Part shown: in pieces, positions 1-64,000 of the stretch | Layout of the letters: each line of letters opens with the position of its first letter | Numbering within the stretch: the stretch's first letter is position 1 | The notes under the pieces: generated by a model | Seen by the model: only the letters and a program-made list of their open reading frames with translations | What the model was told of the DNA's origin: nothing | Database searches by the model: none | Made by a program: the position numbers and the translations under genes | IMG/VR virus record: IMGVR_UViG_3300026430_000265 | Location: 2,771-66,770 of that record | DNA from: a virus | Length of the DNA: 64,000 nucleotides | Reading direction: 5' to 3' (one strand)

Positions 1-5
1 ATGGT

Positions 6-1454
6 GTGCCTGCTGACTGGGTACTCGTTCGTGGTTATGACGAATGCCCACGTTGGGCGCCACCCAAGTCGTCTGGTGGGATCAATAGCACGCTGTACCG
101 TGCGCCTTCCAAGCTGGTAATGAGCACTATCAACTACACAGGCGATGGTACCGAGGCACGCTATGCCCTTGGCGATCTGGAAATCGAGAACGTCAACTAC
201 CTGCAGCCAGCGCTTGGTGGTGTAACCCAGCACCGTGATGCGTTTGATATGAGCGGCAACGAGATTGAGTTTGTGGAGGCAATTGCCGCCCAGATTCCAA
301 TTGACCTGCGCCTGTTCACACGTATCCCGTCGAACGGCAGCCGCATGTTGATCAAGGTTGACCATGTGGTGGGTGATGGCAGCACGCAGAACTTCAAGAT
401 CAGCCAGCCCGTGCAAGACGCCAACTACATCAAGGCGTACATTCGCGGTATCCGGCAGATGCTCACCACGTTCACCTACGATGCCACAACGCAGGAGGTC
501 AAGTTTGTAGCACCGATCCCTGCTGGCGTTGACGTGGAGTTGCGTAGCTTCCGTATCGAAGACTTCGAGGGTTACAGCACCACCATCTCGACCATCGCCA
601 CGATCACCAGTGACGACACGTACTTCCTCGAACTGCCGTTCACTCCGCAGTCGGTTGAGTACATCGAGGTATCCCAGTCTGGTGCGCACATCCATGGCAA
701 CCAGTACACTCTGGTAGACAACAAGGTGATCTTCACTGGGCCGATTCGCAAAGGCCTGGGTGTCGAGATTACCCTGTACGACAACGCGCCAGCACAAGGC
801 AGTAGCAATACCAACCTTGCTGGTGTGGTCATTGATGCAGTGCTTACTGGTCGTACCTTGAAGCTCCTGCGTCATGGTGCCAAGCCGATTGTCCTGCCTG
901 TGCCTGGCGTATCGCTGATCGCTGGCTCGGGTATCCGTATCAGTGGTTCGCACCCTGTGTACCGGATCGAATCGACCATCAGTGAGCAACTGACTGATGC
1001 CGAGGCCAACTTCAAGTTCACGGATACTCGGAACCAGAAGGACGCCCAAGAGATTCTGTTCACGCACCGTGTCAATCTCTCCAGTGACGTGATGGTGACT
1101 GTCCACGCTGACTTCCAAGCAGCACTCGGCCCTGGCTTCGTCACGGAAGAAGGCTTGGAGATCATGGAGTACGTGGTTGGCTTCCGTTCGTCCAAGAGTC
1201 AGGAGCCTGATTACGGTCGCCAGATTGCAGGTACTGGTACTGCTGGCTTCTCGTCCCTTGGTGGCGACAAGAACGAACGTGCCTACTCCAACGCCTCGCT
1301 CACTCAGGTCTACGATATTGTGACCAAGAACCACCCAGCGGGCTACATCGACGTTGTGGTGAAGATGCGGGTGAAGAACGCGAACGTGAGCCAGTACGGT
1401 TCGTTCCTGAACGTCAACGTCAACATCATCGGTACGCCGAAGATTGCCAAATAG
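6..1454 (+). CDS. Virion structural protein (baseplate/fibre-associated); probably 5'-truncated by the window edge
   Basis: 482-aa ORF from GTG at base 6 with no room for an RBS; repeated GDG-T-x-F/Y beta-rich modules typical of phage baseplate/fibre proteins; first gene of the structural block. Confidence 0.6.
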   Translation: MPADWVLVRGYDECPRWAPPKSSGGINSTLYRAPSKLVMSTINYTGDGTEARYALGDLEIENVNYLQPALGGVTQHRDAFDMSGNEIEFVEAIAAQIPIDLRLFTRIPSNGSRMLIKVDHVVGDGSTQNFKISQPVQDANYIKAYIRGIRQMLTTFTYDATTQEVKFVAPIPAGVDVELRSFRIEDFEGYSTTISTIATITSDDTYFLELPFTPQSVEYIEVSQSGAHIHGNQYTLVDNKVIFTGPIRKGLGVEITLYDNAPAQGSSNTNLAGVVIDAVLTGRTLKLLRHGAKPIVLPVPGVSLIAGSGIRISGSHPVYRIESTISEQLTDAEANFKFTDTRNQKDAQEILFTHRVNLSSDVMVTVHADFQAALGPGFVTEEGLEIMEYVVGFRSSKSQEPDYGRQIAGTGTAGFSSLGGDKNERAYSNASLTQVYDIVTKNHPAGYIDVVVKMRVKNANVSQYGSFLNVNVNIIGTPKIAK

Positions 1455-1461
1455 GTGAGCC

Positions 1462-1923
1462 ATGATCTGCTACGTCATGCCCGATGGGAGTTATGGACGC
1501 AGCACACAGCCGCCACACGACGCCATTCCCATTGGTGACGACATATACAGGATGCTGGAGGACAACCCTGGCATGCTGGACATTGAAGTCACCGGTGTGA
1601 ATGTTCGGATCAGCCCATCGCTTATTTCCTACAAGGCAAAGGCGCTGGAGATTATCCGTACCGAAGTGGGCAAGCTGCTGCCGTCTGAGCAGCATCTGAA
1701 CCAACTGCACCGCAGCGTTGCTTGCGAGCAGTCCTGTTTCGATGAGGTCCTTGGCTGGTTAACGGTTGAGGACACGCGCAAGACGTTTGCGCAGCTTAAC
1801 GAACGGCACAACAAGCTGCGATTCATTCAACACGACAGCACCTCCATGGTGGGGCAAGCAACAGCCTGTGAACAGGTTGATACCATACTGGAGGCATTGT
1901 CGCATACACTAGGTGCACTATGA
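1462..1923 (+). CDS. Hypothetical protein, possible tail-fibre assembly chaperone
   Basis: 153 aa; AGGTGAG RBS; short beta N-terminus then helical C-terminus as in fibre-assembly chaperones; ATGA overlap with the next gene. Confidence 0.5.
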   Translation: MICYVMPDGSYGRSTQPPHDAIPIGDDIYRMLEDNPGMLDIEVTGVNVRISPSLISYKAKALEIIRTEVGKLLPSEQHLNQLHRSVACEQSCFDEVLGWLTVEDTRKTFAQLNERHNKLRFIQHDSTSMVGQATACEQVDTILEALSHTLGAL

Positions 1924-3329
1924 GTGTGAAAGGTGTTTCCGACTCTCCACTCCTTGGGAAGTCTATCCTAGGAGACCAATCCCGGGTGCCCATCGGTGCG
2001 CCTGTGATTACAAACCTCAGGGTGAAGAACTCGAAAGAGATTCAGGCCCTGATGACTGGCCAGACATTGACTGAGCCACAACTCAACCAGTTCGAGACGT
2101 TTGGGCAGGATGGCAGGGAAGCCTTCCGCAAAGAGTCCAACAGCATCGACTACCGTGATCGCACGCTGGAGAACGGGCGCCTTATCGAGGAGTGGAGCTA
2201 CGACCCACAAACGGGTTCGCTTGTCCTCGTGCGGAAGAACCAAGAAGAGTACCGCATCTTCAACTTCCTGCGCCAAGACGCGATGGGTCATGGTGCTACA
2301 GGTCCTCGTGGCGATCCGGGTAAAGATGGGAAGAACGGACGTCTCGGTCGTGATGGTGCTCAAGGTGCTACCGGTTGCGAAGGTGAGAAGGGTGATCCGG
2401 GTGAGACTGGTAACCCAGGCGTCGAAGGTAATCCCGGCATCATGGGCTTGCAAGGTCCAGACGGTTGTGAGGGTGCATCGGGCGATCGTGGTGTCGTGGG
2501 TCCACAGGGACGTAACGGGTTTGAAGGCGCTCGTGGCCTCACTGGACCAAGTTGCGATGAAGAGAACACTGGCGCTCAAGGTGCACAAGGTGCCAAGTTC
2601 GGTAAGGGTGTTGCCTTTGGCCTAGCCGCTGCCTCTGATCCAGAAGTCGCAATCATGGGCTTGGACGATGACGGTGTTGATGCAGTTGCGCCAACGTGTG
2701 GCTGGACTGGTAAGCTGTGCGGTGCAACTACTGCGCCAGCAACGCCTGCTCCTGATACATCAGCGCCAGCTAACCCATCGCCTCCACCTACTGCATCTGC
2801 GCGCATCAGCCTGTGTACGAGCTTTGGTAACCAGAGTCCGAAGAGTTCGTGTGGTGGTACCTCGACTGCGTGGTATGTTGCATGGGCCAACTTCGATGCA
2901 GGTGGCGGTGTACTGGGTCTCTCGGGACTTCCACTCGCACGGCAAAACACTGCATGGTGGCCAAACAGTGTCGTCATGTGTGGTACTCTGGCCGCTGGTG
3001 CAGCGTACACCTTCGAGTTGATTACTCCACCGGGCGTTGCCTCCACCTTGTTCCTGAACTGTGCGATCATCAGCCAGACGGACTACCCAGGTGGTACCAC
3101 GCGAGTCACGAAGACACTGGACAAACCCACTGAGGTTCGCCTGCGCTTCCTCAACAACGCAGCGCGCATCCCAACGTGGTGTGCCCTGAAAATCTACAAC
3201 GCCTCCACAGGCGAACTGCTGTACTTCACGGGTAAGAATGCCAAGAACGCCGGCCTCAAAGGTGAGTTTGCCTCATCCAAGACTGACGACAACTGGGCAG
3301 GCAACAGCTCCGTGCAGCAGTACCTATAA
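1920..3329 (+). CDS. Collagen-like fibre protein A with Cys-rich C-terminal beta domain
   Basis: 29 uninterrupted G-X-Y triplets (GATGPRGDP...GLTGPS), Pro/Ala linker, beta-rich C-terminal domain. Confidence 0.8.
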   Translation: MSVKGVSDSPLLGKSILGDQSRVPIGAPVITNLRVKNSKEIQALMTGQTLTEPQLNQFETFGQDGREAFRKESNSIDYRDRTLENGRLIEEWSYDPQTGSLVLVRKNQEEYRIFNFLRQDAMGHGATGPRGDPGKDGKNGRLGRDGAQGATGCEGEKGDPGETGNPGVEGNPGIMGLQGPDGCEGASGDRGVVGPQGRNGFEGARGLTGPSCDEENTGAQGAQGAKFGKGVAFGLAAASDPEVAIMGLDDDGVDAVAPTCGWTGKLCGATTAPATPAPDTSAPANPSPPPTASARISLCTSFGNQSPKSSCGGTSTAWYVAWANFDAGGGVLGLSGLPLARQNTAWWPNSVVMCGTLAAGAAYTFELITPPGVASTLFLNCAIISQTDYPGGTTRVTKTLDKPTEVRLRFLNNAARIPTWCALKIYNASTGELLYFTGKNAKNAGLKGEFASSKTDDNWAGNSSVQQYL

Positions 3330-3338
3330 GGATTCAAC

Positions 3339-4034
3339 ATGACAGGCTTGACTCGAATCCACAGTTCGTTGATCTATGCCCCGGGTGAATCAGACCAGAC
3401 CGAAGTAGTGGTCAGGGACGAACACCTTGAGGCCAGTGCGCCGCTTGAGTCGGATATCAGTGAAGTCTCCAGCGGCTACTACGATGCCCAGCTGGGTATC
3501 CTGACGCTCACCATGAGCAACGGTGATACCGTTCGTATCAATGGCTTTGCCACAGCGGGTAACATCCCTGCTGGTCCCACAGGCCCTCAGGGTTTGCCGG
3601 GTAAAGATGGCCAAGACGGCCGTGATGGTAAGGACGGTGAGAAAGGCGAAGAGGGTTGCCAAGGTCCAGCGGGGCCACAAGGCGCCACTGGTGCTACCGG
3701 CCCTGATGGTCGCGATGGCATGATGGGTCAGCAAGGCGTTCGTGGTTGCCCAGGTCCCAAGGGTGCACCGGGTGAACGCGGACCCACTGGCCCGCAAGGT
3801 CCAATCGGCCCCACTGGTCCAAGAGGTGAGCAAGGTCCTACGGGTAAGCCGGGTGCTCCTGGCCCTGCAGGTACCGTGAATATCATCGTCTCCACTACTG
3901 ACCCTGGTAACGTGGGTGCTGGCTGGCTCTGGGTTAACCCAAGCGCCACTGAAACTCCTGCATCGGGTGGCGGCGGTGGCGGCACTGTAACGCCTCCTGC
4001 GACTGACCCACCCATCGGCACTCCATGGCCATAA
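3339..4034 (+). CDS. Collagen-like fibre protein B
   Basis: About 34 G-X-Y triplets; shared YD-x3-G-x-L-x-L..I-x-GF pre-collagen motif; C-terminal IIVSTTDP...WLWVNP motif. Confidence 0.85.
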
Positions 4035-4046
4035 CAAGGTGACCTT

Positions 4047-4562
4047 ATGCTGACTCGCGTTCCACTCAAATTGCTCGATGCCAAAGGTCGCTCTGGTAGT
4101 GACGTGCGCTTCGATGGTAACAACGTCGTGGTGGAAGAGGATAGCCTCAACCAGAACGACTACGGCATCACGGCTGGTAACTACGACGCCACCTCTGGTA
4201 CCCTGACGCTCGTCCTGCGCAATGGTGAAAGCCTCCAGCTCTCTGGGTTCACCACTGTCAGCGACATGGGCGTTGGCCAAGCAGGCCCCACTGGCCCAGC
4301 AGGTCAAGATGGCCGTGATGGTCTCAATGGTACTGACGGTGAGAAGGGTGCCACTGGTTGCCAAGGCCCAGCTGGCCCTCCCGGTCGTCAAGGCCCTCGC
4401 GGCGAACAAGGCAACCCAGGGGCTACAGGCCCTAACGGTGCAACTGGACCCACTGGCCCTGATGGCAAGGATGGCGTCGTTCAAATCTGGATTCAGACCG
4501 CTGACCCAGTGCTGGATGCTGCCGTCCACGTTGTCCCTGGGGCACTGTGGGTCAAGCCATAA
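4047..4562 (+). CDS. Collagen-like fibre protein C
   Basis: About 23 G-X-Y triplets; same pre-collagen motif; ends IWIQTADP...ALWVKP. Confidence 0.85.
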
Positions 4563-4577
4563 GTTGGAGTTCTACCA

Positions 4578-7500
4578 ATGAGTAGACTAAGAATCAGGAA
4601 TGCGGCCAACACCAAGTGGTTGGATATCTGCCAGAGTGAATGGCGGGTGCGCAATCCAAGCAACACAGGCTGGACACGCATCACTCCTGCGCAGGGCATG
4701 AAGGTTCGCCATGGTGCTGAGACCTATTGGCTGGACATTGATTGCAAGGCGGAAGGCCTAGCCAGTTGTGACACTGAGGATGAGTACGGCGGCACACCGG
4801 ACGGTAAGGGTAGCAATGGTTCAGGTGGTGGTAACGGCTCCGGCGGTGGAACAGGTGGCAACGGAGGCAACGGAGGGGCGGGCGGTAACGGCACGGACCC
4901 TGGGTCTGGGTCGGGCGGAATAGGAGGCGGTTTGAACGGTCCTGGCAGCCCTTGGTACAATAATGGGGATAAAGGATCCGGCCAAGGCGGCTCTGGATGG
5001 CAGGAAGGAGCACCATATCCAGGTGGCTATGATCTGCCAGATAGCGATGGGGATGGAGCGGGCGACAAGGGCTCGTGTATCTACCGTCCCGGACTGGGTG
5101 TCTGTGAGGAGAAGGGTGTCCTCATTATCCGTCCGGACATGGACTGCGGTACGAAGATCGCCGGTGGGTTTGATTGCCCATTCGAGTGCCCAAGTGCTAT
5201 CAATGGTAGCGGTAAGGGTATCTGGGAGTTCTACCTGAACATGGGCAAGGAAGGCGGTGCGGTGCGTATGCCATGGATGGCGAACGCTGGTGCTGTTAGT
5301 GTCGATGTGTACTACCGCGGCAAGGTCATTGCGAGCACTGGTGGGCAGCGTACTGGCAAAGGCGTATTGCAGTTCGTGTTCACGCCGGTGAATAACGACC
5401 CACTGGTGTTTGTCCGGGTTAGGGCTACTAAGGCCAGCAAGTGGACGCTCCAGATGAAGTGCGTGGGTGACGACGATACGGACGGTGAAATCACTGATCC
5501 ACGTCCATGCCACGGTACGTTCGAGGTGAAGAAAGAAGGCGGGTTGGGAACGTTTGAGTTCTATCACGCCATGGGTGATAAGGCTGGCTTGGTAGACATA
5601 CACTACCAGATGTGGAACCAGCCGGATAAGCTCGAAGTATTCCAAGACGGACGGTTGCTCAAGTCTACTGGCGGATACGTGGCAGGCGAAGGCCATGTGA
5701 AGTTTGACTATTCGCCTACCGAGTCGCAGCTTGTCATGGTGCGCATCACTGCACGGGACCCTGGGACCTCGTGGATTTACCTGATCACCTGTCCGGGCGA
5801 GAAGGGTAGTGAAGATGATCCACGGCCGTGTTCGGATCAGAGCGCCGTGACGTCTGGTGGTGCTGGTGTTACTGACACCTATGTCGATATGGGTCCGAAT
5901 GCTGGTAAGGTGGGTGTGCGTTACCAGATGTACAACATCCCCGATAAGCTGGACGTCTATCAAGGCGGTACGTTGGTTGCGACGACTGGTGGGCCTGTTA
6001 CTGGCGATCACTGGCTGTACTTCAACTACAACCCCGCTGGTGGTCAGAAGATCCAGATTCGGGTAACTGGCAGCGGTAAGACCTCGTGGTCGTTCCTGCA
6101 TACGTGCCCGGGTGATGAGGATCCAAACATCAGCATCGACGATCCGATTGTCAAGGAAGGCAAGGAGGGTGAGACTGCCCAACTCTGCTGGACCGTGACT
6201 ATGGATAAGCCGCAGTCCATGCCTGTGACTGTCGATTACCAATCTGGTGGCGGTACTGCTAAGCCCTTCATCTGCCAAGGCCGGATTTTGGCGAACGACG
6301 AGTTCAACAACCCCTTTATCGCAGTCGCGGACTGTGGCGTTGGTCGTGCAGCATTCGATGGCGGGTTCCCCAAGTTCTACAACAATGCCTACAGGGCGCC
6401 GCAGGATGCACCTACTGGTCAGGCCGTATTCGACTCGTGGTGGCGGACGGCAGGCGACGAGTATTACTCGGACCCTACCACAATCCCTGCTGCATCGCAA
6501 GCTACTGCATGGCGGTTGTCGAGCGGGAACATCCAGTCGACCACGAACAGTTCCAAGATGATTTCGTTCTGTTCGCCGCTGTCGTACATGAGCTACACGT
6601 TTGAGGCCACGCTGTCGTCTGGCGAGGCGGATGACGATATGATCGGCTTGGTAGCTGCGTTCGCCCGTGTTGGTGCTGACAACTACCATCTGGTTGCATC
6701 GCGTGTACCCGGTGGCATGGGAGGTTATGGTAGTGGTAACTTCAATCTGACGCTGCTTGTCAACGGTGTACCTACTAAGGTGCTCGCGACGAAGACTTCT
6801 GGCGGCAACGGGAACTGGAATGGTCGTGGGCAGACCCGTGTGCGGGTTGAGCGTGACTGCAACATCATCACGATCTACTGCTCACCCTTTGGTTCGGTTG
6901 CACTGGACTCTGGCACCAAGATCGAAGTGGACCTGAGTGCAGATGCTGACCTGAGCGCATTCACAGGCCAGACCAGCTGGGGCTTCTGTGCCCAGTCGCA
7001 AGCAAACGCCACGTTCAGCTCCGTGTTCGTGTCCGGCATTGGTCTGCCACCTGCATTCACCTACCTGAAGAACTTGATCCAGTGGACTGCGCGCACCAAC
7101 AATCGCACAGGCAAGGTGTTGATTACCTGCGACAACGCGACTGGTGGGAACTACACGCTCGACAGTCAGCCCAACGGGTTCGGTATCAGCTTGCCGGGTA
7201 CTGTCACGGCTGCTGGCTTCACGCCTGTGATGAAAGACGTGTACGCGTGGAACTCTGTGGGTGCTATCCCACTGGCTGAGCTCCTGACGTATGACACCAT
7301 CATCTTCATGGGTTCGCGGGTGACGGCAACTGGTGTAGCGGCTGAAGGTATCCTGAAGGAGGGTTCGGTAGCCAACTTCGCCGAGTACGCTAAGCGCGGT
7401 GGTGGCCTTGTTGTCATCACTGACCACTACGTCTTCGAGTCTGGTGCCAACCAGTTGGCTAACCTGTTCGGGATGGAGTTCTACGGCTCAGTGGATCGTA

Positions 7501-8228
7501 GTGCTATCAGCGTAGCTGCCATGATTACTGCGTGGGGCGATCACCAAGCGTGGGATGGTCTGCACTGCGAGAAGATTCCTGCAGGCGGTAGTGAAGGTGC
7601 ACTGCGCATCAAGGTTGAGGAGCGTGACTATCAGCCAACATCGGGTACCGTGACGTTCGCACCGGGTGAGACTTCCAAGCAGGTCTGTGTCCCAGTCTTC
7701 GGTAACGACGTGCAGCAACCTGATCGCACCGTGGGCATGACCATCGGCAATGCGTCGAAGGGTAACATCACCAAGTCTGGTGGCTTCGGCACGATCATGG
7801 ATGACGACAGCGCGATCTGCAACCAGAACCCAAGCGAGCAAGTGTTCGAGCGCGCTGGTGGTCCTGATGGCTGCAATCTCCTGCACGTGCAGCCAAACTT
7901 CGATTGCGCTGCTGGCAACGTCATGTACCTGATGCAAGCCTTCATCCCGTTCACGTACAGCGGCTCGCACGTTATCACCGTTATCTCGGACGATGACTAT
8001 GAGTTGTACATTGACTGTAAGAAGGTGGGCTCTGGTCCAATTGGCGTGGCAACACTCACTGTGGATGTACGCGCGGGGACTCGCAACGTGATCCTGCGAT
8101 ACAAGAACATCCCGAACTGTACGCCTGGCTATGCTGGATTCAGCGTGCGCTACAACAACCAAGTCCAGTACCTGACCAAAGCAGCAGATTGGAAAGGTCA
8201 AGCCAACAGCATTGGGGAGATCGGATAA
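4578..8228 (+). CDS. Large multi-domain virion adhesin/fibre: triple W-repeat N-terminus, Gly-rich linker, three tandem beta-sandwich repeats, split Calx-beta with nested inserts, PA14-like C-terminal domain
   Basis: 1216 aa; three ~100-aa repeats (PDKL-x-V-Y/F-Q-x-G...STGG); Calx-beta halves ISIDDPIVKEG..VTVDYQSGGGTA and DYQPTSGTVTFAPGETSKQV..GTIMDDD; C-terminal SDDDYELYIDC. Confidence 0.75.
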   Translation: MSRLRIRNAANTKWLDICQSEWRVRNPSNTGWTRITPAQGMKVRHGAETYWLDIDCKAEGLASCDTEDEYGGTPDGKGSNGSGGGNGSGGGTGGNGGNGGAGGNGTDPGSGSGGIGGGLNGPGSPWYNNGDKGSGQGGSGWQEGAPYPGGYDLPDSDGDGAGDKGSCIYRPGLGVCEEKGVLIIRPDMDCGTKIAGGFDCPFECPSAINGSGKGIWEFYLNMGKEGGAVRMPWMANAGAVSVDVYYRGKVIASTGGQRTGKGVLQFVFTPVNNDPLVFVRVRATKASKWTLQMKCVGDDDTDGEITDPRPCHGTFEVKKEGGLGTFEFYHAMGDKAGLVDIHYQMWNQPDKLEVFQDGRLLKSTGGYVAGEGHVKFDYSPTESQLVMVRITARDPGTSWIYLITCPGEKGSEDDPRPCSDQSAVTSGGAGVTDTYVDMGPNAGKVGVRYQMYNIPDKLDVYQGGTLVATTGGPVTGDHWLYFNYNPAGGQKIQIRVTGSGKTSWSFLHTCPGDEDPNISIDDPIVKEGKEGETAQLCWTVTMDKPQSMPVTVDYQSGGGTAKPFICQGRILANDEFNNPFIAVADCGVGRAAFDGGFPKFYNNAYRAPQDAPTGQAVFDSWWRTAGDEYYSDPTTIPAASQATAWRLSSGNIQSTTNSSKMISFCSPLSYMSYTFEATLSSGEADDDMIGLVAAFARVGADNYHLVASRVPGGMGGYGSGNFNLTLLVNGVPTKVLATKTSGGNGNWNGRGQTRVRVERDCNIITIYCSPFGSVALDSGTKIEVDLSADADLSAFTGQTSWGFCAQSQANATFSSVFVSGIGLPPAFTYLKNLIQWTARTNNRTGKVLITCDNATGGNYTLDSQPNGFGISLPGTVTAAGFTPVMKDVYAWNSVGAIPLAELLTYDTIIFMGSRVTATGVAAEGILKEGSVANFAEYAKRGGGLVVITDHYVFESGANQLANLFGMEFYGSVDRSAISVAAMITAWGDHQAWDGLHCEKIPAGGSEGALRIKVEERDYQPTSGTVTFAPGETSKQVCVPVFGNDVQQPDRTVGMTIGNASKGNITKSGGFGTIMDDDSAICNQNPSEQVFERAGGPDGCNLLHVQPNFDCAAGNVMYLMQAFIPFTYSGSHVITVISDDDYELYIDCKKVGSGPIGVATLTVDVRAGTRNVILRYKNIPNCTPGYAGFSVRYNNQVQYLTKAADWKGQANSIGEIG

Positions 8229-8398
8229 TGGCAGTCAGACTCCGTGTTCGACAGTCCGTTAGCGACCCGTGGATTCAAAACTTTGACAAGCTGGGTTGGA
8301 AAGTCAGGGCGAGCGACAACAAGTCGTGGATTCAGATGAACCCGCTCAACACCAAGGTGCGCTCCTCGGACAACACCAAATGGCTCAACGTGAAGTGA
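8228..8398 (+). CDS. 56-aa protein homologous to the N-terminal module of the 1216-aa adhesin
   Basis: TAATG overlap with the upstream stop; three (L/W/T)(R/K)VR-x5-6-W repeats matching those at 4578-4750. Confidence 0.75.
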   Translation: MAVRLRVRQSVSDPWIQNFDKLGWKVRASDNKSWIQMNPLNTKVRSSDNTKWLNVK

Positions 8399-8405
8399 GA
8401 AGACT

Positions 8406-9215
8406 ATGACTGGTAGACTGACCAGGGTGCCATTGCCGCTGCTCGATCCGGGCACGGGTGATACCAACGACATTGTGAAGTTCAACGGCAATGAGCTGGA
8501 GCTTCAGGATGACGAGAATCTGAACGGTGATACCACAATCGTCTCCGGTGATTATGACTCGGAGACGGGCTCACTCGTTCTCAACCGCGCGGATCGCAGT
8601 ACGCTGCTGATCCGTGGCTTCCTTACAACGCAGTCGGTGGGAGTGGGGCCTACGGGTCCCACTGGCCCTCAAGGCAAACCCGGCTCGAACGGTCGTAACG
8701 GTAAAGACGGCCGTGTCGGCGATCAGGGTTGCGTTGGCCCCAAAGGTGATCCGGGTCCTCAGGGTGCAACCGGTCCTGCAGGTTCGAGTGGTGGTCCCGG
8801 TGTTCAGGGCGCTACTGGCCCGACGGGTCCCACCGGTCCGACTGGCCCAGCAGGGCAAGATGGTAAGACGCCAACGTTCGGCGTGGGTGAAGTCGATGCC
8901 TACGAGCGATTCGACAACCTCAGCTTGAAGTGCTGGGGCCGCTTCACGTCGACCGAGGCTGCGCTTTTCCAGCGCGTGATCTTCCCAGAGTCGTTCATCA
9001 CCGACAAGCCTCGGACAATGCACATCCAGTTCATTAACCCGAAGAGCAACGTCAAGAACGCTGTGCGGATTGATCGGGTGAACAAGGGTAACGCAGAGCT
9101 TTCCGTGGACACCTCGCTGCTTGCACAAGAGAGCGATGGTGCTGGCGGGACTCAACCTGTGGCTGCCACCGGCTGGGACTTCTACTACTTCGTCATTGGC
9201 AGCGACGCTCCTTAA
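8406..9215 (+). CDS. Collagen-like fibre protein D with C-terminal globular tip domain
   Basis: About 25 G-X-Y triplets; N-terminus LTRVPLPLLD resembles gene 4047 ([10 protein letters not shown]); C-terminal CWGRF..IFPESF..FYYFVIG resembles fibre tip domains. Confidence 0.8.
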   Translation: MTGRLTRVPLPLLDPGTGDTNDIVKFNGNELELQDDENLNGDTTIVSGDYDSETGSLVLNRADRSTLLIRGFLTTQSVGVGPTGPTGPQGKPGSNGRNGKDGRVGDQGCVGPKGDPGPQGATGPAGSSGGPGVQGATGPTGPTGPTGPAGQDGKTPTFGVGEVDAYERFDNLSLKCWGRFTSTEAALFQRVIFPESFITDKPRTMHIQFINPKSNVKNAVRIDRVNKGNAELSVDTSLLAQESDGAGGTQPVAATGWDFYYFVIGSDAP

Positions 9216-9226
9216 GGAGGTGGTGT

Positions 9227-9673
9227 ATGGAAATGCCGTTTTACCTCGTGGAGTACGATCCCGTGTCTGGCGAGATTCTTGCCTTTCACAACCCTGTGAC
9301 GGGTAAGCCTGACACAGAGCATGTGATCGAACTGGACATTAGCACCAAGGAAGAAGTTGGCGCACGCCCACATCGCTATCGGATCATCGACGGGAAGCTC
9401 CATGAGACGTCCGTGCATGATGTGGAGCCCGTGCCTGTTCGCCCTGATGTGGCCTCGCAGATCGTTGCTGGCCTTGTCGTGAACGATGTGTGCTACTCGC
9501 TGGAGCCTAGTGCTCTGGCGGTACTCCAGCTTGACCTCGCCAGCAACGTCAAGCAAGTCCGTGCGATTGCCTACGTACCCGGCGGCTTCAAGCTCGTGGA
9601 ACTCTCCAAGGAGGATGCCAAGAAAGTGGCGACAGCGATCGGGGACCACCTCGTCTCTCTCCATTGTGGATAA
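9227..9673 (+). CDS. Putative fibre assembly chaperone
   Basis: 148 aa; AAGGAGG RBS; follows a fibre gene; YD-x2-SGEI N-terminus and helical C-terminus as in tail-fibre chaperones. Confidence 0.5.
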   Translation: MEMPFYLVEYDPVSGEILAFHNPVTGKPDTEHVIELDISTKEEVGARPHRYRIIDGKLHETSVHDVEPVPVRPDVASQIVAGLVVNDVCYSLEPSALAVLQLDLASNVKQVRAIAYVPGGFKLVELSKEDAKKVATAIGDHLVSLHCG

Positions 9674-9704
9674 TTTAGACGCAGTGTAAATCGAGGTGAA
9701 TCCC

Positions 9705-10532
9705 ATGGTCCTGCCGATTGCAAGACTCATTCAGGCAGCGCAAGTCCGAGGCCTGACTGACTCTAATCCCGTGCTGCTTACCACAGACGGGCCAAGCAAA
9801 ACCCGCATCAACATCATCGTGAGCAAGGTGGAGCCGATTGAAGTCGTGGCTCCACTGGACCTCATCTGGATCGACCCGAGTACGTCAACGGCACTGCGCC
9901 GTGTCAACCGCGGTGCGAGTGCAAACCACACGCATACGTGGACTGCGGCAACGGAGTCCAACTTCTGGAACGCGCAGATGTGGGACGAGCCTCGTCCTAG
10001 CGATCAGGACTTCCAAGAACTGAATCGCAACATCGGCAACACGCACGACTTGACGGCATTCGACCTGGGTGCATTCGATGCAACTGGCGGCCGCTTCACT
10101 GGGCCTGTGTACCCACGCACTCTTGGAACAAGCGAGGACTACGCGGCTGATGAAGCCGTGCCTCGTTCGTTCGTTGAGAAGCTGACGTCCGCTGCTCAGT
10201 CGCTCGCAGCATCCGTGTACCAACAGCTTACCAGTGTGCGCAACTCGGTGCGTGCCCTGGGTACCCGTACAACTACCGTTGAGAACAAGGTGAAAGCCCT
10301 TGAGCTTGGCGGCGGTGACGGTGTTCCAAAGTTTCTGCACACGCAGGAAGATGAGGACCTGGAGTGGCTGATCGCTCACGACCTAGGTACTGAGAACCTC
10401 ATCATCGCAGTCGCGTTGCCCAACGGGGATTACATGATTCCCGCTGAGCAAATCCCTCTGGACGGCAACAATGTCCGCATCACATTCGCCGCTCCACGCT
10501 CCGGCACTGCGGCGATCATTGGCATAAGGTAA
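9705..10532 (+). CDS. Virion structural protein with coiled coil and C-terminal W-x-I-x-H-x-L module
   Basis: GAGGT RBS 7 nt before ATG 9705 (alternative GTG 9696); GGRFTGPV fibre motif, heptad segment, terminal EWLIAHDLG..NNVRITFAAPRSGTA module. Confidence 0.65.
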   Translation: MVLPIARLIQAAQVRGLTDSNPVLLTTDGPSKTRINIIVSKVEPIEVVAPLDLIWIDPSTSTALRRVNRGASANHTHTWTAATESNFWNAQMWDEPRPSDQDFQELNRNIGNTHDLTAFDLGAFDATGGRFTGPVYPRTLGTSEDYAADEAVPRSFVEKLTSAAQSLAASVYQQLTSVRNSVRALGTRTTTVENKVKALELGGGDGVPKFLHTQEDEDLEWLIAHDLGTENLIIAVALPNGDYMIPAEQIPLDGNNVRITFAAPRSGTAAIIGIR

Positions 10533-10537
10533 ACACC

Positions 10538-11392
10538 ATGAAAGGGCTCTGGGCACTTGCCTCGCTAATTTACTGCCTAACGGTAGATGCCCAAAGCCTA
10601 CTGGTTGTGCAGTCCGCAACGGTTCACGATCTGTATGGTAACTCCATTGTAGCCCAACTCCTTGCAGTCGAGCGCGAGCCTCACATCTTCGTGTTCAACG
10701 CCCGTCGGTTTACCTACGACACTTCCGCGTACTCCAGGGAGAGTTTGAAGCGCGTACTGAAAGCCGCTGTCGAGCGCAGCAAGCCGAGTTTGATTCTCTA
10801 TCTCGGTGAACCTGAGTTCGATACTGGCTTCCCATCGAAGTACAGCTCGGTGCTTATCGGTGCAGACAGCTTCAACACGGTAGCCCTCAAGGCTGCCAGC
10901 AGTTACAACGAAAAGTGGGCAAAGACCTACATCGTCACGGACAGTTCAGCGCTCGCAACGCTACGCCTGATCGAGTTAAAAACTCGTCTGGAAGGACTGG
11001 ACGTGGAAATCCACACCGTAAACACCGTACTTGAATACCGCAAGTTGTTGCTCGATCTCCAGAAAGAAGCCGTCGGCACAATCGTGATGAACGTCTTCGG
11101 ACTGAAAGATGAATGGAACAATACGGTCGGATACGCCGAGCTAGAGAAGATCATGGTAGCTACGAACAGGCGCCACATTGACGTCGGCATCTGCCGTAGC
11201 GGGTTTAAGACTGCGCTGGCGGTTGGCCCAACTCCAAAAGAAGCGGCGTCACTCGCAATAGCGTCGTACAACAAACCACTAAACCTCCACATCAGCTCGT
11301 GTGCCAACCTGTCACGACTCAAGTCCAAGCCCAGCTGGCTTTCGTTGTACAGGAAGTCGATGGGGAAATTTGATATCGTGGAGGGAGGCTAA
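10538..11392 (+). CDS. Secreted periplasmic-binding-protein-like (ABC substrate-binding / sensor domain) protein
   Basis: N-terminal signal peptide MKGLWALASLIYCLTVDAQ; alpha/beta pattern LLVVQS..KPSLILYLG..YIVTDSS..TVNTVLEYRKLL..LKDEWN matching ABC_sub_bind-type domains, by eye. Confidence 0.5.
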   Translation: MKGLWALASLIYCLTVDAQSLLVVQSATVHDLYGNSIVAQLLAVEREPHIFVFNARRFTYDTSAYSRESLKRVLKAAVERSKPSLILYLGEPEFDTGFPSKYSSVLIGADSFNTVALKAASSYNEKWAKTYIVTDSSALATLRLIELKTRLEGLDVEIHTVNTVLEYRKLLLDLQKEAVGTIVMNVFGLKDEWNNTVGYAELEKIMVATNRRHIDVGICRSGFKTALAVGPTPKEAASLAIASYNKPLNLHISSCANLSRLKSKPSWLSLYRKSMGKFDIVEGG

Positions 11393-11673
11393 TGGTAATC
11401 AACCATTCACGGATTTCTAGAGTGCTGATACTCGTCCTGGTCGCGGTAATGCTTTACGTTCTCTGGACGTACGGCTATCGCAATCCAAGTCGAGAGTCTG
11501 TGGTCTATTCAACACTCGCCTGCGTGCGGTCAGTTTGCACCGAGAGCCCTACGACTGGAGACCTGTGCTCCATGACTGAGCCTCGTGTGTCAGAAATCCT
11601 GATTGAGTCCGATCCGGAGAGTCCTAACATCAAGGCAATCCGAGTGATACCGAGCGATGACAAATGCCAATGA
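11392..11673 (+). CDS. Small bitopic membrane protein with a 4-Cys extracytoplasmic domain
   Basis: 93 aa; TM segment VLILVLVAVMLYVLWTYG; four Cys downstream; TAATG overlap with the previous gene. Confidence 0.65.
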   Translation: MVINHSRISRVLILVLVAVMLYVLWTYGYRNPSRESVVYSTLACVRSVCTESPTTGDLCSMTEPRVSEILIESDPESPNIKAIRVIPSDDKCQ

Positions 11674-11682
11674 GGCTGCTCA

Positions 11683-12237
11683 ATGGACGCCATACAAACC
11701 ATTTTCAGTAGCCCTCTGCCGGTTGCGATTGCGGCAGTGATCGCCATTGCGTGCTTGCTGGGCTACTGGTTCTTCGTCATTCCTCAGCAAGAGGAAATGA
11801 AGCTGCTTCGTGCTGCAAACACGGAGCTTCAAAAGAGAATGGGTGATGAGTTTGACCTGCAAAAGGCGAACGTCCAGAAGTTCATGCAGGAGCTAACGAC
11901 TAGCCTGCAGAGCCAGCAGAACATCACCGAGTTAGTGAACGTGGTCGCGCAATTGCGTGCGGCCGTCGAGCAACAATCAACCCTGTTGAGCGGGAGCCTT
12001 GAAAAGGTCTTCCACGAGGTGCAGGACGCACTGCGCAAACTCGACTCGACACTTGACAATTCCTCTGAGGACATTGGTCGTAAGAATGATAACATCCAGC
12101 GAGAAGTCGAACGCCTCAGCCGCCTGCTTGAGTCTCTGGCTCGTCAGGTTGCTGAAATCAGCGACAAGCAATCGCAAGTCGCCGGCGTACTCACTGGCAT
12201 GTCCATAGCCAAGACCATGCAGAACAGAGGTTTGTAG
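11683..12237 (+). CDS. Membrane-anchored coiled-coil protein
   Basis: 184 aa; TM LPVAIAAVIAIACLLGYWFFVI followed by ~140 aa of heptad repeats; GAGG RBS. Confidence 0.7.
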   Translation: MDAIQTIFSSPLPVAIAAVIAIACLLGYWFFVIPQQEEMKLLRAANTELQKRMGDEFDLQKANVQKFMQELTTSLQSQQNITELVNVVAQLRAAVEQQSTLLSGSLEKVFHEVQDALRKLDSTLDNSSEDIGRKNDNIQREVERLSRLLESLARQVAEISDKQSQVAGVLTGMSIAKTMQNRGL

Positions 12238-12248
12238 GAATTGCACCC

Positions 12249-13040
12249 ATGGCCTACGTGCTTAACAACATACGCTTTCGTTCTGTGAGTTCTAAGGCTT
12301 TGGAGCGCTACTACAACTCCAAGTCATTCATCCTGACTGAGTTGATCGACGAACGGAAGCAGTTTAGCCAGGTCGCCCGCGAAATCCAGTTGCTGTTCTT
12401 CAACAGCTACTCTGACTGGGCTACCAAGGTGGAAAGCCTGCTGCTCAATCGCAACACCGTGGATGAATCGGACATCCAGATAATCTTCCAGCGTTTTGGT
12501 GAGATTATCAACTCGAACAAGCACATCTTCAAAATCCACAGCGACGTGTTCCTGCCTCAGTTCCTTGAGGTATGGGGCGCGGTGCATAAGCACATCCCGA
12601 ACAACTTCAAGCGTCGGGTCCGTGCTACTGTGGGTATGTCGCACCTTGAGGCCTATCCGAAGATCATCGAGGCCTTAGTAGGAGCATTGCAGTCGACCCT
12701 GTTTGAACTCTACGAGGTCGACTGCCTGCTTGGTTCCAACTTGGTGCCCAAGACGATCACGTCGAACCGAAGTCAGGTTGATAGCCTGATCACGTACATC
12801 GGCGTGGACGACCTTGAGTATTACAAGAAGACCAACATCTTCATCGTCAAGGAACGACTCACGCATTACCTCGACAAGGTCTTGCTACCTGATATCGTTG
12901 TCCCAGTGGTCATCAAAAACTACACGGATGACGATATTGCGTTGAAGAACGGAGTTGTCGTTGGCGATCAGCCTCTTGGGAGGTTGCTCACCGAGCTGCA
13001 ATCCAACCCTCGTATCCAAATCGTAGAGATCGCTTCCTGA
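12249..13040 (+). CDS. Hypothetical protein
   Basis: 263-aa helical ORF in operon context with an AGGA RBS. Confidence 0.7.
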   Translation: MAYVLNNIRFRSVSSKALERYYNSKSFILTELIDERKQFSQVAREIQLLFFNSYSDWATKVESLLLNRNTVDESDIQIIFQRFGEIINSNKHIFKIHSDVFLPQFLEVWGAVHKHIPNNFKRRVRATVGMSHLEAYPKIIEALVGALQSTLFELYEVDCLLGSNLVPKTITSNRSQVDSLITYIGVDDLEYYKKTNIFIVKERLTHYLDKVLLPDIVVPVVIKNYTDDDIALKNGVVVGDQPLGRLLTELQSNPRIQIVEIAS

Positions 13041-13055
13041 TCCTGGAGTATTTTC

Positions 13056-14750
13056 ATGCTGAAAAATGGTAACCTCACCCTGCTTGGTGAGATTCGTGGC
13101 CTCAAGCCGCAGCGTCTCACCAGTGATCCGGCAGCCGAAGACCTGAAGGTAGGTCTGGTTTGGGTCAACACCACCGACAAAGCTCTGCGCTGGTACGATG
13201 GTGAAGAGGTCCTGACCGTCGCCTCCGGTGGCAATCTCGACAACTACCTGTCGCTCGACGGCGGTACCCTGACCGGCCCTCTGATCCTGAGTGGCCCAGG
13301 CACCGAAGACCTGAACCCTGCCAGCTTCAAGCAACTGACCGATGGTCTGGGTGCCAAGCAGGATGAAATCACCGGTGCTGCTTCGACCGTTGCAACTCTG
13401 GACCTGGCTCCAAGCGTTGTTGTCGTGTCCGATGCTGACGGCAAGATCACTGGCAGCGCGACTGTCAACGTCGAAGAACTGGGCTACCTGGACGGCGTCA
13501 CTTCTGCCATTCAGGGCCAGATCGACGGCAAACAAGCTGAGTTGGGCTTTACTCCGCTGAACAAAGCTGGCGATGCCATCAACGGCAACCTGAACTTCGG
13601 CGGCACCAACACCGCGAAGAACCTGGCGGCTCCAGTTGATCCGACTGACCCTGTTCGTCTGATCGACATTGACAACCTGAAAGCTGACCTGGACTTCCAA
13701 GCGGACGTTCTGGCTACTCAGGTTGACGCCAGCACCATCCCTGACCTGAGCAACACTCTGCCTGACAACGCTGTTCGCTATATCATCACCGATGCAGACG
13801 CACTCGACTCGGGCTTCGGCACCATCGCCGGTCTGGAAGATGGTGACATTGTTCAGAAGGACGGCGCCAGCTTCAAAGTCGTGTACGACGTGAGCGAGCG
13901 TGGTCCTGGCGTTCTGGTCTGGGACCGCAACGCTGTCAAGTTCATGAAGTTCAACGGTACCAACTGGAGCGAGCATGGCGGCCTGAGCGGCGTCACTGTT
14001 TCGGCTGGCCTGTTGAAAGAAGGCAACACCATCAGCGTCAAGTTCGGTGCTGGTGTGACCAACCTGCCTGATGGCGAAGTCGGTATCGACGTTGGTACTA
14101 CTGGCGGTCTGGCTCTGGTTGATCCGACCTCTGGCGCTGCTTCGACCGAAGAAGACGCTGTGCTGGCACTGAAACTGAAAGCCTCCAGCGGCCTGGCCGT
14201 TTCGGCTGACGGTGTGTCCATCGCTGACGAAGGCGTGACTGCTCGTACCATCGCTGCCGCTGCACTGGGTAACGGTCTGCAAGGCGGTGCCGGTACTGCG
14301 CTGAGCGTCAAGCTCGACGGCGCTACCCTGTCGCTGGGTGCTGCTGGTCTGAAAGTTGGTGACCTGAGCGATACCTACCTGAGCCTTGCAGAAGGCGGCG
14401 CTGTTACTGGCGACGTCACTGTTCCTGCTCCGGCTGGCGACAACAGCATCGCGAACCGTAAGTCGGTGACCGATATCACTGGCCCTCTGGCTGACCGCAT
14501 CGACACGCTGGAAGCTGGCGCCGGTGCAAGTCAAGTAGTGTTCGACGGCACCACTGGTGCTGCACAGGACACCTACAGCATCAACCACGGTCTGAACTAC
14601 CGTTGGGCAACTGTCGCTGTATACGACGAAACCTTCACGCAGATTCTGCCTGACAACGTTACCCTGACTGACGCCAACAACCTGGTCGTCACTCTGGCCG
14701 TTGCTCAGAAGGTGTACATCGTTATCAACGGCAAGAAGGTAGCGGCATAA
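13056..14750 (+). CDS. Abundant virion structural/fibre protein
   Basis: 564 aa; strongly biased C-ending codons suggesting high expression; fibre motifs LSLDGGTLTG, FTPLNKAGD, NLAAPVDPTD; Gly/Ala-rich middle; terminal YSINHGL module. Confidence 0.75.
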   Translation: MLKNGNLTLLGEIRGLKPQRLTSDPAAEDLKVGLVWVNTTDKALRWYDGEEVLTVASGGNLDNYLSLDGGTLTGPLILSGPGTEDLNPASFKQLTDGLGAKQDEITGAASTVATLDLAPSVVVVSDADGKITGSATVNVEELGYLDGVTSAIQGQIDGKQAELGFTPLNKAGDAINGNLNFGGTNTAKNLAAPVDPTDPVRLIDIDNLKADLDFQADVLATQVDASTIPDLSNTLPDNAVRYIITDADALDSGFGTIAGLEDGDIVQKDGASFKVVYDVSERGPGVLVWDRNAVKFMKFNGTNWSEHGGLSGVTVSAGLLKEGNTISVKFGAGVTNLPDGEVGIDVGTTGGLALVDPTSGAASTEEDAVLALKLKASSGLAVSADGVSIADEGVTARTIAAAALGNGLQGGAGTALSVKLDGATLSLGAAGLKVGDLSDTYLSLAEGGAVTGDVTVPAPAGDNSIANRKSVTDITGPLADRIDTLEAGAGASQVVFDGTTGAAQDTYSINHGLNYRWATVAVYDETFTQILPDNVTLTDANNLVVTLAVAQKVYIVINGKKVAA

Positions 14751-14762
14751 TCAGGAGGCTTC

Positions 14763-15362
14763 ATGAAAATCAACGGCCACTTCGATCTTCAGGGCAACCT
14801 CCTGAAGAACGTAACGTTGGAACCCGTTGAATCTTGGCCGTCTGAACCGAAACCGGGCACGTTCATTTTCATGAACCGGCGGATTTTTATCTGCTTGGAG
14901 ATTGCGAATGGCGTGCCAGCTTGGCTGCCTATGAGTACCGAACTACAGACTCACGTCCATGACCAGTTTGTAGCTTCGGCCACTTGGGAAATCGACCACG
15001 CCCTGCAGACCGCAGGGTGTATCGTTCAGGTAGTCAGCGGTGACAACAAGGCGATTGAGTTCGACGAGGTTGACTTCAAATTCAACCACGCCACAATCAG
15101 CTTCGCTCAACCGCAAGCAGGTCGTGCCATCCTCATCATGGGTGCCACCGAAGGACTGCCGCGTGCGCAAGTCGCATACGAGCAGAACTTCCAGGATCAG
15201 CAAGTGTGGGTCATCAACCACCAGCTGGGCTATACGCCGATCATCCGCTGCTTCGTCGGGAACATGGAAATCCAACCAGTGACGCTTGTTCACTCGGAGG
15301 ATATGCTCTCTGCAACCGCAACTTTCAATAGCCCAGTCACGGGCAAGGCGCGGTGCATATGA
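14763..15362 (+). CDS. Virion structural protein with two W-x-I-x-H-x-L modules
   Basis: 199 aa; TWEIDHALQ..FAQPQAGRA and VWVINHQLG..FNSPVTGKA; GGAGG RBS. Confidence 0.7.
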   Translation: MKINGHFDLQGNLLKNVTLEPVESWPSEPKPGTFIFMNRRIFICLEIANGVPAWLPMSTELQTHVHDQFVASATWEIDHALQTAGCIVQVVSGDNKAIEFDEVDFKFNHATISFAQPQAGRAILIMGATEGLPRAQVAYEQNFQDQQVWVINHQLGYTPIIRCFVGNMEIQPVTLVHSEDMLSATATFNSPVTGKARCI

Positions 15363-15571
15363 GTGTCCGTTACGAGCACCAGCAACTAGAGCCGGCTTCC
15401 ACCTGGATTGTTCGGCATAATTTATTCACCAGAGCCCCAGTGGTGGATGCGTATGTGGAGATTGACGGCGTGGTTCAAAAGATCCTGCCGAAGGCTGTCA
15501 AGCCTGTATCTCTGACTGAGTGTCACATCGAGTGGTCAGTCCCGCGTGCGGGCCGAGCAGGAGTAGCCTAA
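15359..15571 (+). CDS. 70-aa stand-alone W-x-V-x-H-N-L module protein
   Basis: ATGA overlap with the previous gene; STWIVRHNLFTRAPVV..WSVPRAGRA. Confidence 0.75.
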   Translation: MSVRYEHQQLEPASTWIVRHNLFTRAPVVDAYVEIDGVVQKILPKAVKPVSLTECHIEWSVPRAGRAGVA

Positions 15572-16131
15572 TGATCGCTGACGGATTGCAACTTGTCGCC
15601 GGTTCGGGCCTCTCTATTCAGATGCTCGACGATGCGCGCCGAGGGCCTCAGTTCCCTTCGAGTCCTACAGACGGCTCGCTGTGGGAACTCACGGAAGTCT
15701 CGGGAAACTTCATCCCGGGAATCTACGAGTTCCATCAGGGTTGGAATCTTCGCAACCCTGCGCACAGCGCGTTGTCCTACGACTTGTCGGGTACTGTACT
15801 CGGTAAGCCTGACCCTTCTGCCAAAGTGCTGTATGTGGTCGCTTCCAGGACTTTCTATCTGCAAGGATCGCTGGCTGGTGCCATTGCGTATGCGCTGCAA
15901 GCCTCTGGTTCGCAGCAAGACTTTAGCGTCGGCATCACGCGCAAATCGGAGTTTATCCCCGTAGGCACTATCCGCTTTAAAGCCTTCGTGGAAGAAGCTG
16001 AGTTTGTTCCTGCTACGACCGACCCAATTCGGGTTGAGCGTGGCGACATCCTCATCATCACAGCTCCGGACCTCGTGGATTCCACGATTGCGGACATTTC
16101 GATCACCTTGTGTGGTTACCTATCAGTGTAA
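15571..16131 (+). CDS. Virion structural protein
   Basis: TAATG coupling at 15571 is preferred to the 15520 start; C-terminal GTIRF..RGDILIITAPD..DSTIADISITL resembles a phage structural domain. Confidence 0.65.
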   Translation: MIADGLQLVAGSGLSIQMLDDARRGPQFPSSPTDGSLWELTEVSGNFIPGIYEFHQGWNLRNPAHSALSYDLSGTVLGKPDPSAKVLYVVASRTFYLQGSLAGAIAYALQASGSQQDFSVGITRKSEFIPVGTIRFKAFVEEAEFVPATTDPIRVERGDILIITAPDLVDSTIADISITLCGYLSV

Positions 16132-16143
16132 CGGAGAAACAAC

Positions 16144-17139
16144 ATGGCTGGTAAGATTTACAAGAAGTCCAAACTGCAAGGTCTCGATCAGTTCGCGACC
16201 GCACTGTTCGCCGACCTGAAAAGCGCGGGTCTGACTCAGGTTCTGCCGGCTTCGGGCCAGAACTTCTCTGTCACCAGTGGTGCAGGCAAGTTCGTCTTCG
16301 ACTCTTCGGCGGGCGTCAACCCACTGAACGAAACCCAACCATGGCGTCTGCTGCTCGACCTGTCGGGCGCTACTGCTGGTGCGGGCAAGATCAAGATGGC
16401 AATTGCCAACCCACAGCAGATCACCACTGCGGGTGCCGTCACCTCGTTCCCAGGTTCGGGCGTAGATATCAATGGTACTCGTGTCATGGGTCAGCTGGGT
16501 ACTTCCTGGACCAAACCGCAGCCTGTGATCGGCGACACCTTCATCAACCGTGACGTGCAGAACAGCGGCTACGACCTGGGTACTACCCTGTCCTACCTGC
16601 TGGTAGCCACCCCACGCGGTATCACCCTGTTCGTCTGGGAAGATGCTTCCGACGCCAACCCGCGTTACAGCTTCTTCAACGTCCAAGTTCCTGTGAACAA
16701 GGACACCGGTGTCGCCCTGATCACCGACAACTCGCCGATCTTCGTGGTCTACGAGTGCGATACCTCGGGCCCGATGAAGTTCGTTGTCAACGAGAAGGAC
16801 GTCTTCCGTCCATCCATCAGCAAGCCGGCTGACGCCGACTCGGTGAACAGCGCGGCGATCCTGAACAGTCAGGATCAGGTTGCAATCGCCAAGGGTAACA
16901 AGTACCTGGTGACCTTCCCGAACCGTCTGAACACCGACCGTTACGCTTACACCGAGGAACTCGACCTGTTCGCGTACACCTCGGCTGACGTGATCGGCGA
17001 AGAATCGGAAATCCCGGTTCGCGTCTACGGTGAGACTTCGGATCGTATCTACCGCGCGATGAAGGCCAACAAGCCGAACAACGCCGGCATGCGTCTGCTG
17101 CTCCTCGTGTCGGGTGGCGGTGTACCTGAAGCCGTCTAA
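16144..17139 (+). CDS. Abundant virion structural protein
   Basis: 331 aa; GGAG RBS; strong high-expression codon bias; followed by a terminator. Confidence 0.7.
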   Translation: MAGKIYKKSKLQGLDQFATALFADLKSAGLTQVLPASGQNFSVTSGAGKFVFDSSAGVNPLNETQPWRLLLDLSGATAGAGKIKMAIANPQQITTAGAVTSFPGSGVDINGTRVMGQLGTSWTKPQPVIGDTFINRDVQNSGYDLGTTLSYLLVATPRGITLFVWEDASDANPRYSFFNVQVPVNKDTGVALITDNSPIFVVYECDTSGPMKFVVNEKDVFRPSISKPADADSVNSAAILNSQDQVAIAKGNKYLVTFPNRLNTDRYAYTEELDLFAYTSADVIGEESEIPVRVYGETSDRIYRAMKANKPNNAGMRLLLLVSGGGVPEAV

Positions 17140-17152
17140 TTCGGCATTCACT

Positions 17153-17184
17153 GGGGGCTAAAGACTATCTTTAGCTCCCTTTTT
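17153..17184 (+). terminator. Rho-independent terminator
   Basis: GGGGGCTAAAGA-CTA-TCTTTAGCTCCC-TTTTT: 12-bp stem with one G.U pair, then U5. Confidence 0.85.
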
Positions 17185-17203
17185 CGTTTCCACGGAGCCG
17201 CCC

Positions 17204-20158
17204 ATGTTTATTCCAGTTAGCTTGGCTTCTGGCTCAACCTACGTAGACGTAACCCTAGACGCCACTGGTGTTCTGAAAGCGGGTTGCGTGGTCACGTACA
17301 AGGGCCAAGACTACGCTGCGAATACGGACATTCAGGTTACGAAAGGTGACACGGCACGTCTCACGACTACCGTGACTGCATACGCCGAGATTAGCGTGGT
17401 TCTCGCCGGGAAGACTTACCTCTGGTTCGTTGACCTGCCAAAGACTCTGCGTTACGTCACTACCCAGGCGTACAAGGCGATCACCGGCTCTACCTATGGC
17501 AAGCTGTACAAGCCAGGGTCGAGCAAGCAACTGTCCTACGCAGCCACCGGAACCTTCACCGTTGCCGATGCAGTCGCATCCATCGACTACGCCAAGAAGG
17601 AAATCTGGTTCTTCAACACTGCCGACGAGGTGAAGAAACTCACCTTTGCGGAAACACCTGTCGCGATCACCTTTTCTCCTATCTGGAGCGAAGCTGACAA
17701 CGTTGCTGCCGTGCCTTGGGTGGTCACTGCTGGCAAGCTGTACAAACTCACCAACCTGTTCGCCGTTGACTCGTCCTACACGCTGACTGGTACGCCTCTG
17801 GCTGCCACTGGCGACATGGAAGGCAACATTGTCATCGGCTTCGCTGACCGTATCGAAGTCTGGAGCAACGCGGGCGCGCTGCTGTATACCCAGACTGGCA
17901 CGTTCACTGGATTGACCTCGATTGTGTGCGACAACTCTGGCCTGCTCTATCTGGGCATGGCTTCGGGTATCACCACAGTTGCGCGGGTTGCAGGTTCGTT
18001 CACCGTGACGCAGATTCTGGCTCGCCCAGGTTTGTACTTCGACATGGACCTGAACGATGTATACGTCTATGCGGTTGACGCAACGAACCGTTGTTTGCTG
18101 CTTATCAACCGCAACTCCAAGGCACTGGAGAAGACGGTCTACTACTCCAAGGTTCCTCTGGACGTAGTGGTCTACCGCAGTGAAATCTACGTGTCCTTCC
18201 TCGACACCACTGGCATCATCAAGTATGACCAAACACTTGGTAATGCGACCGACGTCGCTACCACTGTGCGGTCGGCTGGTGCTGCTTACATGGGCGAGGT
18301 TGTTGTCACCGACCTGTATTCGGATGCTGCGGACGTCACCTCTGCGGAAGCGAACGTCAGCCCTGTGCAGACCATCGTGGAGAACGTGCCGTACAACGCC
18401 GCGTATGAGTACACGTGGACAGTCAACTGGGTTCGCCCAGAGTTTGTCAAGCTTGGCACCACGAACGCGACGGTCACGGTCAACGGTCTTCCGTGGACTT
18501 CGGGTTACCTGAAGAAAGACGACGTGGTAAAGATCAGCGTACCGGCACGGGCGTCGTACTACGATGCGCAAGCGGTCACGTTCATGGGCCGTCGGGCAAC
18601 CACGTTCCAGTTGCGCACCGAGCCGAAGCTGTTCCCAACGTTGAGCACGCTTGACCAAGTGAACGATGCTCTGCCGCGCGTGCAATACGAGGACCTCTTC
18701 GCTGTCGAAGGTATGACTGACGGGTTCAGCGTGGACATTGACACCGATGAATCCATCATCGAGTTCAGCGTCAACGGGGGTGACTTCGGTAAGACAGGCA
18801 CGATCAAGAACGGTGACATTGTTGTGGTTCACGCCACTCCAGTAAGCCTCTTGGCGCAGCGTATTGCGTACACCATCAACACCGTGTACGACAAGCCTGT
18901 GGCGACGTGGACAATCCTGATGATGCAGCTTAACGGCGCATTGGTCTGGGAAGAGAACGTGGTCGATGTGCCTCGTGGTTTGACCGTTGTGTACGAGCCG
19001 CCAGAGCGTGTGAGTAATGAGCCGCTTGTCGGTGATTGGTACGATAGCAACTCGGTGCAGAGCTGGACTGCCGACGAGCCTGATGTAAGCACGCAACCTA
19101 CAGTGCTGAGCGCTGATGGGTACTCGCCAGTGTGCGACAAGACTCGCATCATCAAGCTCAACGCTGTGCCGTCACCGGTACTTACCAAGTCGCAATTTGC
19201 CAAGTCGCAACTCCAGACCGCGGATCGCCTACCTTCCCAGACAGTGCTTAAGGTGCAGGCAGAAGCCGAAGCCCAGCGCACGCATTGGGACAAGCTGATC
19301 CTGTTCAGTGCCTGGGACGCCAACCGCTCCTACCTCGGCAAGACGGTATACACACCGTCTGAGTTCAGCCGCGATGTGGCTACAGTCAAGCTGGTACAGA
19401 TCGACGTGAAGGACAACTTCAGGCTTAATCACCTGAACGCGCCGCAGTATTCACCATTGACGTACAAGCAGACTCCGCTGAGCACTCCACGGTATCGCCC
19501 GCTTGCGTACTATCGCTATGCCGCCAAGGCTCCGATGTACCGCGACATGGAGATCAAGCTGGATCACCTGAACGCTCCGATGTATCTGGATACTGTTTGG
19601 GAACAGCCTCAAGTGAGCCGTGCGTGGCAATTCACTATGGGTGTGGACAAGTTCTACCGCTACCCAGTGAGTTTTGTTGATGCGATCTACCAGCGTCATC
19701 ACACGCTTGGTCAGGCGTTCTCTCCGATGCCTTTCATCGAGGGTCTGCGTCCGAACAACAAGCGCATCGAGGTGTCGCTGAGCTTCGTTATGCGTCCGCC
19801 TCGTGTTGCCTATGGTGTAAACACTGCGTATGAGCGGCGTCAAGCGCTCACTCGTTCTGAGCAACCCATGGCTTACGTGCGCAACGTGTCTTCGATCAAG
19901 GAAGTGGCCAAAGCCGCACCGTCGTTCGAGACGCCGAAGCGTAATAGCTACACCATGGCCGACGAATCGCGCGGTGTGTTTGCAACACAAGCACAGGCTG
20001 AGGCTTACGTCGCCACGTTGGGACTTGAGCTGGAAGTGGAGTATCGTCAGATCGACGGCAAGTGGATTTTCGTCACCTTGCCAGTAGCTGTCGCCGCGTC
20101 GTGCCCTGTCACGCAGCCTGAGTTCAAGAAACGTTTCGGCTATGTGAGAGGTGGCTGA
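17204..20158 (+). CDS. Large virion/tail protein: propeller-like N-terminal half, Ig/cadherin-like repeats, Pro/Tyr-rich C-terminal third
   Basis: 984 aa; GGAG RBS; EFSVNGG..GTIKNGDIVVV Ig-like repeat; HLNAP-x-Y repeats. Confidence 0.65.
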   Translation: MFIPVSLASGSTYVDVTLDATGVLKAGCVVTYKGQDYAANTDIQVTKGDTARLTTTVTAYAEISVVLAGKTYLWFVDLPKTLRYVTTQAYKAITGSTYGKLYKPGSSKQLSYAATGTFTVADAVASIDYAKKEIWFFNTADEVKKLTFAETPVAITFSPIWSEADNVAAVPWVVTAGKLYKLTNLFAVDSSYTLTGTPLAATGDMEGNIVIGFADRIEVWSNAGALLYTQTGTFTGLTSIVCDNSGLLYLGMASGITTVARVAGSFTVTQILARPGLYFDMDLNDVYVYAVDATNRCLLLINRNSKALEKTVYYSKVPLDVVVYRSEIYVSFLDTTGIIKYDQTLGNATDVATTVRSAGAAYMGEVVVTDLYSDAADVTSAEANVSPVQTIVENVPYNAAYEYTWTVNWVRPEFVKLGTTNATVTVNGLPWTSGYLKKDDVVKISVPARASYYDAQAVTFMGRRATTFQLRTEPKLFPTLSTLDQVNDALPRVQYEDLFAVEGMTDGFSVDIDTDESIIEFSVNGGDFGKTGTIKNGDIVVVHATPVSLLAQRIAYTINTVYDKPVATWTILMMQLNGALVWEENVVDVPRGLTVVYEPPERVSNEPLVGDWYDSNSVQSWTADEPDVSTQPTVLSADGYSPVCDKTRIIKLNAVPSPVLTKSQFAKSQLQTADRLPSQTVLKVQAEAEAQRTHWDKLILFSAWDANRSYLGKTVYTPSEFSRDVATVKLVQIDVKDNFRLNHLNAPQYSPLTYKQTPLSTPRYRPLAYYRYAAKAPMYRDMEIKLDHLNAPMYLDTVWEQPQVSRAWQFTMGVDKFYRYPVSFVDAIYQRHHTLGQAFSPMPFIEGLRPNNKRIEVSLSFVMRPPRVAYGVNTAYERRQALTRSEQPMAYVRNVSSIKEVAKAAPSFETPKRNSYTMADESRGVFATQAQAEAYVATLGLELEVEYRQIDGKWIFVTLPVAVAASCPVTQPEFKKRFGYVRGG

Positions 20159-20688
20159 TGATTACTCAAAGTCAATTCCGCTACGCCAAACCCATCACGG
20201 CAAATCTGCGCGGGCTTGTAAAGGCGCGCAGTGTCAGCTATCAGGACACGTCGTTCACCGACTATCTGGTCATGGTACCGATCAACCGCAATATGTTCGA
20301 CGTGTTCACGCTTGACGGGATCACGCTCAACCGCGAAGAGGGATTCTTCCCTGAGTATTACTTCGAGGATGGGAAGCTGGTTGTACGGGAACCTGGGGAC
20401 TACATTGTGCGCGTCTACTCGGAAATCCTTCCGTTTGAAGACACCACGATCAACGTCACCAGCAACATGGTACAGGCAGAAGGTAACTCGTTCGTCACGT
20501 CCATACCGTTCTGGCCTCAGATTTTGGGGCAACCACAGAATGGTGTAGCGCGTGTGAGCAACGATGGTCGGCGTATGTCGTATGTCAGTAATGGCTTCAC
20601 GGGCAATGACTCGTTCAGCTACCGAATGGTCAATGCTTATGGACAAGTAAGTGAGCCAGCCTGCTGCTACGTCACAGCCGCAGCGTAA
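20158..20688 (+). CDS. Ig-like (Big_9/cadherin-like) domain virion protein
   Basis: TGATG overlap; C-terminal PQNGVARVSNDGRRMSYVSNGFTGNDSFSYRM matches the Big_9 consensus. Confidence 0.65.
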   Translation: MITQSQFRYAKPITANLRGLVKARSVSYQDTSFTDYLVMVPINRNMFDVFTLDGITLNREEGFFPEYYFEDGKLVVREPGDYIVRVYSEILPFEDTTINVTSNMVQAEGNSFVTSIPFWPQILGQPQNGVARVSNDGRRMSYVSNGFTGNDSFSYRMVNAYGQVSEPACCYVTAAA

Positions 20689-20693
20689 TACCA

Positions 20694-20726
20694 GGGTTGG
20701 TAGTCTCACGGCTGCCGACCCTTTTT
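20694..20726 (+). terminator. Rho-independent terminator
   Basis: GGGTTGGTAGTC-TCAC-GGCTGCCGACCC-TTTTT: 12-bp stem with three G.U pairs, then U5. Confidence 0.8.
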
Positions 20727-20743
20727 CATTTAGGGACAAAAAC

Positions 20744-22198
20744 ATGCTTAGCCTAGTACCTCGCTTTGCTCTCTGGCCCAAAGATCGACTTGGGCAAGAC
20801 GTATCACTTCTCGGCACGTACACAAAGGCTAGGATCAGCGATCTTGGTATGAACTATCAGCTTCACCACGATCCCAATGTGTTCTATACGCCTAACCAAC
20901 CAGTGGAGCGAATTGACCCGAACTTCCAATTTGAATCCACAAACTTCAACACTGGTGTTCCCTATCCGTCACTCTACGCTGTCGGGGACAAGTTGGTATC
21001 GAGCCGATCCGTTGCGAGTATCTCCCAGCTAGCCACAGACGGTAAGACCTTCACTACCAAGATGGCAGGTAGTACGTACGGACACGGCTCACTAACCGCC
21101 TTCAAAAATGAGTTGGTCTACCAGATCATCCGATCTAGCCAGAACGCTTATGAGGCACGGCCGAACTCCAAAGATATGTCAGGCACGGCGACGGTCAAGT
21201 CTACCGCTTCACCGCCCGCAGTCGACCCGTACTACTGGGGTAAGAGCAAGAATGCCTTAGTCGGCTCCACATCCTGGTCAGCATCTGGCAGCAACGTGTT
21301 CGTCTGCTGGAACTTCCCAACGTTTATTCAGTACGGTGGGCTGGGTCCAAGTATGGGTGTGACCTCAAATGCCCGTTACGTGTATTTCGGGTATAACGTG
21401 TTCTATGGGTTCCAGAGCACAAACCAGCAGATGCTGCTGTATGTAGGCCCCACTCAGGGTCAGACTGCAGGCCTGTTGGACATGCGACCATATGGAGTCC
21501 AATCCATCGCCCACGTTGACAAGTATCTGTTCCTCGTGAAAAACAACACCCTGATGATCGCCTCACTCGCGCCGCAACCTGACGATCCTAACGCGACACA
21601 AGCGCAGGTAACAGCCTATGTAGCCAAAATCAAGGCGCTACTTGATGACCTCTCGGTAAAGAACTGGAAGACCATCGACAAGCTCTCTGGTATTTTCCAA
21701 GCGGGTTACCGCTGGGGATCGCAGCACTTTGTCACGCATAGCCTGTTTACTGCCAACTCAACTACCAAGACCAACATCTGGAAGGTTGAGGAGAAAATCG
21801 CAAAAGCCTTCACCATTACTGCAGGCAGGCAAGTCGGCAGTGACGCTAACTTGGGCTCAACTGGTTATGTGGACAACACAAACGGCAGTTATGGGCTTGC
21901 AGGTAACGCGGGTACGATTCAAAACACGACAGGTGAAGGTGTTCGGATTTGCTGTGATTGGATACAGGCCTCAGGTAACAACGGGTATAACGGATTCTCC
22001 ATAGAAATCACAGGAGCGCACGCGGATATTCGTGCTAAGTACAAAGGGATCAAGGCAAATGGTAAATGGTTCTATTTCGACCTTAATTCAACAATTACTG
22101 CGCAGGTCGGTCTAGGTAATACCATATACAGTTGGTGGAACACACTCGCTGACTTCGTTGACGGTGAGACCTACACCATAGAATTAATCCAAGCATAG
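20744..22198 (+). CDS. Putative fibre/receptor-binding protein, MLSL-tag family member 1
   Basis: True start is ATG 20744 after the terminator (MLSLVPRFALWP); beta-rich 484 aa; C-terminal Gly/Tyr tip domain (STGYVDNTNGSYG). Confidence 0.65.
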   Translation: MLSLVPRFALWPKDRLGQDVSLLGTYTKARISDLGMNYQLHHDPNVFYTPNQPVERIDPNFQFESTNFNTGVPYPSLYAVGDKLVSSRSVASISQLATDGKTFTTKMAGSTYGHGSLTAFKNELVYQIIRSSQNAYEARPNSKDMSGTATVKSTASPPAVDPYYWGKSKNALVGSTSWSASGSNVFVCWNFPTFIQYGGLGPSMGVTSNARYVYFGYNVFYGFQSTNQQMLLYVGPTQGQTAGLLDMRPYGVQSIAHVDKYLFLVKNNTLMIASLAPQPDDPNATQAQVTAYVAKIKALLDDLSVKNWKTIDKLSGIFQAGYRWGSQHFVTHSLFTANSTTKTNIWKVEEKIAKAFTITAGRQVGSDANLGSTGYVDNTNGSYGLAGNAGTIQNTTGEGVRICCDWIQASGNNGYNGFSIEITGAHADIRAKYKGIKANGKWFYFDLNSTITAQVGLGNTIYSWWNTLADFVDGETYTIELIQA

Positions 22199-22210
22199 TA
22201 GGTAATCACA

Positions 22211-22270
22211 CTGCCGATATTTGTACCACGCTTCGCGCCCTGTCTTGTAACTAGACCGGAGAACGTTTGA
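22211..22270 (+). pseudogene. Decayed 5' end of an MLSL-tag family gene
   Basis: TAGGT RBS, then CTG CCG ATA TTT GTA CCA CGC TTC GCG CCC TGT (L/M-P-I-F-V-P-R-F-A-P-C), colinear with M-L-S-L-V-P-R-F-A-L-W of gene 20744; stop after 19 codons; lies in a 234-bp gap. Confidence 0.5.
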
Positions 22271-22432
22271 ACTGCGGATTTGGAGTCTGCACTACTTGAA
22301 GATCACATTCTTGGTTGTGTGCGGTGCCGTATTACCACATGGGTCTTTCCCTAAGTTCAAGCAGGTGGTGTAATTTCAACACTGCGTAATGGTCAATCCC
22401 AACAACGCACCAATCCATGCAAGTAGGTGCTT

Positions 22433-25400
22433 ATGCTCTCACTCATCCCTAAGTTTTCACTCTGGCCAATCGCCAGACCTTTGAAGACCCAGAAAGGATT
22501 CACTACAATCGCAGTCGGTGCTAATGGCCTGATCGCTCGTACTACCGACGGCGTTACATGGACGGAACCCGCGTCTGGTGTCACTACTGAACTGCACATG
22601 GCAGCATATGGTGGTGGCGTCTGGATGATTGTCGGCGCAAGTTCCACGATCCTGAAGTCTACTGACGACGGCGTGACGTGGACTAAGCTCACGGTCTCTA
22701 CGGATATCATAACTAACGTGCCAATGGCACAAGCGTCGATTGTATATGACGCTGGTCGTTTTCTAGTCATCACCAATAACCGTATGTGTATCTACACTAC
22801 GGACAACGGCGCTACGTGGACGCGCATCAACGCTTCCTCTATGCACACCAACTACTTCAAGCGGCGTGCGCGTCGCTGGGATGCTGACGGCAAGATTTAC
22901 CAGAACGGTGGCGCATCGGGTGCGGGTTACACCGTGTTCAACTGGAACGGTACGGGCTACGTGGCTGTCAACGAGAACGCTGTCTCGGGTTCGACCTACA
23001 TTGTCCAGTCGGCCATCGCAGGCAGTGCAACTACCCTAGCTTCGCTGCAACAAGGTGCGTCGATCAACCGCAAGAAAGACGGCGTCTGGACGAAGACACG
23101 TAACGGCGGCAGCAACGAAGACATGGTTGATGGCGGTATGAGCTACAACGCCAACAGCAATGCGTTCTATGCTGTAGGTAATACCGGCAGCGGCCCAACG
23201 ATCTTCTTCGGTGTCGATGGTGACAACTGGCAAACGCTGCCGAACACGACCACCATGTTTGGCGGTGCTGGGCAAAAGCTCTCGGACATTAGCTCCTACG
23301 ACAAGAACTCGTTCATCGTTGGCGGTACCAAAATCTTCACCTCGACGGACTGGACCACGTGGGGTCTTGCGTACACGGCAGGATCAGCGTTCAACACCGT
23401 GAGTACCCGCGAGCGCGTTATCAACACCATCGGCGATGCGTACCGCTGGCGTCTTGTGTCGTTCAAGGACAATGAGCACATCGACGACGTGACCGAGAAA
23501 TTCATGACGTCGTGGAACACAATGCCTACGCTTGCCAATCAGCGTATGCGTACAACGTCCGACGGCCAAGGTCTGTACGAAGACGACATGGTGTTGTTCG
23601 ATGGCACCGAAGACTTCACTGTGGGTATCACGCTCACGCCTGCGACCCAGCTTGCGGCAAACGTGGGTAAAGACCTGCACATCTTCTCGGGTGATGCGCA
23701 AGGTGGACGTGGTACTTGGTACTGCAACTGGGCTACCAATTTCCAGAACTTCCTGTTCCGGTTCTATAAGGCAGACGGGACCCAAGTTGCAGTGATCCCA
23801 TCAGGCGTTCTGACACTGGCTGCCAACGTGGACTTCCACATTGAGTTGGGTCGCAAGAACGGTGTTCTGTACATCTTCTACAACGGTGTCAAGCAGACCA
23901 TCAACGCGATTGACACTGGTGCAAGTCAGGCGCAGCAGGCAGCAGTCAAAGGCTTGAGCCTGGGTATGACTGGCTCCAGCAACGGCTTCAACGGCTGGCG
24001 TCGCAACTTCTACATCGACCGCGGCATCTGCCGACACACCGAGAGCTTCACGCCTGATTTGGCACCTATGGAGCACGTTCGCACTGTCTACTCGGATGAA
24101 GATGCGGCTGCTATCCGCTGCCAGTTCGATATGCGTCGAGACTCCAATCACAACGTTGCATCTGGACGTGCGCTGACCTTCTTGGGTTACGCCAACTGCT
24201 ACGTGCGCCGTGGTCGTATCTACTTCGGTGGCACACAGTCGGCGACTGCTAACTGCTATCAGATGCAGATTGACCCATGGGGTGCTGGAGACTTCACGCT
24301 AGAAGCGTCGCTGCTCGTTACGGCAACAAATGCAAACGGAGGCATCCTGATTGCTGAGTGGTACTACGGTACAGCAACGGACGAACGTAACCGTTGGGCA
24401 TTCAGCATCGGTAATGACCGCAAGGTATACTTTGGCATCGCGCAGAACGCGGCTGGCTCCAGCGCAACCTACGTTATCTCGAAGCTGGCGCTAACCAATG
24501 GTCTGTCTTACAAGATCATCGTTGAGCGTGTTAGTGGTGTCATTACGATCTACCTGCTGGATGCGTACACAGGCGTGCTGCTAGACTCCACGTCTGCCAA
24601 TATCCCGTACCCGATTCGCGGTAGTATGCCTCGTACAATCTCCAACTCGTCGGCCGCAGGTAACTTCTGGGCTGGTACCGGACAGATGTGGGACATTCGC
24701 ATTGCTGACAAGGCAATGTACAACGGGAAGCCTGTGCTGCTCAACGGCTTCCCAGCGTTCCCAGATCGTCGCTACTCCGAGAGCGATCAGGCAAACGTCG
24801 TTGCGCAGTTCAACGGCAGCAACCCGATCGAGCAAATCTCCTCGGCGTATGTTGCTGTCTCGGGAAGTGCAGTGATAATCAACAACCAGTTGCAGATTCC
24901 AAACGGCGGTGGATTCCAGTTCTCGAAGACTACGCCGCCATTCATGGCAGCCGACTTCACGATTGAATGCCGCATGTTGTTCAACACCATTGCAGCCAAT
25001 CCATGCTCCGTCATCGGTCAGTTCCTGAACTCGCGCAGTGACAACTCGTGGCACTTCCGCATCATGAACGGTCACATTGGCGCTGTGTTGTCGAAGACTG
25101 GTGCTGCGCTGACTGATCTGGTCGTGCTGGAGTCAACGATCACGGCTGTCGCTGGTGTGGAATACTACGTGGTTGTTGAACGCGTCGGGTCTACCATCAC
25201 GCTGTATGTCGATGGTGTGCCGAGTGCTACTGCAACCTACGCTGGCAACTTTGGACAATCGCCTATAGCAATTCAGCGCGGTGACATTAGCTCCTACGCT
25301 GGAGTCTTGCGTGATCTGCGTTGCTCTAAGGTGTCGCAGTACAAAGGCAACGTGCCTAAGTTCCCGCAGTATCCACGAGTGCGTAAGCCCAAGCCTCACA

Positions 25401-25807
25401 TCACTCTCGGGTTCCATCAAGGTGGTGTCGGTACGCTCTACGGTTACATGGAGAACAGCGACTACACGTCTCAAGTCGGCTGGATTTCGTTGGGCAGTTG
25501 CTCGCAGAAGCTCTGGCAGGTTGGCGGAGTCGTGCGCCGCATCAAAGGCCTGTTCATTGACCGCAATAACTACATGATTATTGGCTGGGAGGTGACGAAC
25601 ATCACACCAACTCCGGATATCCCTCTGTGGACGGAGACGCTGGAGATAAACGGTACGCGGTTCGGTAACCTAAGTGGTCAGCCATACAGCGGTTTCACAA
25701 CCCCGCTGGCTTCAATGGGTACAGGCACGTCCGTGTACTGGAGCGGAGCTGCTTCGTTCTGGGGTACGCTGCAAGAAGGGCGCATGGTGTCCTTCGACTT
25801 CGTGTAA
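22433..25807 (+). CDS. Putative receptor-binding protein: BNR/YCF48-like beta-propeller, three LamG/ConA-like domains and a tip domain; MLSL-tag family member 2
   Basis: Starts MLSLIPKFSLWP; Asp-box motifs S-T-D-D-G-x-T-W; three DFT-x-E..W..L..V-E-R..LY-x-D-G LamG-type repeats; 1124 aa. Confidence 0.75.
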   Translation: MLSLIPKFSLWPIARPLKTQKGFTTIAVGANGLIARTTDGVTWTEPASGVTTELHMAAYGGGVWMIVGASSTILKSTDDGVTWTKLTVSTDIITNVPMAQASIVYDAGRFLVITNNRMCIYTTDNGATWTRINASSMHTNYFKRRARRWDADGKIYQNGGASGAGYTVFNWNGTGYVAVNENAVSGSTYIVQSAIAGSATTLASLQQGASINRKKDGVWTKTRNGGSNEDMVDGGMSYNANSNAFYAVGNTGSGPTIFFGVDGDNWQTLPNTTTMFGGAGQKLSDISSYDKNSFIVGGTKIFTSTDWTTWGLAYTAGSAFNTVSTRERVINTIGDAYRWRLVSFKDNEHIDDVTEKFMTSWNTMPTLANQRMRTTSDGQGLYEDDMVLFDGTEDFTVGITLTPATQLAANVGKDLHIFSGDAQGGRGTWYCNWATNFQNFLFRFYKADGTQVAVIPSGVLTLAANVDFHIELGRKNGVLYIFYNGVKQTINAIDTGASQAQQAAVKGLSLGMTGSSNGFNGWRRNFYIDRGICRHTESFTPDLAPMEHVRTVYSDEDAAAIRCQFDMRRDSNHNVASGRALTFLGYANCYVRRGRIYFGGTQSATANCYQMQIDPWGAGDFTLEASLLVTATNANGGILIAEWYYGTATDERNRWAFSIGNDRKVYFGIAQNAAGSSATYVISKLALTNGLSYKIIVERVSGVITIYLLDAYTGVLLDSTSANIPYPIRGSMPRTISNSSAAGNFWAGTGQMWDIRIADKAMYNGKPVLLNGFPAFPDRRYSESDQANVVAQFNGSNPIEQISSAYVAVSGSAVIINNQLQIPNGGGFQFSKTTPPFMAADFTIECRMLFNTIAANPCSVIGQFLNSRSDNSWHFRIMNGHIGAVLSKTGAALTDLVVLESTITAVAGVEYYVVVERVGSTITLYVDGVPSATATYAGNFGQSPIAIQRGDISSYAGVLRDLRCSKVSQYKGNVPKFPQYPRVRKPKPHITLGFHQGGVGTLYGYMENSDYTSQVGWISLGSCSQKLWQVGGVVRRIKGLFIDRNNYMIIGWEVTNITPTPDIPLWTETLEINGTRFGNLSGQPYSGFTTPLASMGTGTSVYWSGAASFWGTLQEGRMVSFDFV

Positions 25808-25883
25808 GGACAATCCACGGCTCAAGGACGAGCCCCACGTCATCTGACCGGATACCATTATTCGACTCTAAGAGAACCCACCT

Positions 25884-28481
25884 ATGCTGTCTCTCATACC
25901 TCGCTACTCTCTTTGGCCGATCGAAAGGAACACGGGTGGGCCACCTCCGAACAATCAGTACGTCTGGTCACAACTTACGTTCAAGGAAGGATTGCCTCTG
26001 GATGAAGGTAGTGAGACGCTGCTAACCCTGGGCAGTGGTGCGTCGATTGATACCAGCGACAGCACCTTGTTGATGACCAACACCACAGATGCTGCCCTCA
26101 ACGGTATGCCTCCACCGTACATCAAGGCGAACGAAGATTTCAGCATCGAAAGCTGGGTAGCGTTCACCTCGGTCAGCCAGTATGGTGGTACCATCTTGTC
26201 TTTGGACATGCTCGGTGCTGGCGGTGAAGGCAATATCTCCATGTACTTCGCGGTTCTGCCTGCACAAGCCATCAACTTCCTGCTGACGTCCACAGGTAAT
26301 CGTGGTGGTGCAGGTGACGCTACCATCACCAACATTCCAGAGCTACTGCAACCCAAGGCGCACATTGCTGCATGCCGTGTCAACGGTGTGCTGACTATCT
26401 ACGTCAACGGTCAGATCAAGTATCAAGGTCCGCACAGTACCGCAGGCTTCTTGTCGACCGAAATGATGAGCATTCGCCGCGGGGCCATCGGTAAGCGCTG
26501 GAACATCCGTATGATGCGTGGCAAGTCCGCGTACAACGGACCATTCACTCCACCTACAGAACTGCCTGCTCTGGTGTATGAGACTTACACTGAGGAAGAG
26601 CAGCGCGGCATTGTTTTTCAGGCCAGCTTCCGTCGTAACGAGTTTATCAACGAAATCACCCGCGAGCCTTTCACGCTCTCCGGTACCGCTGCGATGCAGT
26701 GGAATCGCATCATCACGCAGCAGCCTTCGTCGTCTCGCTTCGAGGCCCCATTGGCGTACTTTGGTGCAGGTGATTTTACCATTGAGTGCAAGTTCCGCAT
26801 CACTCAAGCTATGGGTAACGGGCAGTGTGGCGTTATCACACAGTGGGCGTACGGTGGGCAAGCCGGTAACTCGTGGTGCTTGTTCTTCACTGGTGCGTTG
26901 CAGCTCCAGTTTGCCTATGTTTACTCTGGCACTTCGACGTATGCGTTCAACGCAAACAGGCTTCTTCCGAAGTACGGTGCGGACGTCCATGTCGTAGTAG
27001 AGAAGGTCGGTAACATCGTCTCCATGTACTTCGACGGTGACCTTGTTGGGCAGATGAACGCTCCTCTGCCCATAATCAACAACTCGACAGTTCGGGGCCT
27101 GCGCGACAACTGGGACAGCTTTCCGGCAAACTCGGACGCCCTGCACGTCACCAACATTCGCATCGCAGCGAAAGCGCTTTACAACGGTAACATCGGGCGT
27201 CCGCGTGTAGCACTGCCGCGCGTGCGCACGCCATACAACGGCCCAGGTCCACAGAAGCCAATCGCCGGTAACTTCAACCAGGGTTACTTTGGTGAAGTGC
27301 CAATGAGTGAGGTCATGCAAGGTGTTGATCTTGCGACGTATCTCGGACTCACCGAAGGTACGCCCGTCAATGCTGACACTACATGGTTGAAGTTTGCTCT
27401 CGACGGAAAGATCCTGTTTATTCCGAAGAAGCCATTGCGCACCGGTATCTCGTGGCAGGCGCTCTACCAAGCAGGTGCTGTCTATGGTCTGGAGACGGGT
27501 ACTGGCGTACAGCCGCTGCCTTCATCCAGCCCTGTGCAGCAGACTACTCGCATCACGACTGCTGGTGGGCACTTCCGCGTTCGCCTCCCCACAGGTGCAA
27601 GTCAGAACCCTTACACTGGCAACGGTGCTGCGGGTGCGTCTGTATCTGAGTGGACGTTGCTGATGAATCGCGTGAGTGTGAGCGCCTCAGCAGCTACTCG
27701 TTGGGCTGCCTTCACCAATGAAGAGCTGGGTTTGGATGTGCCTGGGTCATGGTGCCAAGAGTACCTGTCAACAACAACCACATCGCGTGTATGTCGTGGT
27801 ACCAACAACGCTATCGCTGGTATCTCGTCGAACACTGGCGCTGTAGCCAGCCAACTTTGGCGTCCTGTCTTGGAGTTCATCACTCCTGACGTGATTCCTC
27901 TGGTAACAAATGGTAAGTTGGAGACCTTCGTGTCGGCGTACGGCTCTCCTGTCTACAACGACGGCTTCGTCCGCTTACCTGCAGGTTCGTATTTGTCAAT
28001 TCAACCGTCAAGTTCTATGGTGTTCGGCACCACAGATTTCACGGTTGATATTGAATTCAACTGCGCTACGGCTGCGTCTCAAGCGGGCACGTCCATGATT
28101 ACCTTGGTATATTGGGGTACTTGGGCTGCTCCTGGCAAGTTGGTAAACTGGGAAGTGCAGTACAACACCACGAACGGTTACTTCTATTTGTCAACCGACC
28201 ACGGAGGCAACGCGACTTTCTATCGCCTGTACGACTTCCCAGTGCAGATGAACAAGTGGTACAAAATGCAGATTACCCGTGACAACGGTATGATGCAATG
28301 CTGGGTTGACGGTGTGATGATCGGCGAGTTCGCGTTCCCGATCGACATTCAGCTGGACACCCCTTCTGTCATGTACTTCAACCGTCGTCTTGGTGGGAGT
28401 AGTGGTCAGGTCGTGTGGAGTAGCGACATTTCACTCCGCAATTTCCGCATTGCCCAAAAGGGTCGGTCCAAACTAGGCTGA
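25884..28481 (+). CDS. Putative receptor-binding protein: LamG-LamG-[phiKZ virion-paralog-like domain]-LamG; MLSL-tag family member 3
   Basis: Starts MLSLIPRYSLWP; three LamG-like repeats; internal GYFGEV..WLKF..DGKILFIPKKP..ISW..LYQAGAVYG..RVRLPTG..SEW..WCQE..WRPVLE domain. Confidence 0.75.
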   Translation: MLSLIPRYSLWPIERNTGGPPPNNQYVWSQLTFKEGLPLDEGSETLLTLGSGASIDTSDSTLLMTNTTDAALNGMPPPYIKANEDFSIESWVAFTSVSQYGGTILSLDMLGAGGEGNISMYFAVLPAQAINFLLTSTGNRGGAGDATITNIPELLQPKAHIAACRVNGVLTIYVNGQIKYQGPHSTAGFLSTEMMSIRRGAIGKRWNIRMMRGKSAYNGPFTPPTELPALVYETYTEEEQRGIVFQASFRRNEFINEITREPFTLSGTAAMQWNRIITQQPSSSRFEAPLAYFGAGDFTIECKFRITQAMGNGQCGVITQWAYGGQAGNSWCLFFTGALQLQFAYVYSGTSTYAFNANRLLPKYGADVHVVVEKVGNIVSMYFDGDLVGQMNAPLPIINNSTVRGLRDNWDSFPANSDALHVTNIRIAAKALYNGNIGRPRVALPRVRTPYNGPGPQKPIAGNFNQGYFGEVPMSEVMQGVDLATYLGLTEGTPVNADTTWLKFALDGKILFIPKKPLRTGISWQALYQAGAVYGLETGTGVQPLPSSSPVQQTTRITTAGGHFRVRLPTGASQNPYTGNGAAGASVSEWTLLMNRVSVSASAATRWAAFTNEELGLDVPGSWCQEYLSTTTTSRVCRGTNNAIAGISSNTGAVASQLWRPVLEFITPDVIPLVTNGKLETFVSAYGSPVYNDGFVRLPAGSYLSIQPSSSMVFGTTDFTVDIEFNCATAASQAGTSMITLVYWGTWAAPGKLVNWEVQYNTTNGYFYLSTDHGGNATFYRLYDFPVQMNKWYKMQITRDNGMMQCWVDGVMIGEFAFPIDIQLDTPSVMYFNRRLGGSSGQVVWSSDISLRNFRIAQKGRSKLG

Positions 28482-28487
28482 ATAATT

Positions 28488-28526
28488 TAGTCCATAGTCA
28501 GATGCTTGGCTATGGACTATCCTTTC
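28488..28526 (+). terminator. Probable rho-independent terminator
   Basis: TAGTCCATAG / CTATGGACTA perfect 10-bp stem, extendable inward, followed by TCCTTTC; sequesters ATG 28502. Confidence 0.6.
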
Positions 28527-28537
28527 GGACGTATGCC

Positions 28538-28735
28538 ATGAACGTGAGTTTCGATATTCTACCACCAGTAAAAGCCCGGCTCCAGAAGCAACTGCCCAAG
28601 GGTAAGCGCAAGAAGGAAGCTGATCGTGAACCTGAGTTTGAAGATCAATCTCGGGCAATCCAAGGTGATCTGGCTCGCCGGCTCCATCGGGTGCTCAAGC
28701 GTGCGTCTCACCAGCACTATCGAGAAGGTGAATAG
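28538..28735 (+). CDS. Small basic hypothetical protein
   Basis: 65 aa from ATG 28538; the upstream ATG 28502 lies in the hairpin loop. Confidence 0.55.
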   Translation: MNVSFDILPPVKARLQKQLPKGKRKKEADREPEFEDQSRAIQGDLARRLHRVLKRASHQHYREGE

Positions 28736-28737
28736 CT

Positions 28738-29040
28738 ATGGACGTTAAAGGTGCGTTGACTTCTTCCGTGAAGTGGCTCAAGTGGTTGGGAGCTTTGCTG
28801 CTCGGGGTGGCAGTAGCGGTTGTTGTGCGCGCCTTTCCCAAGGGTGGTAGTAGCTCAACTGTGACTGCTCCACCTCCACCAGATATGACCAAGGCGGATG
28901 AAAACGTCAAAGACCTGGAGCAACAGCAGGTCGTGATAAAGGACCAACACACGCAGATCGAACAGACCCTGGCTCCAAAGCCCGTCACTCCCGACAAGAG
29001 TTTGGACGATGCTGTGCGCAACTGGAACGAGGATAAGTAG
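28738..29040 (+). CDS. Bitopic membrane protein, i-spanin-like
   Basis: TM WLGALLLGVAVAVVVRA, Pro linker, short coiled coil; heads the lysis-like cluster. Confidence 0.45.
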   Translation: MDVKGALTSSVKWLKWLGALLLGVAVAVVVRAFPKGGSSSTVTAPPPPDMTKADENVKDLEQQQVVIKDQHTQIEQTLAPKPVTPDKSLDDAVRNWNEDK

Positions 29041-29051
29041 GAGCGTACAAC

Positions 29052-29450
29052 ATGATAACCGAGGCAGTCAAAGGGCTACTTGGTGTCGAACCCGCCGTGG
29101 CACTGACGTACTTCCTGTGCGTTGTCATTGGCGTTCTCATTAACTGGGCAAAGCGCTGTCGTGAACTCGATATCGGGCTGCTGGCTTACTGGACCACAAA
29201 CCCAGTGCGCTCGCAGACTGCCATCATCGGTACGATTGCAGCGTTTGCGTTCACCATCATCACAGACCCTGAGTCGTCCAAGCTGACGTACATGGCCATT
29301 GGCTTTGCGTGCGACAACTTGCTCAACAAGGTACCTGTGACCGGTGCTGCCGCTGACGTGATCGCTCGCCAAGAGGCTGCGATCCAAGTGCAAGAGGCGA
29401 AGATGCAGGAAATCGTCCAGCAACTACCCGACGCGCCCAAAAGCGCATAA
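29052..29450 (+). CDS. Putative holin-like membrane protein
   Basis: 132 aa with 2-3 hydrophobic helices and a charged coiled-coil tail; AGGAG RBS. Confidence 0.45.
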   Translation: MITEAVKGLLGVEPAVALTYFLCVVIGVLINWAKRCRELDIGLLAYWTTNPVRSQTAIIGTIAAFAFTIITDPESSKLTYMAIGFACDNLLNKVPVTGAAADVIARQEAAIQVQEAKMQEIVQQLPDAPKSA

Positions 29451-29455
29451 CCAGG

Positions 29456-29485
29456 ACCCGCAGTGCTGACCGTGCTGCGGGTTTT
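29456..29485 (+). terminator. Weak terminator/attenuator hairpin
   Basis: ACCCGCAG / CTGCGGGT 8-bp stem plus 3 inner pairs, followed by a short U run. Confidence 0.5.
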
Positions 29486-29501
29486 CGCACAGGTAACGAA
29501 C

Positions 29502-29969
29502 ATGAAAATGGTATTGGCAGTGCTCGCCTTGAGCGTACTCACTGGGTGCAGCATGACCCAAGTGCAGCCAGACAAGAGTGATCGCTACAGCGCGTTGGCT
29601 CCAGTGGACAGTCTCAACGCCAAAGCTGTCGATCTACCTGCGGTGCCCCAGATCAAGATTCAGACGATTGGCGAGGAGCGCTTCGCCACTCTGGACACTG
29701 CTGGGATGAACCAACTGAATGCCTATCGGCAAGCAGCCAAGCAGAACACCGAAGCGTTGCAGTTACTGCTCACAGCGCACAACGGCTTGGTGACCCAGCG
29801 CAACCTGATGCTGGAGAATCTCAAGCTGGAAGAGGAACGTGGTAACTACTACGCAGAGCGCTACGCTGACACCGAGAACCAGCGACGCCAGCAGTACCGC
29901 GAACTCACAACCGAGCTGCTGATCCACAAGGCAGTCATCATATTCATGGGCATTTTCCTGGTGATGTAA
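29502..29969 (+). CDS. Lipoprotein with C-terminal TM helix (unimolecular-spanin-like topology)
   Basis: Start 29502 after AGGT; lipobox LTG-C16; helical coiled coil; hydrophobic C-terminus AVIIFMGIFLVM. Confidence 0.6.
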   Translation: MKMVLAVLALSVLTGCSMTQVQPDKSDRYSALAPVDSLNAKAVDLPAVPQIKIQTIGEERFATLDTAGMNQLNAYRQAAKQNTEALQLLLTAHNGLVTQRNLMLENLKLEEERGNYYAERYADTENQRRQQYRELTTELLIHKAVIIFMGIFLVM

Positions 29970-30430
29970 TGGACAACCGTATTCAGATCAGCAAGAGCTT
30001 CACCATGTACGACGTCCAGTTCGACGAAACGGCATTCCGCCTTGGCATCGACAACATCGTACCCAATCAGGACTACGCAGACAACGCGGCCTTGCTTGCC
30101 GAGAAAGTGCTTGAGCCTTTGTGGGCTGAGCTTGGGCCGCAGTACATCACGTCGTGGTATCGCTGCGAGAACCTGGAGCGCGAGTACAGCCGCAAAGCGT
30201 TCGCCATGTGGTGTATCGAGAACAAGAAGCCCATCCGCGAACAGCAGTGGCAAGAGTATCTGGCGATGAAGCAGCACTACACCGCGCAAGCTGTATGCCT
30301 GCGTGGTGATAACGACGCCATCTTCGCGTTCATCAAATCGCTCAAGGACTTCGACGTCCTGCAGCACAAGGAACATTGGATCAGCGTTTCCTGCACGCTC
30401 TCCAACCGTAAACGTGTAATCGAAAAGTGA
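29969..30430 (+). CDS. Peptidase M15A (Peptidase_M15_3)-like protein with altered Zn ligands
   Basis: ISKSFTM..LGIDN..LAEKVLEPL..ITSWYRC..QH..AV-C..FD..W-I-S-VS aligns to the M15_3 consensus (SGYR..SQH..GEAAD..WVHVS). Confidence 0.65.
   Translation: MDNRIQISKSFTMYDVQFDETAFRLGIDNIVPNQDYADNAALLAEKVLEPLWAELGPQYITSWYRCENLEREYSRKAFAMWCIENKKPIREQQWQEYLAMKQHYTAQAVCLRGDNDAIFAFIKSLKDFDVLQHKEHWISVSCTLSNRKRVIEK
30410..30430 (+). repeat. 21-bp direct repeat, copy 1 (copy 2 at 31240-31260)
   Basis: AAACGTGTAATCGAAAAGTGA, the 3' end of the M15-like gene. Confidence 0.9.
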
Positions 30431-30437
30431 GGAACGG

Positions 30438-31235
30438 ATGCTCACGCTAATCCCAGTCAAGTCAAGCATGCCATCGACGGTTGTTGGACAGCAGACGCTG
30501 ACCTCTTCGCAAACCTTCACTGTTCCAGACGGAGCTGAGAATCTTTGCGTCGTAGCGGTGGGATCAGGTGGTACTCGTGGTGCCAACTATGTCTTTGGTT
30601 TTCCCAGCGTAACCTACTTCGCAGGTGCTGGTGGAGGCGGTGCACTATGTTGGGCAAACTCCTTACCTGTTAACCCTGGTGATACCATCGAAGTAAAGAT
30701 TGGTACCCTTGGAAGTCAGACAGATACGACCATCGCAGTCAACGGCACCGTCATACTGCGCGCTGGTGCAGGTAAGAATGGCGGCAATGGGAACTCAGCC
30801 AATGGCGGCACTCCCCAGCGAACGGGTGGTGCTGGCGGTACGTTCACATCTACTTTGCCTGCAGGTACGTGGGGTGGTGGTAAGGGTGCCGCGGGCTCTA
30901 ACGGTATGACGTCAGGTAGCGCTCCACCCTCAGCTGGTGGCGCTGGTGGATATGCGGGTGACGGTGGCTTTGCTAATGGCTCGGTCGGCGGTGGTGTCGG
31001 TGCAGGTGGAGGCGGCGGCTCCAACAAGGGTAGTGCCAGCGGAGGCGTAGGTTTGCAAGGCCAAGGAACAAACGGTCAAGGCAGCTTCACCGGATACTCT
31101 GCGCAAGCTAACGGTTCCCCACCGGGTCCATTCTTTGGAGGTGCGGAAGCTCAAGGTGGCGCTGTGCGATTCATCTGGGGTAAAGGTCGCGCCTTCCCTA
31201 AAACCAGAACAGCGGACATTACAGAAGCTGCCTAG
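30438..31235 (+). CDS. Glycine-rich domain virion protein, MLSL-tag family member 4
   Basis: Starts MLTLIP; TFTVPDG..VAVGSGG..GGGGGALCWAN..VNPG..GAVRFIWGKGRAFP Gly-rich domain. Confidence 0.75.
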   Translation: MLTLIPVKSSMPSTVVGQQTLTSSQTFTVPDGAENLCVVAVGSGGTRGANYVFGFPSVTYFAGAGGGGALCWANSLPVNPGDTIEVKIGTLGSQTDTTIAVNGTVILRAGAGKNGGNGNSANGGTPQRTGGAGGTFTSTLPAGTWGGGKGAAGSNGMTSGSAPPSAGGAGGYAGDGGFANGSVGGGVGAGGGGGSNKGSASGGVGLQGQGTNGQGSFTGYSAQANGSPPGPFFGGAEAQGGAVRFIWGKGRAFPKTRTADITEAA

Positions 31236-31239
31236 TACC

Positions 31240-31260
31240 AAACGTGTAATCGAAAACTGA
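31240..31260 (+). repeat. 21-bp direct repeat, copy 2
   Basis: AAACGTGTAATCGAAAACTGA; 20/21 identical to 30410-30430; intergenic. Confidence 0.9.
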
Positions 31261-31358
31261 CGCAACATGATCTAAAGCTGTCTGGAACGGTGCCTTCCTT
31301 ACGGCGATCACCTCGCAGATGCGACGCACGGGTGTTAAAGGCACCCACAGGAAGTACA

Positions 31359-32246
31359 ATGCTGACTCTAATTCCTAGACAATCCCCCAGCTTGGTCCCA
31401 AGACAACCAATTGGCCAGATCACGATTCTCGAATCTCGACAGTTCGTTGTACCCGACGGGGTCACTATGCTTAGTGCCGTGTGCGTAGGCCCTGGCGGTA
31501 GAGCAGGCAGCGGAGAAAATGGTCGCCGCATGGGTGGTGGCGGTGGCGGTGGTGCCTTATGCTGGGCCAACGAAATTCCAGTAACACCCGGCGAAGTTCT
31601 TGATATCGTGGTCGGTCAAGCCTCGCAAGTTACGGCCATATACAATGCTGTTAGCACCGTGGTGACTAGCGTATCCCGCAAAGGTGTCGTGCTTATGGCT
31701 GCAACATCTGGTCGCCATGGACGCGCAGGGTCGTTTTCAAATGGCAGTGGGCCTGGAGGCCTTGGAGGTACTTACACCCATCATGTGTCGTTGACAAACA
31801 AAGGTGGTGGCAACGGTGGTAATGGTGGATTTGGTGGTTCTTGGTCTGGTCCGAATGATGCGTCAAGTGGCGGAGGCGGCGGAGCAGCAGGCTACACAGG
31901 TAACGGCGGTAAAGGAGGTAACGGCGGTTCCGGTACTTCTGGTTATTACTCATGGAATATAGGTGGTGCTCCAGACGTCGATAGCGGTGGCGGTACTGGT
32001 GTGTCAATGCCAGGGTCCGGAGGTAGTAGTTACATAGGTGGCGGTGTTGGATTGCAAGGTAAGGCTGAAAATGGAGTACCGCTTAATAGGTCTGATCACG
32101 GTGTCCCAGGTTCGTCCCCAGGCCCTTACTATGGCGCCGGCTCCTCTGGGCCTGGAACTGCTGCACAAAATGGCGCTTGCCGCTTGATTTGGGGTACTGG
32201 TCGAGCGTTCCCGAATACAAAGACAGCAGACATTCAAGCTGCATAA
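31359..32246 (+). CDS. Glycine-rich domain virion protein, MLSL-tag family member 5; paralog of 30438
   Basis: AGGA RBS before ATG 31359 (MLTLIPRQS); GGGGGGALCWAN..VTPG..GACRLIWGTGRAFPNTKTADI. Confidence 0.75.
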   Translation: MLTLIPRQSPSLVPRQPIGQITILESRQFVVPDGVTMLSAVCVGPGGRAGSGENGRRMGGGGGGGALCWANEIPVTPGEVLDIVVGQASQVTAIYNAVSTVVTSVSRKGVVLMAATSGRHGRAGSFSNGSGPGGLGGTYTHHVSLTNKGGGNGGNGGFGGSWSGPNDASSGGGGGAAGYTGNGGKGGNGGSGTSGYYSWNIGGAPDVDSGGGTGVSMPGSGGSSYIGGGVGLQGKAENGVPLNRSDHGVPGSSPGPYYGAGSSGPGTAAQNGACRLIWGTGRAFPNTKTADIQAA

Positions 32247-32265
32247 CTTCAATCAAGGAATTACC

Positions 32266-32718
32266 ATGACTCAGCAAAAACGCGATGTGTTTCACGTAAC
32301 AGTCGAAGGTAACGAAGACTGGCAACCAACCATCGAAGACATGCAGCAGGTCCGCGACCTGTTCATGGACGCTGCACTCGCTCCAAGTGGTGAGAGCGTG
32401 ATCGTTACCCGCCAAGGTATCGAAGTACACCTCGATGTGGAATCTGTTCAAGAAGGCGAGCAGGTTGACCTGATCAGCGTCACTGTTTCCAACGCCTACC
32501 TCGACCAGACCGAGGCAGCCGAGCCTCACGAGGACGAGATTCTGGAAATCTTCCCAGTAGGCAAGATCGAAGGTCATCGCATCTTCTGCGCCTACGACGA
32601 AGAAATCTTCGTTGACGTGGATGCCGAGTATATCTCCAAGCATCCGCTGAATCGCAAAGGCTTCTACGTGACTTACGGCGACGGCCGTGAAGACTTCCTG
32701 GTACCTGCTCAAGGGTGA
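32266..32718 (+). CDS. Acidic hypothetical protein
   Basis: 150 aa; AAGGA RBS; FHVTVEG..DWQPT..LF..A..VTR N-terminal part and GFYVTYGDG C-terminal part. Confidence 0.7.
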   Translation: MTQQKRDVFHVTVEGNEDWQPTIEDMQQVRDLFMDAALAPSGESVIVTRQGIEVHLDVESVQEGEQVDLISVTVSNAYLDQTEAAEPHEDEILEIFPVGKIEGHRIFCAYDEEIFVDVDAEYISKHPLNRKGFYVTYGDGREDFLVPAQG

Positions 32719-32722
32719 TCCC

Positions 32723-33361
32723 ATGATTATCTCCATTGCTTCGGCACTGCCGAGCCGTTACGCGATTGGCACCATCGTCTACTTCTATCCCGATATGTGG
32801 AACCTGCGTCCTGAAGTAGCAGACGCAATGGCGCTCAAGGGTCGCATCGACAAGGTGCAGTTCAGCGGCTCCAAGGTCACCTACGATCTAGCCTTGCAGT
32901 GCGCCGAGTCGGACACCGACGGGAACATCACTGGCAAATACTTCTACGACGCCATCACCGTCAAGGACATTGACAGCACTTTCGTCAGTACCTACGAGGA
33001 TATCGTCGCTGAGTGGGAACGCACCCTGCGTATCTGCCGCAACAAGGCGCTCGACCAGATTCGCGTTGCCAATCGCCGACTGGAAGACCTCGATCGTGGC
33101 ATCGTGATTCCAGACAACTGGATTCTCGATCCTGAAGGTGTCTGGCACGACCCGAAAGAACAACTGTGCCCAGTCGAAGCGCCTGTCGCTGAGCCTAATG
33201 CAGGAGCGCCAGAGCCACTGACTGCCGAAGCCAGTGACAATGACCCGTTCGCTGCTGTGCGCCGCATGTTCGAGGATCTGTTCACCAAGTTGCGAGAGCG
33301 CCGCGAGTCGCGTGAAGCTCCGCGAGTAGCCTGGAAGGAGCCTGAAAATGGCTGTGCGTAA
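32723..33361 (+). CDS. Hypothetical protein
   Basis: ATG 32723 preferred; SH3-like N-terminus (YAIGTIVYF..GRIDKVQF..VTYD) plus helical tail. Confidence 0.65.
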   Translation: MIISIASALPSRYAIGTIVYFYPDMWNLRPEVADAMALKGRIDKVQFSGSKVTYDLALQCAESDTDGNITGKYFYDAITVKDIDSTFVSTYEDIVAEWERTLRICRNKALDQIRVANRRLEDLDRGIVIPDNWILDPEGVWHDPKEQLCPVEAPVAEPNAGAPEPLTAEASDNDPFAAVRRMFEDLFTKLRERRESREAPRVAWKEPENGCA

Positions 33362-34085
33362 ACAGAGTGGTTGCGTCGTCTTCCGCTACAACCGCAAGTT
33401 CGACTACGAAATCTTGCTGGTCAAGTCGAGCGACGGTAAGAACTGGGTATTCCCCAAGGGTGGCGTAGAGCCTGACTTGACGCCACAGCAATCGGCGCTC
33501 AAGGAGACCTACGAAGAGGCGGGTGTTACAGGTCGCATCCTGAGCACGCTTGGCAAGTACGAGTACAAGAAGCAGGGCAAGGACCAGAAGGTCACGATGT
33601 ACGGTATGCTGTACACTCGCGATACAGAAGACTGGCCTGAGAAGCATCTGCGCAAGCGCAAGTGGTTCTCGTACAAAGATGCCATGAAGACCGTACCGAA
33701 GTTGATTCGTCCAATGCTGAAAGCTCTCAAGGAAGAGCGTATGCTCGGCCTTGCAGCCAACAGCAACATGGACAACATCGCCCAGTTCGTGCGTGCGCTG
33801 CCCGTGATCGTGGACAACGCTGGTGAAGTGGACGTCGCAGACGACAACACCGTCAACGTGATCGTCAAGCAGGGTGATGACCGCACCTTGCGTCTGCGCA
33901 TCGAGGACTGGGGCCAACACCCTACTGCCGAGAAAGTGACTGTCCATTGGGACTACATGCACGGCAATCACGAAGCGCAGCACTTCAAACACACCACACT
34001 GGATAACGTCGTCGGTGTAGTGAGTCGGGTCATCGGCCGCTTCATCAGCAACACACTCGCCGAGGGACAACCGATCAAGGAGTGA
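33348..34085 (+). CDS. Nudix hydrolase with extra C-terminal domain
   Basis: Nudix box W-x-F-P-K-GG-x-E-x7-KE-x-x-EE-x-G (FPKGGVEPDLTPQQSALKETYEEAG); SGCVVF..ILLV..RKRKWF as in diadenosine/inositol polyphosphate hydrolases. Confidence 0.85.
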   Translation: MAVRKQSGCVVFRYNRKFDYEILLVKSSDGKNWVFPKGGVEPDLTPQQSALKETYEEAGVTGRILSTLGKYEYKKQGKDQKVTMYGMLYTRDTEDWPEKHLRKRKWFSYKDAMKTVPKLIRPMLKALKEERMLGLAANSNMDNIAQFVRALPVIVDNAGEVDVADDNTVNVIVKQGDDRTLRLRIEDWGQHPTAEKVTVHWDYMHGNHEAQHFKHTTLDNVVGVVSRVIGRFISNTLAEGQPIKE

Positions 34086-34088
34086 CGC

Positions 34089-34487
34089 ATGAAGATCAAC
34101 GGCAAGGTGATCGTACCTACGAACAAGGAGATTCTACCTGGTATCTCCGTGTACACGAAGGACGGTGCATTGAAATCAGGCTCGCTGCGAGTCTGGATGG
34201 GCGAGGCGGTGACAGATACCAACGGCAACTTCACCGTTGACTGGTCTGCTGCCAAGTTTGCGTCTGCACCGATGCACGTCAGCGTGACCGCAGTTGCTGC
34301 GGCACAAGCAAACGTCTACGACAGGATATGGGCGACCATGAACTCCAGTTTCAATATGAACAGTGGCTCAGGGTATGCGCTGCGAGGCGCTACTGGTACC
34401 ATTGCGCTCGGAGGTTCGTGGACGTCCATTCGCCTTGCTGCTTCGATCAGAGTCCTGATCATGGCATGGGGAATCGTTGCAACATGA
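34089..34487 (+). CDS. Hypothetical protein, fibre-tip/H-type-lectin-like
   Basis: 132 aa; GNFTVDWS..FASAP..VSVT..VLIMAWG pattern. Confidence 0.55.
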   Translation: MKINGKVIVPTNKEILPGISVYTKDGALKSGSLRVWMGEAVTDTNGNFTVDWSAAKFASAPMHVSVTAVAAAQANVYDRIWATMNSSFNMNSGSGYALRGATGTIALGGSWTSIRLAASIRVLIMAWGIVAT

Positions 34488-34684
34488 GCATCATGGGAAA
34501 TCGTGATACACCCACAGGAAGTCCGTGCGTTGGCCGTTGCAGCCATTGTGTGAGTGACGAGGATTGCAGAGGGTGTGGCCGAACTCTCGCGGAAGTGCGC
34601 GACTGGAATGGCTACAGCGACGAAGAAAAGATCAGGGTGAAACAACTACTCCCTGAGAGGTTAGCGAAGATCAAGCGAGGTTAA
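34484..34684 (+). CDS. DUF1289-family small Cys-rich (putative Fe-S) protein
   Basis: SPCVGRC..C..CRGCGRT-x2-E-x3-W-x3-S-x-EEK matches DUF1289; ATGA overlap. Confidence 0.8.
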   Translation: MSIMGNRDTPTGSPCVGRCSHCVSDEDCRGCGRTLAEVRDWNGYSDEEKIRVKQLLPERLAKIKRG

Positions 34685-34685
34685 C

Positions 34686-35096
34686 ATGGCTGCCACGATG
34701 CGCCGCTCCAAGACTCGTCCAAAGAGACGGGCCCGTAATCGCGCTGAGGCGCTCAACATTGGCAACTGGTTTGCGAAGCTCACCAAGAGCAAGCAGGACA
34801 AGTACGTCAAGGACCATCCAAACTCCATCTACGCCAAACAGAAGCGCAAAGCTACTGACAAGAAGACCCGAGACAAGGCTGCGGATGATCGTATCCACAA
34901 GCTAGAGTCGATGGTTGCGCAGCTGGAGAAGAAGATCGCGCACAACAAGAAGATCATTGCTGACCAGACTGGCGAGAAGGGTAAGGCCCGTGCGTCGAAA
35001 GCTGGCGAGAAACATGCGTGGGAATATGCCCGCGAGAACATGGAACTTCGGCACAAGATCAAGGTCTACCAAGACCGCATCCAACGTCTGCGCTAA
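34686..35096 (+). CDS. Highly basic protein, possibly nucleic-acid-binding or an internal virion protein
   Basis: 136 aa, K/R-rich; WF-x2-L-x4-Q-x2-Y-x3-HPNS-x-YA motif plus coiled coil. Confidence 0.65.
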   Translation: MAATMRRSKTRPKRRARNRAEALNIGNWFAKLTKSKQDKYVKDHPNSIYAKQKRKATDKKTRDKAADDRIHKLESMVAQLEKKIAHNKKIIADQTGEKGKARASKAGEKHAWEYARENMELRHKIKVYQDRIQRLR

Positions 35097-35109
35097 TCCG
35101 TAGACCTGA

Positions 35110-35133
35110 AAAAGGGAGCCTAGGCTCCCTTTT
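35110..35133. terminator. Bidirectional rho-independent terminator between the convergent blocks
   Basis: Perfect 24-bp palindrome AAAAGGGAGCCT|AGGCTCCCTTTT. Confidence 0.9.
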
Positions 35134-35136
35134 CCT

Positions 35137-35487
35137 TTAGTTGCTGAAAATCCGCAGATACGTGTGGTATCCCATTTCCTTGCAACCCTTTGTCTCTTTG
35201 AAATCAGCCCACACCGTACCAGTGGTAAACTTCTGTACGAAGCCCACTCGCGCCTCCCAGTTGTTCTTCGACCCTTGATACTGGCGAAAGCCCAGGTTGT
35301 TCGCAATGCGCAGCCCGTAGTTGAAGTCCGACTCCCCACCCGACCACGTGTCCCCGCCACCCTCTGCAAACAGCTTGCCGTCATCACCACGCCAGAGCTT
35401 AGTGCAGCCAAACAGTTCGACCATCTGGGCTTCCAGGATGTTCAGGTCATCCTTAGTGATCGACGTGTAGGTCGTCTTCTCCATCAT
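35137..35487 (-). CDS. Hypothetical protein
   Basis: 116 aa; overlaps the stop of the upstream gene. Confidence 0.7.
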   Translation of the reverse strand: MMEKTTYTSITKDDLNILEAQMVELFGCTKLWRGDDGKLFAEGGGDTWSGGESDFNYGLRIANNLGFRQYQGSKNNWEARVGFVQKFTTGTVWADFKETKGCKEMGYHTYLRIFSN

Positions 35488-35744
35488 GCCACCTTTGATT
35501 TGTTCATCTGGTTATATTGGTCACGGCGCTTTTCGTATGCCCGATACTGGAGCTGCGCACCCAGCAGCATGTCGGTGAAACGATCCGCGTAGCTACTGGC
35601 ACCACGACGCTGTGCTACCTTGATGGCTGTCTTCAGGAATGCGAAATACTTCCCTGGCTCCTTGACCACGCTGATGGCTTTAATGTCTTCCAGCATCTTG
35701 CTCAGAATGTTGCGGTCTTCTTGTGTCAGCGCTTCTGCGATCAT
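35484..35744 (-). CDS. Hypothetical protein
   Basis: 86 aa; GGAG upstream. Confidence 0.65.
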   Translation of the reverse strand: MIAEALTQEDRNILSKMLEDIKAISVVKEPGKYFAFLKTAIKVAQRRGASSYADRFTDMLLGAQLQYRAYEKRRDQYNQMNKSKVA

Positions 35745-35794
35745 TACCCAAAGCTCCGGTTGATGGAATTATGGGTATAAATTAGTGCCAAACG

Positions 35795-35831
35795 AAAAAG
35801 GGCGCGGAAGCCGAAGCCTCACACGCCCTTT
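35795..35831 (-). terminator. Rho-independent terminator with a C(UUCG)G tetraloop
   Basis: Minus strand AAGGGCGTGTGAGGC-TTCG-GCTTCCGCGCCC-TTTTT. Confidence 0.85.
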
Positions 35832-35833
35832 GG

Positions 35834-36568
35834 TCATTCACGTCGCAGGAGTCGATCCAGCGGCGTATCTTCGTCACGGTTCTTCCACTCCTCAGCACGG
35901 ACAGCAAACTCCGTGATCAAGGTCTTGTAGCTCAAGCGCTGCACACCCTCTGGTAGCTCCATGTCAGCGCCCGCAGCCAGCACATAACCACCGCCGATGT
36001 ACCCGATCGCTAGCAGGATGTACTCAGTCTGCACCCACATGGTTCGCGTCTTGCCGTGAATGGTGACGCGAGCGGCTGGGTCGATTGCCTCGATGGCTCT
36101 GCGCAGATCACCATACAGGTCACCTTTGTGCAGGTAGTGGTGATTGCCAAACTCGGCCAGACGTTCTGCGATCAACTCGCTGCTGTCTAGGTTGCGCTGC
36201 GTGTGCAGGAAGCCATGCACGTCATCTACGCGCGGCATCTTCACACCACAAACCCGCGCCAACAGTTCTTTGTGACGTTCGAGCATCGTCCAGAGTTCAA
36301 GGTACAGATCACGTCGAGTGGGAACGCCGTTGATTTCATTTCCACCACGCCACTGCTTGCTGATGTACTCCTGAGACTGCTTGATGGTGAACAGCGCATC
36401 CTGCAAGCCTTTGGGAGGAAGCGGCGGCAGCGGGTGATACGTGTCGGCAGGCGTCTCGCGCAGGTTACCCTCGTAGGAGAGCAGCGCTGCTTGGTACGCA
36501 AGGAACTCAACTTGGCGAACGTCACGGGCGTGCTGTTCAAACTCGGTATCGCCAGCAATCTTATCCAT
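35834..36568 (-). CDS. Hypothetical protein
   Basis: ORF; ATG 36568 (MDKIAG) preferred, overlapping the upstream stop. Confidence 0.7.
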   Translation of the reverse strand: MDKIAGDTEFEQHARDVRQVEFLAYQAALLSYEGNLRETPADTYHPLPPLPPKGLQDALFTIKQSQEYISKQWRGGNEINGVPTRRDLYLELWTMLERHKELLARVCGVKMPRVDDVHGFLHTQRNLDSSELIAERLAEFGNHHYLHKGDLYGDLRRAIEAIDPAARVTIHGKTRTMWVQTEYILLAIGYIGGGYVLAAGADMELPEGVQRLSYKTLITEFAVRAEEWKNRDEDTPLDRLLRRE

Positions 36569-37079
36569 GTCGGCGCGCCCCTGTTTGTTCGTCAATGTCC
36601 TCGACCACCTTAAACGCCAGCTTCAAGTTGGCATGATGAATAAACACCGCAGCCACCTCCAGTGCGTTCAGTGGGCTGATCGTCTCCATAGCGTTGACCT
36701 GCTGGAGCGCACGCTGTACACGCGCCGTACTTTCTTCCAGCGAGTTGCCCAGCTCCTGATTGAAAGGAGACTTGAGCGCCTTCAGGATAACCAGCTTCTG
36801 CGCGCTGATCGCCACGTCACGTTGGTGCAGTTGCGTGAACTGCTGATCTTGTGGCCACGGCATTGTGCGGTACACGCCGAGTAGCATCTGCACACGACGG
36901 CTGCCGTTGAGGTACGTGACGACAACAGGACCACGCGAACGACGCTGATTCAGGTTGGGTTCCAGCAAGCCACTGAACCCAGGCAGGCTCGCGATACGCT
37001 GGAGCTCTACCACTTGATGATCGCTCAGGTTGAGTACGTCATTGTCGATCCACGTGTTGGCGCTTAATTGAATTTCCAT
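36561..37079 (-). CDS. Hypothetical protein
   Basis: 172-aa ORF in operon packing. Confidence 0.7.
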   Translation of the reverse strand: MEIQLSANTWIDNDVLNLSDHQVVELQRIASLPGFSGLLEPNLNQRRSRGPVVVTYLNGSRRVQMLLGVYRTMPWPQDQQFTQLHQRDVAISAQKLVILKALKSPFNQELGNSLEESTARVQRALQQVNAMETISPLNALEVAAVFIHHANLKLAFKVVEDIDEQTGARRHG

Positions 37080-37366
37080 TTCCGTTCACCCATATTCGGC
37101 AGGTCAAGTTCAACCGCGATGCGGTCCATGTTGTCGCGTACCCAGTCAGGATTCAGTGCACCCCAGTCGGTCACGCTGTAACGGTACGTCGCGCGCAGCT
37201 TGGTACCGGAATCTTTTTCGAAGGTAATGCCAAACTTCTTCGCATGGTCTCGAATGGACCTGTCGATTGCTACAAGCTCCAGCCCGGAGTGATCTGCAAT
37301 TTGCTGCGGCGTATCCAAGCCGTAGTGCATCGCTCCGAGAATGTAGACGGTTCGCTTAAAATTCAT
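37064..37366 (-). CDS. Winged helix-turn-helix protein (HTH_43-like)
   Basis: TPQQIADHSG..FGI-x-F..Y-S-V-T-DWG-A-L-N-x2-WV-x2-N-x3-I-x3-L matches the HTH_43 C-terminal Y-x-I-x-DWG-x-I..W signature. Confidence 0.65.
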   Translation of the reverse strand: MNFKRTVYILGAMHYGLDTPQQIADHSGLELVAIDRSIRDHAKKFGITFEKDSGTKLRATYRYSVTDWGALNPDWVRDNMDRIAVELDLPNMGERKWKFN

Positions 37367-37369
37367 GCC

Positions 37370-37780
37370 TCAAATCCTTTCGACGTGACCGTTCTTCCAA
37401 CCGTTGATGTAATCTAGGAAGCATCCGGTCGCACGTTTGTATTGCAACACACCGCGCGAATCGCCAACGACTTGGTAGTTATCCAAGCCTTCGTCGGTCG
37501 ACTCTAGCTCAATGCCGTGGTCAACGTAGCGATACATTGCGCGGTAGAAGTCTTTCGACAGCAGATTGGCAAAGCGCACGCACTGAACGTCACGGCGCTC
37601 CTCAGCATCCAACCATTGGTTGTACAGGCATAGCAAAATCTTCCCCGAGTTGCCTGCATTGTCCGTCATACGTCGGGCAATCTTTCGTGGGACGTTGCGC
37701 AGAATGTACACCCGCTTGAACGTGTGGCTCACAGCAAACAGGACTATTCGGTCTTTGAACCGTGAGTTGGCTTTGCTCAT
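37370..37780 (-). CDS. Hypothetical protein
   Basis: 136 aa; ATGA-type overlap. Confidence 0.7.
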   Translation of the reverse strand: MSKANSRFKDRIVLFAVSHTFKRVYILRNVPRKIARRMTDNAGNSGKILLCLYNQWLDAEERRDVQCVRFANLLSKDFYRAMYRYVDHGIELESTDEGLDNYQVVGDSRGVLQYKRATGCFLDYINGWKNGHVERI

Positions 37781-38424
37781 TTGTAGGCTTTCCGTACCCG
37801 CTCTACCGCGTCAGCCGAAGCGATCTTCGGGTTCTTGTTGTTGAGACGCTTGAGGTGATTCTCGACCCACGTGAGCTTCTGCAGGTCTTCTTCGATCACC
37901 AGCGACATGGCGATAACATTGTCCTGCTTGAACTTGGTAGTCAGCGGATCAACTTCCAACCCGTAGGTGTTCATCAGCTCTTCCCGCGCACTGTGATAGC
38001 GCTTGCGGATGTTGCCGATAAACTTCATCAGGTTGGTTACGGTCATCGGCAGACGCTCGACGCCGAAGTTGTACAGCTGGACAACCACTGTGTCATAGTC
38101 GGCACTGAACTCCGGCGCCTTGATGACGCGATTGCTGTCCGTGTCGAGCACGATCCAGCTCAAGTCAACCAACTCAGGCACTTCAACCGTCGCAGCGAAC
38201 GCGAGAATGTCTGCTGGTACTTCACCGTAGCGGGCATCCAGCGGGTGCGGGATTTGGCGACGCTGAATCTCAGGCAGGTCGAACGGCAGATTGCGCAGCT
38301 CCACCAGCTTGTTGCGCGTAGAGTTGCTACCGTCCAGCACGTACACATAGCGCAATTCGGCTGGGTGGAAGTCTTGCAGGTCTCGGGAAGTCAGTGCGAC
38401 GCCCGTGTTGTTGTTGATAAGCAT
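37777..38424 (-). CDS. Hypothetical protein
   Basis: 215 aa; GGAGG RBS; TAATG coupling. Confidence 0.7.
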   Translation of the reverse strand: MLINNNTGVALTSRDLQDFHPAELRYVYVLDGSNSTRNKLVELRNLPFDLPEIQRRQIPHPLDARYGEVPADILAFAATVEVPELVDLSWIVLDTDSNRVIKAPEFSADYDTVVVQLYNFGVERLPMTVTNLMKFIGNIRKRYHSAREELMNTYGLEVDPLTTKFKQDNVIAMSLVIEEDLQKLTWVENHLKRLNNKNPKIASADAVERVRKAYK

Positions 38425-38720
38425 TATGCCTCCAGTGGGGCCATTTTGACTTGGACACCATTGCGAAGATCGGCAGGCGGTGACGGCTCTGGGTACTCAA
38501 CCTTTTGCTTGTCGTCACGCCACTCGCCGCCAGCAAGGATAACAGAGTGCGGCTTCTTGTATTCTGTTTTACACTTCGGACACGGCCCATCGAGTTCTGC
38601 GCAGCCGTGATCGTACTCGTCCTCAAGTCGGTTGACTGACCAGAGCAAGCCGCCACACTTGCACTGGATGCCGTTGCTGATAACGCACGGATACTTCACT
38701 TCCGTCACTTTACCCCTCAT
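38424..38720 (-). CDS. Putative zinc-finger protein
   Basis: AAGGAG RBS before ATG 38720; C-x-C-GG..C-x5-C-P-K-C. Confidence 0.6.
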   Translation of the reverse strand: MRGKVTEVKYPCVISNGIQCKCGGLLWSVNRLEDEYDHGCAELDGPCPKCKTEYKKPHSVILAGGEWRDDKQKVEYPEPSPPADLRNGVQVKMAPLEA

Positions 38721-39444
38721 AGCCCAACTCCCTTGGATGTAGTGGCAAGCCATTCTCTTGCTGTGTGCTCGAACGATACGGCTGCGCGAATGGATCGTTG
38801 CGCCACGGACTGAACGGGTTGGTGAGCACGTGCCAGTAGAATTCGCTCAAGTGCTGACACACCTCACGGAGCTTCGCCTCGAACCCGCTGAGCTCCATGC
38901 CCTTCGTGCGTGCGAGCAGTGCGTCCACGCGGTCCTGCATATCTTGGCTGACGTTAATCATCAGCGACAGCAGACCCATCTGGCGATCAAACGCGGGCGA
39001 GCAATCCAAGAGCGGGAACGTCCAAGTGGTTTCGCAACCGTAACCATCAAGCGAGTGATGGTTGAAGTTGATGGTGTTTGGCCACCAGCCACGGAACGGC
39101 CACTGGTCCATCGCACGCATCGCACCTTCAAAGAAGCCGCGTATGTCGAGAGCCAGTTGCTCCGAGTACCCACTATCCATTGCAATGTCTAGATCGCGTT
39201 TTGGTGGCGGAATGTACTGCTTACCGTTGCCGAAGTACAGGGTGTCGTTTTGTTTAACGACGTCCGTGATCCCGAGTCGACCCTGCCAACCTGCACGCAC
39301 GTTGAGAATGAAGAAGTCGAGGTGGGTGAGAATTTCACCCTCCAGCTTCGGATCGTTCGACGCTTCCTGCAGCTCCTTGATCAGGTCAGCAAGAGGCTTG
39401 GCACGCTCGGCTACGGCAGATCGAACTGCGGGAAGGTTACTCAT
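38710..39444 (-). CDS. Hypothetical protein
   Basis: 244 aa; GGAGGG RBS. Confidence 0.7.
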   Translation of the reverse strand: MSNLPAVRSAVAERAKPLADLIKELQEASNDPKLEGEILTHLDFFILNVRAGWQGRLGITDVVKQNDTLYFGNGKQYIPPPKRDLDIAMDSGYSEQLALDIRGFFEGAMRAMDQWPFRGWWPNTINFNHHSLDGYGCETTWTFPLLDCSPAFDRQMGLLSLMINVSQDMQDRVDALLARTKGMELSGFEAKLREVCQHLSEFYWHVLTNPFSPWRNDPFAQPYRSSTQQENGLPLHPRELGYEG

Positions 39445-39860
39445 TCACCCTCCCGTGCGTGAATCGCATCCAGGTCGTTGAGCATGTTCGTGGAGAAGTT
39501 CTTCACGAAGTCCTCATACTCCGACTTGTGGTAGGTGTAGTGCAGTTGCGCGTGCTGCCCATTGCGCCACGTGATAAGCACGTCGATTGCCAGCCGATTC
39601 TCTTCCACCTTGTCAGGCGTGTTGTTGCGTTCGTCGCAGATGACCTCTACGGACTTCCAGAGCTCCGCAGCCTTGTTGGTCATGTACGCATCGAAGCGCA
39701 TCTTCATCGCCACGCGAATGTCTACGGTGTTGACGAAGTTGTAGGCGGCATACGTCTGGAACACGTCGTTGTCCGCGTGGTTGAACACCGCCACCAGATC
39801 GGTAGACTCGCGCTTGTTGAGCCCAGTGAGTTGCAGGCTTGCCAATGAGATACGGGTCAT
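39441..39860 (-). CDS. Hypothetical protein
   Basis: 139 aa; directly follows the ATP-grasp gene. Confidence 0.7.
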   Translation of the reverse strand: MTRISLASLQLTGLNKRESTDLVAVFNHADNDVFQTYAAYNFVNTVDIRVAMKMRFDAYMTNKAAELWKSVEVICDERNNTPDKVEENRLAIDVLITWRNGQHAQLHYTYHKSEYEDFVKNFSTNMLNDLDAIHAREGE

Positions 39861-39863
39861 CGC

Positions 39864-41156
39864 TTACTCCAGATAGTGGGGAATCCAGCGTTCGTTGTGC
39901 CAGCCAACCACCTTGCCGTTGAACTCGCGTATGCACAGCGTTGCTGCGGTGCAAGTGGCGCCGCCTTCGTCAGGCACGACAAACATACCGATGATGAAGT
40001 CGTTGCGTCCATTGAGTTGATGCGCTGGGCAGAACTCTTGGTAGACACGGGTAGTGCCGTCGTACGGACCTTCCGACGTGTACGCTTCACCGGTTTGCGT
40101 GTGGATCGTGACGTTAGCCGACATGCGACCCATATTGGGCTTCGAGACATACGGCGCGTTCGTGTTGATGAACGGCGACGGCTCCATGTAGGTCTTGAGC
40201 AGTGGCAGGTCTGCGTACTGCGACAGGCCGCCAAACTTCATGACCTCGGTGATGTACGCCCAGATGCCTTTGTTCGATGCGAACCAGCGCCATGCAGGCT
40301 CGAAGAAGGTGACGTTCTGGCACCACTTGCCCCAATTGGAGAATACGCTCGGCGCAGCTTCGACCATTTCTTCCCACGGGTGCAGGATGAATACAGCGTC
40401 CAGGCGATAGTCGCCGAAGACGAATGGCTTGGACGGTTCCGAGTGATCGAAGTCCAGCTCGTTAATGTCCACGAAGAACACGTTCGGGTTGATCTGGCTC
40501 ATGATCTGCGCGATGGTTTCGCACGTCGCCATGTCCTCGAACGAGTCTTGATGGAAGACGACTGCGGAGTGCCCTGGGATTTGCCCAAGATGCCCGAACA
40601 GTTCGTCCATCAGCGGCCACAGGCTGTTGAGCTGGCATTCTTCGTCGCCGGTCACTTGCTTACACAGCAGCGTCTGGAGGTTCACCGACTCAAACAGCAT
40701 GGTCGGAGTGTCGCCGTTGAATTCGTAGATGCCAGTGACTTCGTTGGTCGCAGGATCGAATGCCGCGTCGAAGCGCCCGTAGATTGGTTGCTTGTGCGAA
40801 CTGCGCGACGTATAGGTCCAGCGCGCATAGTCCAGGAACTCAGGATGCTTGGCCAGAAGTTCGCTGCCCATGTAGCGCTCGATCACCGCACGGTTCTCTT
40901 TGAACAGCATACCCACTGCATCGTGGAGACAGGCGTAGGTGCGCTCGAAGATGGTTTCGATTTTGGCGCAGGCCGACTGCTGGAGGACGTAGAACGGCAT
41001 GTTGTGCGCGTGCTCCGTGGCGTACTGGAAGTATTCGCGCACGTCCTGTTTGAGTTCGTTGCTGTTTGCCTCGCGATAGAACGCCTGGGTCCACGGCAGC
41101 TCCTCGTCCATCAAGGTGTCGAGGTTCAGATTGATTGGGTGATTCTGAATACGCAT
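39864..41156 (-). CDS. Glutathionylspermidine synthase-like ATP-grasp protein (GSP_synth; YgiC/YjfC-like)
   Basis: YGRFD..IYEFNGDTPT.L.ES; EDMAT; LHPWEEM; EPAW..SNKG; YVSKP..GR..NV; YQEF..IIG motifs in family order. Confidence 0.9.
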   Translation of the reverse strand: MRIQNHPINLNLDTLMDEELPWTQAFYREANSNELKQDVREYFQYATEHAHNMPFYVLQQSACAKIETIFERTYACLHDAVGMLFKENRAVIERYMGSELLAKHPEFLDYARWTYTSRSSHKQPIYGRFDAAFDPATNEVTGIYEFNGDTPTMLFESVNLQTLLCKQVTGDEECQLNSLWPLMDELFGHLGQIPGHSAVVFHQDSFEDMATCETIAQIMSQINPNVFFVDINELDFDHSEPSKPFVFGDYRLDAVFILHPWEEMVEAAPSVFSNWGKWCQNVTFFEPAWRWFASNKGIWAYITEVMKFGGLSQYADLPLLKTYMEPSPFINTNAPYVSKPNMGRMSANVTIHTQTGEAYTSEGPYDGTTRVYQEFCPAHQLNGRNDFIIGMFVVPDEGGATCTAATLCIREFNGKVVGWHNERWIPHYLE

Positions 41157-41159
41157 TGC

Positions 41160-41771
41160 TTAGCTCCCAGAAGATACTGCGTGCGCGCCGCCACGAGCGC
41201 CAGTCGAACCTGCGAAAACTCCCGAAGTGCGGGAGGAGATAACTGCCTTTGTAGCCGAGCTGCGGAAGCTTGGCGACGACCGGATCGCAGAACGATTGTT
41301 GTTCATCATGGTGGACGTGTACGCTGCGGTACCTGCGTTTGTACGACGGCGACGATCATCCTCGTCCGCATACGACTGGTAGGAGCGTGGAGGATTCGAT
41401 GCCGCATACCCGCTGTAGCCACCACGATTGTTCATCATCGACGCGACTGCGTAGCCAGTAGCTGCACCAGCGAGCAGTGGCCATACGGAACTGGAACTCG
41501 ACCCGTTGGCTTCTTCGCGCACGATGTTGAGTTCCTTCTCACCCTTTTCGTTGTAGGTGAAGTAGGCATCTTTGACAGACGGGTCCTTCTTGCGCAGTTC
41601 GGCAACGGTCTGTTTCAGGTCTTCCTGATCGGCAGCCATCTGCTGTCGAGTTGCGGATGCAGCCTGATCTTCAAGGTACTTCGCCTCTTCCTCAGGCGTA
41701 GGCGGCTCGTCCTGTTGCTCACACCCGACCAGTACCAGTGCTGCGGCTGCTGCCACAAATACTTCTTTCAT
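41160..41771 (-). CDS. DUF1190/YgiB-like lipoprotein
   Basis: Lipobox LVG-C17; WPLLAG..GY helix; Ser/Arg/Gly-rich tail ending SGVFAGSTGARGG..SSGS; directly upstream of the GSP_synth gene as in ygiB-ygiC. Confidence 0.7.
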   Translation of the reverse strand: MKEVFVAAAAALVLVGCEQQDEPPTPEEEAKYLEDQAASATRQQMAADQEDLKQTVAELRKKDPSVKDAYFTYNEKGEKELNIVREEANGSSSSSVWPLLAGAATGYAVASMMNNRGGYSGYAASNPPRSYQSYADEDDRRRRTNAGTAAYTSTMMNNNRSAIRSSPSFRSSATKAVISSRTSGVFAGSTGARGGAHAVSSGS

Positions 41772-42082
41772 CGCTTACTCCTGTTCTTCAATATGAGGCG
41801 AACTTGTTTGAGGACGCTATCACCGTGACAGCGTTTGGGTTTGCAGTAACACTCAAGCACCACATCATAACCAGTTTCGACTAGATCGGCGATGCGATTA
41901 AGTTCAGCCATGATGCGGCGATTGTTCTTGGCAACACGCTTCTCCAGCCAGCGATCATAGCGGTCGCATACTTCGCTGCGTGTGCCGTAATACGGAGTAG
42001 GCCAGCGGTTCTGCAACACACTGGGCCTACCGATGTAGATGGTGACTGTCTTCCTAGTGCTTGGTGGACGGTCCACCTTCAT
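41768..42082 (-). CDS. DUF4326 domain protein
   Basis: YIGRPS-x2-QN-x-W..GTR..C..Y..WL..LECYCKP-x2-CHGD; start uncertain (42082 or 42115). Confidence 0.8.
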   Translation of the reverse strand: MKVDRPPSTRKTVTIYIGRPSVLQNRWPTPYYGTRSEVCDRYDRWLEKRVAKNNRRIMAELNRIADLVETGYDVVLECYCKPKRCHGDSVLKQVRLILKNRSKR

Positions 42083-42524
42083 GTTGACTAGGGATAGTCT
42101 CCCCAGTTTGTTCATTGAATCGAACAATCCGGGACCTATCATACTGGAACGCTCCTATCGAATGCTTTGGTCCCATGCTGAGAATATTGCGCACAGTGTC
42201 CTTGTCAATCAAGTCCACATCGACACGAGGCTTCTCACCTTCTCGCTGGCTGTTGGTAATCAACAACGTCTTGCCAGATGCGAGCAGTGCATCCAAGATG
42301 CGCGTGGAGAATGACTTCAATGACTTCTTTGCACCCTCGCGAAGGCGGGTATGGTTGTCAAACATTTCGGCCACCTCAGGACTCACGTTGAACGAGTCCT
42401 TGAGGAAGTCTTCCGATATGTCAAGCGCAACCATCGTCATGGTCAAACGGATATTCTCGTCCGTCACTGCGATGTTGTTGCGTTGGAGCATTGCCTCAGC
42501 TTCTTCCTGCGTGATCTTTGCCAT
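42054..42524 (-). CDS. Hypothetical protein
   Basis: 156 aa; AGGAG RBS. Confidence 0.7.
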   Translation of the reverse strand: MAKITQEEAEAMLQRNNIAVTDENIRLTMTMVALDISEDFLKDSFNVSPEVAEMFDNHTRLREGAKKSLKSFSTRILDALLASGKTLLITNSQREGEKPRVDVDLIDKDTVRNILSMGPKHSIGAFQYDRSRIVRFNEQTGETIPSQHEGGPSTKH

Positions 42525-42532
42525 GTAGACTC

Positions 42533-42871
42533 CTAGTAGTCAATGTCACCCAAGCGCACGCTAGAGAACTTCGGATAGTACGTGCTCCAGCTACCGCCTT
42601 TGAATTCCGGCTTGTTCACCATGTCAGTGTACATGCGCTGCTTTGGAAGGCGTGGTGGGTTGTAGTTCAGCGCGTTGAAGTTGGCCTGCACAGCAAGGCA
42701 CGCTTCGGTAATCGACGCACCTTCGGCACTTGCCACGTTTACTAAGTCAGGGAAGGTGGCGATGTACACTTGGCGCTCTGCATCGTAGCGCGTCCAGATG
42801 TAGTAGCGTGGGCCATCTGGGATCGACGCCATGCCTTTGCTCACGCGCCCTTTGTAGTAGCGCCTAGGCAT
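42533..42871 (-). CDS. HicB-like antitoxin-fold protein
   Basis: GAGGAG RBS before ATG 42871; Y-I-A-T-FPDL..AEG-x-S-x2-EA..F..L..PP..V..PE..GG-x-W matches HicB-like domains. Confidence 0.6.
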   Translation of the reverse strand: MPRRYYKGRVSKGMASIPDGPRYYIWTRYDAERQVYIATFPDLVNVASAEGASITEACLAVQANFNALNYNPPRLPKQRMYTDMVNKPEFKGGSWSTYYPKFSSVRLGDIDY

Positions 42872-43064
42872 CTGGTGTCTCCTCAAGCGCCTTGTTGATC
42901 GCGTCACGCATTTCGACCAGCGATGCACGTGGCATGACGGTGTCGGCATACTGACCATCAAGGCAGACGTAGAAGCGGAAGCCGCCGTCGAGCTGGCCGA
43001 CAGTGCCGTGACTGCCACGCCCGCCATTGACGCACTCCATGGAAAACTCGTGGGACTTAGCCAT
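42864..43064 (-). CDS. 66-aa protein homologous to the N-terminal module of gene 43057-43650
   Basis: GGAG RBS; SHG..Y-x2-L-x-G..D-x2-MPR-x-SLV-x2-RDAIN-x2-L shared with the neighbour. Confidence 0.75.
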   Translation of the reverse strand: MAKSHEFSMECVNGGRGSHGTVGQLDGGFRFYVCLDGQYADTVMPRASLVEMRDAINKALEETPDA

Positions 43065-43650
43065 TGTCGGTCTCCTTGCGGTCTGGGTACACGCCCGGCA
43101 GCGCACTCATGCTCGGCTTGAGTTTCTGCTTCTCGCGAATGCGTACCAAGACTTCTGGCAGGTTGATGCGCGCCAGTTCAGTCATCATGGCAGCTTGCAG
43201 GTCAACGTCGATTGCGTAGCACAGCGCGGCGAGAGTGACCATGGTGCCGCCGACTTCCTGCGAGACTTCACCCACGTCGCGACCGAACACATAGTCAACG
43301 AGATTGCTGGCTTCCTGTTTGGTGCAACCTGTGGCCTGTACAAGCTCCAAAGCCTCTTCGAGGAAGCGATGGTTACGCTCTTGCCCATCGAAGGCGATCT
43401 TCTTGCCGAAGCAACGAAGTAGCCAGTCACCAACTTCGGCCTGAAACGAGTTTTCACCCAGCTCAGCGTTGATGGCATCGCGCAGCGCCACGAGGCTTTC
43501 ACGTGGCATGGTTTCGTCAGACTGGCGACCGCACAGGCTCAGGTACAGATTGTAACCGTTCACGTCTTCCTGAAAGCTGATGTGCCCGTGCGACTTGACG
43601 TGCTCAGGCTGGTCTGGATGGTACGAACTATCCAGCGTAAACTTGTTCAT
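43057..43650 (-). CDS. MazG-like NTP pyrophosphohydrolase-domain protein with an N-terminal accessory module
   Basis: FQAEVGDW..CFG..ERNHRFLEEALELVQA..VFGR-x2-GE..QEVGG..TLAALC, the EE-x2-E..E-x-G pattern of all-alpha NTP-PPases. Confidence 0.6.
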   Translation of the reverse strand: MNKFTLDSSYHPDQPEHVKSHGHISFQEDVNGYNLYLSLCGRQSDETMPRESLVALRDAINAELGENSFQAEVGDWLLRCFGKKIAFDGQERNHRFLEEALELVQATGCTKQEASNLVDYVFGRDVGEVSQEVGGTMVTLAALCYAIDVDLQAAMMTELARINLPEVLVRIREKQKLKPSMSALPGVYPDRKETDNG

Positions 43651-45176
43651 TAGCGGTTCCTTTTGCGGCTTGCTTTCTGCTGTTTACGCTTTTCTTTGGC
43701 GCCGGGCTTGGATGGACGCGACTTTGGATTGGCAGCTGCCGCCTTCGCTTCGACACGTTGCTGGTGCTGCCACGCAAGCCCTTGCAGCTTGTCTTTGGTG
43801 CTCGGGTCTTCACCTGCAGGAGGTGGTAGCGCTCCAGTATCAATGTTCCAGATACCGGGACCAGCAGGACCTGGCTCACCGGCCCAGCTACGCACACCAC
43901 GAGTCACCGTGCCTGTCTTACCCAACCCTGCAGGGTACGAGTCCAGGAAGAACTTCGGCGGGTTGTTGCTGAATGAATCGAACAGCGCCTCGAACAGCGA
44001 CTCACCACTTTGTGGTTCAGCGTCTTTTGGCGGTGACATACCCTCTGCAAGGATGGCAAGGCGAGCCAGTGTCAAGCGCAGCGCTATGTTGGACTTGCCG
44101 CCCATTGCATTGCGCATGAACGTTTCGGCAATGCTCGGGCGTGGCGAGTGCGGCGTGGAGAAGCTGTAGAACATCCCAGGCTTGATGCCACCAGAGAGCA
44201 TTTCGGTCGCGCTAATCAGATGATCTGGAAGGTTCAGCTTCCCGAGACGCATTTCGTCAACTGGACACTCCGTCACAATGACAGTACGGCTAAACGGGTT
44301 CATGCCAATATCGCTGTCGCCGAACATGGCGCGAATACGCTCACCTTCTGCGATCTGATGCGGGTGTGGCTTAGGCCAAGTAGCAACCGGCGTGGTCCTG
44401 AACTCGAAGCCTTTGTTATTCGGAGGTGTTGGATTCGACGCACGCTCAATCCGCACGTTCTGACCCATCAGCGCTTCTGGCATGACGTTGAGCAAGTCGA
44501 GGAGCGGCGTTGGGCGTCTGACCTCGCGCTCCTGCTTTTTCTGCTTCAACTGCGAGGCGTAGTAATGTGCGATACCCAGTAGCCACGTATCCTGCAGGTA
44601 CGTTTCGTCCATGGCCAGCGCACTCTCGCCGGTCCAACCTTCGTAGTTGACGCACGACTTCTTCAGGCGTACCTCAGCGATTTCTTCAATCTCGCGCTCG
44701 GCTTCCTTGAGCACGTACTGGACGTCGATGGCTGGAGCGCCCTTGCCTTCTTCGTGACTGTTCCAGCGCGTCATGTAGCGCTCTGGTTGATCACGGTCTG
44801 GAATGAAGTAGCTGGCGTCGCTCCAGTCCTGTTCAGCCCACCAGTCAGTAGCCAGATGCGGAAGCAGCGCAACGAACGCTTCCTGCGTATTGTCGTAGTT
44901 CTTGAAGCACATGCCGAAGACCAGCTTGTTACCCTCAAGGTGCGTCTTGATCGGCTCGTCCCAGCTTGGTGCCTGTTTGTTGCCGTTGCTGAATGCCCCA
45001 GGAACGAAGCGATGGCGGTCGGCGAGGCACAGCAGATGGAAAGCGTGCAGGCGTTTGAAGTGCTCAGGTACAGGCAGCATGTGCCAGTAGTCTTCGCGCT
45101 CGACGATCTGCTTAACCACGTCTACAAGTTCGGGCTTGATGGTTGCTTCGCCACGCAGGTAGTTGTAAGTTCCCAC
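43650..45176 (-). CDS. Hypothetical protein with low-complexity basic C-terminus
   Basis: 508 aa; AAGGAG RBS; ends KRKQQKASRKRNR. Confidence 0.75.
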   Translation of the reverse strand: MGTYNYLRGEATIKPELVDVVKQIVEREDYWHMLPVPEHFKRLHAFHLLCLADRHRFVPGAFSNGNKQAPSWDEPIKTHLEGNKLVFGMCFKNYDNTQEAFVALLPHLATDWWAEQDWSDASYFIPDRDQPERYMTRWNSHEEGKGAPAIDVQYVLKEAEREIEEIAEVRLKKSCVNYEGWTGESALAMDETYLQDTWLLGIAHYYASQLKQKKQEREVRRPTPLLDLLNVMPEALMGQNVRIERASNPTPPNNKGFEFRTTPVATWPKPHPHQIAEGERIRAMFGDSDIGMNPFSRTVIVTECPVDEMRLGKLNLPDHLISATEMLSGGIKPGMFYSFSTPHSPRPSIAETFMRNAMGGKSNIALRLTLARLAILAEGMSPPKDAEPQSGESLFEALFDSFSNNPPKFFLDSYPAGLGKTGTVTRGVRSWAGEPGPAGPGIWNIDTGALPPPAGEDPSTKDKLQGLAWQHQQRVEAKAAAANPKSRPSKPGAKEKRKQQKASRKRNR

Positions 45177-45186
45177 TTGTCTCTCC

Positions 45187-46056
45187 TTATTTGAAGCTGT
45201 AGTCCCATTGAAGTGACGGTTCCACTACCGCCGACACGTATGCAAGGGTTTGTTCTTGGGTGAAGATTTCAGCCAGTGCACCGTTGATGCCAGTGACGTT
45301 CGCACCCTCGTAAGGGCTCTCGGTTTCCGCAGTTACTGTCACCTTGGCTTGCTCGACAGCGAATGCGTTGGCTTGCATCACCAGCAGGTACGGTGCGTAC
45401 AGGGTGAGTTCCTTGTACGGTACCAGGGCAATCGTACCAAGACCGTGTGCGCGCAGTTGCACCTTGTGAGTTTCAACGCGACGGTCCGTGCGACGGAAGA
45501 CTTCCCAGCCGCCGAAGAAGTCGAGCACCTTGGGCACGCTGTCAAACTCAAACACCTCGTCACCGAACAGCACTTCGATTTCACCGTTCAGGTCAGCAGG
45601 CGAGTAGCGCAGGAAACGAATCGACGCGATCACTGTCTCCACGCCGATGAAGCGCACGTCCACGCGCGGGATGTTGCTGGCATGGTCACCGAAGCCGTCG
45701 ATGGTCATTTCGACTTCTGCAGGCTCGAAGACGTCCGACTCCCGTAGGTTCTCGACGAACTGGTTGATTTCCTGACGCTGGTGCGATTGCGTCTTGCGGA
45801 CCGCAGCGTTGGCTTGCACCATGCGCTCAAACCAGGAGTCGAAGTTCTGGCGCGATGCCAGTTTGCTTTGCGCACCTACACCTACCACCAGCACTGGAGT
45901 GCCAGTCTTCTGTTTGAAGGTCTTGCCGAGCAGCACCTCAAAGCGGATGTACGAGCCCTTCTTGTACGCGACTTGCTTGTCGCCGAACACGCCTTCCTCA
46001 AACTCTATGTCGGGAAAGCGCTCTTGCAAGTAGGCTAGCTGTTCTTCAAAAGTCAT
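45187..46056 (-). CDS. Hypothetical protein
   Basis: 289 aa; AAGGA RBS. Confidence 0.75.
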   Translation of the reverse strand: MTFEEQLAYLQERFPDIEFEEGVFGDKQVAYKKGSYIRFEVLLGKTFKQKTGTPVLVVGVGAQSKLASRQNFDSWFERMVQANAAVRKTQSHQRQEINQFVENLRESDVFEPAEVEMTIDGFGDHASNIPRVDVRFIGVETVIASIRFLRYSPADLNGEIEVLFGDEVFEFDSVPKVLDFFGGWEVFRRTDRRVETHKVQLRAHGLGTIALVPYKELTLYAPYLLVMQANAFAVEQAKVTVTAETESPYEGANVTGINGALAEIFTQEQTLAYVSAVVEPSLQWDYSFK

Positions 46057-46840
46057 TGGTTCCTTCTCCTACGTACACGGTATGTTCAGTGTCGCTGTTC
46101 AGGAACTTGGCGATCACCGTTTCTTTGCTGTCCACTCGTCCAGCGACAACGACCTTGTGGGCCTTGAAGTTGCGGTACCCTCGGGCCGTCAGGTAGATGA
46201 ACGAGCTGGCGAAGTGCGAGTCTGCAAGGAAGCACACGCGGTTGCCATCGTACTGTGCATCCACTTCACGTGGTGCTGGACGCGATTCGTCCGTGAGCAG
46301 CTTGAGCAGCTCCTCCAGCGTGTGAAACTCAGTGCCGAAGTTGTTGCAGAAGAACGTGGCGCACTCAGCACCTTGACCGCACGTGCGACCCAGATCGGAC
46401 GAAAACAGGCCAACGTCGACACGGAACAGCGCACGCCCATCGAAGGTGAAGTCCAGCACAATGTCGTTGCCTGGATTGCGCTTGTGGTCGATCTTGGCTT
46501 TCACCTTTTCGTACCCTGGGATTGCGCGAACAGCTTCCAGATAGGTACGCAGCATGCCCTCACGTCGAGTGCCTGGGTTGTGATCCGACGGGATACGGAG
46601 CTGTGCTTCGATGATACGCATTGCAGTGAGCGACGCCAGGATGTACGTCGGGATGCGGTGATGCCGCACCATGTTGCCCAGTTGCAACGTCACACCACCA
46701 CGGCCGTGCGCATTCGCCTTGATCGTCACGTTGGAGTCGTTGAAGTAGATGAAGTCCTCGTCAACGCCCAGCTGGACAGAATTCGTGTAGTGCTTGCGCA
46801 GCATTACTAACAACGAGGTGAGTGGGTTTTTCTTGGCCAT
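46046..46840 (-). CDS. Hypothetical protein
   Basis: 264 aa; AAGGA RBS. Confidence 0.75.
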   Translation of the reverse strand: MAKKNPLTSLLVMLRKHYTNSVQLGVDEDFIYFNDSNVTIKANAHGRGGVTLQLGNMVRHHRIPTYILASLTAMRIIEAQLRIPSDHNPGTRREGMLRTYLEAVRAIPGYEKVKAKIDHKRNPGNDIVLDFTFDGRALFRVDVGLFSSDLGRTCGQGAECATFFCNNFGTEFHTLEELLKLLTDESRPAPREVDAQYDGNRVCFLADSHFASSFIYLTARGYRNFKAHKVVVAGRVDSKETVIAKFLNSDTEHTVYVGEGTNDF

Positions 46841-46845
46841 GGTGC

Positions 46846-47271
46846 TTATCCTTCTACCTTGAAGCCGTCTTCGATCATGCGGAGCTTCGCGCCCGGCATC
46901 TTTTGCAATTCTGGGTACCCGACGTGTAGCACTGTCTCTCGGAACGGGATTGCCATCGGGTCACCTTTGATGTGGCGGAGTTTCATAAACTTGTACATGC
47001 CCCAGCGACCGTGCGCCACCAAGCGACCATCACCGACACGTACTGGGCTGAATGCAGCGAGTGGCAGGAAGAAGTGCCGTAAAACCTCTTTGCCATAATC
47101 GAGGTACGACAGGCTCAGATAGCGAGCGTTCGCCTGCGTGATACCCATACGGTGCAGGCTCAGTTCACCAGCAGTCGAGCACACCAGCATCCATGTTGTG
47201 GCGAGCATGTACGCGCGGCAGAACAGAAAGGCCACGATACACCAAATAATCTCAGCTGAGGAAACGTTCAT
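46846..47271 (-). CDS. Hypothetical membrane protein
   Basis: 141 aa; hydrophobic N-terminus IIWCIVAFLFC. Confidence 0.65.
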   Translation of the reverse strand: MNVSSAEIIWCIVAFLFCRAYMLATTWMLVCSTAGELSLHRMGITQANARYLSLSYLDYGKEVLRHFFLPLAAFSPVRVGDGRLVAHGRWGMYKFMKLRHIKGDPMAIPFRETVLHVGYPELQKMPGAKLRMIEDGFKVEG

Positions 47272-47581
47272 GGTATTTCACCTGCGATGACTGGGCGTAT
47301 TCGCTTTGGTTCTGGAGAATGGCAGTATCAATCGGTCGCGATTTCTTGTTGAGTGATTCGCTCTCGCCGTAGCACTCAAGCCCTGCCGAGCCGAAGCGCA
47401 CGAATCCAGCACTGACAACATCTTCCACGTCGATGCGCATACCGTGGCGTTGGCGACCCATACGGTAGACGGTCTCGAAGAAGTTCTTGTGGGTAATGAC
47501 GCACGGGAACAACAGGATCAGTTCGTAATCCTGTTCAAGGTCCCGATTGGTAGCGCTCACCACGATGTACTTCATCTGCAT
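47252..47581 (-). CDS. Hypothetical protein
   Basis: AAGGA RBS before ATG 47581; KYIV..LFP..H..SAGF..CYGES.SL..SR..D resembles a small phage protein family. Confidence 0.7.
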   Translation of the reverse strand: MQMKYIVVSATNRDLEQDYELILLFPCVITHKNFFETVYRMGRQRHGMRIDVEDVVSAGFVRFGSAGLECYGESESLNKKSRPIDTAILQNQSEYAQSSQVKYHERFLS

Positions 47582-47600
47582 GTTCGAGTTCCTTAAGAGG

Positions 47601-47632
47601 AAAGGCCCAATGACAACCGTCACTGAGCCTTT
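47601..47632 (-). terminator. 14-bp hairpin, probable terminator downstream of amrZ
   Basis: Minus strand AAAGGCTCAGTGAC-GGTT-GTCATTGGGCCTTT with two G.U pairs, so it folds only on the minus strand; weak U tract. Confidence 0.55.
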
Positions 47633-47730
47633 TTGTTTGCACGTTTGGCGCGCCGACGCTGTTTACGCTGGCGTCGTTCCTCTAGCCGTATACGCATGTA
47701 CACGGCCAGCATATTGATGCGGTCAATCAC
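47620..47730 (-). CDS. 36-aa arginine-rich peptide (absent from the ORF track)
   Basis: GTG 47730 overlaps the amrZ stop; [36 protein letters not shown]; fills the gap between amrZ and the hairpin exactly. Confidence 0.5.
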
Positions 47731-48034
47731 GCTCGACTGCACCCTCAGGTGCGATCAGTGCCACGAGCGCGCTCTGCTTGCGTGGGTCCAGAGCACGGAA
47801 GGACTTGAGCAGTTCGCGCTCATGCAGGCTCAGCTCTGGGCTATCCATGCGCAGTTGCGGCTCGTCGCCCAGTGCACCTTCCTGAACGAGACTTTGCTCC
47901 AGGCGTGCGATGATTTCGCTGTTCATGCTGCGGTGATGATTGCGTGCCACTTCGGCGATACGCTCACGCATACCATCAGGAAGGCGAACGACGAATTTGT
48001 CAGCGGTGCGAGACGAATAGACGGAACGGTTCAA
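47723..48034 (-). CDS. amrZ: AmrZ (AlgZ) homolog, Arc-family ribbon-helix-helix transcription regulator
   Basis: TTG start after a GGGGAG RBS; [75 protein letters not shown] closely matches Pseudomonas AmrZ as recalled. Confidence 0.93.
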
Positions 48035-48038
48035 GGTG

Positions 48039-48719
48039 TTACTCCCCAGTGGTATTGCGGCTACGTTTGATGGATGCGTCAATCTCGGACGCGAAAGACA
48101 AAGCGGTTGCAGTGACCTGTTCAAGGCTCTGCGGCATTTCGTACAGTCTATCGCTTGGCGTGCTGATAAACAACCCCAGCGCCGTGTCGTAGACCTTTGG
48201 TGGTATCACGGCAGTGCGCTCACCTCGAATCACTGAGGACCCCATGCCTCGCCAGATTTCAAAGTGGGACAGCACGAAGTCACTGAACTCGACAGGCGAG
48301 GCCTCAGCGTCTTGCAGTGTCTTCAATGCCTTAAACAACTTGGCACCAGCCTTCGCAGGCTTGTTGGGTTTGCACGCGATACGGGTGACACCCTCGTACT
48401 CGACTTCCTGATACGACTCGACGTTCAACAGGCCGTGGCACACGTCGATTGGCGAATCGTAGATCAGGCCTTCGCAGATCAGACCAGACAGTGGATGCCA
48501 CGCGCTCCAGACGTCGTAGGCCTTGTACTGCTTGGCAAACTCTTTCAGCGTGACCGTCAGCGTCTCTTTGCGCTGTACGACGGCCTCACGGAACTGCTTC
48601 GAGAGCTTAGGCCAGTCTCGACCGCGGTACAGCCAGTAGTGGGTGGGTTGCGTTTGGTCTACGGGTAACGTTGCGATAATGTCTTCCAGCAACGCCAAGT
48701 AGGACGGTGGTACTTTCAT
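48039..48719 (-). CDS. Hypothetical protein
   Basis: 226 aa; GGAG RBS. Confidence 0.7.
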
Positions 48720-48756
48720 GTTCGAGCTCCAGAACTTCCTGTCTATCTACTTCACA

Positions 48757-49149
48757 CTATTCCATTTCTTCGTCGCTACCACGACGTTTCTTGGCTTCGT
48801 CTGTGTTGGGCAGGGTAAACTTGCGCTCACCCTTTTCGCGTCGGCGATATGCTTCGCTGTACACTTGTGGCGAGTACGCGCCCGGTGTGACGTGCTCCAG
48901 CATCACCTCGATAGCTTGCGCACCGTCTAAACCTTGCTCCATCTGACTGAGGTTGAACGACATGGTGCGGATTTCATCCTCGTCCACGTAGTTGTCCAAC
49001 CCTTCGAACCGTTCCTTCACGCGCGTTTCCAGCGATTGTTCAGTCAAGCTCTCCAACGCTTGGCGTGCGAGACTAAGCCCGTACGTGTCAGCGTTGCGGA
49101 GAGCCTTCTTGATAATCGCCATCTGTGCGTCAGACAAGATGACGGCCAT
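48757..49149 (-). CDS. Hypothetical protein
   Basis: 130 aa; GAGGAG RBS. Confidence 0.7.
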   Translation of the reverse strand: MAVILSDAQMAIIKKALRNADTYGLSLARQALESLTEQSLETRVKERFEGLDNYVDEDEIRTMSFNLSQMEQGLDGAQAIEVMLEHVTPGAYSPQVYSEAYRRREKGERKFTLPNTDEAKKRRGSDEEME

Positions 49150-49152
49150 GGG

Positions 49153-49704
49153 TTACTCCTCGTCTTTGACGTGCGGCATGCCAGCCATCTGCATATCGTT
49201 GCAGGCTGGGCAGTGATACATACCGATAGGTTCGCCGCCGAGGAACTCAGGGTGCTCGGTGCAGTCGAAGTCGGCGTTGTTGTACAGGCGAATCCAGAGC
49301 ACGCGCAGCACACCGCCTTCAACATACTCCTCGCCACCTTTCTTGTACTTCGGGTTGTCCGAGTACAGGTAGCGCTGTGCCAGATGCACGTTTGCAGCTT
49401 CGAGCGTTGGCACCCAGGCCTTTGCCCAGTCACCGATGGCTTTCTTGCTGGCTTCGACGTTCTCAGGCGTGCCGAACAACTGGAAGACCATGTCGAACAC
49501 AGGCTTCTCGGCAACGTCGCCCTGCAGCTCCTGAATCACAATGTCGCCAGTCTTGTAACGCAGTGGCTGGATGGCGTTCTTGGAGTTCACCAAGTCAACG
49601 CTCATGTGCTCGGTCTGCGGGAACACCGGAATGTCCAGCTCGCCAAACTTCGCTTCGGTGTACTTGCCTGCGAACACTGCCAGTTTGTCTACTTGCTCAG
49701 TCAT
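49153..49704 (-). CDS. Hypothetical protein with C-terminal Cys/His (Zn-finger-like) motif
   Basis: AGGAG RBS before ATG 49704; DFDCTEHPE..G..YHCPACNDMQMAGMPH. Confidence 0.75.
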   Translation of the reverse strand: MTEQVDKLAVFAGKYTEAKFGELDIPVFPQTEHMSVDLVNSKNAIQPLRYKTGDIVIQELQGDVAEKPVFDMVFQLFGTPENVEASKKAIGDWAKAWVPTLEAANVHLAQRYLYSDNPKYKKGGEEYVEGGVLRVLWIRLYNNADFDCTEHPEFLGGEPIGMYHCPACNDMQMAGMPHVKDEE

Positions 49705-50203
49705 GGTTATCTCCTGCGATATGTGGAACGCCACTGATTTGCATTGCACCGCACACTGGGCACAGGTACGGTCTGGTTTCTTCACCGAGTCGCATTTCGG
49801 GATGCTCGGTACAATCGAAGTCGATGTTGAAGTAGAAGCGGACGATGTAGAACACCGTGGTGGTATATCGGCTGTGCACCTCACGAACGCACAGGTGCTT
49901 GTCGCTGTCGTGCAGGCTTTCGCCCACCGACTTCACGAACGAGCCGATTGCTTCACGCGCTTCCTTGACGTGTGCAGCATCACCCTCGATGCGAAACACA
50001 ATGTCGGTGATCGGGCTAGTCTTGGTCTGCGCGAAGATGCCCAGATGCAGGACGTCGTCCTCGTCAATGCGAATTGGCACCATGTTGCTTTTACCGACAG
50101 ACAGCGCAACGGCAATCTGTGGCAGTGCCGGGAGCATCGCACCCGCGAACAACCCTTCGGGGTGGAGCTGGTCGTTGAACGGGTATACTTTATCTTGGCT
50201 CAT
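49697..50203 (-). CDS. Paralog of 49153-49704 with the same Cys/His motif
   Basis: DFDCTEHPE..YLCPVCGAMQISGVPH. Confidence 0.75.
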   Translation of the reverse strand: MSQDKVYPFNDQLHPEGLFAGAMLPALPQIAVALSVGKSNMVPIRIDEDDVLHLGIFAQTKTSPITDIVFRIEGDAAHVKEAREAIGSFVKSVGESLHDSDKHLCVREVHSRYTTTVFYIVRFYFNIDFDCTEHPEMRLGEETRPYLCPVCGAMQISGVPHIAGDNHD

Positions 50204-50496
50204 TTTAGCCTCACAGGCCTCACCATGACAATGGCGTAGGCATACTGATCGTCGAAGTGGCGATGGATTTCAGTGTCGAATCCCTTCACGGAGTTGGAGA
50301 AGTCGATTGCGGATGCAACGGCCAACTCTTCGTCATCCTTGGAGCGGAAGACAATCATGTAGGTGTTTTCGCTTTCCTCGCGGGCTGCAACTCGCACGCC
50401 AGCAGGGACTACACCCAAGCTCACTTCGCGATCAAACATCAGTACGGCGTCTGGAGCAATCGCGCTGAAACCCAGGGTAGATGCGTTCTGGTTCAT
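50200..50496 (-). CDS. Hypothetical protein
   Basis: GAGGT RBS before ATG 50496; 98 aa. Confidence 0.65.
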   Translation of the reverse strand: MNQNASTLGFSAIAPDAVLMFDREVSLGVVPAGVRVAAREESENTYMIVFRSKDDEELAVASAIDFSNSVKGFDTEIHRHFDDQYAYAIVMVRPVRLK

Positions 50497-50497
50497 G

Positions 50498-50722
50498 TTA
50501 TACCTCAGTAAGTAGAATGTCTGGAAAGTCCATTTCGGTTTTGTACACCTCACCGTTGACCCGAAACACAACGGTGGTCAACTGGGCGTGCAGTTCTTGG
50601 TTGAGGTCGACCAGTATCAGTTGATCCCCTTTCTGCACAACCAGCATCTTGTTATCAGCCAGCGAGTGCAGTACAACGGGGCCATCGGTTAACTCAACAA
50701 CGCGATCAATCAGGTGACGCAT
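50498..50722 (-). CDS. Hypothetical protein
   Basis: 74 aa; GGAGGGG RBS. Confidence 0.7.
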   Translation of the reverse strand: MRHLIDRVVELTDGPVVLHSLADNKMLVVQKGDQLILVDLNQELHAQLTTVVFRVNGEVYKTEMDFPDILLTEV

Positions 50723-50756
50723 TTGCTAACCCCTCCGTGTTCTGCCCGTCACTGGG

Positions 50757-51272
50757 CTATTGGTCTCCGAGAATCTCTTTTGGATGATCGAAGCGTATGG
50801 TGTACGCCTGTTCGTTGGACCACAGTACAGCTTCAAACTCAGGCTTACTACCTCTGGGCAGTCGCGTGATATTGCGGATGGTGAATTCGTCCAGCGCATG
50901 GAGCGAGCAGCGTTGTTTGCTGTGCTCATGCGTGACTTGGGTCACGGTGATACCGTGCATTACCGTCTTGCTTAGCATTCGTTGCATCAGTAGCAACCAC
51001 GGTACCAAGCGATGATGCTGGGCTACATACGTCTGGCGTCCATGCTCTGGACGGAAGATGTATTGATGTATCTCAGGCATATCGGCATAGTCGATAGACC
51101 CGAGCACGTGGTTGGCAACACGACCGAAGAAGGTTGCGTCTTCAGGCCACTGACGAACTTTAGCGATACCATCGTTCACGGATTTGACGGCAAAGACGGT
51201 GCCTGCCTTGAACGTGACTTCGTTGCCGCTGTCTGGCCAAGGTGTGCAGTCTTTCAAGCAAAGAATGAACAT
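50757..51272 (-). CDS. Hypothetical protein
   Basis: 171 aa; AGGAG RBS. Confidence 0.7.
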   Translation of the reverse strand: MFILCLKDCTPWPDSGNEVTFKAGTVFAVKSVNDGIAKVRQWPEDATFFGRVANHVLGSIDYADMPEIHQYIFRPEHGRQTYVAQHHRLVPWLLLMQRMLSKTVMHGITVTQVTHEHSKQRCSLHALDEFTIRNITRLPRGSKPEFEAVLWSNEQAYTIRFDHPKEILGDQ

Positions 51273-51281
51273 GGTTTCTCC

Positions 51282-51554
51282 TTACAATCCGCCTACGGAC
51301 TTGGGCACGTCGATGCGTGCTTCACCGCTGAACCCGTTGGCGATCAGCGACACGTGGTAGCAGTTGCGACCCGGAACGAAGCGGATGCTCGGCCGACCCG
51401 GCAGGCGATACTTACGCAGCGCTGCACGGATAGTCTTCTCCGCTTCTTCGGTACCGCAGTTAAGCAGGACGTCCTTCGACGCTGCCAGTACATCGTTGAG
51501 TTGCGAGCGCGTTGGGATGGGCTTCCGAAATGCCCGAAGCAAGGTACGCACCAT
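51282..51554 (-). CDS. Hypothetical protein
   Basis: 90 aa; AAGGA RBS. Confidence 0.65.
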   Translation of the reverse strand: MVRTLLRAFRKPIPTRSQLNDVLAASKDVLLNCGTEEAEKTIRAALRKYRLPGRPSIRFVPGRNCYHVSLIANGFSGEARIDVPKSVGGL

Positions 51555-51555
51555 T

Positions 51556-52110
51556 TCAGGTTTTCCTTAGTGTCTTGAGTTCAACCACTTCCGTTCTGAA
51601 CTCGCCAATGATCCCGTCCCAGTAGAGACGTTCGACTTGTTTGTGGTAGTAATAGCCGTACAGGTCACCAACGACAGCGCGTGCAAACAGCTTGTACACG
51701 CACAGGTCGAATGACTTGGCGGCAATGTTCAGGTGCTTTGTGGACGTGACGTAACGTTGCTTAACCACTTTCCCGCCTTCGAAGACAGGAACAGCGACAC
51801 GACACGCAGCACCAAAACGAAAGCCAACGACGCGGTAAGTGCCAGTGCCAACAGAATACATGATACCGAAAGTATCAGCATGTGCTCGCAGCGCCGATAG
51901 GATGGAGTCGTAATGCGGAACGTCATAACAGTGCTCAACGAATTGGGAAGTGGTGAGCGTCTCCTTCACCTGCTTCCCTGTGTCTTTGTTTTTCTTCCAG
52001 ATCAGGGCGTGCTTTGCGTCACGCTCACACCGAACTAGCTCGCCAGGTGTGAAATCCCCGATGGCTTTCCGAATGACGACGACTCGGTTGTGGAAGTCAG
52101 GTTGGCGCAT
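51556..52110 (-). CDS. Hypothetical protein
   Basis: 184 aa; GAGGT RBS. Confidence 0.7.
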   Translation of the reverse strand: MRQPDFHNRVVVIRKAIGDFTPGELVRCERDAKHALIWKKNKDTGKQVKETLTTSQFVEHCYDVPHYDSILSALRAHADTFGIMYSVGTGTYRVVGFRFGAACRVAVPVFEGGKVVKQRYVTSTKHLNIAAKSFDLCVYKLFARAVVGDLYGYYYHKQVERLYWDGIIGEFRTEVVELKTLRKT

Positions 52111-52601
52111 ACATCTACCTCATTGAGTTGCTCGCACAAGGCATCCAGCTCAATCTCAAGGTGAGCAATGTCTGGATCGGCCCGTCGCGGGTTCTCCGCC
52201 AGCCTGTAGTAGGCGAAGTCGATTTCGTGTAGGTCAAACCGTTGGCGCGTATACTCCAGCTCGCTGACCTCCGAATTGTGCTTGTGCTCAGCGACAATCA
52301 CCACAACGTTCTTCGCGGTCATCAAGGCGTCATGCAGCAACGCCTGATCGAAGTGGCTGTGGACAATGATCGCAGTCTCCATAGCGCCGACCGTTTCCAG
52401 ACTGGCTACGTTGAGCGCACCTCCCTCCATTGGCCGCAGCTTCTTCACGAGGGCGATATACGTCTCGCGCATGTGGGCGTCGGTGATAAGCAGGGTTGCA
52501 TTGTTGTCCAGCAGGTGGTCAGCCACAAACTGCACGGCAGCATCTGCGAAGGACGGTTCAGGTTCAGCGAGCAGCGATTTAATACGCGCCAACAGGTTCA
52601 T
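52035..52601 (-). CDS. Hypothetical protein
   Basis: AAGGAG RBS before ATG 52601; 3' end overlaps the next gene by 76 nt. Confidence 0.6.
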   Translation of the reverse strand: MNLLARIKSLLAEPEPSFADAAVQFVADHLLDNNATLLITDAHMRETYIALVKKLRPMEGGALNVASLETVGAMETAIIVHSHFDQALLHDALMTAKNVVVIVAEHKHNSEVSELEYTRQRFDLHEIDFAYYRLAENPRRADPDIAHLEIELDALCEQLNEVDVCANLTSTTESSSFGKPSGISHLAS

Positions 52602-53176
52602 ACAGTCTCCTTGATTCGTACCTTGTGCCCATCTGGCGCCCATACTTCTTGAGCGTCCATATAGACCTTGATTTCTTCAAAGGTAAACAGCTTATGCTGT
52701 GGGTGGTTGTCGATGCCAACGTCGAGTCGCTTCCCGCGTTGAGGCATTGATCCATGACAGTGGCCGTGCAGATGCCACGAGCCGTAATGGCTATTGCGCC
52801 AGACTTCCCACGGGTAGTGGCACATGGCAATGTCTTTGCCGTGCACCTTGATCCACTTACTGTCGGTGATGCTGCGCACGCGACTCAGGTTGCGCTTGCG
52901 TAGCTCACTCCACAGTTCGATGTGGTCGTGGTTACCCAGAATGAAAATCTTGTTGCCGTTAAGCGCTTCAACCAGATGCTCAAGGCGATCAACTTCACGC
53001 GCTTTGAGGAACGAGAAGTCACCGCCGTGGTAGACGGTATCGCCCGGGCGAACTTGCGAGTTCCAAATGTCGATCAAGCGCTCGGTGTTTTCAGCATTCG
53101 TCCATGGGCGTGGGTTGTAGGTGCAGATGTGCTCATGGTAGAAGTGCAGGTCCGAGGTGAACAGGGTCTCGCTCAT
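52598..53176 (-). CDS. Calcineurin-like metallophosphoesterase
   Basis: FTSDLHF-x-H, YHGGDF, ILGNHD, CHYP, HLHGHCHG motifs; AAGGA RBS. Confidence 0.9.
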   Translation of the reverse strand: MSETLFTSDLHFYHEHICTYNPRPWTNAENTERLIDIWNSQVRPGDTVYHGGDFSFLKAREVDRLEHLVEALNGNKIFILGNHDHIELWSELRKRNLSRVRSITDSKWIKVHGKDIAMCHYPWEVWRNSHYGSWHLHGHCHGSMPQRGKRLDVGIDNHPQHKLFTFEEIKVYMDAQEVWAPDGHKVRIKETV

Positions 53177-53190
53177 GTTCGTAGTCCTTT

Positions 53191-53589
53191 CTATCGAGGC
53201 CCGTAGTCGTAAACTTTCAGGCACCCGTGTTTATCGTAACCGACTTGCATACAGTCCACACTGTCTGTCCACTTGGGTAGCACTTCGGGTCTCGGTACGT
53301 CAGCGTAGATGCGCTGCAACCGTTCCTGCATAACGCAGATGAACCCGTCTACTACCAAGCGTTTCCCACGCGCTTTCGTTGGACCCTGACAGCTACCCTC
53401 CCAGCAGTTGTCAGTTTCACCAGCGAGGTTGCGCGGGAACTTGAAGACGATGCGGTCATTGGCAAACACAAGGCGATTGCGACCGAAGTCAAACGGTTGG
53501 CCGTACTTGGCAATCAAGCGTTCAATCACCTTGTCGGCCTTTGCGCGTGCTTCCGGTGCATCGAGGAATGTGTCGAGTTCGGTAATCAT
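53191..53589 (-). CDS. Hypothetical protein, minimal protein-kinase-like fold
   Basis: G-R-N-R-x-V-F..V-x-K-x-P..G..N..E N-lobe-like pattern and a C-terminal QVGY..G..YDYG. Confidence 0.4.
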   Translation of the reverse strand: MITELDTFLDAPEARAKADKVIERLIAKYGQPFDFGRNRLVFANDRIVFKFPRNLAGETDNCWEGSCQGPTKARGKRLVVDGFICVMQERLQRIYADVPRPEVLPKWTDSVDCMQVGYDKHGCLKVYDYGPR

Positions 53590-53603
53590 GCTCTCACCTT
53601 GCG

Positions 53604-53632
53604 TTTACACTTTAACTGCAATCAGTAGTCAA
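53604..53632 (-). promoter_or_regulatory. Conserved 17-bp element (copy B, 53613-53629) inside a sigma70-like promoter frame
   Basis: Plus strand TAACTGCAATCAGTAGT, 16/17 identical to 60651-60667; minus strand TTGACT-N17-TGTAAA. Confidence 0.6.
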
Positions 53633-53853
53633 GCCGGGCGATACGGCTTCGGCATTTCAGCCCAGGCGATTGGATTAACGCGAACAATGCGTCCGTCGTG
53701 TTGCTGGAAGAAGCCTTCTTTTTGAGTTCCGATAGCGTTCGCCCAGACAGCGCTGGTACATTCCTCGCTGTCTTCGTCCATGGTAACGATGTACGGTCCG
53801 GACTCGGTGGGTTTGTGCTTGCGTGTGCGCTTCCATTTGACTTTGGTAGTCAT
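53629..53853 (-). CDS. Small hypothetical protein (DUF551-like)
   Basis: 74 aa; W..KP-x-ESG-x-Y-I-V..W..F..PIAWAEMPKP pattern. Confidence 0.6.
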   Translation of the reverse strand: MTTKVKWKRTRKHKPTESGPYIVTMDEDSEECTSAVWANAIGTQKEGFFQQHDGRIVRVNPIAWAEMPKPYRPA

Positions 53854-54368
53854 CAGATCAGTTCCGGAATCAAGTGACGGGGAACGTGTTTGTACAGGTC
53901 TTGCAGCGGCACCTCAACCGTCATCGACGGCGAGTAGTTCTTGGCGCCTTCAAAGTACGGGACGCATACGGCAGTGGGTTCGCGTGTCGGGTCCTCTTTT
54001 ACTTCGTCTGCAAGGCAGATCACGTACACGGTGCTCATGGCAGGCAGCCAGTTGGCTTCACCCTGCGTACCGTACTGCACTTGCTTGGCAAGATACGCGA
54101 AGCTGCCTTCACCAACGCCGGCAAGGATCAGCTTGCGCAACTTCGGGTGACGGCGACGTGACATTGCAGCGCGCAGAATCGCAGCCTTGGCACGGTACTC
54201 TTTCGCTGCGATACCCAGTGCCGTAAACAGCACGGTGAAGAACAGGAACTGCCAGATCAAGTTCGGACTGTTCAACAACGTCCACAGGTCGACGATGCGT
54301 GGGTGCTCTCCGCTAGCGCATACGATGGCATAGGCAAGTGCGGCGGACAGGAGAGTAATGAGCATCAT
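53853..54368 (-). CDS. Hypothetical membrane protein
   Basis: 171 aa; two hydrophobic N-terminal helices. Confidence 0.7.
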   Translation of the reverse strand: MMLITLLSAALAYAIVCASGEHPRIVDLWTLLNSPNLIWQFLFFTVLFTALGIAAKEYRAKAAILRAAMSRRRHPKLRKLILAGVGEGSFAYLAKQVQYGTQGEANWLPAMSTVYVICLADEVKEDPTREPTAVCVPYFEGAKNYSPSMTVEVPLQDLYKHVPRHLIPELI

Positions 54369-54967
54369 GCTTGGGTTCCTTGTGCTAACGATTTAATGAA
54401 TTGCGCGAGGTACGTTGGGTAGCTGTCGCGCCAGCATAGGTCTTGTACGTCTGGAATTCGAGGAGGTCCGAAGTCACAGTGTCCGACAGTACCTACACTC
54501 GGCCAAGGTGAGGCGTGAACCAGCACAGAAGACTCCGTACTTTTACCACCTACGTAGTTGAGCTCCATGTGCCCACCGTAACCGCAATAACCGCGCGCAT
54601 CGTGGATAGGGTAGCTCGTATGCTTCCCGTCACCGACGTAGAACAGGATGCGCTCTGGGTTATCGCCCATGTAGCTGCTGTCGTGCACCACACATGGAAG
54701 CCCAAAGACACGGCGCGCTTGCTTCTTGGACTCGATACGCTTAGCCCGATTCTGAGGCCCGTACGGCAGTTCAAAGACAACAGGCATGCCAGCAATACGC
54801 GGCGCACTCTTGTCGATTGCTACCACGCGGCCTGCTTCGATACGTTCGCCAGCGGCAGCCAGAAAGAACTGCCTGGCATTGTTTGCGTGCCGCTCATAGT
54901 TTTGCAGGATCGCTATGGCTTCCTGATCAATCGGATTATCCAGCATTTCGCCAATGCTTTTACCCAT
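54365..54967 (-). CDS. Hypothetical protein
   Basis: 200 aa; GGAG RBS. Confidence 0.7.
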   Translation of the reverse strand: MGKSIGEMLDNPIDQEAIAILQNYERHANNARQFFLAAAGERIEAGRVVAIDKSAPRIAGMPVVFELPYGPQNRAKRIESKKQARRVFGLPCVVHDSSYMGDNPERILFYVGDGKHTSYPIHDARGYCGYGGHMELNYVGGKSTESSVLVHASPWPSVGTVGHCDFGPPRIPDVQDLCWRDSYPTYLAQFIKSLAQGTQA

Positions 54968-54968
54968 G

Positions 54969-55538
54969 TTAGTTCTCCATTCGGGAGTAACGATCTTCGA
55001 CGACAGGCACCATGCTGTTCAAGATGCCGTCGAGTGTGGTTGCAGTCGGGCGCAACGTGTGTCCGTTCTGGCGGAACGTGCGTGCGCTCACTGGCAGCGT
55101 TTCTTCCAGTAGCTGTCTGCCTTGCGTCGCTGTCCAGATGAACGCCTCTTCGCCTTTGTCGATGCAAAACAACATCGCTTTGGGTGCAGCAGGGCTCACT
55201 GGTACGCGCAGCTTAGGCGGCTGCTCACTCCATCGCTCCAACATATCCAGCAGTTGGCTTTCCTGTTCTTCACGAATCAGGTAGTGGATGGTGACTCGCT
55301 TGTTCTTCTGTTCCTCGGTCGCATTGCGTAGGAGCTCCCCAGTCCGCAGCGTGATGCTACCAAAGGTCTTGCAAGCCCGATCGTTGATGAAGCGCAGTAG
55401 CGCGTCGGGTATCGCCCCGTCACTAAACTCCGGCAGGCCAGTGTGCGATATGTGTAGGACGCGCAGCAGGGACTTCAACTTACCTTCCTGTTTCCAGGTG
55501 GTCTTCGATGGGACAGTTGCATGTTGGATTAGTTTCAT
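54969..55538 (-). CDS. Hypothetical protein
   Basis: GGAG RBS before ATG 55538; 189 aa. Confidence 0.7.
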   Translation of the reverse strand: MKLIQHATVPSKTTWKQEGKLKSLLRVLHISHTGLPEFSDGAIPDALLRFINDRACKTFGSITLRTGELLRNATEEQKNKRVTIHYLIREEQESQLLDMLERWSEQPPKLRVPVSPAAPKAMLFCIDKGEEAFIWTATQGRQLLEETLPVSARTFRQNGHTLRPTATTLDGILNSMVPVVEDRYSRMEN

Positions 55539-55559
55539 GTTCGATACTCCAGTGTTGGC

Positions 55560-55575
55560 ACTCAATAAATTGAGT
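55560..55575. promoter_or_regulatory. AT-rich 16-bp palindrome in an intergenic gap
   Basis: ACTCAAT-AA-ATTGAGT with perfect 7-bp arms. Confidence 0.4.
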
Positions 55576-56132
55576 TATGCCAGAACACCCGTCCACGGCA
55601 CAGTTGCCTTCTCCGTGAGACTTTTGAGCGTTGCACCTTCCTGGCGCAGCTTGTCGATCTGGTCGCTGGACAGTTTGGGAATCGTCACTTCTTCCGGCAA
55701 CGGCAGCCCGGCCATTTCACAGCGATCTTTCAGCGCCAGCAAGTACGCTGTGTGGTAGCCGTGCTTGAGGATGCTGTGGGCCTTCTGCTTGCGCTTCGAT
55801 TTACCTGTCTCGTCGGTGTAGTTGAGCACACCCATGACGTCGGCGTAGAAGCGGTCGCCCTTGTAGCCGATTGCGACAAACACGCCAGTGTCTGCCTTGC
55901 TGTTACCGTGGCGCTTACGCGGGCGACGCACACCATAGTCGCTGCTGGTAATGCCAAACTCACGTTCACGCGAGTTACGCCAGGTCTTCGCCTTCTTGAG
56001 TGCGGCCTCTCGGTCATCACCCATCGGGAACCACTGGTTGATTGTCTGTGGCGAGTAGAAACGAACTTGGAATCCGCCACTAGCGCCTTGCTTCACTTCG
56101 GTGATGCGACGCATTTCACTGTTGGTGTTCAT
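55575..56132 (-). CDS. AP2-like DNA-binding domain protein
   Basis: Two AP2-type units: GFQVRF..WF..AL-x2-A-x2-WR and N-x3-TGV..Y..KRKQKAHSI-x-KHG..A..LA..R; GGAGG RBS. Confidence 0.55.
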   Translation of the reverse strand: MNTNSEMRRITEVKQGASGGFQVRFYSPQTINQWFPMGDDREAALKKAKTWRNSREREFGITSSDYGVRRPRKRHGNSKADTGVFVAIGYKGDRFYADVMGVLNYTDETGKSKRKQKAHSILKHGYHTAYLLALKDRCEMAGLPLPEEVTIPKLSSDQIDKLRQEGATLKSLTEKATVPWTGVLA

Positions 56133-56147
56133 ACTTCCTCCGCGTCC

Positions 56148-56993
56148 TCAAGAGGACGGTTGTTGCCGCAGGCCGATCGCATAACCCATCGGTCCGGTGT
56201 ACGCTGGTAGATGGTCGATGAAAGTGTTGAAGAACAGGCGCATCTTGCGATCATCCTCGGGATGCGGAATCACTGTGCGCACTTGCCCATCTTCGAGCTT
56301 ATACGCTGCGATCAAGCCCTTGCGCCAGTCAGGATGCAGCATCAGGTCTTTTGGACCCGCGATTTCCATCGGGTACGGCAAGTCGACCGTCAGGAGCTTG
56401 TACAGCACACCGTCGAAGCCCAGAATGTTGACGCACTCGACAAACGCTTCGAGGTGTGCTTCACGCCTGAAGTCGCACAGGCGCTGAGACAGATCAGTGC
56501 GGTGCGGATACATCAGGACGTGCTTGAGCTTTGCAACTTTCGTAGGATCAAACTTGACTGGCGGGTCGGCGTCTACGATTTCCTTCACCACCTCAGGAAA
56601 CGATTCAGGCGTGAGCCCGAGCGGACCCTGATACACGCGCATCGAATCGGTGATCGCCAGAATGTGCAACTGCAGGTTCTTGTGGTGCTGCTCCATGATC
56701 GTTTTGGTAATCATGCAGTAGCCAGCGAGCGTGTCGAGTTCGATGATGCCCACAGCAAGTTGCCGCCAACGCTCAGGCAGCATCGGTGCCAGCAGGTTGT
56801 TGTGCGGTGTGTCGAGGCGCTTGCGCTCAACCACCACGACTTGCAACTCAACACCTTCGAAGCGGATTTCGTACACGCACTCTTTGAATGCCGCCAAGTG
56901 TTCGTCTTGGTGCATCGACTTCAGGAGCGCAGCCAGATCGTACTCGCGCTTGAAGATCAGTGCGTACTTGGCCTTTACTTGGTTAGCTTTCAT
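56148..56993 (-). CDS. Hypothetical protein built from two tandem ~140-aa repeats
   Basis: GGAGG RBS and ATGA overlap at 56993; HL-x-AF-x-ECV..F-x-GV..WR..Y-x-GP-x-G occurs twice. Confidence 0.75.
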   Translation of the reverse strand: MKANQVKAKYALIFKREYDLAALLKSMHQDEHLAAFKECVYEIRFEGVELQVVVVERKRLDTPHNNLLAPMLPERWRQLAVGIIELDTLAGYCMITKTIMEQHHKNLQLHILAITDSMRVYQGPLGLTPESFPEVVKEIVDADPPVKFDPTKVAKLKHVLMYPHRTDLSQRLCDFRREAHLEAFVECVNILGFDGVLYKLLTVDLPYPMEIAGPKDLMLHPDWRKGLIAAYKLEDGQVRTVIPHPEDDRKMRLFFNTFIDHLPAYTGPMGYAIGLRQQPSS

Positions 56994-57340
56994 TTGGTCA
57001 ACCTCCACTTGGTCTCGACAGTGACTTTGGACTGAACGAGGTCGAGCACTTCACCCACTGGCTTGTGATGGCTCAGGTCCAGTGTGTCGAAGCTGTGCGG
57101 CGTGCGACTGCCATCGCCGTGCACCGTGAATGCCAGCGACGATGAAGTAACCAGACCGAGTGACAACGGCAGATGCGATTCGCTCACGCCGATAGCCACA
57201 AACTTCTTCACCCGATCACCGTCTTGGTACTCAATGTCCACGAGGTCTTCTTGAATCAGGGAAATTTCTGCAATGCGCTTGCACTGCTTAGCCAGATGCC
57301 GAGCGAGAACTTCACGGCTTTGGAACATCAGGATCAGCAT
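56990..57340 (-). CDS. Hypothetical protein
   Basis: 116-aa ORF in operon packing. Confidence 0.7.
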   Translation of the reverse strand: MLILMFQSREVLARHLAKQCKRIAEISLIQEDLVDIEYQDGDRVKKFVAIGVSESHLPLSLGLVTSSSLAFTVHGDGSRTPHSFDTLDLSHHKPVGEVLDLVQSKVTVETKWRLTK

Positions 57341-57343
57341 AGG

Positions 57344-58195
57344 TTACTTCCAGTCGAGGTGCGATTCAGTGTAGTTGAGGACGACGTGCTTGGTGATCGC
57401 GCTGTACGCTCGCTGGCACAGGTGCATATCACGATTGCGCTCACCCGGCAGCGGGAACTCTTTCTGCCTGCGCGTCAGGAAGTCGAGGAAGTCACGCATG
57501 ATTGCCGTGTGGTGGTGCACTTCCACATCGTTGTAATCCATGACCTCTGGCCACATGCGCTTGTACCCAGCAGCCAAGTCGAGGTCGATCAGGCCTTGGT
57601 AATCGCGCACCTTGTAGCTCTTGTCCTGCATCACCGCTTCGCACAACATGGTGAAGCGCAGGGCCAACATCAGCGCACGCTTGGTCGGCGGGTTGTCACG
57701 CACTTCTGGGTCACGCGAACTGCGCTCTGGCCACAGATTGTTGAACGCCATTTCAGCGTAGCGTCGTGCCATCAGCGAACGGTTCTGGTACGCTTCGACC
57801 ATAGGGTAGACGCAACTGTGCATCATTTCCGATTGCGCCATGACGCCCGGGCTGTACACCATGTCGTAGAACACGGGATCGCTACGGGTCAGCAACTGGA
57901 GAGCCTTGCGCAGTTCAAACGACTGTAGGTCAATGCTCACTGGCACGTCATCGCCAGCAGTACCAAGGATGCGGATTGTTTGCGTGCTGCGCAGCGTGTC
58001 TGTGGATTCTTCCACATTGCGTGCCCACGGCAGTTTGACGTGGATGCACTTCAGGTCAATGTCAGAATCTTCGGTGCTCGAACCCCAGCTACGGCTGCCG
58101 GCGTCCGCGACGTGGATAAACACTATGCCATGCTCTTTGGCAATCTGCGCCAGATGGATTTTGACGACTTCACGGTACTGCATGGCTTTACTCAT
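57344..58195 (-). CDS. Pol-beta-superfamily nucleotidyltransferase (RlaP/YcgL-like)
   Basis: AGSRSWG-x-ST-x-DSD-x-D-x-K-x-I-H-V, D-x3-FELRKAL-x-LL-x2-S-x-P motifs. Confidence 0.85.
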   Translation of the reverse strand: MSKAMQYREVVKIHLAQIAKEHGIVFIHVADAGSRSWGSSTEDSDIDLKCIHVKLPWARNVEESTDTLRSTQTIRILGTAGDDVPVSIDLQSFELRKALQLLTRSDPVFYDMVYSPGVMAQSEMMHSCVYPMVEAYQNRSLMARRYAEMAFNNLWPERSSRDPEVRDNPPTKRALMLALRFTMLCEAVMQDKSYKVRDYQGLIDLDLAAGYKRMWPEVMDYNDVEVHHHTAIMRDFLDFLTRRQKEFPLPGERNRDMHLCQRAYSAITKHVVLNYTESHLDWK

Positions 58196-59475
58196 TCGGC
58201 TTCTTCCTTCTTGCAAGTGATACCTTTGCCTTCAAGGTATTCGGTAATTGCGGCTGTGCGGCAGGTGCGCGTGATCGCTTGAATCTTGCGCGTTTTCTGC
58301 CCTTGCGGATCAGGCTCTGTGGCGAGTTGATCTATCGCAGGTCGCACTTCTTCCAACCAACGCGCTTCCAACAACTCGACCAGCTCAGCTACGTTGATCT
58401 GGTGACCTTGCTTGGCGACACCGTACCACGAGTCGAACAGTTCACACTCGTTGGCTTCAAGTTGCGCACGGATGTTCGACGCTAGGCGTTCAAACTTCTC
58501 ACGGCCGTACTCGTCCACGTTCTGGTAGGTGTTGCGCACCAGGTCGATGAAGAACAACATGGCATTGTGGCGCCATTGCTGCGACGGCTCTTCCATGTAG
58601 GATTCGAGGGCCTTGGGCATCACGACGCTAAAGCAGCCGATGCTTGCCAGTTCGCTCTGCTCTTTGTGATCCCAGAACATGCGTCCGATACCATCGAGGC
58701 TTTCACGGTGCATGTCCATCACCTGCATCAGTTCGGCGATGCTGGTTTCAATACTATCGAAGTGACCACGAACACCTTCGATAACGCGACGACGTGCTGC
58801 CGACTCGATGCTATGTAGGCCCTTGTGGCGCATCAGACGAGCGACACGACCACGCACCTCTGTCTCGATCCAGTCGTCCAGATCGTCTGGGCTCATATCA
58901 ATGCCGTTGGCGCTGATCGTCACCTTGATGTTGCGCACGTCATACCCAGGCGCTTTGGTCAGGGCGAGGATGCGCTCACGCGGCGACAGTGCAATGAGTC
59001 GCGCCGTCGGGCTGGTGTGGTGATTCTTGTGGAAGTCGTAGCTGTGCGCTTCCGGCTCCACTTTTGCGATGTTCTCGGCAATGGCGTACACACGCATGGT
59101 GTTGGGCGAGCACGGTATGCCGACGTACTTCACGCCTTCGAGTTCAAACGACTCTGGCCAGTCTACATCTTCACCCGCCTGCATACCGAGTACAAGGTTG
59201 CCGACACTGTCGGTACCCATGGTGTACGTTCCCTTTGGGAGGCCGCCTTTGAGGGCTCGACGTTCTGCCTTGCGCTCACTTGGCATCGAGGGCAGATCAC
59301 GCATCCGCACGTAGATGCGCGTGGTGTCGTTCGCATCTTCGGCCAGCGCTTTGAACTTACCATCACCGTGGCTAACAACGTCAGGCCACGCAGTCATCGC
59401 GTTGGTGAGAATCAGGTTGCCCTCTGGCGTGAAGCCTTCGAGCGTGATGCCTTTCGGGAGGCTAGTCTTGTCCAT
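58192..59475 (-). CDS. Hypothetical protein with a duplicated N-terminal module
   Basis: AAGGAG RBS before ATG 59475; 427 aa; LPKG..GNL-x-L..WP..G-x-K..T-x-R-x-Y occurs twice. Confidence 0.75.
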   Translation of the reverse strand: MDKTSLPKGITLEGFTPEGNLILTNAMTAWPDVVSHGDGKFKALAEDANDTTRIYVRMRDLPSMPSERKAERRALKGGLPKGTYTMGTDSVGNLVLGMQAGEDVDWPESFELEGVKYVGIPCSPNTMRVYAIAENIAKVEPEAHSYDFHKNHHTSPTARLIALSPRERILALTKAPGYDVRNIKVTISANGIDMSPDDLDDWIETEVRGRVARLMRHKGLHSIESAARRRVIEGVRGHFDSIETSIAELMQVMDMHRESLDGIGRMFWDHKEQSELASIGCFSVVMPKALESYMEEPSQQWRHNAMLFFIDLVRNTYQNVDEYGREKFERLASNIRAQLEANECELFDSWYGVAKQGHQINVAELVELLEARWLEEVRPAIDQLATEPDPQGQKTRKIQAITRTCRTAAITEYLEGKGITCKKEEAE

Positions 59476-59541
59476 GTGTTGCTCCTTGAGTGAGTCCAGC
59501 TCAACTGTGCGCTCCGCAGAACGCACAGGCAAACTTATCTC

Positions 59542-60042
59542 TTACTCGACGGTGTTGTTCTTGACGCCACCGAATTCATCATCGGGATTGAAGTCGACCA
59601 TCTTGATGGTGTTCTTCAGGTACACGGCTTCGCTTGGGTCGTTCGCCGAGTAGGTGTCGATAATCTCCTCGAGGTGCGCTCGCGTCTTCGACTGAAACTG
59701 AAAGGTGCACGCGCCCGTGCGGCCAATGTCACCGACGTACTTGAAGGTGCACGCACGACGCTTGCGAATGATGCGCAGCAACTCTTCGGGCAATGCCTTG
59801 GGCGCGTCGGTCAGAATGTCGAGCTCCAGACGATACGCAGGCGGCATGTAGAACAGCTCCAGATTCTGGTCCATGGTGCGTTCGAGTTTGCGCAGCGTGG
59901 CGAAGCTCGGGTACCACTCGCCGTTCTCGTACTTGCTGCCAGTCTCGTGGCTAATGCCGATCTTGGCTGCAAACTCTGCACGGTTCAGGCCAGACTTGGC
60001 GCGCTGTTCGGCGTAGAAGATGTGGAATGCAATGCGGCTCAT
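59542..60042 (-). CDS. XRE/Cro-C1-type HTH transcriptional regulator
   Basis: RAKSGLNRAEFAAKIGISHETGSKYENGEWYPSFATLRKL is a canonical HTH_3; ATGA overlap at 60042. Confidence 0.85.
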   Translation of the reverse strand: MSRIAFHIFYAEQRAKSGLNRAEFAAKIGISHETGSKYENGEWYPSFATLRKLERTMDQNLELFYMPPAYRLELDILTDAPKALPEELLRIIRKRRACTFKYVGDIGRTGACTFQFQSKTRAHLEEIIDTYSANDPSEAVYLKNTIKMVDFNPDDEFGGVKNNTVE

Positions 60043-60578
60043 GGCAGAACCTCCCATGCGATTGGTGCAAAGTTTGCGGACCGCATGAATGTCACGATCC
60101 CATTGTTGAGGGCGACGTTGTACATTTCGCCTTGAGTCGTCTTGGTGCGTGCGCAGTATGCAGCCAGCAGCATCGCCAGCTCATTCACCACAAACACTTC
60201 GGCGCCCGTCTCCCGAGTAACGATCACCTCGACGTCCTCGACAGGCACTGTGACCACGTCGGCACCTGAGATAAACACACGCTCGACCATGGCCTTGGCG
60301 ACCACAGTGAGTTGCGTCTTCTTCACTGCCTTGAGTGGACGAACACCGTGCTTCTGCTCCAGCACCTTGAGGAAGTGCAGGGCACGGTTGAGAATGCCGT
60401 AGGCGCCAACTACTCGCAAGCCAGACTCGGCGCGACTCAGGCGAACACCGTCGAAGCCAATCATGCGACCGACGTCAGCAGACGACAAGCCGAATAGTTT
60501 GCGTTTGGCTTTCACCTTGAGGCCTTGATTCGCTGCCTCGGTGACGTGCTTTGGTGCGCCGCGTAGTTTTGTTGTCAT
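60039..60578 (-). CDS. XRE-like HTH protein
   Basis: KAKRKLFGLSSADVGRMIG..RLSRAESG HTH pattern. Confidence 0.65.
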   Translation of the reverse strand: MTTKLRGAPKHVTEAANQGLKVKAKRKLFGLSSADVGRMIGFDGVRLSRAESGLRVVGAYGILNRALHFLKVLEQKHGVRPLKAVKKTQLTVVAKAMVERVFISGADVVTVPVEDVEVIVTRETGAEVFVVNELAMLLAAYCARTKTTQGEMYNVALNNGIVTFMRSANFAPIAWEVLP

Positions 60579-60641
60579 GTTCGTTTACCTTAACTAAGTC
60601 CATAACCAATGAAGTGCGAGCATAGTATGCTTCACTCGACC

Positions 60642-60671
60642 ATTATAGCATAACTGAAATCAGTAGTACAA
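60642..60671 (-). promoter_or_regulatory. Sigma70-type promoter (extended -10) with conserved 17-bp element copy A (60651-60667)
   Basis: Minus strand TTGTAC/TGTACT-N17/18-TATAAT with TG-n-TATAAT; the palindrome ACTGA-AA-TCAGT lies in the spacer. Confidence 0.8.
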
Positions 60672-60695
60672 GGACTTAGTGGTGAAGATTATAGG

Positions 60696-61079
60696 TTAGG
60701 TAGTCGCGTTGGTTAGCGTGACCACGTCGCTGCCCTTAGCCGCAGAGTACAGCAGACCCAGCACGGCGTTGAGCTCCATCAGATCAACCATCGGGTCGTC
60801 AATCTCACCGACGCGAATGTTGACGTAGGCCGGGTGCCGTTTGGCGTGCACCAGCGTGTGAATGTTGCCCATCTTGTGTCCGATCATACCCAGCAGCTTC
60901 TGGGACTCAGCGCTAATGTTGACGATGATCTGGAGGAACTGCCAGCGTTCCAGCTTAATGACTTCACCAGCATATGGCTGGATGAAGGTGTTGTTCAGCA
61001 CAGACTCCCAACGGCTCGGGTTGCTCAGGCTATGCGTCGCTACAACCTCTTGGTTATGTTGTGCAGTGAATCGCAGCAT
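60696..61079 (-). CDS. Hypothetical protein
   Basis: AAAGGAG RBS before ATG 61079; 127 aa. Confidence 0.7.
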   Translation of the reverse strand: MLRFTAQHNQEVVATHSLSNPSRWESVLNNTFIQPYAGEVIKLERWQFLQIIVNISAESQKLLGMIGHKMGNIHTLVHAKRHPAYVNIRVGEIDDPMVDLMELNAVLGLLYSAAKGSDVVTLTNATT

Positions 61080-61089
61080 GACTGCTCCT

Positions 61090-61106
61090 TTACTGAAATC
61101 AGTAGT
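61090..61106 (-). promoter_or_regulatory. Conserved 17-bp element copy C abutting the RBS
   Basis: Plus strand TTACTGAAATCAGTAGT, 16/17 identical to copy A; TACTGA-AA-TCAGTA perfect 6-bp arms. Confidence 0.7.
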
Positions 61107-61119
61107 GCATAAACAGGCC

Positions 61120-61157
61120 AAATAAAAGGCAGCTATCCCATTGGGCGTCACTGCCTT
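61120..61157 (-). terminator. Rho-independent terminator
   Basis: Minus strand AAGGCAG..CCC-AAT-GGG..CTGCCTT followed by TTATTT. Confidence 0.65.
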
Positions 61158-61161
61158 GCGT

Positions 61162-61344
61162 TTAGTTCAGGCCAGCCGCTTTACGAACTGACCCCAGACC
61201 TGCGGTGTACATCAACGGCCACAGGTCATTCTTTACCTTGTTTCTCATTGCTAAGGTAACATGCTCGGTCGACACCCCGTTTGATTCGGCTGCGAGCCGT
61301 GTCATTACGTCGACCTGATTGTTCGAGGCGTTCTTGTTCGTCAT
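61162..61344 (-). CDS. 60-aa hypothetical protein overlapping the 3' end of 61226-61744
   Basis: Strong GGAG RBS before ATG 61344; ends just before the terminator. Confidence 0.6.
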   Translation of the reverse strand: MTNKNASNNQVDVMTRLAAESNGVSTEHVTLAMRNKVKNDLWPLMYTAGLGSVRKAAGLN

Positions 61345-61744
61345 GGTATTCTCCGAGTTTGACCATCTGGTTTTCAGCAGCACTCAGGTCGATCTTCTCG
61401 ATGGCGTCGAGGATCACCCGAATGTGATTGTCGAACTGGTCTTTCTTTTCGTGGCCATTGCTCAAGTTGGCAATGTGCTTGACGCTCATGACCACGTCTG
61501 CCAGCAGTCGGGCTGCACTGCACAGCGCGCCGCTCGTGGCTCGTTGCACGTTGTTGACCAGACGGCCTTGCGTGCGCAGTTCGTTCATGGACGCTTGAAG
61601 TTCGTCGCTCTTTTCAACCATGAACTTCTGGAAGGCTTCCTGATCTTTGCGGAGCTTCTGAGCCCGGTTGTGTGAGAACCAGATTATGAGCAGCGTCCAC
61701 AAACAGAACAGGCCGGTGAGAATTATTGCGTGTCTTGGTTCCAT
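61226..61744 (-). CDS. Membrane-anchored coiled-coil protein
   Basis: 172 aa; TM IILTGLFCLWTLLIIWF followed by heptads. Confidence 0.7.
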   Translation of the reverse strand: MEPRHAIILTGLFCLWTLLIIWFSHNRAQKLRKDQEAFQKFMVEKSDELQASMNELRTQGRLVNNVQRATSGALCSAARLLADVVMSVKHIANLSNGHEKKDQFDNHIRVILDAIEKIDLSAAENQMVKLGEYHDEQERLEQSGRRNDTARSRIKRGVDRACYLSNEKQGKE

Positions 61745-62130
61745 GGGTGATTCACCATAAGCGGCAGTCGCTTTACCATTACAGGTGCAACTTCGTCGTC
61801 ATATCGCACATACCCAGATCGCTCCAGGAATGCAAGCAAGTGCTCGTTGTGCACCTGATCGACTCGCACCACACCATAGTTGAGCCGTACAGCTTCGGCT
61901 TCGATTGCTAGGAGGAAGGCTTTGAAGTGGCCCTTCCGTTGTTGATCGACGTCGGTGTACACGCGTTGAATCTGGACAGCCGACACTCGTTGCTGCGTCT
62001 CTCTGTCGTAGTGCAGCACGCCGACATTCAACATGAAGTTGACGTGGTTGATGCTATCCTCCATCGGGCGCCGGAACATCGACAGCCGATGGAGGTGCAT
62101 GAGAGAGACCAGATCACTGGTCAGTTCCAT
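61723..62130 (-). CDS. GNAT-family N-acetyltransferase-like protein
   Basis: IQRVYTD-x-DQQRKGHF-x-AFL..AV..V-x-N-x2-L-x2-FLER-x-GY matches GNAT motifs A and B. Confidence 0.7.
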   Translation of the reverse strand: MELTSDLVSLMHLHRLSMFRRPMEDSINHVNFMLNVGVLHYDRETQQRVSAVQIQRVYTDVDQQRKGHFKAFLLAIEAEAVRLNYGVVRVDQVHNEHLLAFLERSGYVRYDDEVAPVMVKRLPLMVNHPWNQDTQ

Positions 62131-62131
62131 G

Positions 62132-62548
62132 TCAGGCCACTTCGTACACAGTGACCTGCTTGGAGTTCTTGCCTTTCTTCACAACACCGACGTCGCCTTC
62201 GGTCGCCTTGCTGAACATCGAGGCGTACTTGGTGCGCGATTGCTTGTCGATGGTTTCTTCCGGATCAAACTCGCCGACCAGTTGAGTGAAGGTGAACTCA
62301 CCGCAGCCCGCGTAGTTTTCTTGCGCGTAGGTCACCAGACGATTGACCACCTGCTGGTGCTCGTTCGGCTCAGGGATTTCGTCGCCTGCCTTGGCAGCTT
62401 TGGCCTTGGCAGCAGGTTTACGATCACCCAGCAGGAATTCGCTGAAACGCTCTTGCAGCAGTTGGTTCAGCGGTACGTTGAGTTCTACAGCTTCCTTCGT
62501 GGCTTTTGCGACGGCTTCATCGCTGGCAACCAGGACAAGGATAGGCAT
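62132..62548 (-). CDS. Hypothetical protein, RHH-like N-terminus and DUF1413-like C-terminus
   Basis: 138 aa; GEFTF-x2-L..R..YA-x2-F..K..YE pattern; AAGGA RBS. Confidence 0.5.
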   Translation of the reverse strand: MPILVLVASDEAVAKATKEAVELNVPLNQLLQERFSEFLLGDRKPAAKAKAAKAGDEIPEPNEHQQVVNRLVTYAQENYAGCGEFTFTQLVGEFDPEETIDKQSRTKYASMFSKATEGDVGVVKKGKNSKQVTVYEVA

Positions 62549-62559
62549 GATGGTATTCC

Positions 62560-62712
62560 TTACAGGGAGTTGAACATGGACATAAGTCGGTCGACTTCGT
62601 TTACTGGAGTCGAGAGCTTCTGTGGTTGCTGCACTGGCACAGGAGCTTTCACTTGTGCCTTTACAGTTGCTGCGGTATTAGCGGAAATCTTCTTCGTCGG
62701 TATCGTCGTCAT
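62560..62712 (-). CDS. Candidate 50-aa ORF overlapping the acidic tail of 62678-63715
   Basis: MTTIPTKKISANTAATVKAQVKAPVPVQQPQKLSTPVNEVDRLMSMFNSL fills an otherwise empty 130-bp gap; its stop TAA is fused to the next RBS (TAAGGA). Confidence 0.45.
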   Translation of the reverse strand: MTTIPTKKISANTAATVKAQVKAPVPVQQPQKLSTPVNEVDRLMSMFNSL

Positions 62713-63715
62713 CGTCGTCGTCGTCTTGCGCTGCTTTGGCTTTCTTGCCGCTTTGTGCTACCTTGGGTTTCTTTGGCAGGTAGTCGTTCAGTTCTTTGAG
62801 CGGATCGAACGCCGGAATCTTCTGGAGCTCACGCAGCGACGTGATCACGGTGAGTTCGCGACCAGCGACAGCAAACGTCAGGGTTACCAGATCGCCATAC
62901 TTGTCTGCCTGCACGTCGGTGAGCTTGATGTTTTCTTCTTCATCGTGGTCAAGCGTCAACCAGTCCTTGAAGGCTTGCTCAATGCCCTTCGGAATATTGA
63001 GGACACTGTCTTCCTCTTCTTCGGCATCGCTCAAGAAGTCTAGGAACTCGTCGTCATTCAGACCCATCGGAGTCAGATCGGACGTGAACGCCTCGAAGAA
63101 CGCCGCGTTGTTGATGCACACCAGACGGTCCATGCCCAGGACTACAGGCACGCGAACCATCTTGCCAGCGCAAACGCCGATCAGACCGAACTGCGAATGG
63201 TCTGTTGGAGCGGCGTCCTTGGTAAGTGCTTCTTGCTGGGCGCGTAGTGCTGCGGCAACTTCAAGTGCTTTGACGTGGGCTTCTGCCTTATCCAGTACGT
63301 CTCGCAAGAAACGGCTGGACGAATCAAACACGTCCGGTGTAGGATTCTTCACGCCGTGAAGGCGGTCAATGTCGTTTTTCTCACTGACGATCTTGCGCGT
63401 GAACCACGAGTTGCGTCGTAGGAACCGCTGAATTTGAGTGGGGCTCAGCGGCGTCACGTTATGCGAATGGATGGTCTTTTCCGGGATCGCAAACTCGTAG
63501 TAGTAATCACCCAGCTGGAAGGTACCAGTCCAGCGATACGCGAACGGCAGGATATGCTGCTTGACTGCGCAGCCCGCCTCACGGCGCTTGCGGATGTGAA
63601 TCTCCAGCTCGTGCTTCTCGAAGATTGCCTTCAACTGGTGTATGACAAACTCGCTGTCCAACTCACGACCCCACAGTTGGGAGCGCATGCCTTGTACTTC
63701 TTGCGCCTTGCTCAT
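62678..63715 (-). CDS. Hypothetical protein with acidic C-terminal tail
   Basis: 345 aa; AAGGAGGG RBS; ends in a poly-Asp tract. Confidence 0.75.
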   Translation of the reverse strand: MSKAQEVQGMRSQLWGRELDSEFVIHQLKAIFEKHELEIHIRKRREAGCAVKQHILPFAYRWTGTFQLGDYYYEFAIPEKTIHSHNVTPLSPTQIQRFLRRNSWFTRKIVSEKNDIDRLHGVKNPTPDVFDSSSRFLRDVLDKAEAHVKALEVAAALRAQQEALTKDAAPTDHSQFGLIGVCAGKMVRVPVVLGMDRLVCINNAAFFEAFTSDLTPMGLNDDEFLDFLSDAEEEEDSVLNIPKGIEQAFKDWLTLDHDEEENIKLTDVQADKYGDLVTLTFAVAGRELTVITSLRELQKIPAFDPLKELNDYLPKKPKVAQSGKKAKAAQDDDDDDDDTDEEDFR

Positions 63716-64000
63716 TCTGCACCCTCCTTGATTACCATGTGGAAGCTGTCGAGTGTGGCCGTCAGCATTTGCAGCATGTACACGCCGTTCAGCGGATCGA
63801 CCACGTCCATTTCACAGACGCGCAGCTTGGCGCTTACTGCGTGATGTTCAAGGTCACGCTTGATTTCCAGCGGGTTGGTTGGACCTTCGTACTTCAGGCC
63901 AAACTCTTGCAGGAACGCGGCGTTGTCGCTGACTAGCAGCAGGTTGCGTACGGAGAACAGCGATACGTCAGTTTCGCCCATGCGCAGAATCTTGACGCTT
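63712..64000 (-). CDS. Hypothetical protein, 5'-truncated at the window edge
   Basis: The reading frame stays open from ATG 63981 to the window end. Confidence 0.6.
   Translation of the reverse strand, partial: SVKILRMGETDVSLFSVRNLLLVSDNAAFLQEFGLKYEGPTNPLEIKRDLEHHAVSAKLRVCEMDVVDPLNGVYMLQMLTATLDSFHMVIKEGAE

Follow-up and report, generated by a model that had tools for sequence, protein, structure and literature searches.

Four collagen-like fibre genes clustered in one phage genome, each with a cysteine at the same height of its predicted triple helix, raise the question of whether their products assemble with one another and what the cysteines do. The DNA analyzed here (the window, 64,000 nucleotides of the IMG/VR record IMGVR_UViG_3300026430_000265) is, as judged from its sequence, a fragment of a giant PaBG-like Pseudomonas-type jumbo phage and is syntenic with Pseudomonas phage PaBG. 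It matches PaBG gp243-gp236, annotated as tail fibre proteins, in the block upstream of the tail sheath, and one relative (L020) encodes PAAR and gp25-like baseplate proteins upstream of its collagen cluster. Both the synteny with PaBG and the neighbours in L020 place the four genes in a tail or baseplate module. The virion proteome of PaBG comprises 14 gel bands, among which are an 83.5-kDa ‘base plate wedge subunit’ but not the collagen proteins (PaBG paper). From its size, the 83.5-kDa band probably corresponds to the 772-aa upstream neighbour.

The four genes, named here by their first positions, lie on the + strand (1920-3329, 3339-4034, 4047-4562, and 8406-9215; Table 1). All exceed the Pfam gathering cut-off for Collagen (PF01391; 53, 64.4, 38.7, and 44.2 bits versus 27.2 bits), and all match the tail fibre family phrog_8745 in PHROG (E = 1e-52, 7e-36, 1e-28, and 9e-28). 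The latter matches begin at residues 1-4 of each protein and therefore include the domain that precedes the collagen tract. The Gly-X-Y tracts are perfect and uninterrupted in all four genes.

Table 1. Parts of the four collagen genes and their neighbours in the window. Stalk lengths were computed at 0.286 nm per residue.
Feature	Position	Strand	Remarks
153-aa gene	1462..1923	+	4-nt overlap with start of gene 1920; related phages have a 149-198 aa gene here
Gene 1920, N-terminal extension and shared N-domain, residues 1-124	1920..2291	+	Ends in YD..G.L.L-x9-I.NF motif and 8-residue linker
Gene 1920, collagen tract	2292..2552	+	29 triplets, ~25 nm; Cys at X of triplets 10 (2376-2378) and 20 (2466-2468)
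Gene 1920, C-terminal region, 258 aa	2553..3329	+	Pro/Ala-rich linker, then Cys-containing beta-rich head
Gene 3339, N-domain, residues 1-78	3339..3572	+	
Gene 3339, collagen tract	3573..3878	+	34 triplets, ~29 nm; Cys at triplets 10 (3657-3659) and 20 (3747-3749)
Gene 3339, C-terminal cap	3879..4034	+	Motif ending ...L-W-V-N-P (preceding 11 letters not shown), Gly/Pro/Thr linker, terminal ...PPIGTPWP
Gene 4047, N-domain, residues 1-76	4047..4274	+	
Gene 4047, collagen tract	4275..4481	+	23 triplets, ~20 nm; Cys at triplet 10 (4359-4361)
Gene 4047, C-terminal cap, 26 aa	4482..4562	+	..Q-I-W-I-Q-T-x-D-P...G-A-L-W-V-K-P
1216-aa Cys-rich adhesin-like protein	4578..8228	+	28 Cys, weak Calx-beta match
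Small ORF before gene 8406	8189..8398	+	Related phages have a 55-58 aa gene in the same place
Gene 8406, N-domain, residues 1-80	8406..8645	+	Modelled beta-rich domain packing as trimer
Gene 8406, collagen tract	8646..8870	+	25 triplets, ~21 nm; Cys at triplet 10 (8730-8732)
Gene 8406, C-terminal head, 114 aa	8871..9215	+	Beta-sandwich, R-type pyocin / AP22 gp53 foot-like

Beyond their tracts, the proteins differ in how they end and in how many cysteines they carry. Gene 1920 has a further Cys immediately after triplet 29 (2553-2555), and five Cys of its C-terminal region are invariant in four orthologs; the fold model of this region (mean pLDDT 48.7) is too poor for use. Both Cys of the gene 3339 protein lie within the helix, and its C-terminal cap, which lacks a globular head, has a motif that is kept in 12 genomes. 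The triplet-10 Cys of gene 4047 (Cys10, as we refer to this position in all four genes) is the sole Cys of the protein, the tract comprises 23 triplets in all orthologs seen, and, since the C-terminus is only a short cap, the fibre is ‘headless.’ In most relatives, the 1216-aa adhesin-like gene likewise lies after the third collagen gene and before the fourth; its product does not belong to the collagen family.

An earlier note on this DNA had described four collagen-fibre paralogs with a fixed cysteine register, and the ORFs, the Pfam Collagen scores, and the codon positions all agree with that description. The four genes have in common an N-domain of ~80 aa, a linker of eight residues, and a Gly-X-Y tract in which the X of triplet 10 is Cys. 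As had been reported, exactly eight residues separate the closing Phe of the N-domain from the first triplet in every gene, the Cys lies at Phe+37 (F116/C153 in gene 1920, F72/C109 in gene 8406), and its codons, at 2376, 3657, 4359, and 8730, are all TGC. A second Cys is found at triplet 20 (Cys20) in genes 1920 (2466, TGT) and 3339 (3747, TGC), which also have similar triplets 17-18 (GIM GLQ and GMM GQQ, respectively). The N-domain motif had been given with a spacer of seven residues and had to be corrected: that pattern fails, and the form that fits is YD-x3-G-x-L-x-L-x9-[IL]-x-[GN]F, with a spacer of nine. Cys accounts for 1.0-1.3% of residues in the proteins of the window, 89 of 99 unrelated viral collagen tracts contain no Cys at all, and chance is rejected as an explanation of the fixed register. 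Identity among the four paralogs reflects common descent, however, and the meaningful test is therefore conservation across homologs.

Our comparison set, drawn from about 25 genomes and contigs of PaBG/Lu11-like phages, contained 116 non-identical homologs. Homologs with variable or absent Cys spacing had been named in the earlier note as evidence that would speak against a disulfide lock; the claim withstood this comparison, with Cys10 kept at the fixed spacing in 113 of the 116. The entropy of the Cys10 column (0.21 bits) is the lowest of all non-Gly columns, those of the N-domain included. Across the family the codon is TGT in 29 cases and TGC in 25, and DNA identity between paralogs over the Cys10 stretch is 55-66%, with no long exact runs. 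The constancy of the register in nearly all homologs indicates that the thiol itself is selected, and its simplest use would be in a disulfide. The exceptions carry Ala (one 8406-class protein) or Glu (4047-class proteins), or lack the residue (one 1920-class protein), and in three genomes or contigs (L009, L012, and L109) a single class has lost Cys10 while the other classes retain it. Cys10 is thus, on this distribution, dispensable in some lineages. The residues around it form a conserved patch that includes Asp at 7Y (106/116), Pro at 11X (100/116), and Arg/Asn at triplet 6; in gene 8406 the conserved context reads G-R-N-G-K-D-G-x-x-G-x-x-G-C-x-G-P-K-G-D.

Whether the four chains mix was the second part of the earlier claim, which held that they co-assemble as heterotrimers or as a bundled fibre. 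In the first of these arrangements, chains of different genes would join in one triple helix in the manner of C1q, whose A, B, and C chains share a single helix. The genes are adjacent paralogs, their register is identical from the N-domain to triplet 10, and C1q provides a precedent. Against this, the tracts are unequal (23, 25, 29, and 34 triplets) and conserved within each class (23, 24-25, 29-33, and 34 triplets, respectively), the C-terminal parts (26, 51, 114, and 258 aa in genes 4047, 3339, 8406, and 1920) are non-homologous among the four genes, the number of paralogs per phage varies from three to six (three classes in Lu11-type phages, six in L017), and Cys10 has been lost independently in single paralogs. 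Searches of Pfam and the PDB returned no match between the heads of the four genes and C1q.

The head of gene 8406 also argues against mixing, in that it resembles the foot of homotrimeric fibres. A Foldseek search of the PDB returned R1/R2 pyocin fibres and AP22 gp53 as the top five matches (6ct8, 6cl5, 6cxb, 6cl6, and 4mtm; probability 1.00, E = 1.7e-3 to 6.7e-3, 115-120 aligned columns). Orthologs of 8406 score above threshold for PF21882 (Gp53-like_C), with 27.6 bits against a cut-off of 24.9 for one of them (P0016) and a precomputed match for several others; the 8406 head of the window itself had no PF21882 match at E ≤ 1. Some members of the collagen family end in a Peptidase_S74 domain (PF13884), which we take to be the C-terminal intramolecular chaperone of homotrimeric fibres. 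The model of gene 8406 has block pLDDT values of 75-93 for residues about 11-70 and 96-98 over residues about 161-260. When residues 1-125 were modelled as a homotrimer with ESMFold2, ipSAE was 0.55 versus 0.00 for the best control, although the collagen part may have been memorised from solved triple helices. In the calibration, 20 of 30 proteins solved as one-chain pairs came up to this mark, as did one of 23 solved as single chains. The runs had at least 94% of contacts in common, with partner pLDDT of at least 79; residues 77-125 of all copies were in mutual contact, and contacts outside the helix were formed between copies by residue pairs 24-24, 69-48, 57-69, and 50-71. That the homotrimer model passes its controls is compatible with heteromers too.

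Collectively, few indications speak for a helix made of more than one of the four chains, and such mixing is unlikely; the heterotrimeric part of the earlier claim is not upheld, and we give a C1q-like arrangement only a very slim chance. The reading that we prefer, to which we assign an even chance, is that the genes encode four separate homotrimeric collagen-stalk fibres in the baseplate region of a PaBG-like jumbo myophage, with exposed thiols that are oxidised after lysis. The beta-rich N-domain of each chain would set the register and most likely dock the fibre on the baseplate. Above it would rise triple-helical stalks of class-fixed length (about 20, 21, 25, and 29 nm), ending in a pyocin/AP22-type receptor-binding foot (8406), a Cys-containing head (1920), or a short cap (3339 and 4047). 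Cys10 would stand ~8 nm above the N-domain and Cys20 ~8.6 nm beyond it, with the third Cys of gene 1920 at the end of the helix.

For these separate fibres, Cys10 is most likely a disulfide staple formed once the virus is outside the cell. The in-helix thiols are expected to be solvent-exposed, reduced in the cytoplasm, and oxidised after lysis. Two Cys at X positions of one helix have C-beta atoms about 8-9 Å apart by rough geometry, and a disulfide between them would be strained. Three thiols per level cannot all pair within one trimer, and one interchain disulfide per trimer is therefore likely; the third thiol may stay free or may bridge to a neighbouring stalk or baseplate protein, as in collagen VI. 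Such bonds are known from human collagen: COL1A1 R312C, which by our count is helix residue 134 and an X position, yields alpha1(I) dimers that are disulfide-bonded inside a single helix (PMC8872221), and the Y-position substitution R780C likewise forms an interchain disulfide and slightly destabilises type I collagen (PMC6039012). This record, PaBG, and Lu11 were searched for thioredoxin genes and none was detected, and a search for Erv1/ALR genes had no match in these three but matched no control genome either. With neither found, oxidation would have to be spontaneous and follow lysis.

Another possibility is that Cys10 takes no part in disulfides. It might be a free thiol in contact with a socket or adaptor of the baseplate in which the first ~12 triplets are held, it might bridge a metal, or it might be modified covalently. 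Virions are assembled in the reducing cytoplasm, the phage lacks thioredoxin (the Erv1/ALR search, given its controls, is uninformative here), the patch of Asp 7Y, Pro 11X, and Arg/Asn at triplet 6 resembles a protein-binding site on the helix, and the baseplate neighbour of ~770 aa has one Cys conserved in four of four full-length orthologs. However, the rare replacements are Ala or Glu (two or three cases) rather than the Ser, Thr, or Val that pure packing might predict, and the triplet-20 Cys and the helix-end Cys of gene 1920, spaced by about 10 triplets, lie beyond any plausible socket. Moreover, a modifying enzyme was not found among the nearby genes. The 153-aa gene had no Pfam or PHROG matches, and it is not a dedicated thiol oxidoreductase, since a comparison of eight orthologs showed no conservation of its four Cys. 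We consider a role other than disulfide formation unlikely.

Alternatively, as in the bundled fibre of the earlier note, different homotrimeric stalks may stand side by side on the baseplate with their N-domains level and cross-link through Cys of the same height; triplets 10 and 20 would then be the two rungs of a ladder between genes 1920 and 3339. The Phe-to-Cys distance does not differ between classes, one of three thiols per level is left unpaired within its own trimer, X is the more exposed position of a collagen helix, and staggered stalk lengths would prevent clashes between heads. Furthermore, the 1920 and 3339 classes both have Cys20 in nine lineages (the window, PaBG, L016, L111, L018, L021, L012/L109, L027, and L118) and both lack it in five (L019, L020, the L023 group, L017, and L069). 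Gene conversion was considered for this both-or-neither pattern and discarded, with X/Y identity over triplets 11-22 between the two classes being 0.19 within and 0.17 between genomes. The tree requires at least two changes in the 14 lineages, both concordant, with one doubtful exception: in L102, a short contig that looks chimeric, a 1920-like gene whose two Cys are separated by 10 triplets adjoins a mosaic 3339-like gene without Cys20. With just one or two independent contrasts, a sign test has no power, and lineage-wide selection for extra staples predicts the same pattern. The single-class losses of Cys10 in L009, L012, and L109 and the variable number of classes (three in Lu11-type phages, six in L017) also weigh against a bundle. 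The co-occurrence of Cys20 provides modest support for a disulfide-locked bundle, an arrangement that we regard as somewhat unlikely. Equally tentative is its extension to a covalently laddered multi-fibre assembly, in which stalks would be disulfide-linked at ~8 nm and ~17 nm in the oxidising medium and the two-rung pair of 1920 and 3339 would be co-evolving.

Many phages have collagen-like fibres, yet a near-invariant in-helix Cys at one fixed height is undescribed, and the paper on the type phage PaBG, which can be grown on a laboratory strain, mentions neither collagen nor these Cys. If the thiols form disulfides, they would ‘lock’ the adsorption organelle of the phage in a simple way outside the cell, and nature would offer a case of bacterial-type collagen stapled covalently and in register, of interest for recombinant collagen engineering. 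A ladder, if real, would be a phage counterpart of the cross-linking of collagen VI and C1q and would act as a redox switch, stiffening the adsorption apparatus outside the cell only. Should the thiols have a role other than disulfide pairing, the patch G-R-N-G-K-D-G..G..G-C-x-G-P would still be a defined, putative protein-binding site on a prokaryotic collagen helix.

Among known systems, R-type pyocin fibres and Acinetobacter phage AP22 gp53 share the beta-sandwich ‘foot’ fold of the 8406 head, at 8-18% sequence identity, but have beta-helical rather than collagen shafts. The EPclA-D proteins, prophage side-tail-fibre products of E. coli O157:H7, are likewise phage-encoded homotrimeric fibres in which a bacterial-type collagen stalk without hydroxyproline lies between an N-terminal attachment domain and C-terminal capping/trimerisation domains (PMC3368898). 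Unlike the fibres of the window, their collagen domains contain no Cys (PMC3368898), their flanking PfN, PCoil, and PfC domains are unrelated, and they have neither three to six co-resident paralogs sharing one N-domain nor a class-fixed tract length. C1q, collectins, and adiponectin also combine collagen stalks with globular heads and use Cys to link chains and set the oligomer state, and the chains of C1q are encoded by adjacent paralogous genes. Their Cys, however, lie in a short N-terminal non-collagen segment rather than in the helix, and C1q has equal-length helices and homologous gC1q heads, neither of which was found in the phage genes. The COL1A1 substitutions demonstrate by experiment that an interchain disulfide can arise when two chains of a helix carry Cys at one shared non-Gly position, although these Arg-to-Cys changes are pathological, slightly destabilise the helix, and are not a selected feature. 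In collagen VI, a single in-helix Cys per chain is used in dimer and tetramer cross-links, and in alpha3 it lies 30 residues inside the helix (PMC12354898). Collagen VI is a heterotrimer of animals that has von Willebrand A domains and is made in an oxidising secretory pathway, and its sequence relationship to the phage proteins is limited to Gly-X-Y. Nevertheless, the phage tracts share with it one (or two) Cys at a conserved position in an otherwise Cys-free tract and at a fixed distance from its end (tract residue 29 in the phage, 30 residues in alpha3), and the hypothetical phage disulfides would parallel those by which collagen VI locks its supramolecular assembly.

The four collagen fibre paralogs of the window (genes 1920, 3339, 4047, and 8406 on the + strand, named by their start positions) bear out the coordinates, tract lengths, Cys codons, and triplet numbers claimed for them in the earlier note. 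Cys lies 37 residues after the closing Phe of the shared N-terminal domain of ~80 residues (N-domain) in 4/4 genes, at the X position of Gly-X-Y triplet 10 (10X; Cys10), and genes 1920 and 3339 have the claimed triplets 17-18 (GIM GLQ and GMM GQQ). In the N-domain motif, L-x-L and [IL]-x-[GN]F are separated by 9 residues, not by the 7 previously given. Cys accounts for 1.0-1.3% of residues in the proteins of this phage; Cys10 is the sole Cys of gene 4047, and gene 3339 has Cys only at triplets 10 and 20 (20X; Cys20). In an incidental sample of 99 viral collagen tracts unrelated to these, 89 were without Cys, and those rich in Cys were of the giant-virus type.

The IMG/VR virus record containing the window comprises 137.7 kb, with an estimated completeness of 52%. 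Megablast of the region against phage records returned no match. A tblastn search with gene 8406 identified Pseudomonas phage PaBG (Baikalvirus, 258 kb; 76% identity), with Lu11 and HRDY3 as more remote matches. The window and PaBG are collinear across the fibre region, and 4/4 PaBG orthologs show the same Cys pattern; Lu11 and HRDY3 encode three paralogs each, every one with Cys at triplet 10. Fixed Cys spacing in homologs was the test set beforehand, and the spacing proved to be fixed: when N-domain proteins derived from searches were pooled with all paralogs of the fetched loci, 113 of the 116 non-identical members had Cys at 10X. A search of 5.8 billion proteins identified Cys10 in 67 of 69 N-domain-bearing proteins, one of which was counted across a single Gly-to-Ala interruption. 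Searches for related loci with narrower alignments contributed few further lineages.

The entropy of 10X among the 116 members (0.21 bits) is below that of every other non-Gly column, N-domain included, the next-best conserved positions being Asp at 7Y (106/116) and Pro at 11X (100/116). Across triplets 1-23, Cys occurs at only one other site, 20X. The family uses both Cys codons (29 TGT, 25 TGC), and the window paralogs share only 55-66% DNA identity over the Cys10 region, with long exact runs absent. These observations indicate that the amino acid is under selection and that the shared Cys does not stem from recent gene conversion, which the X/Y identities within and between genomes (see below) also led us to reject; constraint on the codon at the DNA level was rejected based on the use of both TGT and TGC. 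Outside this phage group, Cys is absent from collagen proteins that have a comparable beta-hairpin ahead of the tract, and a whole-library profile search with the N-domain and 15 triplets recovered mostly generic long collagens, the only true members being P0167, P0055, and P0026. At the level of sequence, the alignments show a thiol at a fixed height that is under strong purifying selection.

The earlier note had proposed co-assembly of the four chains either as heterotrimers or as a bundled fibre. Against heterotrimers, tract lengths are unequal yet conserved by class, which is at odds with one shared helix: the 4047 class invariably has 23 triplets, the 8406 class 24-25 (26 in rare cases), the 3339 class 34 (33 in rare cases), and the 1920 class 28-34, and Lu11-type phages encode a 675-aa protein of 48-49 triplets at the fourth position. 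Genomes encode 3 to 6 paralogs, and the C-terminal parts are unrelated between classes, except for a short cap motif. The monomer model of gene 8406 (mean pLDDT 82; head blocks 96-98) had as its five best PDB matches the feet of R1/R2 pyocin fibres and AP22 gp53, each of which forms the tip of a homotrimeric fibre, and 8406-class orthologs matched PF21882; a sequence search of the PDB with gene 8406 returned generic collagen only. Two family members end in a Peptidase_S74 domain, which acts as an intramolecular chaperone in homotrimeric fibres. When residues 1-125 of gene 8406 were modelled in three copies, as a homotrimer only, the ipSAE was 0.55 (best control 0.00), a value reached in calibration by 20/30 proteins with a solved structure of two copies of one chain and by 1/23 with a solved single-chain structure. 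At least 94% of contacts recur between runs, partner pLDDT is 79 or more, and the contacts involve both the N-domain and residues 77-125. This model is in support of an N-domain that trimerises in register with the helix, although its collagen part may reflect recall of solved helices. Several lines of evidence thus favour separate homotrimers, in a fibre family that shares an N-module predicted to form trimers and has class-fixed stalk lengths.

Evidence on whether one paralog depends on the Cys of another points two ways. Triplet 10 speaks against dependence: the 8406-class protein of the related locus L009 has Ala at 10X while its 4047-class protein keeps Cys, and the 4047 class has lost Cys10 in L012 and L109, where it is retained in the 1920 and 3339 classes and, in L109, also in the 8406 class. 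The 1920-class protein of L020 has Cys only at triplet 29. Cys20, in contrast, speaks for dependence: nine lineages (window, PaBG, L016, L111, L018, L021, L012/L109, L027, and L118) have it in the 1920 class as well as the 3339 class, and five (L019, L020, the L023 group, L017, and L069) have it in neither. The 1920-class orthologs keep Cys20 despite only 14% X/Y identity over triplets 11-22. Gene conversion was ruled out as the source of this co-occurrence, since X/Y identity between the two classes over these triplets is 0.19 within and 0.17 between genomes. On a tree for which sequences of the 3339 and 4047 classes were concatenated and the trait column was masked, Cys20 changed at least twice, both times concordantly; with only one or two independent contrasts, the co-occurrence is without statistical power.

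A possible exception to the joint pattern is a mosaic 3339-like gene without Cys20 on a 1.1-kb contig (L102) of chimeric look, the start of which resembles an assembly artefact. The sequence of this gene points to recombination immediately past the Cys10 module. The L017 locus indicates that family expansion is the addition of new heads to the same N-module.

With respect to chemistry, the phage thiols would stay reduced through cytoplasmic assembly and be oxidised after lysis. No thioredoxin gene was found in this record, PaBG, or Lu11; a search for Erv1/ALR oxidases gave no match, but this family was also matched in no control genome. The three Cys at each level could form at most one disulfide inside a trimer, and the third thiol would be free or bridge outward. 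In collagen helices, X side chains face outward, and a bond between two X positions of one helix is under strain, which mildly favours an outward partner; candidates would be a fibre of the same or a different kind, or a baseplate protein. Normal fibrillar triple helices are without Cys (PMC6039012), and the COL1A1 variants R312C (PMC8872221) and R780C (PMC6039012) show that a disulfide can link two chains of one helix when both have Cys at a matching X or Y position.

The PaBG gene order comprises genes for a ~770-aa and a ~160-aa protein, gp241/gp240/gp239 ('tail fiber'), a 1217-aa and a 56-aa protein, and gp236 (a fourth 'tail fiber'), with the tail sheath further downstream. PAAR and gp25-like baseplate genes directly precede the fibre block in a more distant relative. 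PaBG virions show 'small appendages' at the tail end, and the virion proteome includes an 83.5-kDa 'base plate wedge subunit' that, from its size, is probably the ~770-aa neighbour of the fibre cluster. The Cys at alignment column 129 of this neighbour is, on the basis of that one column, a candidate partner for the fibre thiols. The 153-aa upstream gene was rejected as a fibre-specific thiol oxidase, as its Cys are not conserved.

The cap motif ([VI]-x-[IV]-x-x-Q/S-[ST]-x-D-P ... L-W-[VI]-x-P) is common to the 4047 class, the 3339 class, and short 1920-class proteins. The 4047 class comprises only the N-domain, 23 triplets, and this cap, with no receptor-binding head, and may be a strut or a stalk that docks another protein. 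In gene 1920, Cys recur about every 10 triplets along the rod (10, 20, and roughly 30). A fold model of its head from 4 sequences had a mean pLDDT of 48.7, and a sequence search of the PDB with this head returned nothing. The Cys of the head, and those of the 1216-aa protein encoded between the collagen genes, suggest that this phage relies generally on extracellular disulfides in its distal adsorption proteins. The product of the small gene before the 8406 class may serve that fibre as an adaptor or in its assembly. On the related contig L112, the 8406-class fibre is the only collagen fibre present.

Coordinates of features in the fibre region of the window and of related phage loci
Feature	Coordinates	Observation
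~770-aa upstream protein	window 6-1454 (partial); full-length orthologs L019:1627-3951, L020:5196-7514, L109:997-3312, L111:651-2963	One Cys (column 129) invariant in 4/4 full-length orthologs
Gene 1920 head	window 2553-3329	Cys directly after triplet 29 and four more, all invariant in four orthologs
C-terminal cap motif, [VI]-x-[IV]-x-x-[QS]-[ST]-x-D-P-G ... G-x-L-W-[VI]-x-P	window 3879-4034, 4482-4562; short 1920-class tails in L019, L020, L021	Ends collagen helix in three classes
1216-aa protein	window 4578-8228	28 Cys (2.3% vs about 1% elsewhere); weak Calx-beta match
Small gene	window 8189-8398	55-58 aa in relatives; always directly before 8406-class gene
HNH-annotated gene	window 9696-10532	Just downstream of cluster, also in PaBG
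HNH endonuclease gene	L018:4233-5084	Inserted between 3339- and 4047-class genes in one relative
Mosaic fibre gene	L102:93-1126	N-domain and first ~12 triplets of 3339 class (L018/L021 type); distal part unrelated collagen and different C-terminal region
Six family members	L017:1-10807	Same phage as L024; include 598-aa and 914-aa proteins with 33-triplet stalks and large heads
Non-collagen genes	L112:1312-2445	Ahead of large adhesin; include 377-aa product with Pfam ADPrib_exo_Tox match

Collagen and these Cys go unmentioned in the PaBG paper; new here are the family-wide Cys statistics, the independent losses of Cys10, and the co-occurrence of Cys20. A C1q-type organisation, for which the phage fibres were tested, was not observed. 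The nearest counterparts described are the collagen-like tail fibre proteins of E. coli O157:H7 prophages, the collagen domains of which are without Cys (PMC3368898). By analogy, the closest mechanism to the hypothetical phage disulfides would be that of collagen VI, in which a single in-helix Cys per chain, located 30 residues into the helix in alpha3, cross-links monomers into dimers and tetramers (PMC12354898).

Follow-up and report, generated by a model that had tools for sequence, protein, structure and literature searches.

The gene and its neighbourhood

The window, the whole 64,000-nucleotide stretch of viral DNA that was analysed, contains at 4578..8228 (+ strand) a gene from a PaBG-like jumbo phage (giant, Pseudomonas-type). 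Its frame is open throughout and encodes a protein of 1216 amino acids (aa), the orthologue of PaBG gp248, a 'putative tail fiber protein'. Protein identity to the PaBG protein is 57% over aa 500-1090, and tblastn to PaBG gave 64% identity with 94% of the whole 1216-aa protein covered. The locus is syntenic with the tail-fibre gene cluster in PaBG; the gene is flanked by four others for collagen-like fibres.

The first 175 aa of the product (4578..5102, +), as judged by reading the sequence, are a conserved Trp-rich N-terminus of ~60 aa and, after it, a low-complexity linker rich in Gly. No Pfam family matched aa 1-175; the N-terminus is kept in homologues, with 67% identity to the orthologue cluster P0036, and may be the virion anchor. 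Next come three Cys-framed repeats in tandem, each ~100 aa long (aa ~199-296, 309-406 and 417-511; 5172..6110, +). They are ~29% identical to each other in internal repeat alignments, and phrog_26008 matches the three-repeat region at E 2e-115; they matched no Pfam family and are presumably beta-rich. At the other end, a C-terminal domain (aa 1080-1216; 7815..8228, +, including the stop codon) is weakly PA14-like, Pfam PA14 scoring 17.7 bits, under the cut-off of 24, and the BFVD/UniProt name of the PaBG orthologue being 'PA14 domain-containing protein'.

A divided Calx-beta domain

The region between the repeats and the C-terminal domain had been predicted to hold one Calx-beta domain split by about 450 aa of nested domains, and the strings quoted, the open reading frame and a 452-aa insert were all present in 4578-8228 as claimed. 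The N half (aa 512-563; 6111..6266, +), delimited by HMM, model and superposition, runs through strands A, A', B and C into the first residues of the C-D loop (GGGTA-KP). NISIDD... begins at nt 6126 (aa 517) and the last residue of GGGTA is aa 561 (nt 6260), the end at 6266 adding the loop residues K-P. The C half (aa 1016-1079; 7623..7814, +), identified by Pfam, HMM and structure, resumes the C-D loop at R-DY and continues through strands D-G to the terminal DDD; RDYQ begins at nt 7623 (aa 1016) and the last residue of ...MDDD is aa 1077 (nt 7808). The insert occupies aa 564-1015, and the break site is the C-D loop, within the Calx-beta family motif GTA-x-x-G-x-DY.

Pfam PF03160 (Calx-beta) scored 27.6 bits on the C half alone (cut-off 27; profile positions 53-101 of 119) and the N half had no Pfam match. 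NCX1 CBD1 also matched the C half in sequence. When the N half was used in a phmmer search, it matched 857 Calx-beta repeats, spread over 140 cellular proteins, at i-E<1e-3, and in 94% of 853 such cases the C-half match started -2 to +8 residues from the projected end of the N-half match, most commonly 1-3 residues past it. An HMM was then built from 400 repeats that had been located solely through their C halves. On this HMM the native protein occupied positions 18-66 (aa 513-562) and 68-132 (aa 1015-1079), and the rejoined halves scored as a single domain at 121.2 bits, with a gap of one residue where they meet, against 71.7 bits for the C half and 42.4 bits for the N half separately. Controls in which a shuffled N half was joined to the C half averaged 72.2 bits, with a maximum of 77.1.

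The AlphaFold2 model, covering aa 505-1085 (pLDDT 92.1, pTM 0.85), places the N-half strands at model residues 13-52, and solved structures of Calx-beta domains fit the two halves taken together. The closest, 3gin_A (NCX1 CBD1), gave Z 14.9 and an rmsd of 1.6 Å with 110/116 residues aligned over model range 10..574; 3ead_A (CALX CBD1) gave Z 14.2 and 3fq4_A (integrin beta4) Z 13.6. In this predicted structure the linkers between host and guest domains are just 1-5 residues long, and both host domains still fold around their guests. A rival reading, in which the Calx-like segments derive from two separate decayed domains and AlphaFold closed the sandwich artefactually, is highly improbable. Such a reading would draw on Pfam detecting the C half only and on closure being seen in a predicted, not a solved, structure; against it stand the exactly complementary HMM positions, the fit of 1.6 Å and six natural clusters of insert-less orthologues in which the same two halves are joined directly as an intact Calx-beta domain. 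Residues 512-563 and 1016-1079 are thus confirmed as complementary halves of one ~115-residue Calx-beta sandwich.

This sandwich has the same seven strands as known Calx-beta domains (PF03160; NCX1 CBD1 3gin and 3us9, CALX CBD1, integrin beta4), with Z 13.6-14.9, rmsd 1.6-1.7 Å, 105-110 residues aligned and 22-28% identity, and the signature elements on either side of the break are those of known domains. Unlike them, it has its C-D loop motif cut open to hold 452 residues, ~4x the size of the host domain. In the acidic cluster of the E-F loop, the aligned stretch reads GNDVQQPD here and DDDIFEED in NCX1 CBD1.

The nested lectin and its alpha/beta host

The insert was expected to be an alpha/beta domain itself interrupted by a ConA/lectin-like domain. 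The internal boundaries hold, and the nesting of lectin in alpha/beta in Calx-beta is borne out both by the AlphaFold model with fold searches and by natural homologues at each level. The lectin (aa 605-824; 6390..7049, +), identified by structure, Foldseek and phrog, is a ConA-like (L-type lectin / LamG-like) beta-sandwich that splits the alpha/beta domain directly after its DGGFPKFYN motif. Model range 101-320 matched the thrombospondin C-terminal lectin domain (2rhp_A) at Z 17.2, CBM66 (4b1m_A) at Z 16.3 and the mycobacteriophage receptor-binding domains 8zdo_a and 9n6a_A at Z 12-13; Foldseek returned legume lectins at E ~1e-6 and phrog_33406, 'tail fiber protein', matched at E 4e-18, while no Pfam family was found at E up to 10. 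The beta-sandwich is that of ConA-like lectins and glucanases generally (also 1ux6 and DUF1080), at Z 12-17 and 6-14% identity, the difference being that here it is an insert within another inserted domain.

The alpha/beta domain therefore lies in two pieces. Part A (aa 564-604; 6267..6389, +), defined by invariant columns and the model, carries the near-invariant DGGFPKFYN motif along with three beta strands; the AlphaFold2 model has strands at residues 65-90 and a helix at 93-96. The main part (aa 825-1015; 7050..7622, +) has a helix alpha0 and a flavodoxin-like beta-alpha core with conserved ITDH and GGSE motifs; it is matched by phrog_11065, 'virion structural protein', and weakly by ThuA. 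In 54 homologues the two parts are contiguous. The domain belongs to the phiKZ gp201 / PhiPA3 gp235 / RP12 'virion structural protein' family (phrog_11065), with which it shares DGGFPK(F/W), (I/V)TDH and GGSE; the protein of RP12, a Ralstonia phage, has a BFVD TM of 0.90 to it. In that family, however, the alpha/beta is free-standing at the N-terminus with no Calx-beta frame, and the lectin sits well downstream of it, except in one clade where it is nested at the same junction as here.

The fold was judged on a model of the contiguous domain of a homologue (pLDDT 91.3, pTM 0.90). Its best structural match was the accessory domain of IMPa, the P. aeruginosa O-glycoprotease (5kdv_A, residues 109-356), which aligns collinearly with the entire domain, part A as well (Z 11.5, 177 residues, rmsd 3.6 Å, Foldseek E 3e-5); at 11% identity a sequence relation is undetectable. 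Then came ThuA-like 1t0b (Z 7.7), IFT52 GIFT (Z 7.6) and other ThuA/GIFT/GATase1-like folds at Z 7-8. The same flavodoxin-like core is found in 1t0b, in GIFT of IFT52/OST48 (5fms, 6s7o_G) and in STM3548 (2gk3), and the class I glutamine-amidotransferase-like core aligns over its full run of strands, first to last (model 67-237), at Z 7.0-7.7. ESM Atlas leads were TCAF_N, DUF4092 and IFT52_GIFT/ThuA, with Atlas clusters carrying IFT52_GIFT, ThuA and DUF4350. A class-I GATase-like domain, as originally proposed, is thus upheld at the level of fold but not of sequence: all sequence matches fall below family cut-offs (Pfam ThuA, 13-21 bits against 33.4, its weak matches spanning the strand 3-4 region) and the domain has no conserved Cys. 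The further proposal of a circular permutation is unproven, the best relative being collinear throughout. ThuA/GATase-like chains align just from model residue ~67 onward, leaving part A without a partner in the alignment and their own C-terminal third unmatched, which would be compatible with a permutation and demonstrates none; a profile of part A matched nothing in PDB or Pfam.

Natural forms and a proposed order of insertion

A census of 106 proteins divided them 28 / 4 / 17 / 54 / 3 across architecture classes. Six insert-less orthologue clusters (P0036 and P0203-P0207) have an intact Calx-beta domain, P0036 being 67% and 60% identical on the two sides of the gap. P0023, P0039, L008 and L009 have the alpha/beta within Calx-beta and no lectin. 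The alpha/beta also exists free of a Calx frame, sometimes with a nested lectin and sometimes lacking one; in 17 jumbo-phage proteins such a free module holds the lectin at precisely this junction. Alpha/beta and lectin occur together in about half of the proteins surveyed (62/106); the lectin is nested in 45, and among the 54 whose alpha/beta is contiguous 17 have it as a separate C-terminal domain. The existence of relatives with two, one or no layers indicates a real, dispensable and fast-diverging module, the 452-residue cassette, and not a new principle. Nested A1-B1-C-B2-A2 architectures are already known, 20% of multidomain proteins carry insertions and nesting is documented up to six levels (PMC13114784, Protein Sci 2026). 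Three-level nesting in a putative phage adhesin is a case of this known class, distinctive in that the insert is four times larger than the host and every nesting level coexists in one virus group.

In a tree of the frame the insert state changed at least 4 times and monophyly of the insert-less forms was rejected (p-AU 3e-39). In the alpha/beta tree a single starred clade with 32 rows (SH-aLRT 98) took in all 30 Calx-framed domains, and within it the lectin-less L008 and L009 branch first. The two successive insertions of the original prediction would fit this branching. An intact Calx-beta domain would have received the alpha/beta, which in turn received a lectin of the type that phiKZ-like homologues carry C-terminally, the cassette afterwards being repeatedly deleted and exchanged by recombination. 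The alternative is one insertion of a pre-formed alpha/beta with its lectin, later lost from the forms that lack it. We regard this as rather unlikely; the 17 free modules with the identical junction speak for it, as do a tree with all nested lectins in a single clade, not rejected by the AU test (p 0.45), and the weakly supported position of lectin-less P0023 inside a lectin-bearing clade. Against it, a starred branch separates Calx-framed from free-nested alpha/beta hosts, the earliest branch of the Calx-framed clade is lectin-less, and the lectin of this protein has 29% (maximum 34%) identity to C-terminal lectins as opposed to 17% (maximum 19%) to free nested ones.

Divergence between relatives

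Close relatives differ most in the cassette, and in the lectin in particular. Nucleotide difference from the closest relative (L002) is 3.3% in the frame, 8% in the alpha/beta and 17.9% in the lectin, and 39 of 57 nonsynonymous codons are within the lectin. Since the lectin changes include 43 synonymous as well as 39 nonsynonymous ones, the extra divergence reflects recombination and positive selection is not demonstrated. Across orthologues mean pairwise identity is lowest in the lectin (47%) and the C-terminus (48%).

Possible function

Taken as a whole, the data are probably best explained by a nested adhesin with a split Calx-beta domain and the cassette as glycan-recognition head, a receptor-binding role being suggested by gene context, fold types and divergence pattern. 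Calx-beta and the three upstream repeats would form the stalk, and cassette and PA14-like C-terminus the head choosing the cell-surface polysaccharide that the fibre binds. Specificity would come from the variable lectin, and the alpha/beta would contribute a conserved pocket, ligand-binding or possibly catalytic, beside the lectin attachment point. Such a pocket is argued for by some fifteen invariant or near-invariant polar residues in the alpha/beta despite identities of ~25-35%; from their positions at C-terminal strand ends these probably cluster in one pocket. Counting against an adhesin, the published proteome of PaBG virions, in which 14 proteins were identified, does not include gp248 (PMC7412058).

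The cassette could instead be an enzyme module, the alpha/beta acting as a virion-borne hydrolase or modifying enzyme on host surface glycans, a doubtful though credible reading. The lectin would then be a carbohydrate-binding module inserted at the active-site rim. Across 47 sequences of ~30% identity D36, K41, Y43, N44, T170-D171-H172, R196, H211 and S227-E228 are invariant or nearly so (numbered as in L008, first row of alignment A3, and in the model), and T-D-H follows the strand at the nucleophile-elbow position of the GATase1/S51 fold; in the same alignment, however, the elbow has no invariant Cys or Ser. S51 peptidases are among the structural neighbours (6nqc_A at Z 7.9, cyanophycinase, peptidase E), but Z 7-8 is the common-arrangement range on the fold-comparison tool's own scale and enzyme families gave no significant sequence match, ThuA included. 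IMPa is a glycoprotein-directed enzyme, the matching part being its accessory domain, and alpha/beta and lectin do co-occur in 62 of the 106 proteins. The GIFT and GH42-central domains, which have the same fold, are non-catalytic, and this counts against an enzyme.

It is also conceivable, if improbable, that the alpha/beta is a docking or oligomerisation platform, its conserved surface not being a ligand pocket. It would anchor the phiKZ-like proteins to the virion and, in the PaBG type, attach to some other part of the fibre, for instance one of the collagen-like proteins encoded alongside, four genes for which flank this one. In 50+ homologues the alpha/beta lies at the very N-terminus (residues ~40-300) with variable C-terminal parts, and in phiKZ-like proteins this location, the usual site of a fibre anchoring domain, points to docking and not to a distal functional role. 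The homologues are annotated 'virion structural protein', and a domain of the same fold mediates trimerisation of GH42 enzymes (5xb7_A, Z 5.5). The invariant residues, however, are mostly charged or polar and probably sit at the C-terminal strand ends, the fold's usual ligand site. A docking partner conserved in PaBG-like, phiKZ-like and Ralstonia jumbo phages alike would be required, and the alpha/beta is missing from the six insert-less orthologue clusters and thus dispensable.

Gene, relatives and neighbourhood

The proposed adhesin is encoded by a single open reading frame of 1216 aa at 4578-8228 (+) of the window, within an IMG/VR virus record of 137.7 kb. It is the orthologue of gp248 (PaBG_00248) of PaBG, a Pseudomonas jumbo phage of the genus Baikalvirus; tblastn of the whole protein against PaBG gave 64% identity over 94% of its length, and aa 500-1090 were 57% identical to the PaBG protein, which is annotated 'putative tail fiber protein'. 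PaBG_00248 sits in a run of tail-fibre-annotated genes and the gene order is identical in the window. Four genes with collagen-like Gly-X-Y repeats flank the adhesin gene (1920-3329, 3339-4034, 4047-4562 and 8406-9215, all +); they have similar N-terminal regions and match genes near PaBG gp248 that are annotated 'putative tail fiber protein'. A short ORF (8228-8398, +) lies directly 3' of the adhesin gene and its PaBG counterpart is PaBG_00249 (56 aa).

Megablast of the gene against phages and a search of NCBIfam gave no match. Upstream of the Calx-beta domain there are three tandem, Cys-framed repeats of ~100 aa (5172-6110, +), which matched phrog_26008 only and no Pfam family. The C-terminal domain matched PA14 (PF07691) with 17.7 bits, below the cut-off of 24 and over profile positions 37-81 of 147 only, and the PaBG orthologue is named 'PA14 domain-containing protein' in BFVD. 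A resemblance of the C-terminal domain to the neighbouring collagen-like protein of 469 aa was unsupported by BLASTP.

A Calx-beta domain in two halves

The original prediction was of a Calx-beta domain split by some 450 aa of nested domains, and the sequence strings on which it relied were found in place; the first half was taken to end at nt 6266, which includes two loop residues beyond the GGGTA that ends at aa 561 (nt 6260). The N half (aa 512-563) and the C half (aa 1016-1079) are thus separated by an insert of aa 564-1015. The C-D loop reads GGGTA-KP-[452 aa]-R-DY, so that a contiguous, intact GTA-x-x-G-x-DY is not found. Calx-beta domains bind Ca2+ through acidic residues of the A-B, C-D and E-F loops and the C-terminal DDD; of these, the protein keeps the DDD, whereas part of its E-F loop is non-acidic.

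Pfam Calx-beta (PF03160) recognised only the second half in the whole protein (22 bits); the C half scanned alone (aa 1010-1085) reached 27.6 bits, just over the cut-off of 27, on positions 53-101 of 119, and a scan of the N half gave no match. Calx-beta repeats were drawn from a whole-library representative search, dominated by giant multi-Calx-beta proteins; it supplied 176 proteins that do not belong to the PaBG-like family. In 140 of them the N half found matches, 857 repeats in total at i-E<1e-3; for the C half the number of matched repeats was 2418. Of 853 cases, 94% had a C-half match that began between -2 and +8 residues from where the N-half match was projected to end, most commonly 1-3 residues past that point. 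At the level of sequence, the resemblance of the N half to Calx-beta is beyond chance.

A home-built HMM was made from 400 repeats that had been located via their C halves only, with the 58 upstream residues taken blind. On the native protein its positions 18-66 fell on aa 513-562 and positions 68-132 on aa 1015-1079. The halves rejoined in silico scored as one Calx-beta domain, as the original prediction would have it, with 121.2 bits and a one-residue gap at the join, compared with 71.7 bits for the C half alone, 42.4 for the N half alone and a mean of 72.2 for controls with a shuffled N half.

An AlphaFold2 model of aa 505-1085 was built from a 35-sequence alignment (mean pLDDT 92.1, pTM 0.85). 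In a structural search against representatives, solved Calx-beta domains aligned over ~110 residues with both halves jointly (model range 10..574). The NCX1 CBD1 domain 3gin_A superposed on the two halves with Z 14.9 and an rmsd of 1.6 Å (110 of 116 residues, 28% identity), followed by CALX CBD1 3ead_A (Z 14.2) and integrin beta4 3fq4_A (Z 13.6). The two halves thus close into a single domain in the model, and the predicted structure is a complete seven-strand Calx-beta sandwich. Among the strands of the model, strand C (aa 550-556) precedes the break and strand D (aa 1022-1027) follows it. This places the break in the C-D loop, which bears the GTA-x-x-G-x-DY motif of Calx-beta domains.

The inserted domains

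The innermost domain had been expected to be ConA/lectin-like and its predicted structure agrees: model residues 101-320 (aa 605-824) form a curved, two-sheet jelly-roll of the ConA type. The best superpositions were on the thrombospondin C-terminal lectin domain 2rhp_A (Z 17.2, 186 residues) and CBM66 4b1m_A (Z 16.3, 158 of 165 residues); several DUF1080 proteins and legume lectins followed with Z 12-15 and two mycobacteriophage receptor-binding domains with Z 12-13. Foldseek also found legume lectins, with E about 1e-6 and probability 1.00. By sequence, only PHROGs of phage fibre proteins matched, and in Pfam, even with E relaxed to 10, aa 640-825 matched no family, Laminin_G_3, Lectin_leg-like and DUF1080 included.

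The segments on either side of the lectin, aa 564-604 (part A) and aa 825-1015 (the main part), together make a single alpha/beta domain. Uninterrupted versions were sought for identification by scanning IMG/VR with the DGGFPK[FW] and TDH-strand motifs, which gave 75 loci, nearly all in contigs of 200-540 kb. One of these, the protein L008, shares 50% identity with the window protein over part A, and its best tblastn segment is 34% identical; its domain was folded with a 47-sequence alignment (pLDDT 91.3, pTM 0.90). The best solved neighbour was an accessory domain of IMPa, a glycoprotease of P. aeruginosa (5kdv_A residues 109-356, Z 11.5), which aligned over 177 residues (model range 7..239) and collinearly with the whole alpha/beta domain, part A included. 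Nothing was found in the papers searched on the role of this IMPa domain. Profiles of part A gave only chance LOV-domain matches in the PDB (E~0.8) and weak DUF matches in Pfam.

The next neighbours, at Z 7-8, were S51 peptidases, the ThuA-like 1t0b, the GIFT domains of IFT52 and OST48, a GATase1-like protein and STM3548; alignments to 1t0b, 5fms, 6s7o_G, 3rht and 2gk3 covered ~145-150 residues with Z 7.0-7.7, a range (under 8) that with this tool may mean merely a common arrangement. ThuA (PF06283) scored 14.6 bits in the window protein, 21.1 in the homologue P0023 and 13.5 in the genome search, all below the cut-off of 33.4, and matched at E<=0.1 in three of 47 family members. Leads from the ESM Atlas were TCAF_N, DUF4092 and IFT52_GIFT/ThuA/DUF4350. 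Taken together, these neighbours, sub-threshold matches and leads make 'GATase1/ThuA/GIFT-like' a fair description of the fold. The proposal of a class-I GATase-like domain may hold at the fold level but does not extend to membership of the GATase1, ThuA or GIFT families: the HMM scores are below cut-off and the catalytic Cys-His-Glu triad of true amidotransferases is lacking, there being no invariant Cys in the 47-sequence alignment, where the elbow position is T-D-H. A circular permutation had also been proposed. Most of the Z 7-8 neighbours align from about model residue 67 (67-237) using their own first ~165 residues, and the aligned ranges of the model are compatible with permutation relative to a GATase-like fold; judged against IMPa, which is closest in structure, the domain is not permuted.

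Natural forms at each level of nesting

Comparison with homologues that lack the insert bore out the nested architecture. The insert-less P0036 (759 aa) aligned on both sides of the gap, with 67% identity to the window protein over aa 1-556, 60% over aa 1022-1215 and nothing between. There are five further insert-less clusters (P0203-P0207), some in contigs of 125-200 kb; a locus search with P0036 returned insert-bearing loci only. One-level forms without the lectin (P0023, P0039, L008 and L009) run from the Calx N half through part A and the main part to the Calx C half.

An architecture census of 106 proteins with module HMMs found Calx[alpha/beta[lectin]] in 28, Calx[alpha/beta] in four and a free alpha/beta[lectin], with the lectin at exactly the same junction, in 17. 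A free contiguous alpha/beta domain was present in 54, 17 of which carry a separate C-terminal lectin. Among the members of the free alpha/beta family are phiKZ gp201, PhiPA3 gp235 and an RP12 virion structural protein. The remaining three have an unrecognised insert of ~185 aa at the lectin junction. These are the jumbo-phage proteins L023, L071 and L076, whose inserts of ~180-190 aa between part A and the main part are missed by the lectin HMM, and the loop thus seems to be a general hot spot for insertion. P0023 (1356 aa, from a Logan assembly), which had no relatives in an IMG/VR locus search, has its lectin-less Calx[alpha/beta] at aa 340-679, followed at aa 755-990 by a second, weaker unit of part A, alpha/beta and Calx-C-like sequence, which suggests a possible tandem duplication of the nested unit itself.

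All trees were made with a quick LG+G4 setting and are unrooted. In the tree of the frame (the protein minus its insert) the six insert-less forms fell in four places, and no fewer than four changes are required by the starred branches; holding these forms together cost 384 log-likelihood units (p-AU 3e-39). At the junction, P0205 and P0206 have a canonical loop, GSG-x-AN-x-DY, and in P0036, P0203, P0204 and P0207 the loop is short, lacks DY and looks like a deletion scar. The alpha/beta tree placed the Calx-framed domains, 30 in all, together in a starred clade of 32 rows (SH-aLRT 98); the lectin-less L008 and L009 were the first to branch among them, and the free nested forms were in a distant clade. 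The other two rows, L061 and L063, have long branches and no Calx halves were found in them, for which reasons their placement was taken as unreliable.

The simplest reading of these trees would be that the alpha/beta domain entered Calx-beta first and the lectin second, and that repeated loss followed. Sequence identities suggest that nested lectins may have arisen twice, independently: the window lectin is 29% identical to the C-terminal lectins of phiKZ-like proteins and 17% to the free nested lectins. One clade of all nested lectins was not rejected by the AU test (p 0.45), and an alternative is a single insertion of a pre-formed alpha/beta[lectin] cassette into Calx-beta; with the lectin-less forms branching first and the free nested forms distant, this was considered rather unlikely, and the stepwise order is preferred.

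Domain insertion occurs in 20% of multidomain proteins, nested A1-B1-C-B2-A2 patterns are documented up to six levels, and in 77% of events the host exceeds the insert in size (median 199 vs 115 residues) (PMC13114784). The window insert, in contrast, is four times larger than its Calx-beta host. A literature search found no paper on this nested architecture in a phage fibre. Nested insertions as such are known already, but here each stage is a natural, closely related protein in one jumbo-phage group: the host domain undisturbed, with one insert, or with a second insert inside the first; loss that is either clean or scarred; and the guests as free or serial domains. As all stages are natural, they make a ready-made system for studying the tolerance of a 115-residue sandwich for a 450-residue guest and the sites at which insertion is permitted.

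Divergence and function

The closest relative of the gene, L002:2489-6139, is of equal length and otherwise ~97% identical. Nucleotide differences between the two were 3.3% in the frame (range 3.2-4.2%), 8% in both alpha/beta parts and 17.9% in the lectin, which accounted for 39 of the 57 nonsynonymous codons and 43 of the 142 synonymous ones. This profile indicates a recombination tract with the innermost domain at its centre; positive selection is not demonstrated by it. Among 22 orthologues the lectin and the C-terminal domain had the lowest mean identities (47% and 48%), and the outlier module varied between individual pairs. Given this module-wise divergence, the protein is a mosaic with exchanged head modules.

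The tail-fibre gene cluster, PHROG labels and the 'virion structural protein' annotation of homologues lend contextual support to a putative presence in the virion and a putative role in adsorption; the published PaBG virion proteome, in which 14 proteins were identified, does not include gp248 (PMC7412058). The cluster, the divergence pattern and the fold types (a lectin and a weakly PA14-like C-terminus) support a putative glycan-recognising fibre or adhesin in which the lectin would set specificity. The cassette, and especially the lectin, is likely to be the exchangeable specificity element of the PaBG-type fibre.

The cassette is also tied to an uncharacterised, strongly conserved domain of phiKZ-like phage virion proteins. 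Across the 47 aligned alpha/beta sequences, which are ~30% identical, about fifteen polar residues are kept (including D36, K41, Y43, N44, T170-D171-H172, R196, H211 and S227-E228, in L008 numbering). They are found at the C-terminal ends of strands, and DGGFPKFYN directly precedes the lectin insertion; together these features are read as a conserved pocket, for a ligand or for catalysis, adjoining the lectin. A tentative alternative is that the domain is an enzyme. More tentative still is a specific form of that idea, in which the domain would be a new family of virion-borne jumbo-phage enzymes (phiKZ gp201-like, with DGGFPK, TDH and GGSE) acting on host surface glycans, and the loop after DGGFPKFYN a docking site at the active-site rim that has received carbohydrate-binding modules more than once. 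That the alpha/beta domain is instead a docking platform appears unlikely. Nothing useful was found in the literature on phiKZ gp201 (PHIKZ201, AF399011.1 209345-210049), a member of the family with 33% identity to the RP12 domain, which would offer a convenient free-standing version of the alpha/beta domain for experiments.

Follow-up and report, generated by a model that had tools for sequence, protein, structure and literature searches.

A conserved 15-residue N-terminal peptide, putatively a docking tag, on adhesin-like proteins of PaBG-like jumbo phages

Five adhesin-like genes of a relative of Pseudomonas phage PaBG (Baikalvirus) encode proteins that begin with variants of one short peptide, and this peptide is probably an N-terminal docking (anchor) tag for interchangeable host-recognition modules on the virion. 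The conserved unit in alignments is 15 residues long, ending at a near-invariant Arg15, and so exceeds the 6-12 residues given in a preliminary description of the same DNA. Under the mechanism we propose, each adhesin-like protein would be translated separately, its free, proline-rich N-terminus would attach to a conserved site of a tail or baseplate protein in the virion, and beyond a short spacer the remaining domains, whether LamG lectin arrays, propeller, discoidin, Gly-rich or orphan, would be exposed as a module that binds the host surface. Incorporation would then require nothing but the tag, so that payloads could be replaced, extended or lost with the conserved virion core untouched.

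The tagged genes occupy two islands on the plus strand of the window (the whole stretch of DNA analysed, 64,000 nucleotides). Genes A (20744..22198, 484 aa; tag at 20744-20788), B (22433..25807, 1124 aa; tag at 22433-22477) and C (25884..28481, 865 aa; tag at 25884-25928) form the first, which is embedded between virion genes. A plus-strand lysis cassette (28738..30430), identified by tblastn against PaBG proteins as homologous to PaBG gp213-gp210, divides it from the second, where the Gly-rich genes D (30438..31235, 265 aa) and E (31359..32246, 295 aa) lie beside non-structural genes. The five starts named in the preliminary description (20744, 22433, 25884, 30438 and 31359) all read as it gave them. 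Six-frame translation of the whole 137,684-bp contig yields exactly five matches to its pattern ML[ST]L[IV]P, where residue frequencies predict 0.028 and 100 dinucleotide-type shuffles produced a mean of 0.03 and a maximum of 1, and every one of the five is the ATG start of a plus-strand ORF of 265-1124 aa. Each tagged ATG has a GGA/GGAG-type Shine-Dalgarno sequence 5-13 nt upstream, and in B and C an in-frame stop 2-6 codons upstream identifies the Met as the true start.

A position-weight matrix built from 18 tags separates these starts from all others. A, B and C each score 35 bits, E 13.5 and D 10.8, while the best of the remaining 4,602 candidate starts in the contig, an internal Met, reaches 5.2. 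Among 9,203 candidate starts in the complete PaBG genome, only the 'putative adhesins' gp215 and gp216 reach 39.9 bits, the next best scoring 8.4; the scan found the tag on no non-structural gene in either the contig or the complete PaBG genome, whereas the preliminary description had named equal frequency of the motif at the starts of unrelated non-structural genes as counting against its proposal. Across about ten PaBG-like phages with 25 tag copies, the consensus reads M-L-S-L-I-P-[RK]-[FLY]-[AS]-[PL]-W-P-x-x-R, with a shorter variant, M-L-T-[LF]-I-P, on Gly-rich proteins. When 565 kb of PaBG-like DNA was translated in six frames, 25 of 25 peptides scoring at least 24 bits started with ATG at an ORF start and none was internal. 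The tag occurs nowhere but at the very N-terminus of proteins encoded by adhesin-like genes of the tail/fibre module. Behind it, residues 16-27 hold 10.6% Pro against 4.1% in the protein bodies and are otherwise similar in composition, at most a weak pointer to a marked flexible linker.

Searches that started from the DNA or the tag itself returned little beyond PaBG. The back-translated tag as a strict DNA pattern had no match in viral contigs; a relaxed pattern retrieved from them PaBG and one chance match containing a stop, and among eight matches in metagenome contigs seven were chance and one was real (L012). The only real matches of these unbiased scans are therefore PaBG and a contig that also carries gp223. 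In tblastn with a 20-aa consensus-like tag, PaBG was the sole match among all phage records; megablast of the region had no match among 50,697 phage records, and searches of viral contigs for related loci with E and with the 984-aa protein upstream of the first island found no relatives. A 266-kb contig bearing proteins of this phage exists.

Beyond the tag the proteins have little in common, as the preliminary description had stated. BLASTP finds no similarity between A and the other tagged proteins past the first 15 residues; LamG modules are common to B and C, and D and E are paralogues. The payload of A is a beta-rich orphan with no Pfam or PHROG match, no match in a PDB sequence search and none by tblastn against phage records; its homologues form only two other clusters in 5.8 billion proteins, both tagged, and an AF2 model from a 3-row alignment (mean pLDDT 39.6) was unusable. 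In B, Pfam and PHROG matches delineate a BNR/sortilin-type propeller at about residues 20-320 followed by a LamG array, and the alignment of residues ~317-1108 with L016_814 and L012_811, proteins of related loci, spans the entire bodies of those two. There the LamG array lies directly behind the tag, and in B the same body begins at residue ~320, in PaBG gp215 at ~440; new domains were therefore inserted behind the tag, which stayed N-terminal. C combines LamG modules (Laminin_G_3, E 1e-23) with a central domain common to PHROGs annotated 'virion structural protein', which the C terminus of L018_798 also matches; the PHROG matches of C are phrog_1062, phrog_3589 and phrog_16120.

D and E (both phrog_4474) carry divergent tag subtypes, M-L-T-L-I-P-x-K-S-S in D, and relatives that start with M-L-[STA]-F-I-P are found in L029 and L030 at this genomic position. 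The Gly-rich domain of E has 629 representative homologues, almost all of which align only from query residue ~14-28, after the tag, and which bear other N-termini or sit inside larger proteins; tblastn with E gave only a weak match, in Erwinia phage AH06, with a different N-terminus. D and E are compositionally foreign, D having foreign codon usage: GC3 is 0.46 and 0.41, respectively, against 0.62-0.73 in core genes. The preliminary description had called several payloads AT-rich, which holds for these two and for A (0.58) but not for B and C (0.62-0.66), which resemble the core. The foreign composition of D and E, together with Gly-rich homologues that bear other N-termini, suggests natural 'grafts' of the tag. 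In total at least five unrelated payload classes occur behind tags, the kinds being LamG arrays, propeller, discoidin, Gly-rich, orphan and small proteins. They look like monomeric lectin arrays and not like classic trimeric fibres or spikes, a point against the docking reading. The diversity of payload classes, with the LamG body at different offsets behind the tag, supports the claim that payloads are interchangeable, some of them being compositionally foreign.

Decayed copies of the tag show cassette turnover. The 'intergenic' gap between A and B contains, in translation, a fossil sixth tag (22211..22330, plus strand) in which the start has changed from ATG to CTG and Trp11 to Cys, with a stop after 19 codons. 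At the same place the close relative L029 has an intact 52-aa stub ORF, and both match the N-terminus of a 797-aa adhesin of L022; the fossil is what remains of a LamG adhesin that was deleted. Tag stubs are found at 22211-22330 of the window, at L029:11465 and at L028:2501.

Two genes preceding A, both on the plus strand, are candidates for the virion side of the proposed contact. The first (17204..20158, 984 aa; 45% identity to PaBG gp224 over residues 1-591) has Ig-like domains and a beta-propeller in its N-terminal ~545 residues, a variable middle and a conserved C terminus; its AF2 model has pLDDT in the 80s for residues 20-450 and is confident only within residues 1-545. Foldseek with this model returned generic YVTN/NHL/BamB-type propellers and uncharacterised jumbo-phage proteins and no baseplate assignment, and the protein had no usable match in the ESM Atlas and none in a PDB sequence search. 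The second, a homologue of PaBG gp223 (20158..20688, 176 aa; Pfam Big_9 Ig-like domain, E 4e-6), has a start that overlaps the stop of the gp224 homologue and belongs to a family with an invariant N-terminal F-R-x-A-K-P (16 homologous clusters, 47-89% identity). PaBG gp223 is an abundant virion protein, its mass of 18,908.23 Da matching virion band 14 (18,908.47 Da, 'gp263' in Table 1 of PMC7412058). The gp224 homologue is always upstream of tagged genes, in a synteny kept in 9 related loci where tagged genes directly follow the gp224/gp223 pair; in nearly all relatives the gp223 homologue is the immediate upstream neighbour of whichever tagged gene comes first, and L018 has two copies of the pair with a separate tagged gene behind each, which hints that tag subtype may covary with gp223/gp224 paralogues. 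Because every relative except one was obtained through the gp223 homologue, there is some circularity in this synteny argument. We considered and rejected a read-through or frameshift that would fuse gp223 to the first tagged gene: the frame relation is 0, 1 or 2 with no consistent pattern (4/9 in frame), each tag has its own Shine-Dalgarno sequence, and most later tags have stops just upstream.

That the tagged proteins enter the virion and bind there, and which protein offers the socket, is our inference, with the gp224 homologue as candidate socket carrier and the gp223 homologue as candidate adaptor or socket (together 17204-20688). Neither this contig nor the complete PaBG genome contains a match at E<=1 to PF07880 (T4_gp9_10_N), by which a T4gp10-like partner was sought; this counts against docking, although a structurally cryptic domain is possible, and in the partial AF2 model the adjacent 984-aa protein folds as a propeller with Ig-like domains and is not gp10-like. 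A tentative extension of the docking hypothesis, which we regard as possible but doubtful, is that the socket for the tag is of another kind than the T4gp10-like domain, for example the propeller of the gp224-like protein or the Ig domain of the abundant gp223-like virion protein. This would then be a plug-and-socket system of independent origin, the second of its type, in which monomeric lectin arrays and not trimeric spikes are mounted on a jumbo-phage tail, with the M-L-T-[LF]-I-P subtype at a separate site. A complex prediction with residues 1-545 of the gp224 homologue, the gp223 homologue and a 36-aa tag fragment scored 0.00 and gave no answer, which counts neither way. The Ig-like Big_9 domain of the gp223 homologue is of the fold type at issue in donor-strand complementation, but complementation as in chaperone-usher pili would have to accommodate the three tag prolines, which argue against a regular beta-strand.

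The same conservation pattern would be expected if the peptide were a handle for a phage folding or assembly factor, or for the preceding adhesin, with no permanent contact in the particle, the proteins possibly reaching the virion via other surfaces. A factor could be sought in the conserved ~229-aa PaBG gp214 family that closes the adhesin island in PaBG, L014, L016, L019 and L028. However, the island of L019 contains no tagged gene, only a short ORF occupies the gp214 position in this window, PHROG and Pfam give no chaperone signal, and the payloads have no other common surface for attachment; we consider such an assembly or chaperone role unlikely.

The virion proteome of PaBG bears on whether the tagged proteins are particle components at all. 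Among its 14 identified Coomassie-visible bands, gp215 and gp216 (PaBG_00270/271 in that paper) are absent (PMC7412058). The tagged proteins have lectin-type domains and 'virion structural protein' PHROG matches. An entry 'gp215, long tail fibre' in the same paper was rejected as RefSeq gp215: the paper numbers genes differently, and the entry is therefore no virion evidence for the tagged adhesins. It could be argued from the missing bands, and from the position of D and E behind the lysis cassette, that the tagged proteins are soluble or host-directed lectins, freed at lysis or acting within the cell, whose tag binds a host or non-structural phage partner. Against this stand the structural PHROG matches of C and L018_798 and the setting of the first island. 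Nor does the tag offer a route out of the cell: its hydrophobic run is four residues (L-S-L-I), broken by Pro6, Pro10 and Pro12, where a signal peptide has a positively charged n-region and an unbroken hydrophobic core of 7-15 residues, and it reads as having no Ala-x-Ala site or lipobox. As judged from these letters it is not a Sec, Tat or lipoprotein signal peptide, in agreement with the preliminary description, and there would therefore be no export route before lysis. A role outside the virion is accordingly very unlikely.

In phage T4 the internal proteins IPI-III and Alt carry a ~10-residue N-terminal capsid-targeting sequence that decides whether unrelated cargo is taken into the interior of the head; the prohead protease cuts this sequence at a Glu motif. 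The PaBG-type tag is likewise a short N-terminal peptide on unrelated cargo, and could by analogy be a packaging, targeting or processing signal that directs proteins to the prohead or another compartment and is perhaps cleaved; its near-invariant Arg15 could mark a site, and virion proteins of PaBG are proteolytically processed (PMC7412058). Unlike the T4 sequence, however, it is followed in alignments by no conserved Glu or [LI]-x-E cleavage motif, only Arg15 being conserved past Pro12, and it is proline-rich and not amphipathic. Its genes are in the tail-fibre/baseplate block beside a tail-module virion protein, not with head genes, and its payloads are extracellular binding domains of lectin type (LamG, discoidin, BNR, fibrinogen-like), which makes a targeting signal of this type very improbable indeed.

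Codon usage within the tag locates the selection at the amino-acid level. Where A, B and C have identical tag residues, only 2-3 of 7-8 use the same codon, and the preliminary description was right to read such differences as selection on the peptide. In a set of 23 tags, all 6 Leu codons occur at Leu2, the TCN and the AGY box are both represented at Ser3, as are CGN and AGR at Arg15, and all 4 Pro codons are found at Pro6, Pro10 and Pro12, with tag residues kept in 19-23 of 23 despite this variety; the codons are scrambled, and selection therefore acts on the peptide, not on DNA. The tag is also far better conserved than adjoining residues when phages are compared that have core proteins of only 30-57% identity, and it outlasts the body of the protein: A and a homologue with 33% overall identity keep 9 of 15 tag residues. 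Although the tagged paralogues stand in tandem and the stubs show where recombination or deletion broke genes immediately after the tag, it is hardly credible that the tag lacks a function of its own, as an ancestral leftover, a gene conversion or recombination hot spot between paralogues or a translation-initiation element, a reading which this conservation speaks against and which is largely refuted already by the codons: randomised synonymous sites with box switches at Ser3 and Arg15 exclude DNA-level homogenisation and an RNA-level signal.

If the tag alone suffices for incorporation, its 45 nt provide a handle by which the adhesins of PaBG-like phages can be catalogued from sequence, such that any ORF starting with it is a candidate host-recognition module, and it gives a defined experimental entry to the socket on a jumbo-phage tail with an uncharacterised baseplate. 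If the docking hypothesis is true, docking by a 'conserved peptide', a principle of podoviruses whose spikes are depolymerases, would apply as well to a jumbo myovirus whose payloads are of lectin type, with a hint that the partner is not a T4gp10-like domain.

The docking-peptide principle is already known. Peptides of 7-11 residues at the N-terminus dock secondary receptor-binding proteins of K1-5, SP6, KP32 and KP34 (PMC6872550, PMC13352976); deleting the docking peptide abolished incorporation, and grafting it loaded a foreign enzyme (PMC13352976). Tailspikes of K1E, K1-5 and SP6 carry N-terminal hepta- and undecapeptides, and a 'conserved peptide' is found on RBP2 of the Klebsiella phages KP32 and KP34 (M-A-L-x-x-L-V), Menlow and the jumbo phages PhiK64-1/RaK2 (PMC6872550). 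The statement in the preliminary description that no description of the tag exists therefore stands for its sequence, a literature search for the string having found no match, but not for the mechanism, which is established in K1-5/K1E/SP6 and KP32/KP34/Menlow/PhiK64-1 (PMC6872550, PMC13352976). PaBG-type tags are likewise short, extreme-N-terminal peptides conserved on unrelated proteins of one phage group. As in the K1-5/SP6/KP32/KP34 type, an N-terminal peptide of 7 to ~20 aa is the sole element common to unrelated, here putative, receptor-binding proteins, each phage group has its own peptide, and the payload genes break conserved structural synteny and are exchanged horizontally. The PaBG-type peptide differs in its sequence, which is proline-rich, in its carrier, a PaBG-like jumbo myovirus, in payloads that are lectin-like LamG, propeller or Gly-rich proteins and not beta-helix depolymerases, and in its number, two islands together containing up to five tagged genes per genome (formerly six). 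In the K1-5/SP6/KP32/KP34 type the partner is an adaptor or primary receptor-binding protein with a T4gp10-like branching domain, for which Pfam gave no match here. Collagen-like fibres of the same phage (3339, 4047, 8406) have a common ~90-residue N-terminal domain. The anchors of T7 gp17, CBA120 TSP1-4 and G7C gp66 resemble the putative PaBG tag in that an N-terminal element attaches variable receptor-binding modules, but they are folded domains of ~100-300 residues, whereas only 15 residues are common here.

The five gene starts at 20744, 22433, 25884, 30438 and 31359 (genes A to E) carry exactly the sequences ascribed to them in the preliminary description. The whole contig, read in all six frames, contains ML[ST]L[IV]P at five sites, against 0.028 expected and a mean of 0.03 (maximum 1) in 100 dinucleotide-type shuffles, and every occurrence starts at the ATG of a long plus-strand open reading frame with a GGA/GGAG motif 5-13 nt upstream. 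Scored with a weight matrix derived from 18 copies of the 15-residue N-terminal tag, A, B and C each reach 35 bits, E 13.5 and D 10.8; among the contig's 4,602 remaining candidate starts the top score is 5.2, from an internal Met. From residue 16 on, A has no match to any other tagged protein; B and C have LamG modules in common, and D is a paralogue of E.

The window comes from the minus strand of an IMG/VR contig of 137,684 bp, by estimate ~52% of one jumbo-phage genome. Its proteins share 40-76% identity with their counterparts in Pseudomonas phage PaBG (Baikalvirus, 258 kb). Gene order in the window is that of PaBG gp243 to gp207, and the tagged genes sit within the tail-fibre block. Long minus-strand open reading frames in a GC-rich block (16123-17151, 12885-14588 and 3390-4529) are shadows of genuine plus-strand homologues of PaBG gp225, gp229 and gp240/239, and naive longest-ORF calling there chooses the wrong strand. 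PaBG itself carries the tag on gp216 and gp215, both 'putative adhesins', and a variant of it on the fibrinogen-like gp217. Among the 9,203 candidate starts of the complete PaBG genome just gp215 and gp216 score 39.9 bits and the runner-up 8.4, so the motif is not equally common on non-structural genes.

Relatives were retrieved with the conserved 176-aa PaBG gp223 homologue just upstream as bait, which yielded 16 homologous clusters; the loci compared were eight contigs from these and three found via protein A and Gly-rich homologues. An independent scan of 241 million metagenome records with a back-translated tag DNA pattern added one further genuine contig. The 25 open reading frames of the compared loci that begin with the tag align to the consensus M-L-S-L-I-P-[RK]-[FLY]-[AS]-[PL]-W-P-x-x-R, with Pro6, Trp11 and Arg15 each kept in at least 90% of aligned copies. 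No internal peptide scored 24 bits or more in six frames of 565 kb of PaBG-like DNA, and tblastn with the tag against 50,697 deposited phage genomes matched none other than PaBG. The tag is a real, cleanly delimited and clade-specific feature.

Its codons are scrambled. Over 23 tags all six Leu codons are in use at Leu2, both TCN and AGY at Ser3, both CGN and AGR at Arg15 and all four Pro codons at the three prolines, with these residues conserved in 19-23 of the 23; pairs of different genes use the same codon at just 0-3 of 6-8 identical residues. Judged from codon choice, selection on the tag acts at the peptide level, and because residues are kept while codons are scrambled, a DNA recombination site, gene conversion and an RNA signal are excluded.

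The payloads behind the tag comprise LamG arrays (accompanied in B by a BNR propeller and in the related metagenomic locus L021 by a discoidin domain), the orphan protein A, proteins of 112-115 aa, Gly-rich proteins (D, E and L018_798, the last with Pfam Gly_rich_2) and the fibrinogen-like PaBG gp217. The LamG body lying directly behind the tag in L016_814 and L012_811, tagged proteins of related loci, is found from about residue 320 of B and corresponds to PaBG gp215 from about residue 440 on, which indicates that new domains were inserted behind a tag that stayed N-terminal. The sole distant homologue of A (33% identity) retains 9 of 15 tag residues. Nearly all of 629 representative relatives of the Gly-rich domain of E align just from residue 14-28 onward, having different N-termini or the domain embedded in large proteins, and GC3 is 0.46 in D and 0.41 in E versus 0.62-0.73 in core genes; together these fit a resident tag behind which the payload was captured recently, the low GC3 reading as a codon-usage signature of recent acquisition. 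Overall GC of D and E (30438-32246) is nevertheless normal (0.55-0.57), and Gly-rich genes occupy the same post-endolysin position in L029 and L030. The gap between A and B (22211-22330) holds a decayed sixth tagged gene (ATG to CTG, Trp to Cys, early stop). An intact 52-aa stub survives there in the close relative L029, and the N-terminus of a 797-aa adhesin at the same position in L022 matches the decayed gene and the stub alike; L028 carries another tag stub of 39 aa. Between adhesin island and lysis cassette, L016 (18715-19404) and L028 (3185-3874) encode a 229-aa Alginate_lyase2-family protein, lacking in the window and in PaBG, which fits Pseudomonas-type hosts with alginate.

Conserved, exclusively N-terminal, selected as a peptide, modular, subject to turnover and set in a structural neighbourhood, the tag is probably a docking peptide through which interchangeable binding modules are fixed to a conserved site on the virion. 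The modules would be translated separately, each with its own N-terminal tag, and the tag would bind a putative socket on the virion, into which the tagged proteins are presumed to be built. A chaperone or assembly handle is a rather doubtful alternative. It is unlikely that the tagged proteins are non-virion lectins whose tag serves another partner. A T4-like targeting or processing signal is similarly improbable, and the aligned tagged proteins contain no conserved Glu cleavage motif. That the tag is a functionless relic or a product of DNA-level homogenisation is very improbable, being contradicted by the codon data.

For the docking peptide, a candidate partner is the gp224/gp223 homologue pair (17204-20688) that directly precedes the tagged genes in the window and in L012, L014-L016, L018, L021, L022 and L029. 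L018 has two copies of the pair, each with a tagged gene of its own behind it and the tag variants differing, a natural experiment on co-variation of tag and socket; the duplicated block (L018:13059-18809) consists of two gp225-like, one gp224-like and one gp223-like gene, then a tagged adhesin. The calculated mass of PaBG gp223, 18,908.23 Da, equals that of band 14 of the published virion proteome (18,908.47 Da, labelled 'gp263'; PMC7412058), and the locus numbering of that paper agrees (PaBG_00263 is RefSeq gp223, PaBG_00270/271 the tagged adhesins), so gp223 is an abundant virion protein, but none of the 14 bands corresponds to a tagged adhesin. Residues 1-545 of the 984-aa gp224 homologue gave a confident model with Ig-like domains and a beta-propeller. 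AF2 left residues 545-920 unmodelled (pLDDT about 25), residues ~590-780 (18980-19470) do not align to PaBG, and the N-terminal propeller and last ~60 residues are conserved; the middle is a hypervariable insert within a conserved tail protein. The gp223 family has an invariant F-R-x-A-K-P at residues 7-12 (20158-20193) preceded by M-[LI]-[ST]-[SQ], loosely tag-like, and PaBG gp219 and L015:14168 (109-131 aa) start with a tag-like variant, M-(L)-[ST]-[LT]-[TS]-I-[FL]-R-[LF]-[AS]-P-V; several small proteins may possibly have related N-terminal strands.

Other N-termini are shared in the same module. Collagen-like tail-fibre genes (3339-4034, 4047-4562 and 8406-9215), like PaBG gp240, gp239 and gp236, form a second family, M-(x)-G-(R)-L-T-R-[IV]-[PH]; its homology extends over ~90 residues, which marks an anchor domain and not a bare tag, and its core L-T-x-[IV]-P resembles the adhesin-tag core. 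A third set pairs a 1216-aa fibre-like protein (4578-8228) with the next, 56-aa open reading frame (8228-8398) through M-x-x-R-L-R-[IV]-R ... W, as PaBG gp238/gp237 likewise have an N-terminus in common (36% identical across 53 residues by tblastn).

A literature search for the tag string gave no match, and the PaBG paper is silent on it (PMC7412058). To that extent the novelty asserted in the preliminary description stands; it was overstated for short N-terminal docking peptides as a principle, which is already established. Tailspikes of K1E/K1-5/SP6 have N-terminal peptides of 7 and 11 residues, and secondary receptor-binding proteins of KP32, KP34 (M-A-L-x-x-L-V), Menlow and jumbo PhiK64-1 have group-specific 'conserved peptides' of minimum seven residues (PMC6872550). 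Deletion of the KP32 peptide abolished incorporation, and its grafting onto a foreign enzyme loaded that enzyme (PMC13352976). The docking role proposed earlier remains a hypothesis, plausible and matching precedent. Pfam detects no T4 gp9/gp10-like domain in the contig or in PaBG, and so no T4gp10-like partner is detectable, unlike the K1-5/SP6/KP32/KP34 type. The PaBG-type tag also differs from those peptides in sequence, phage lineage and copy number, and its payloads are lectin-like where theirs are depolymerases.
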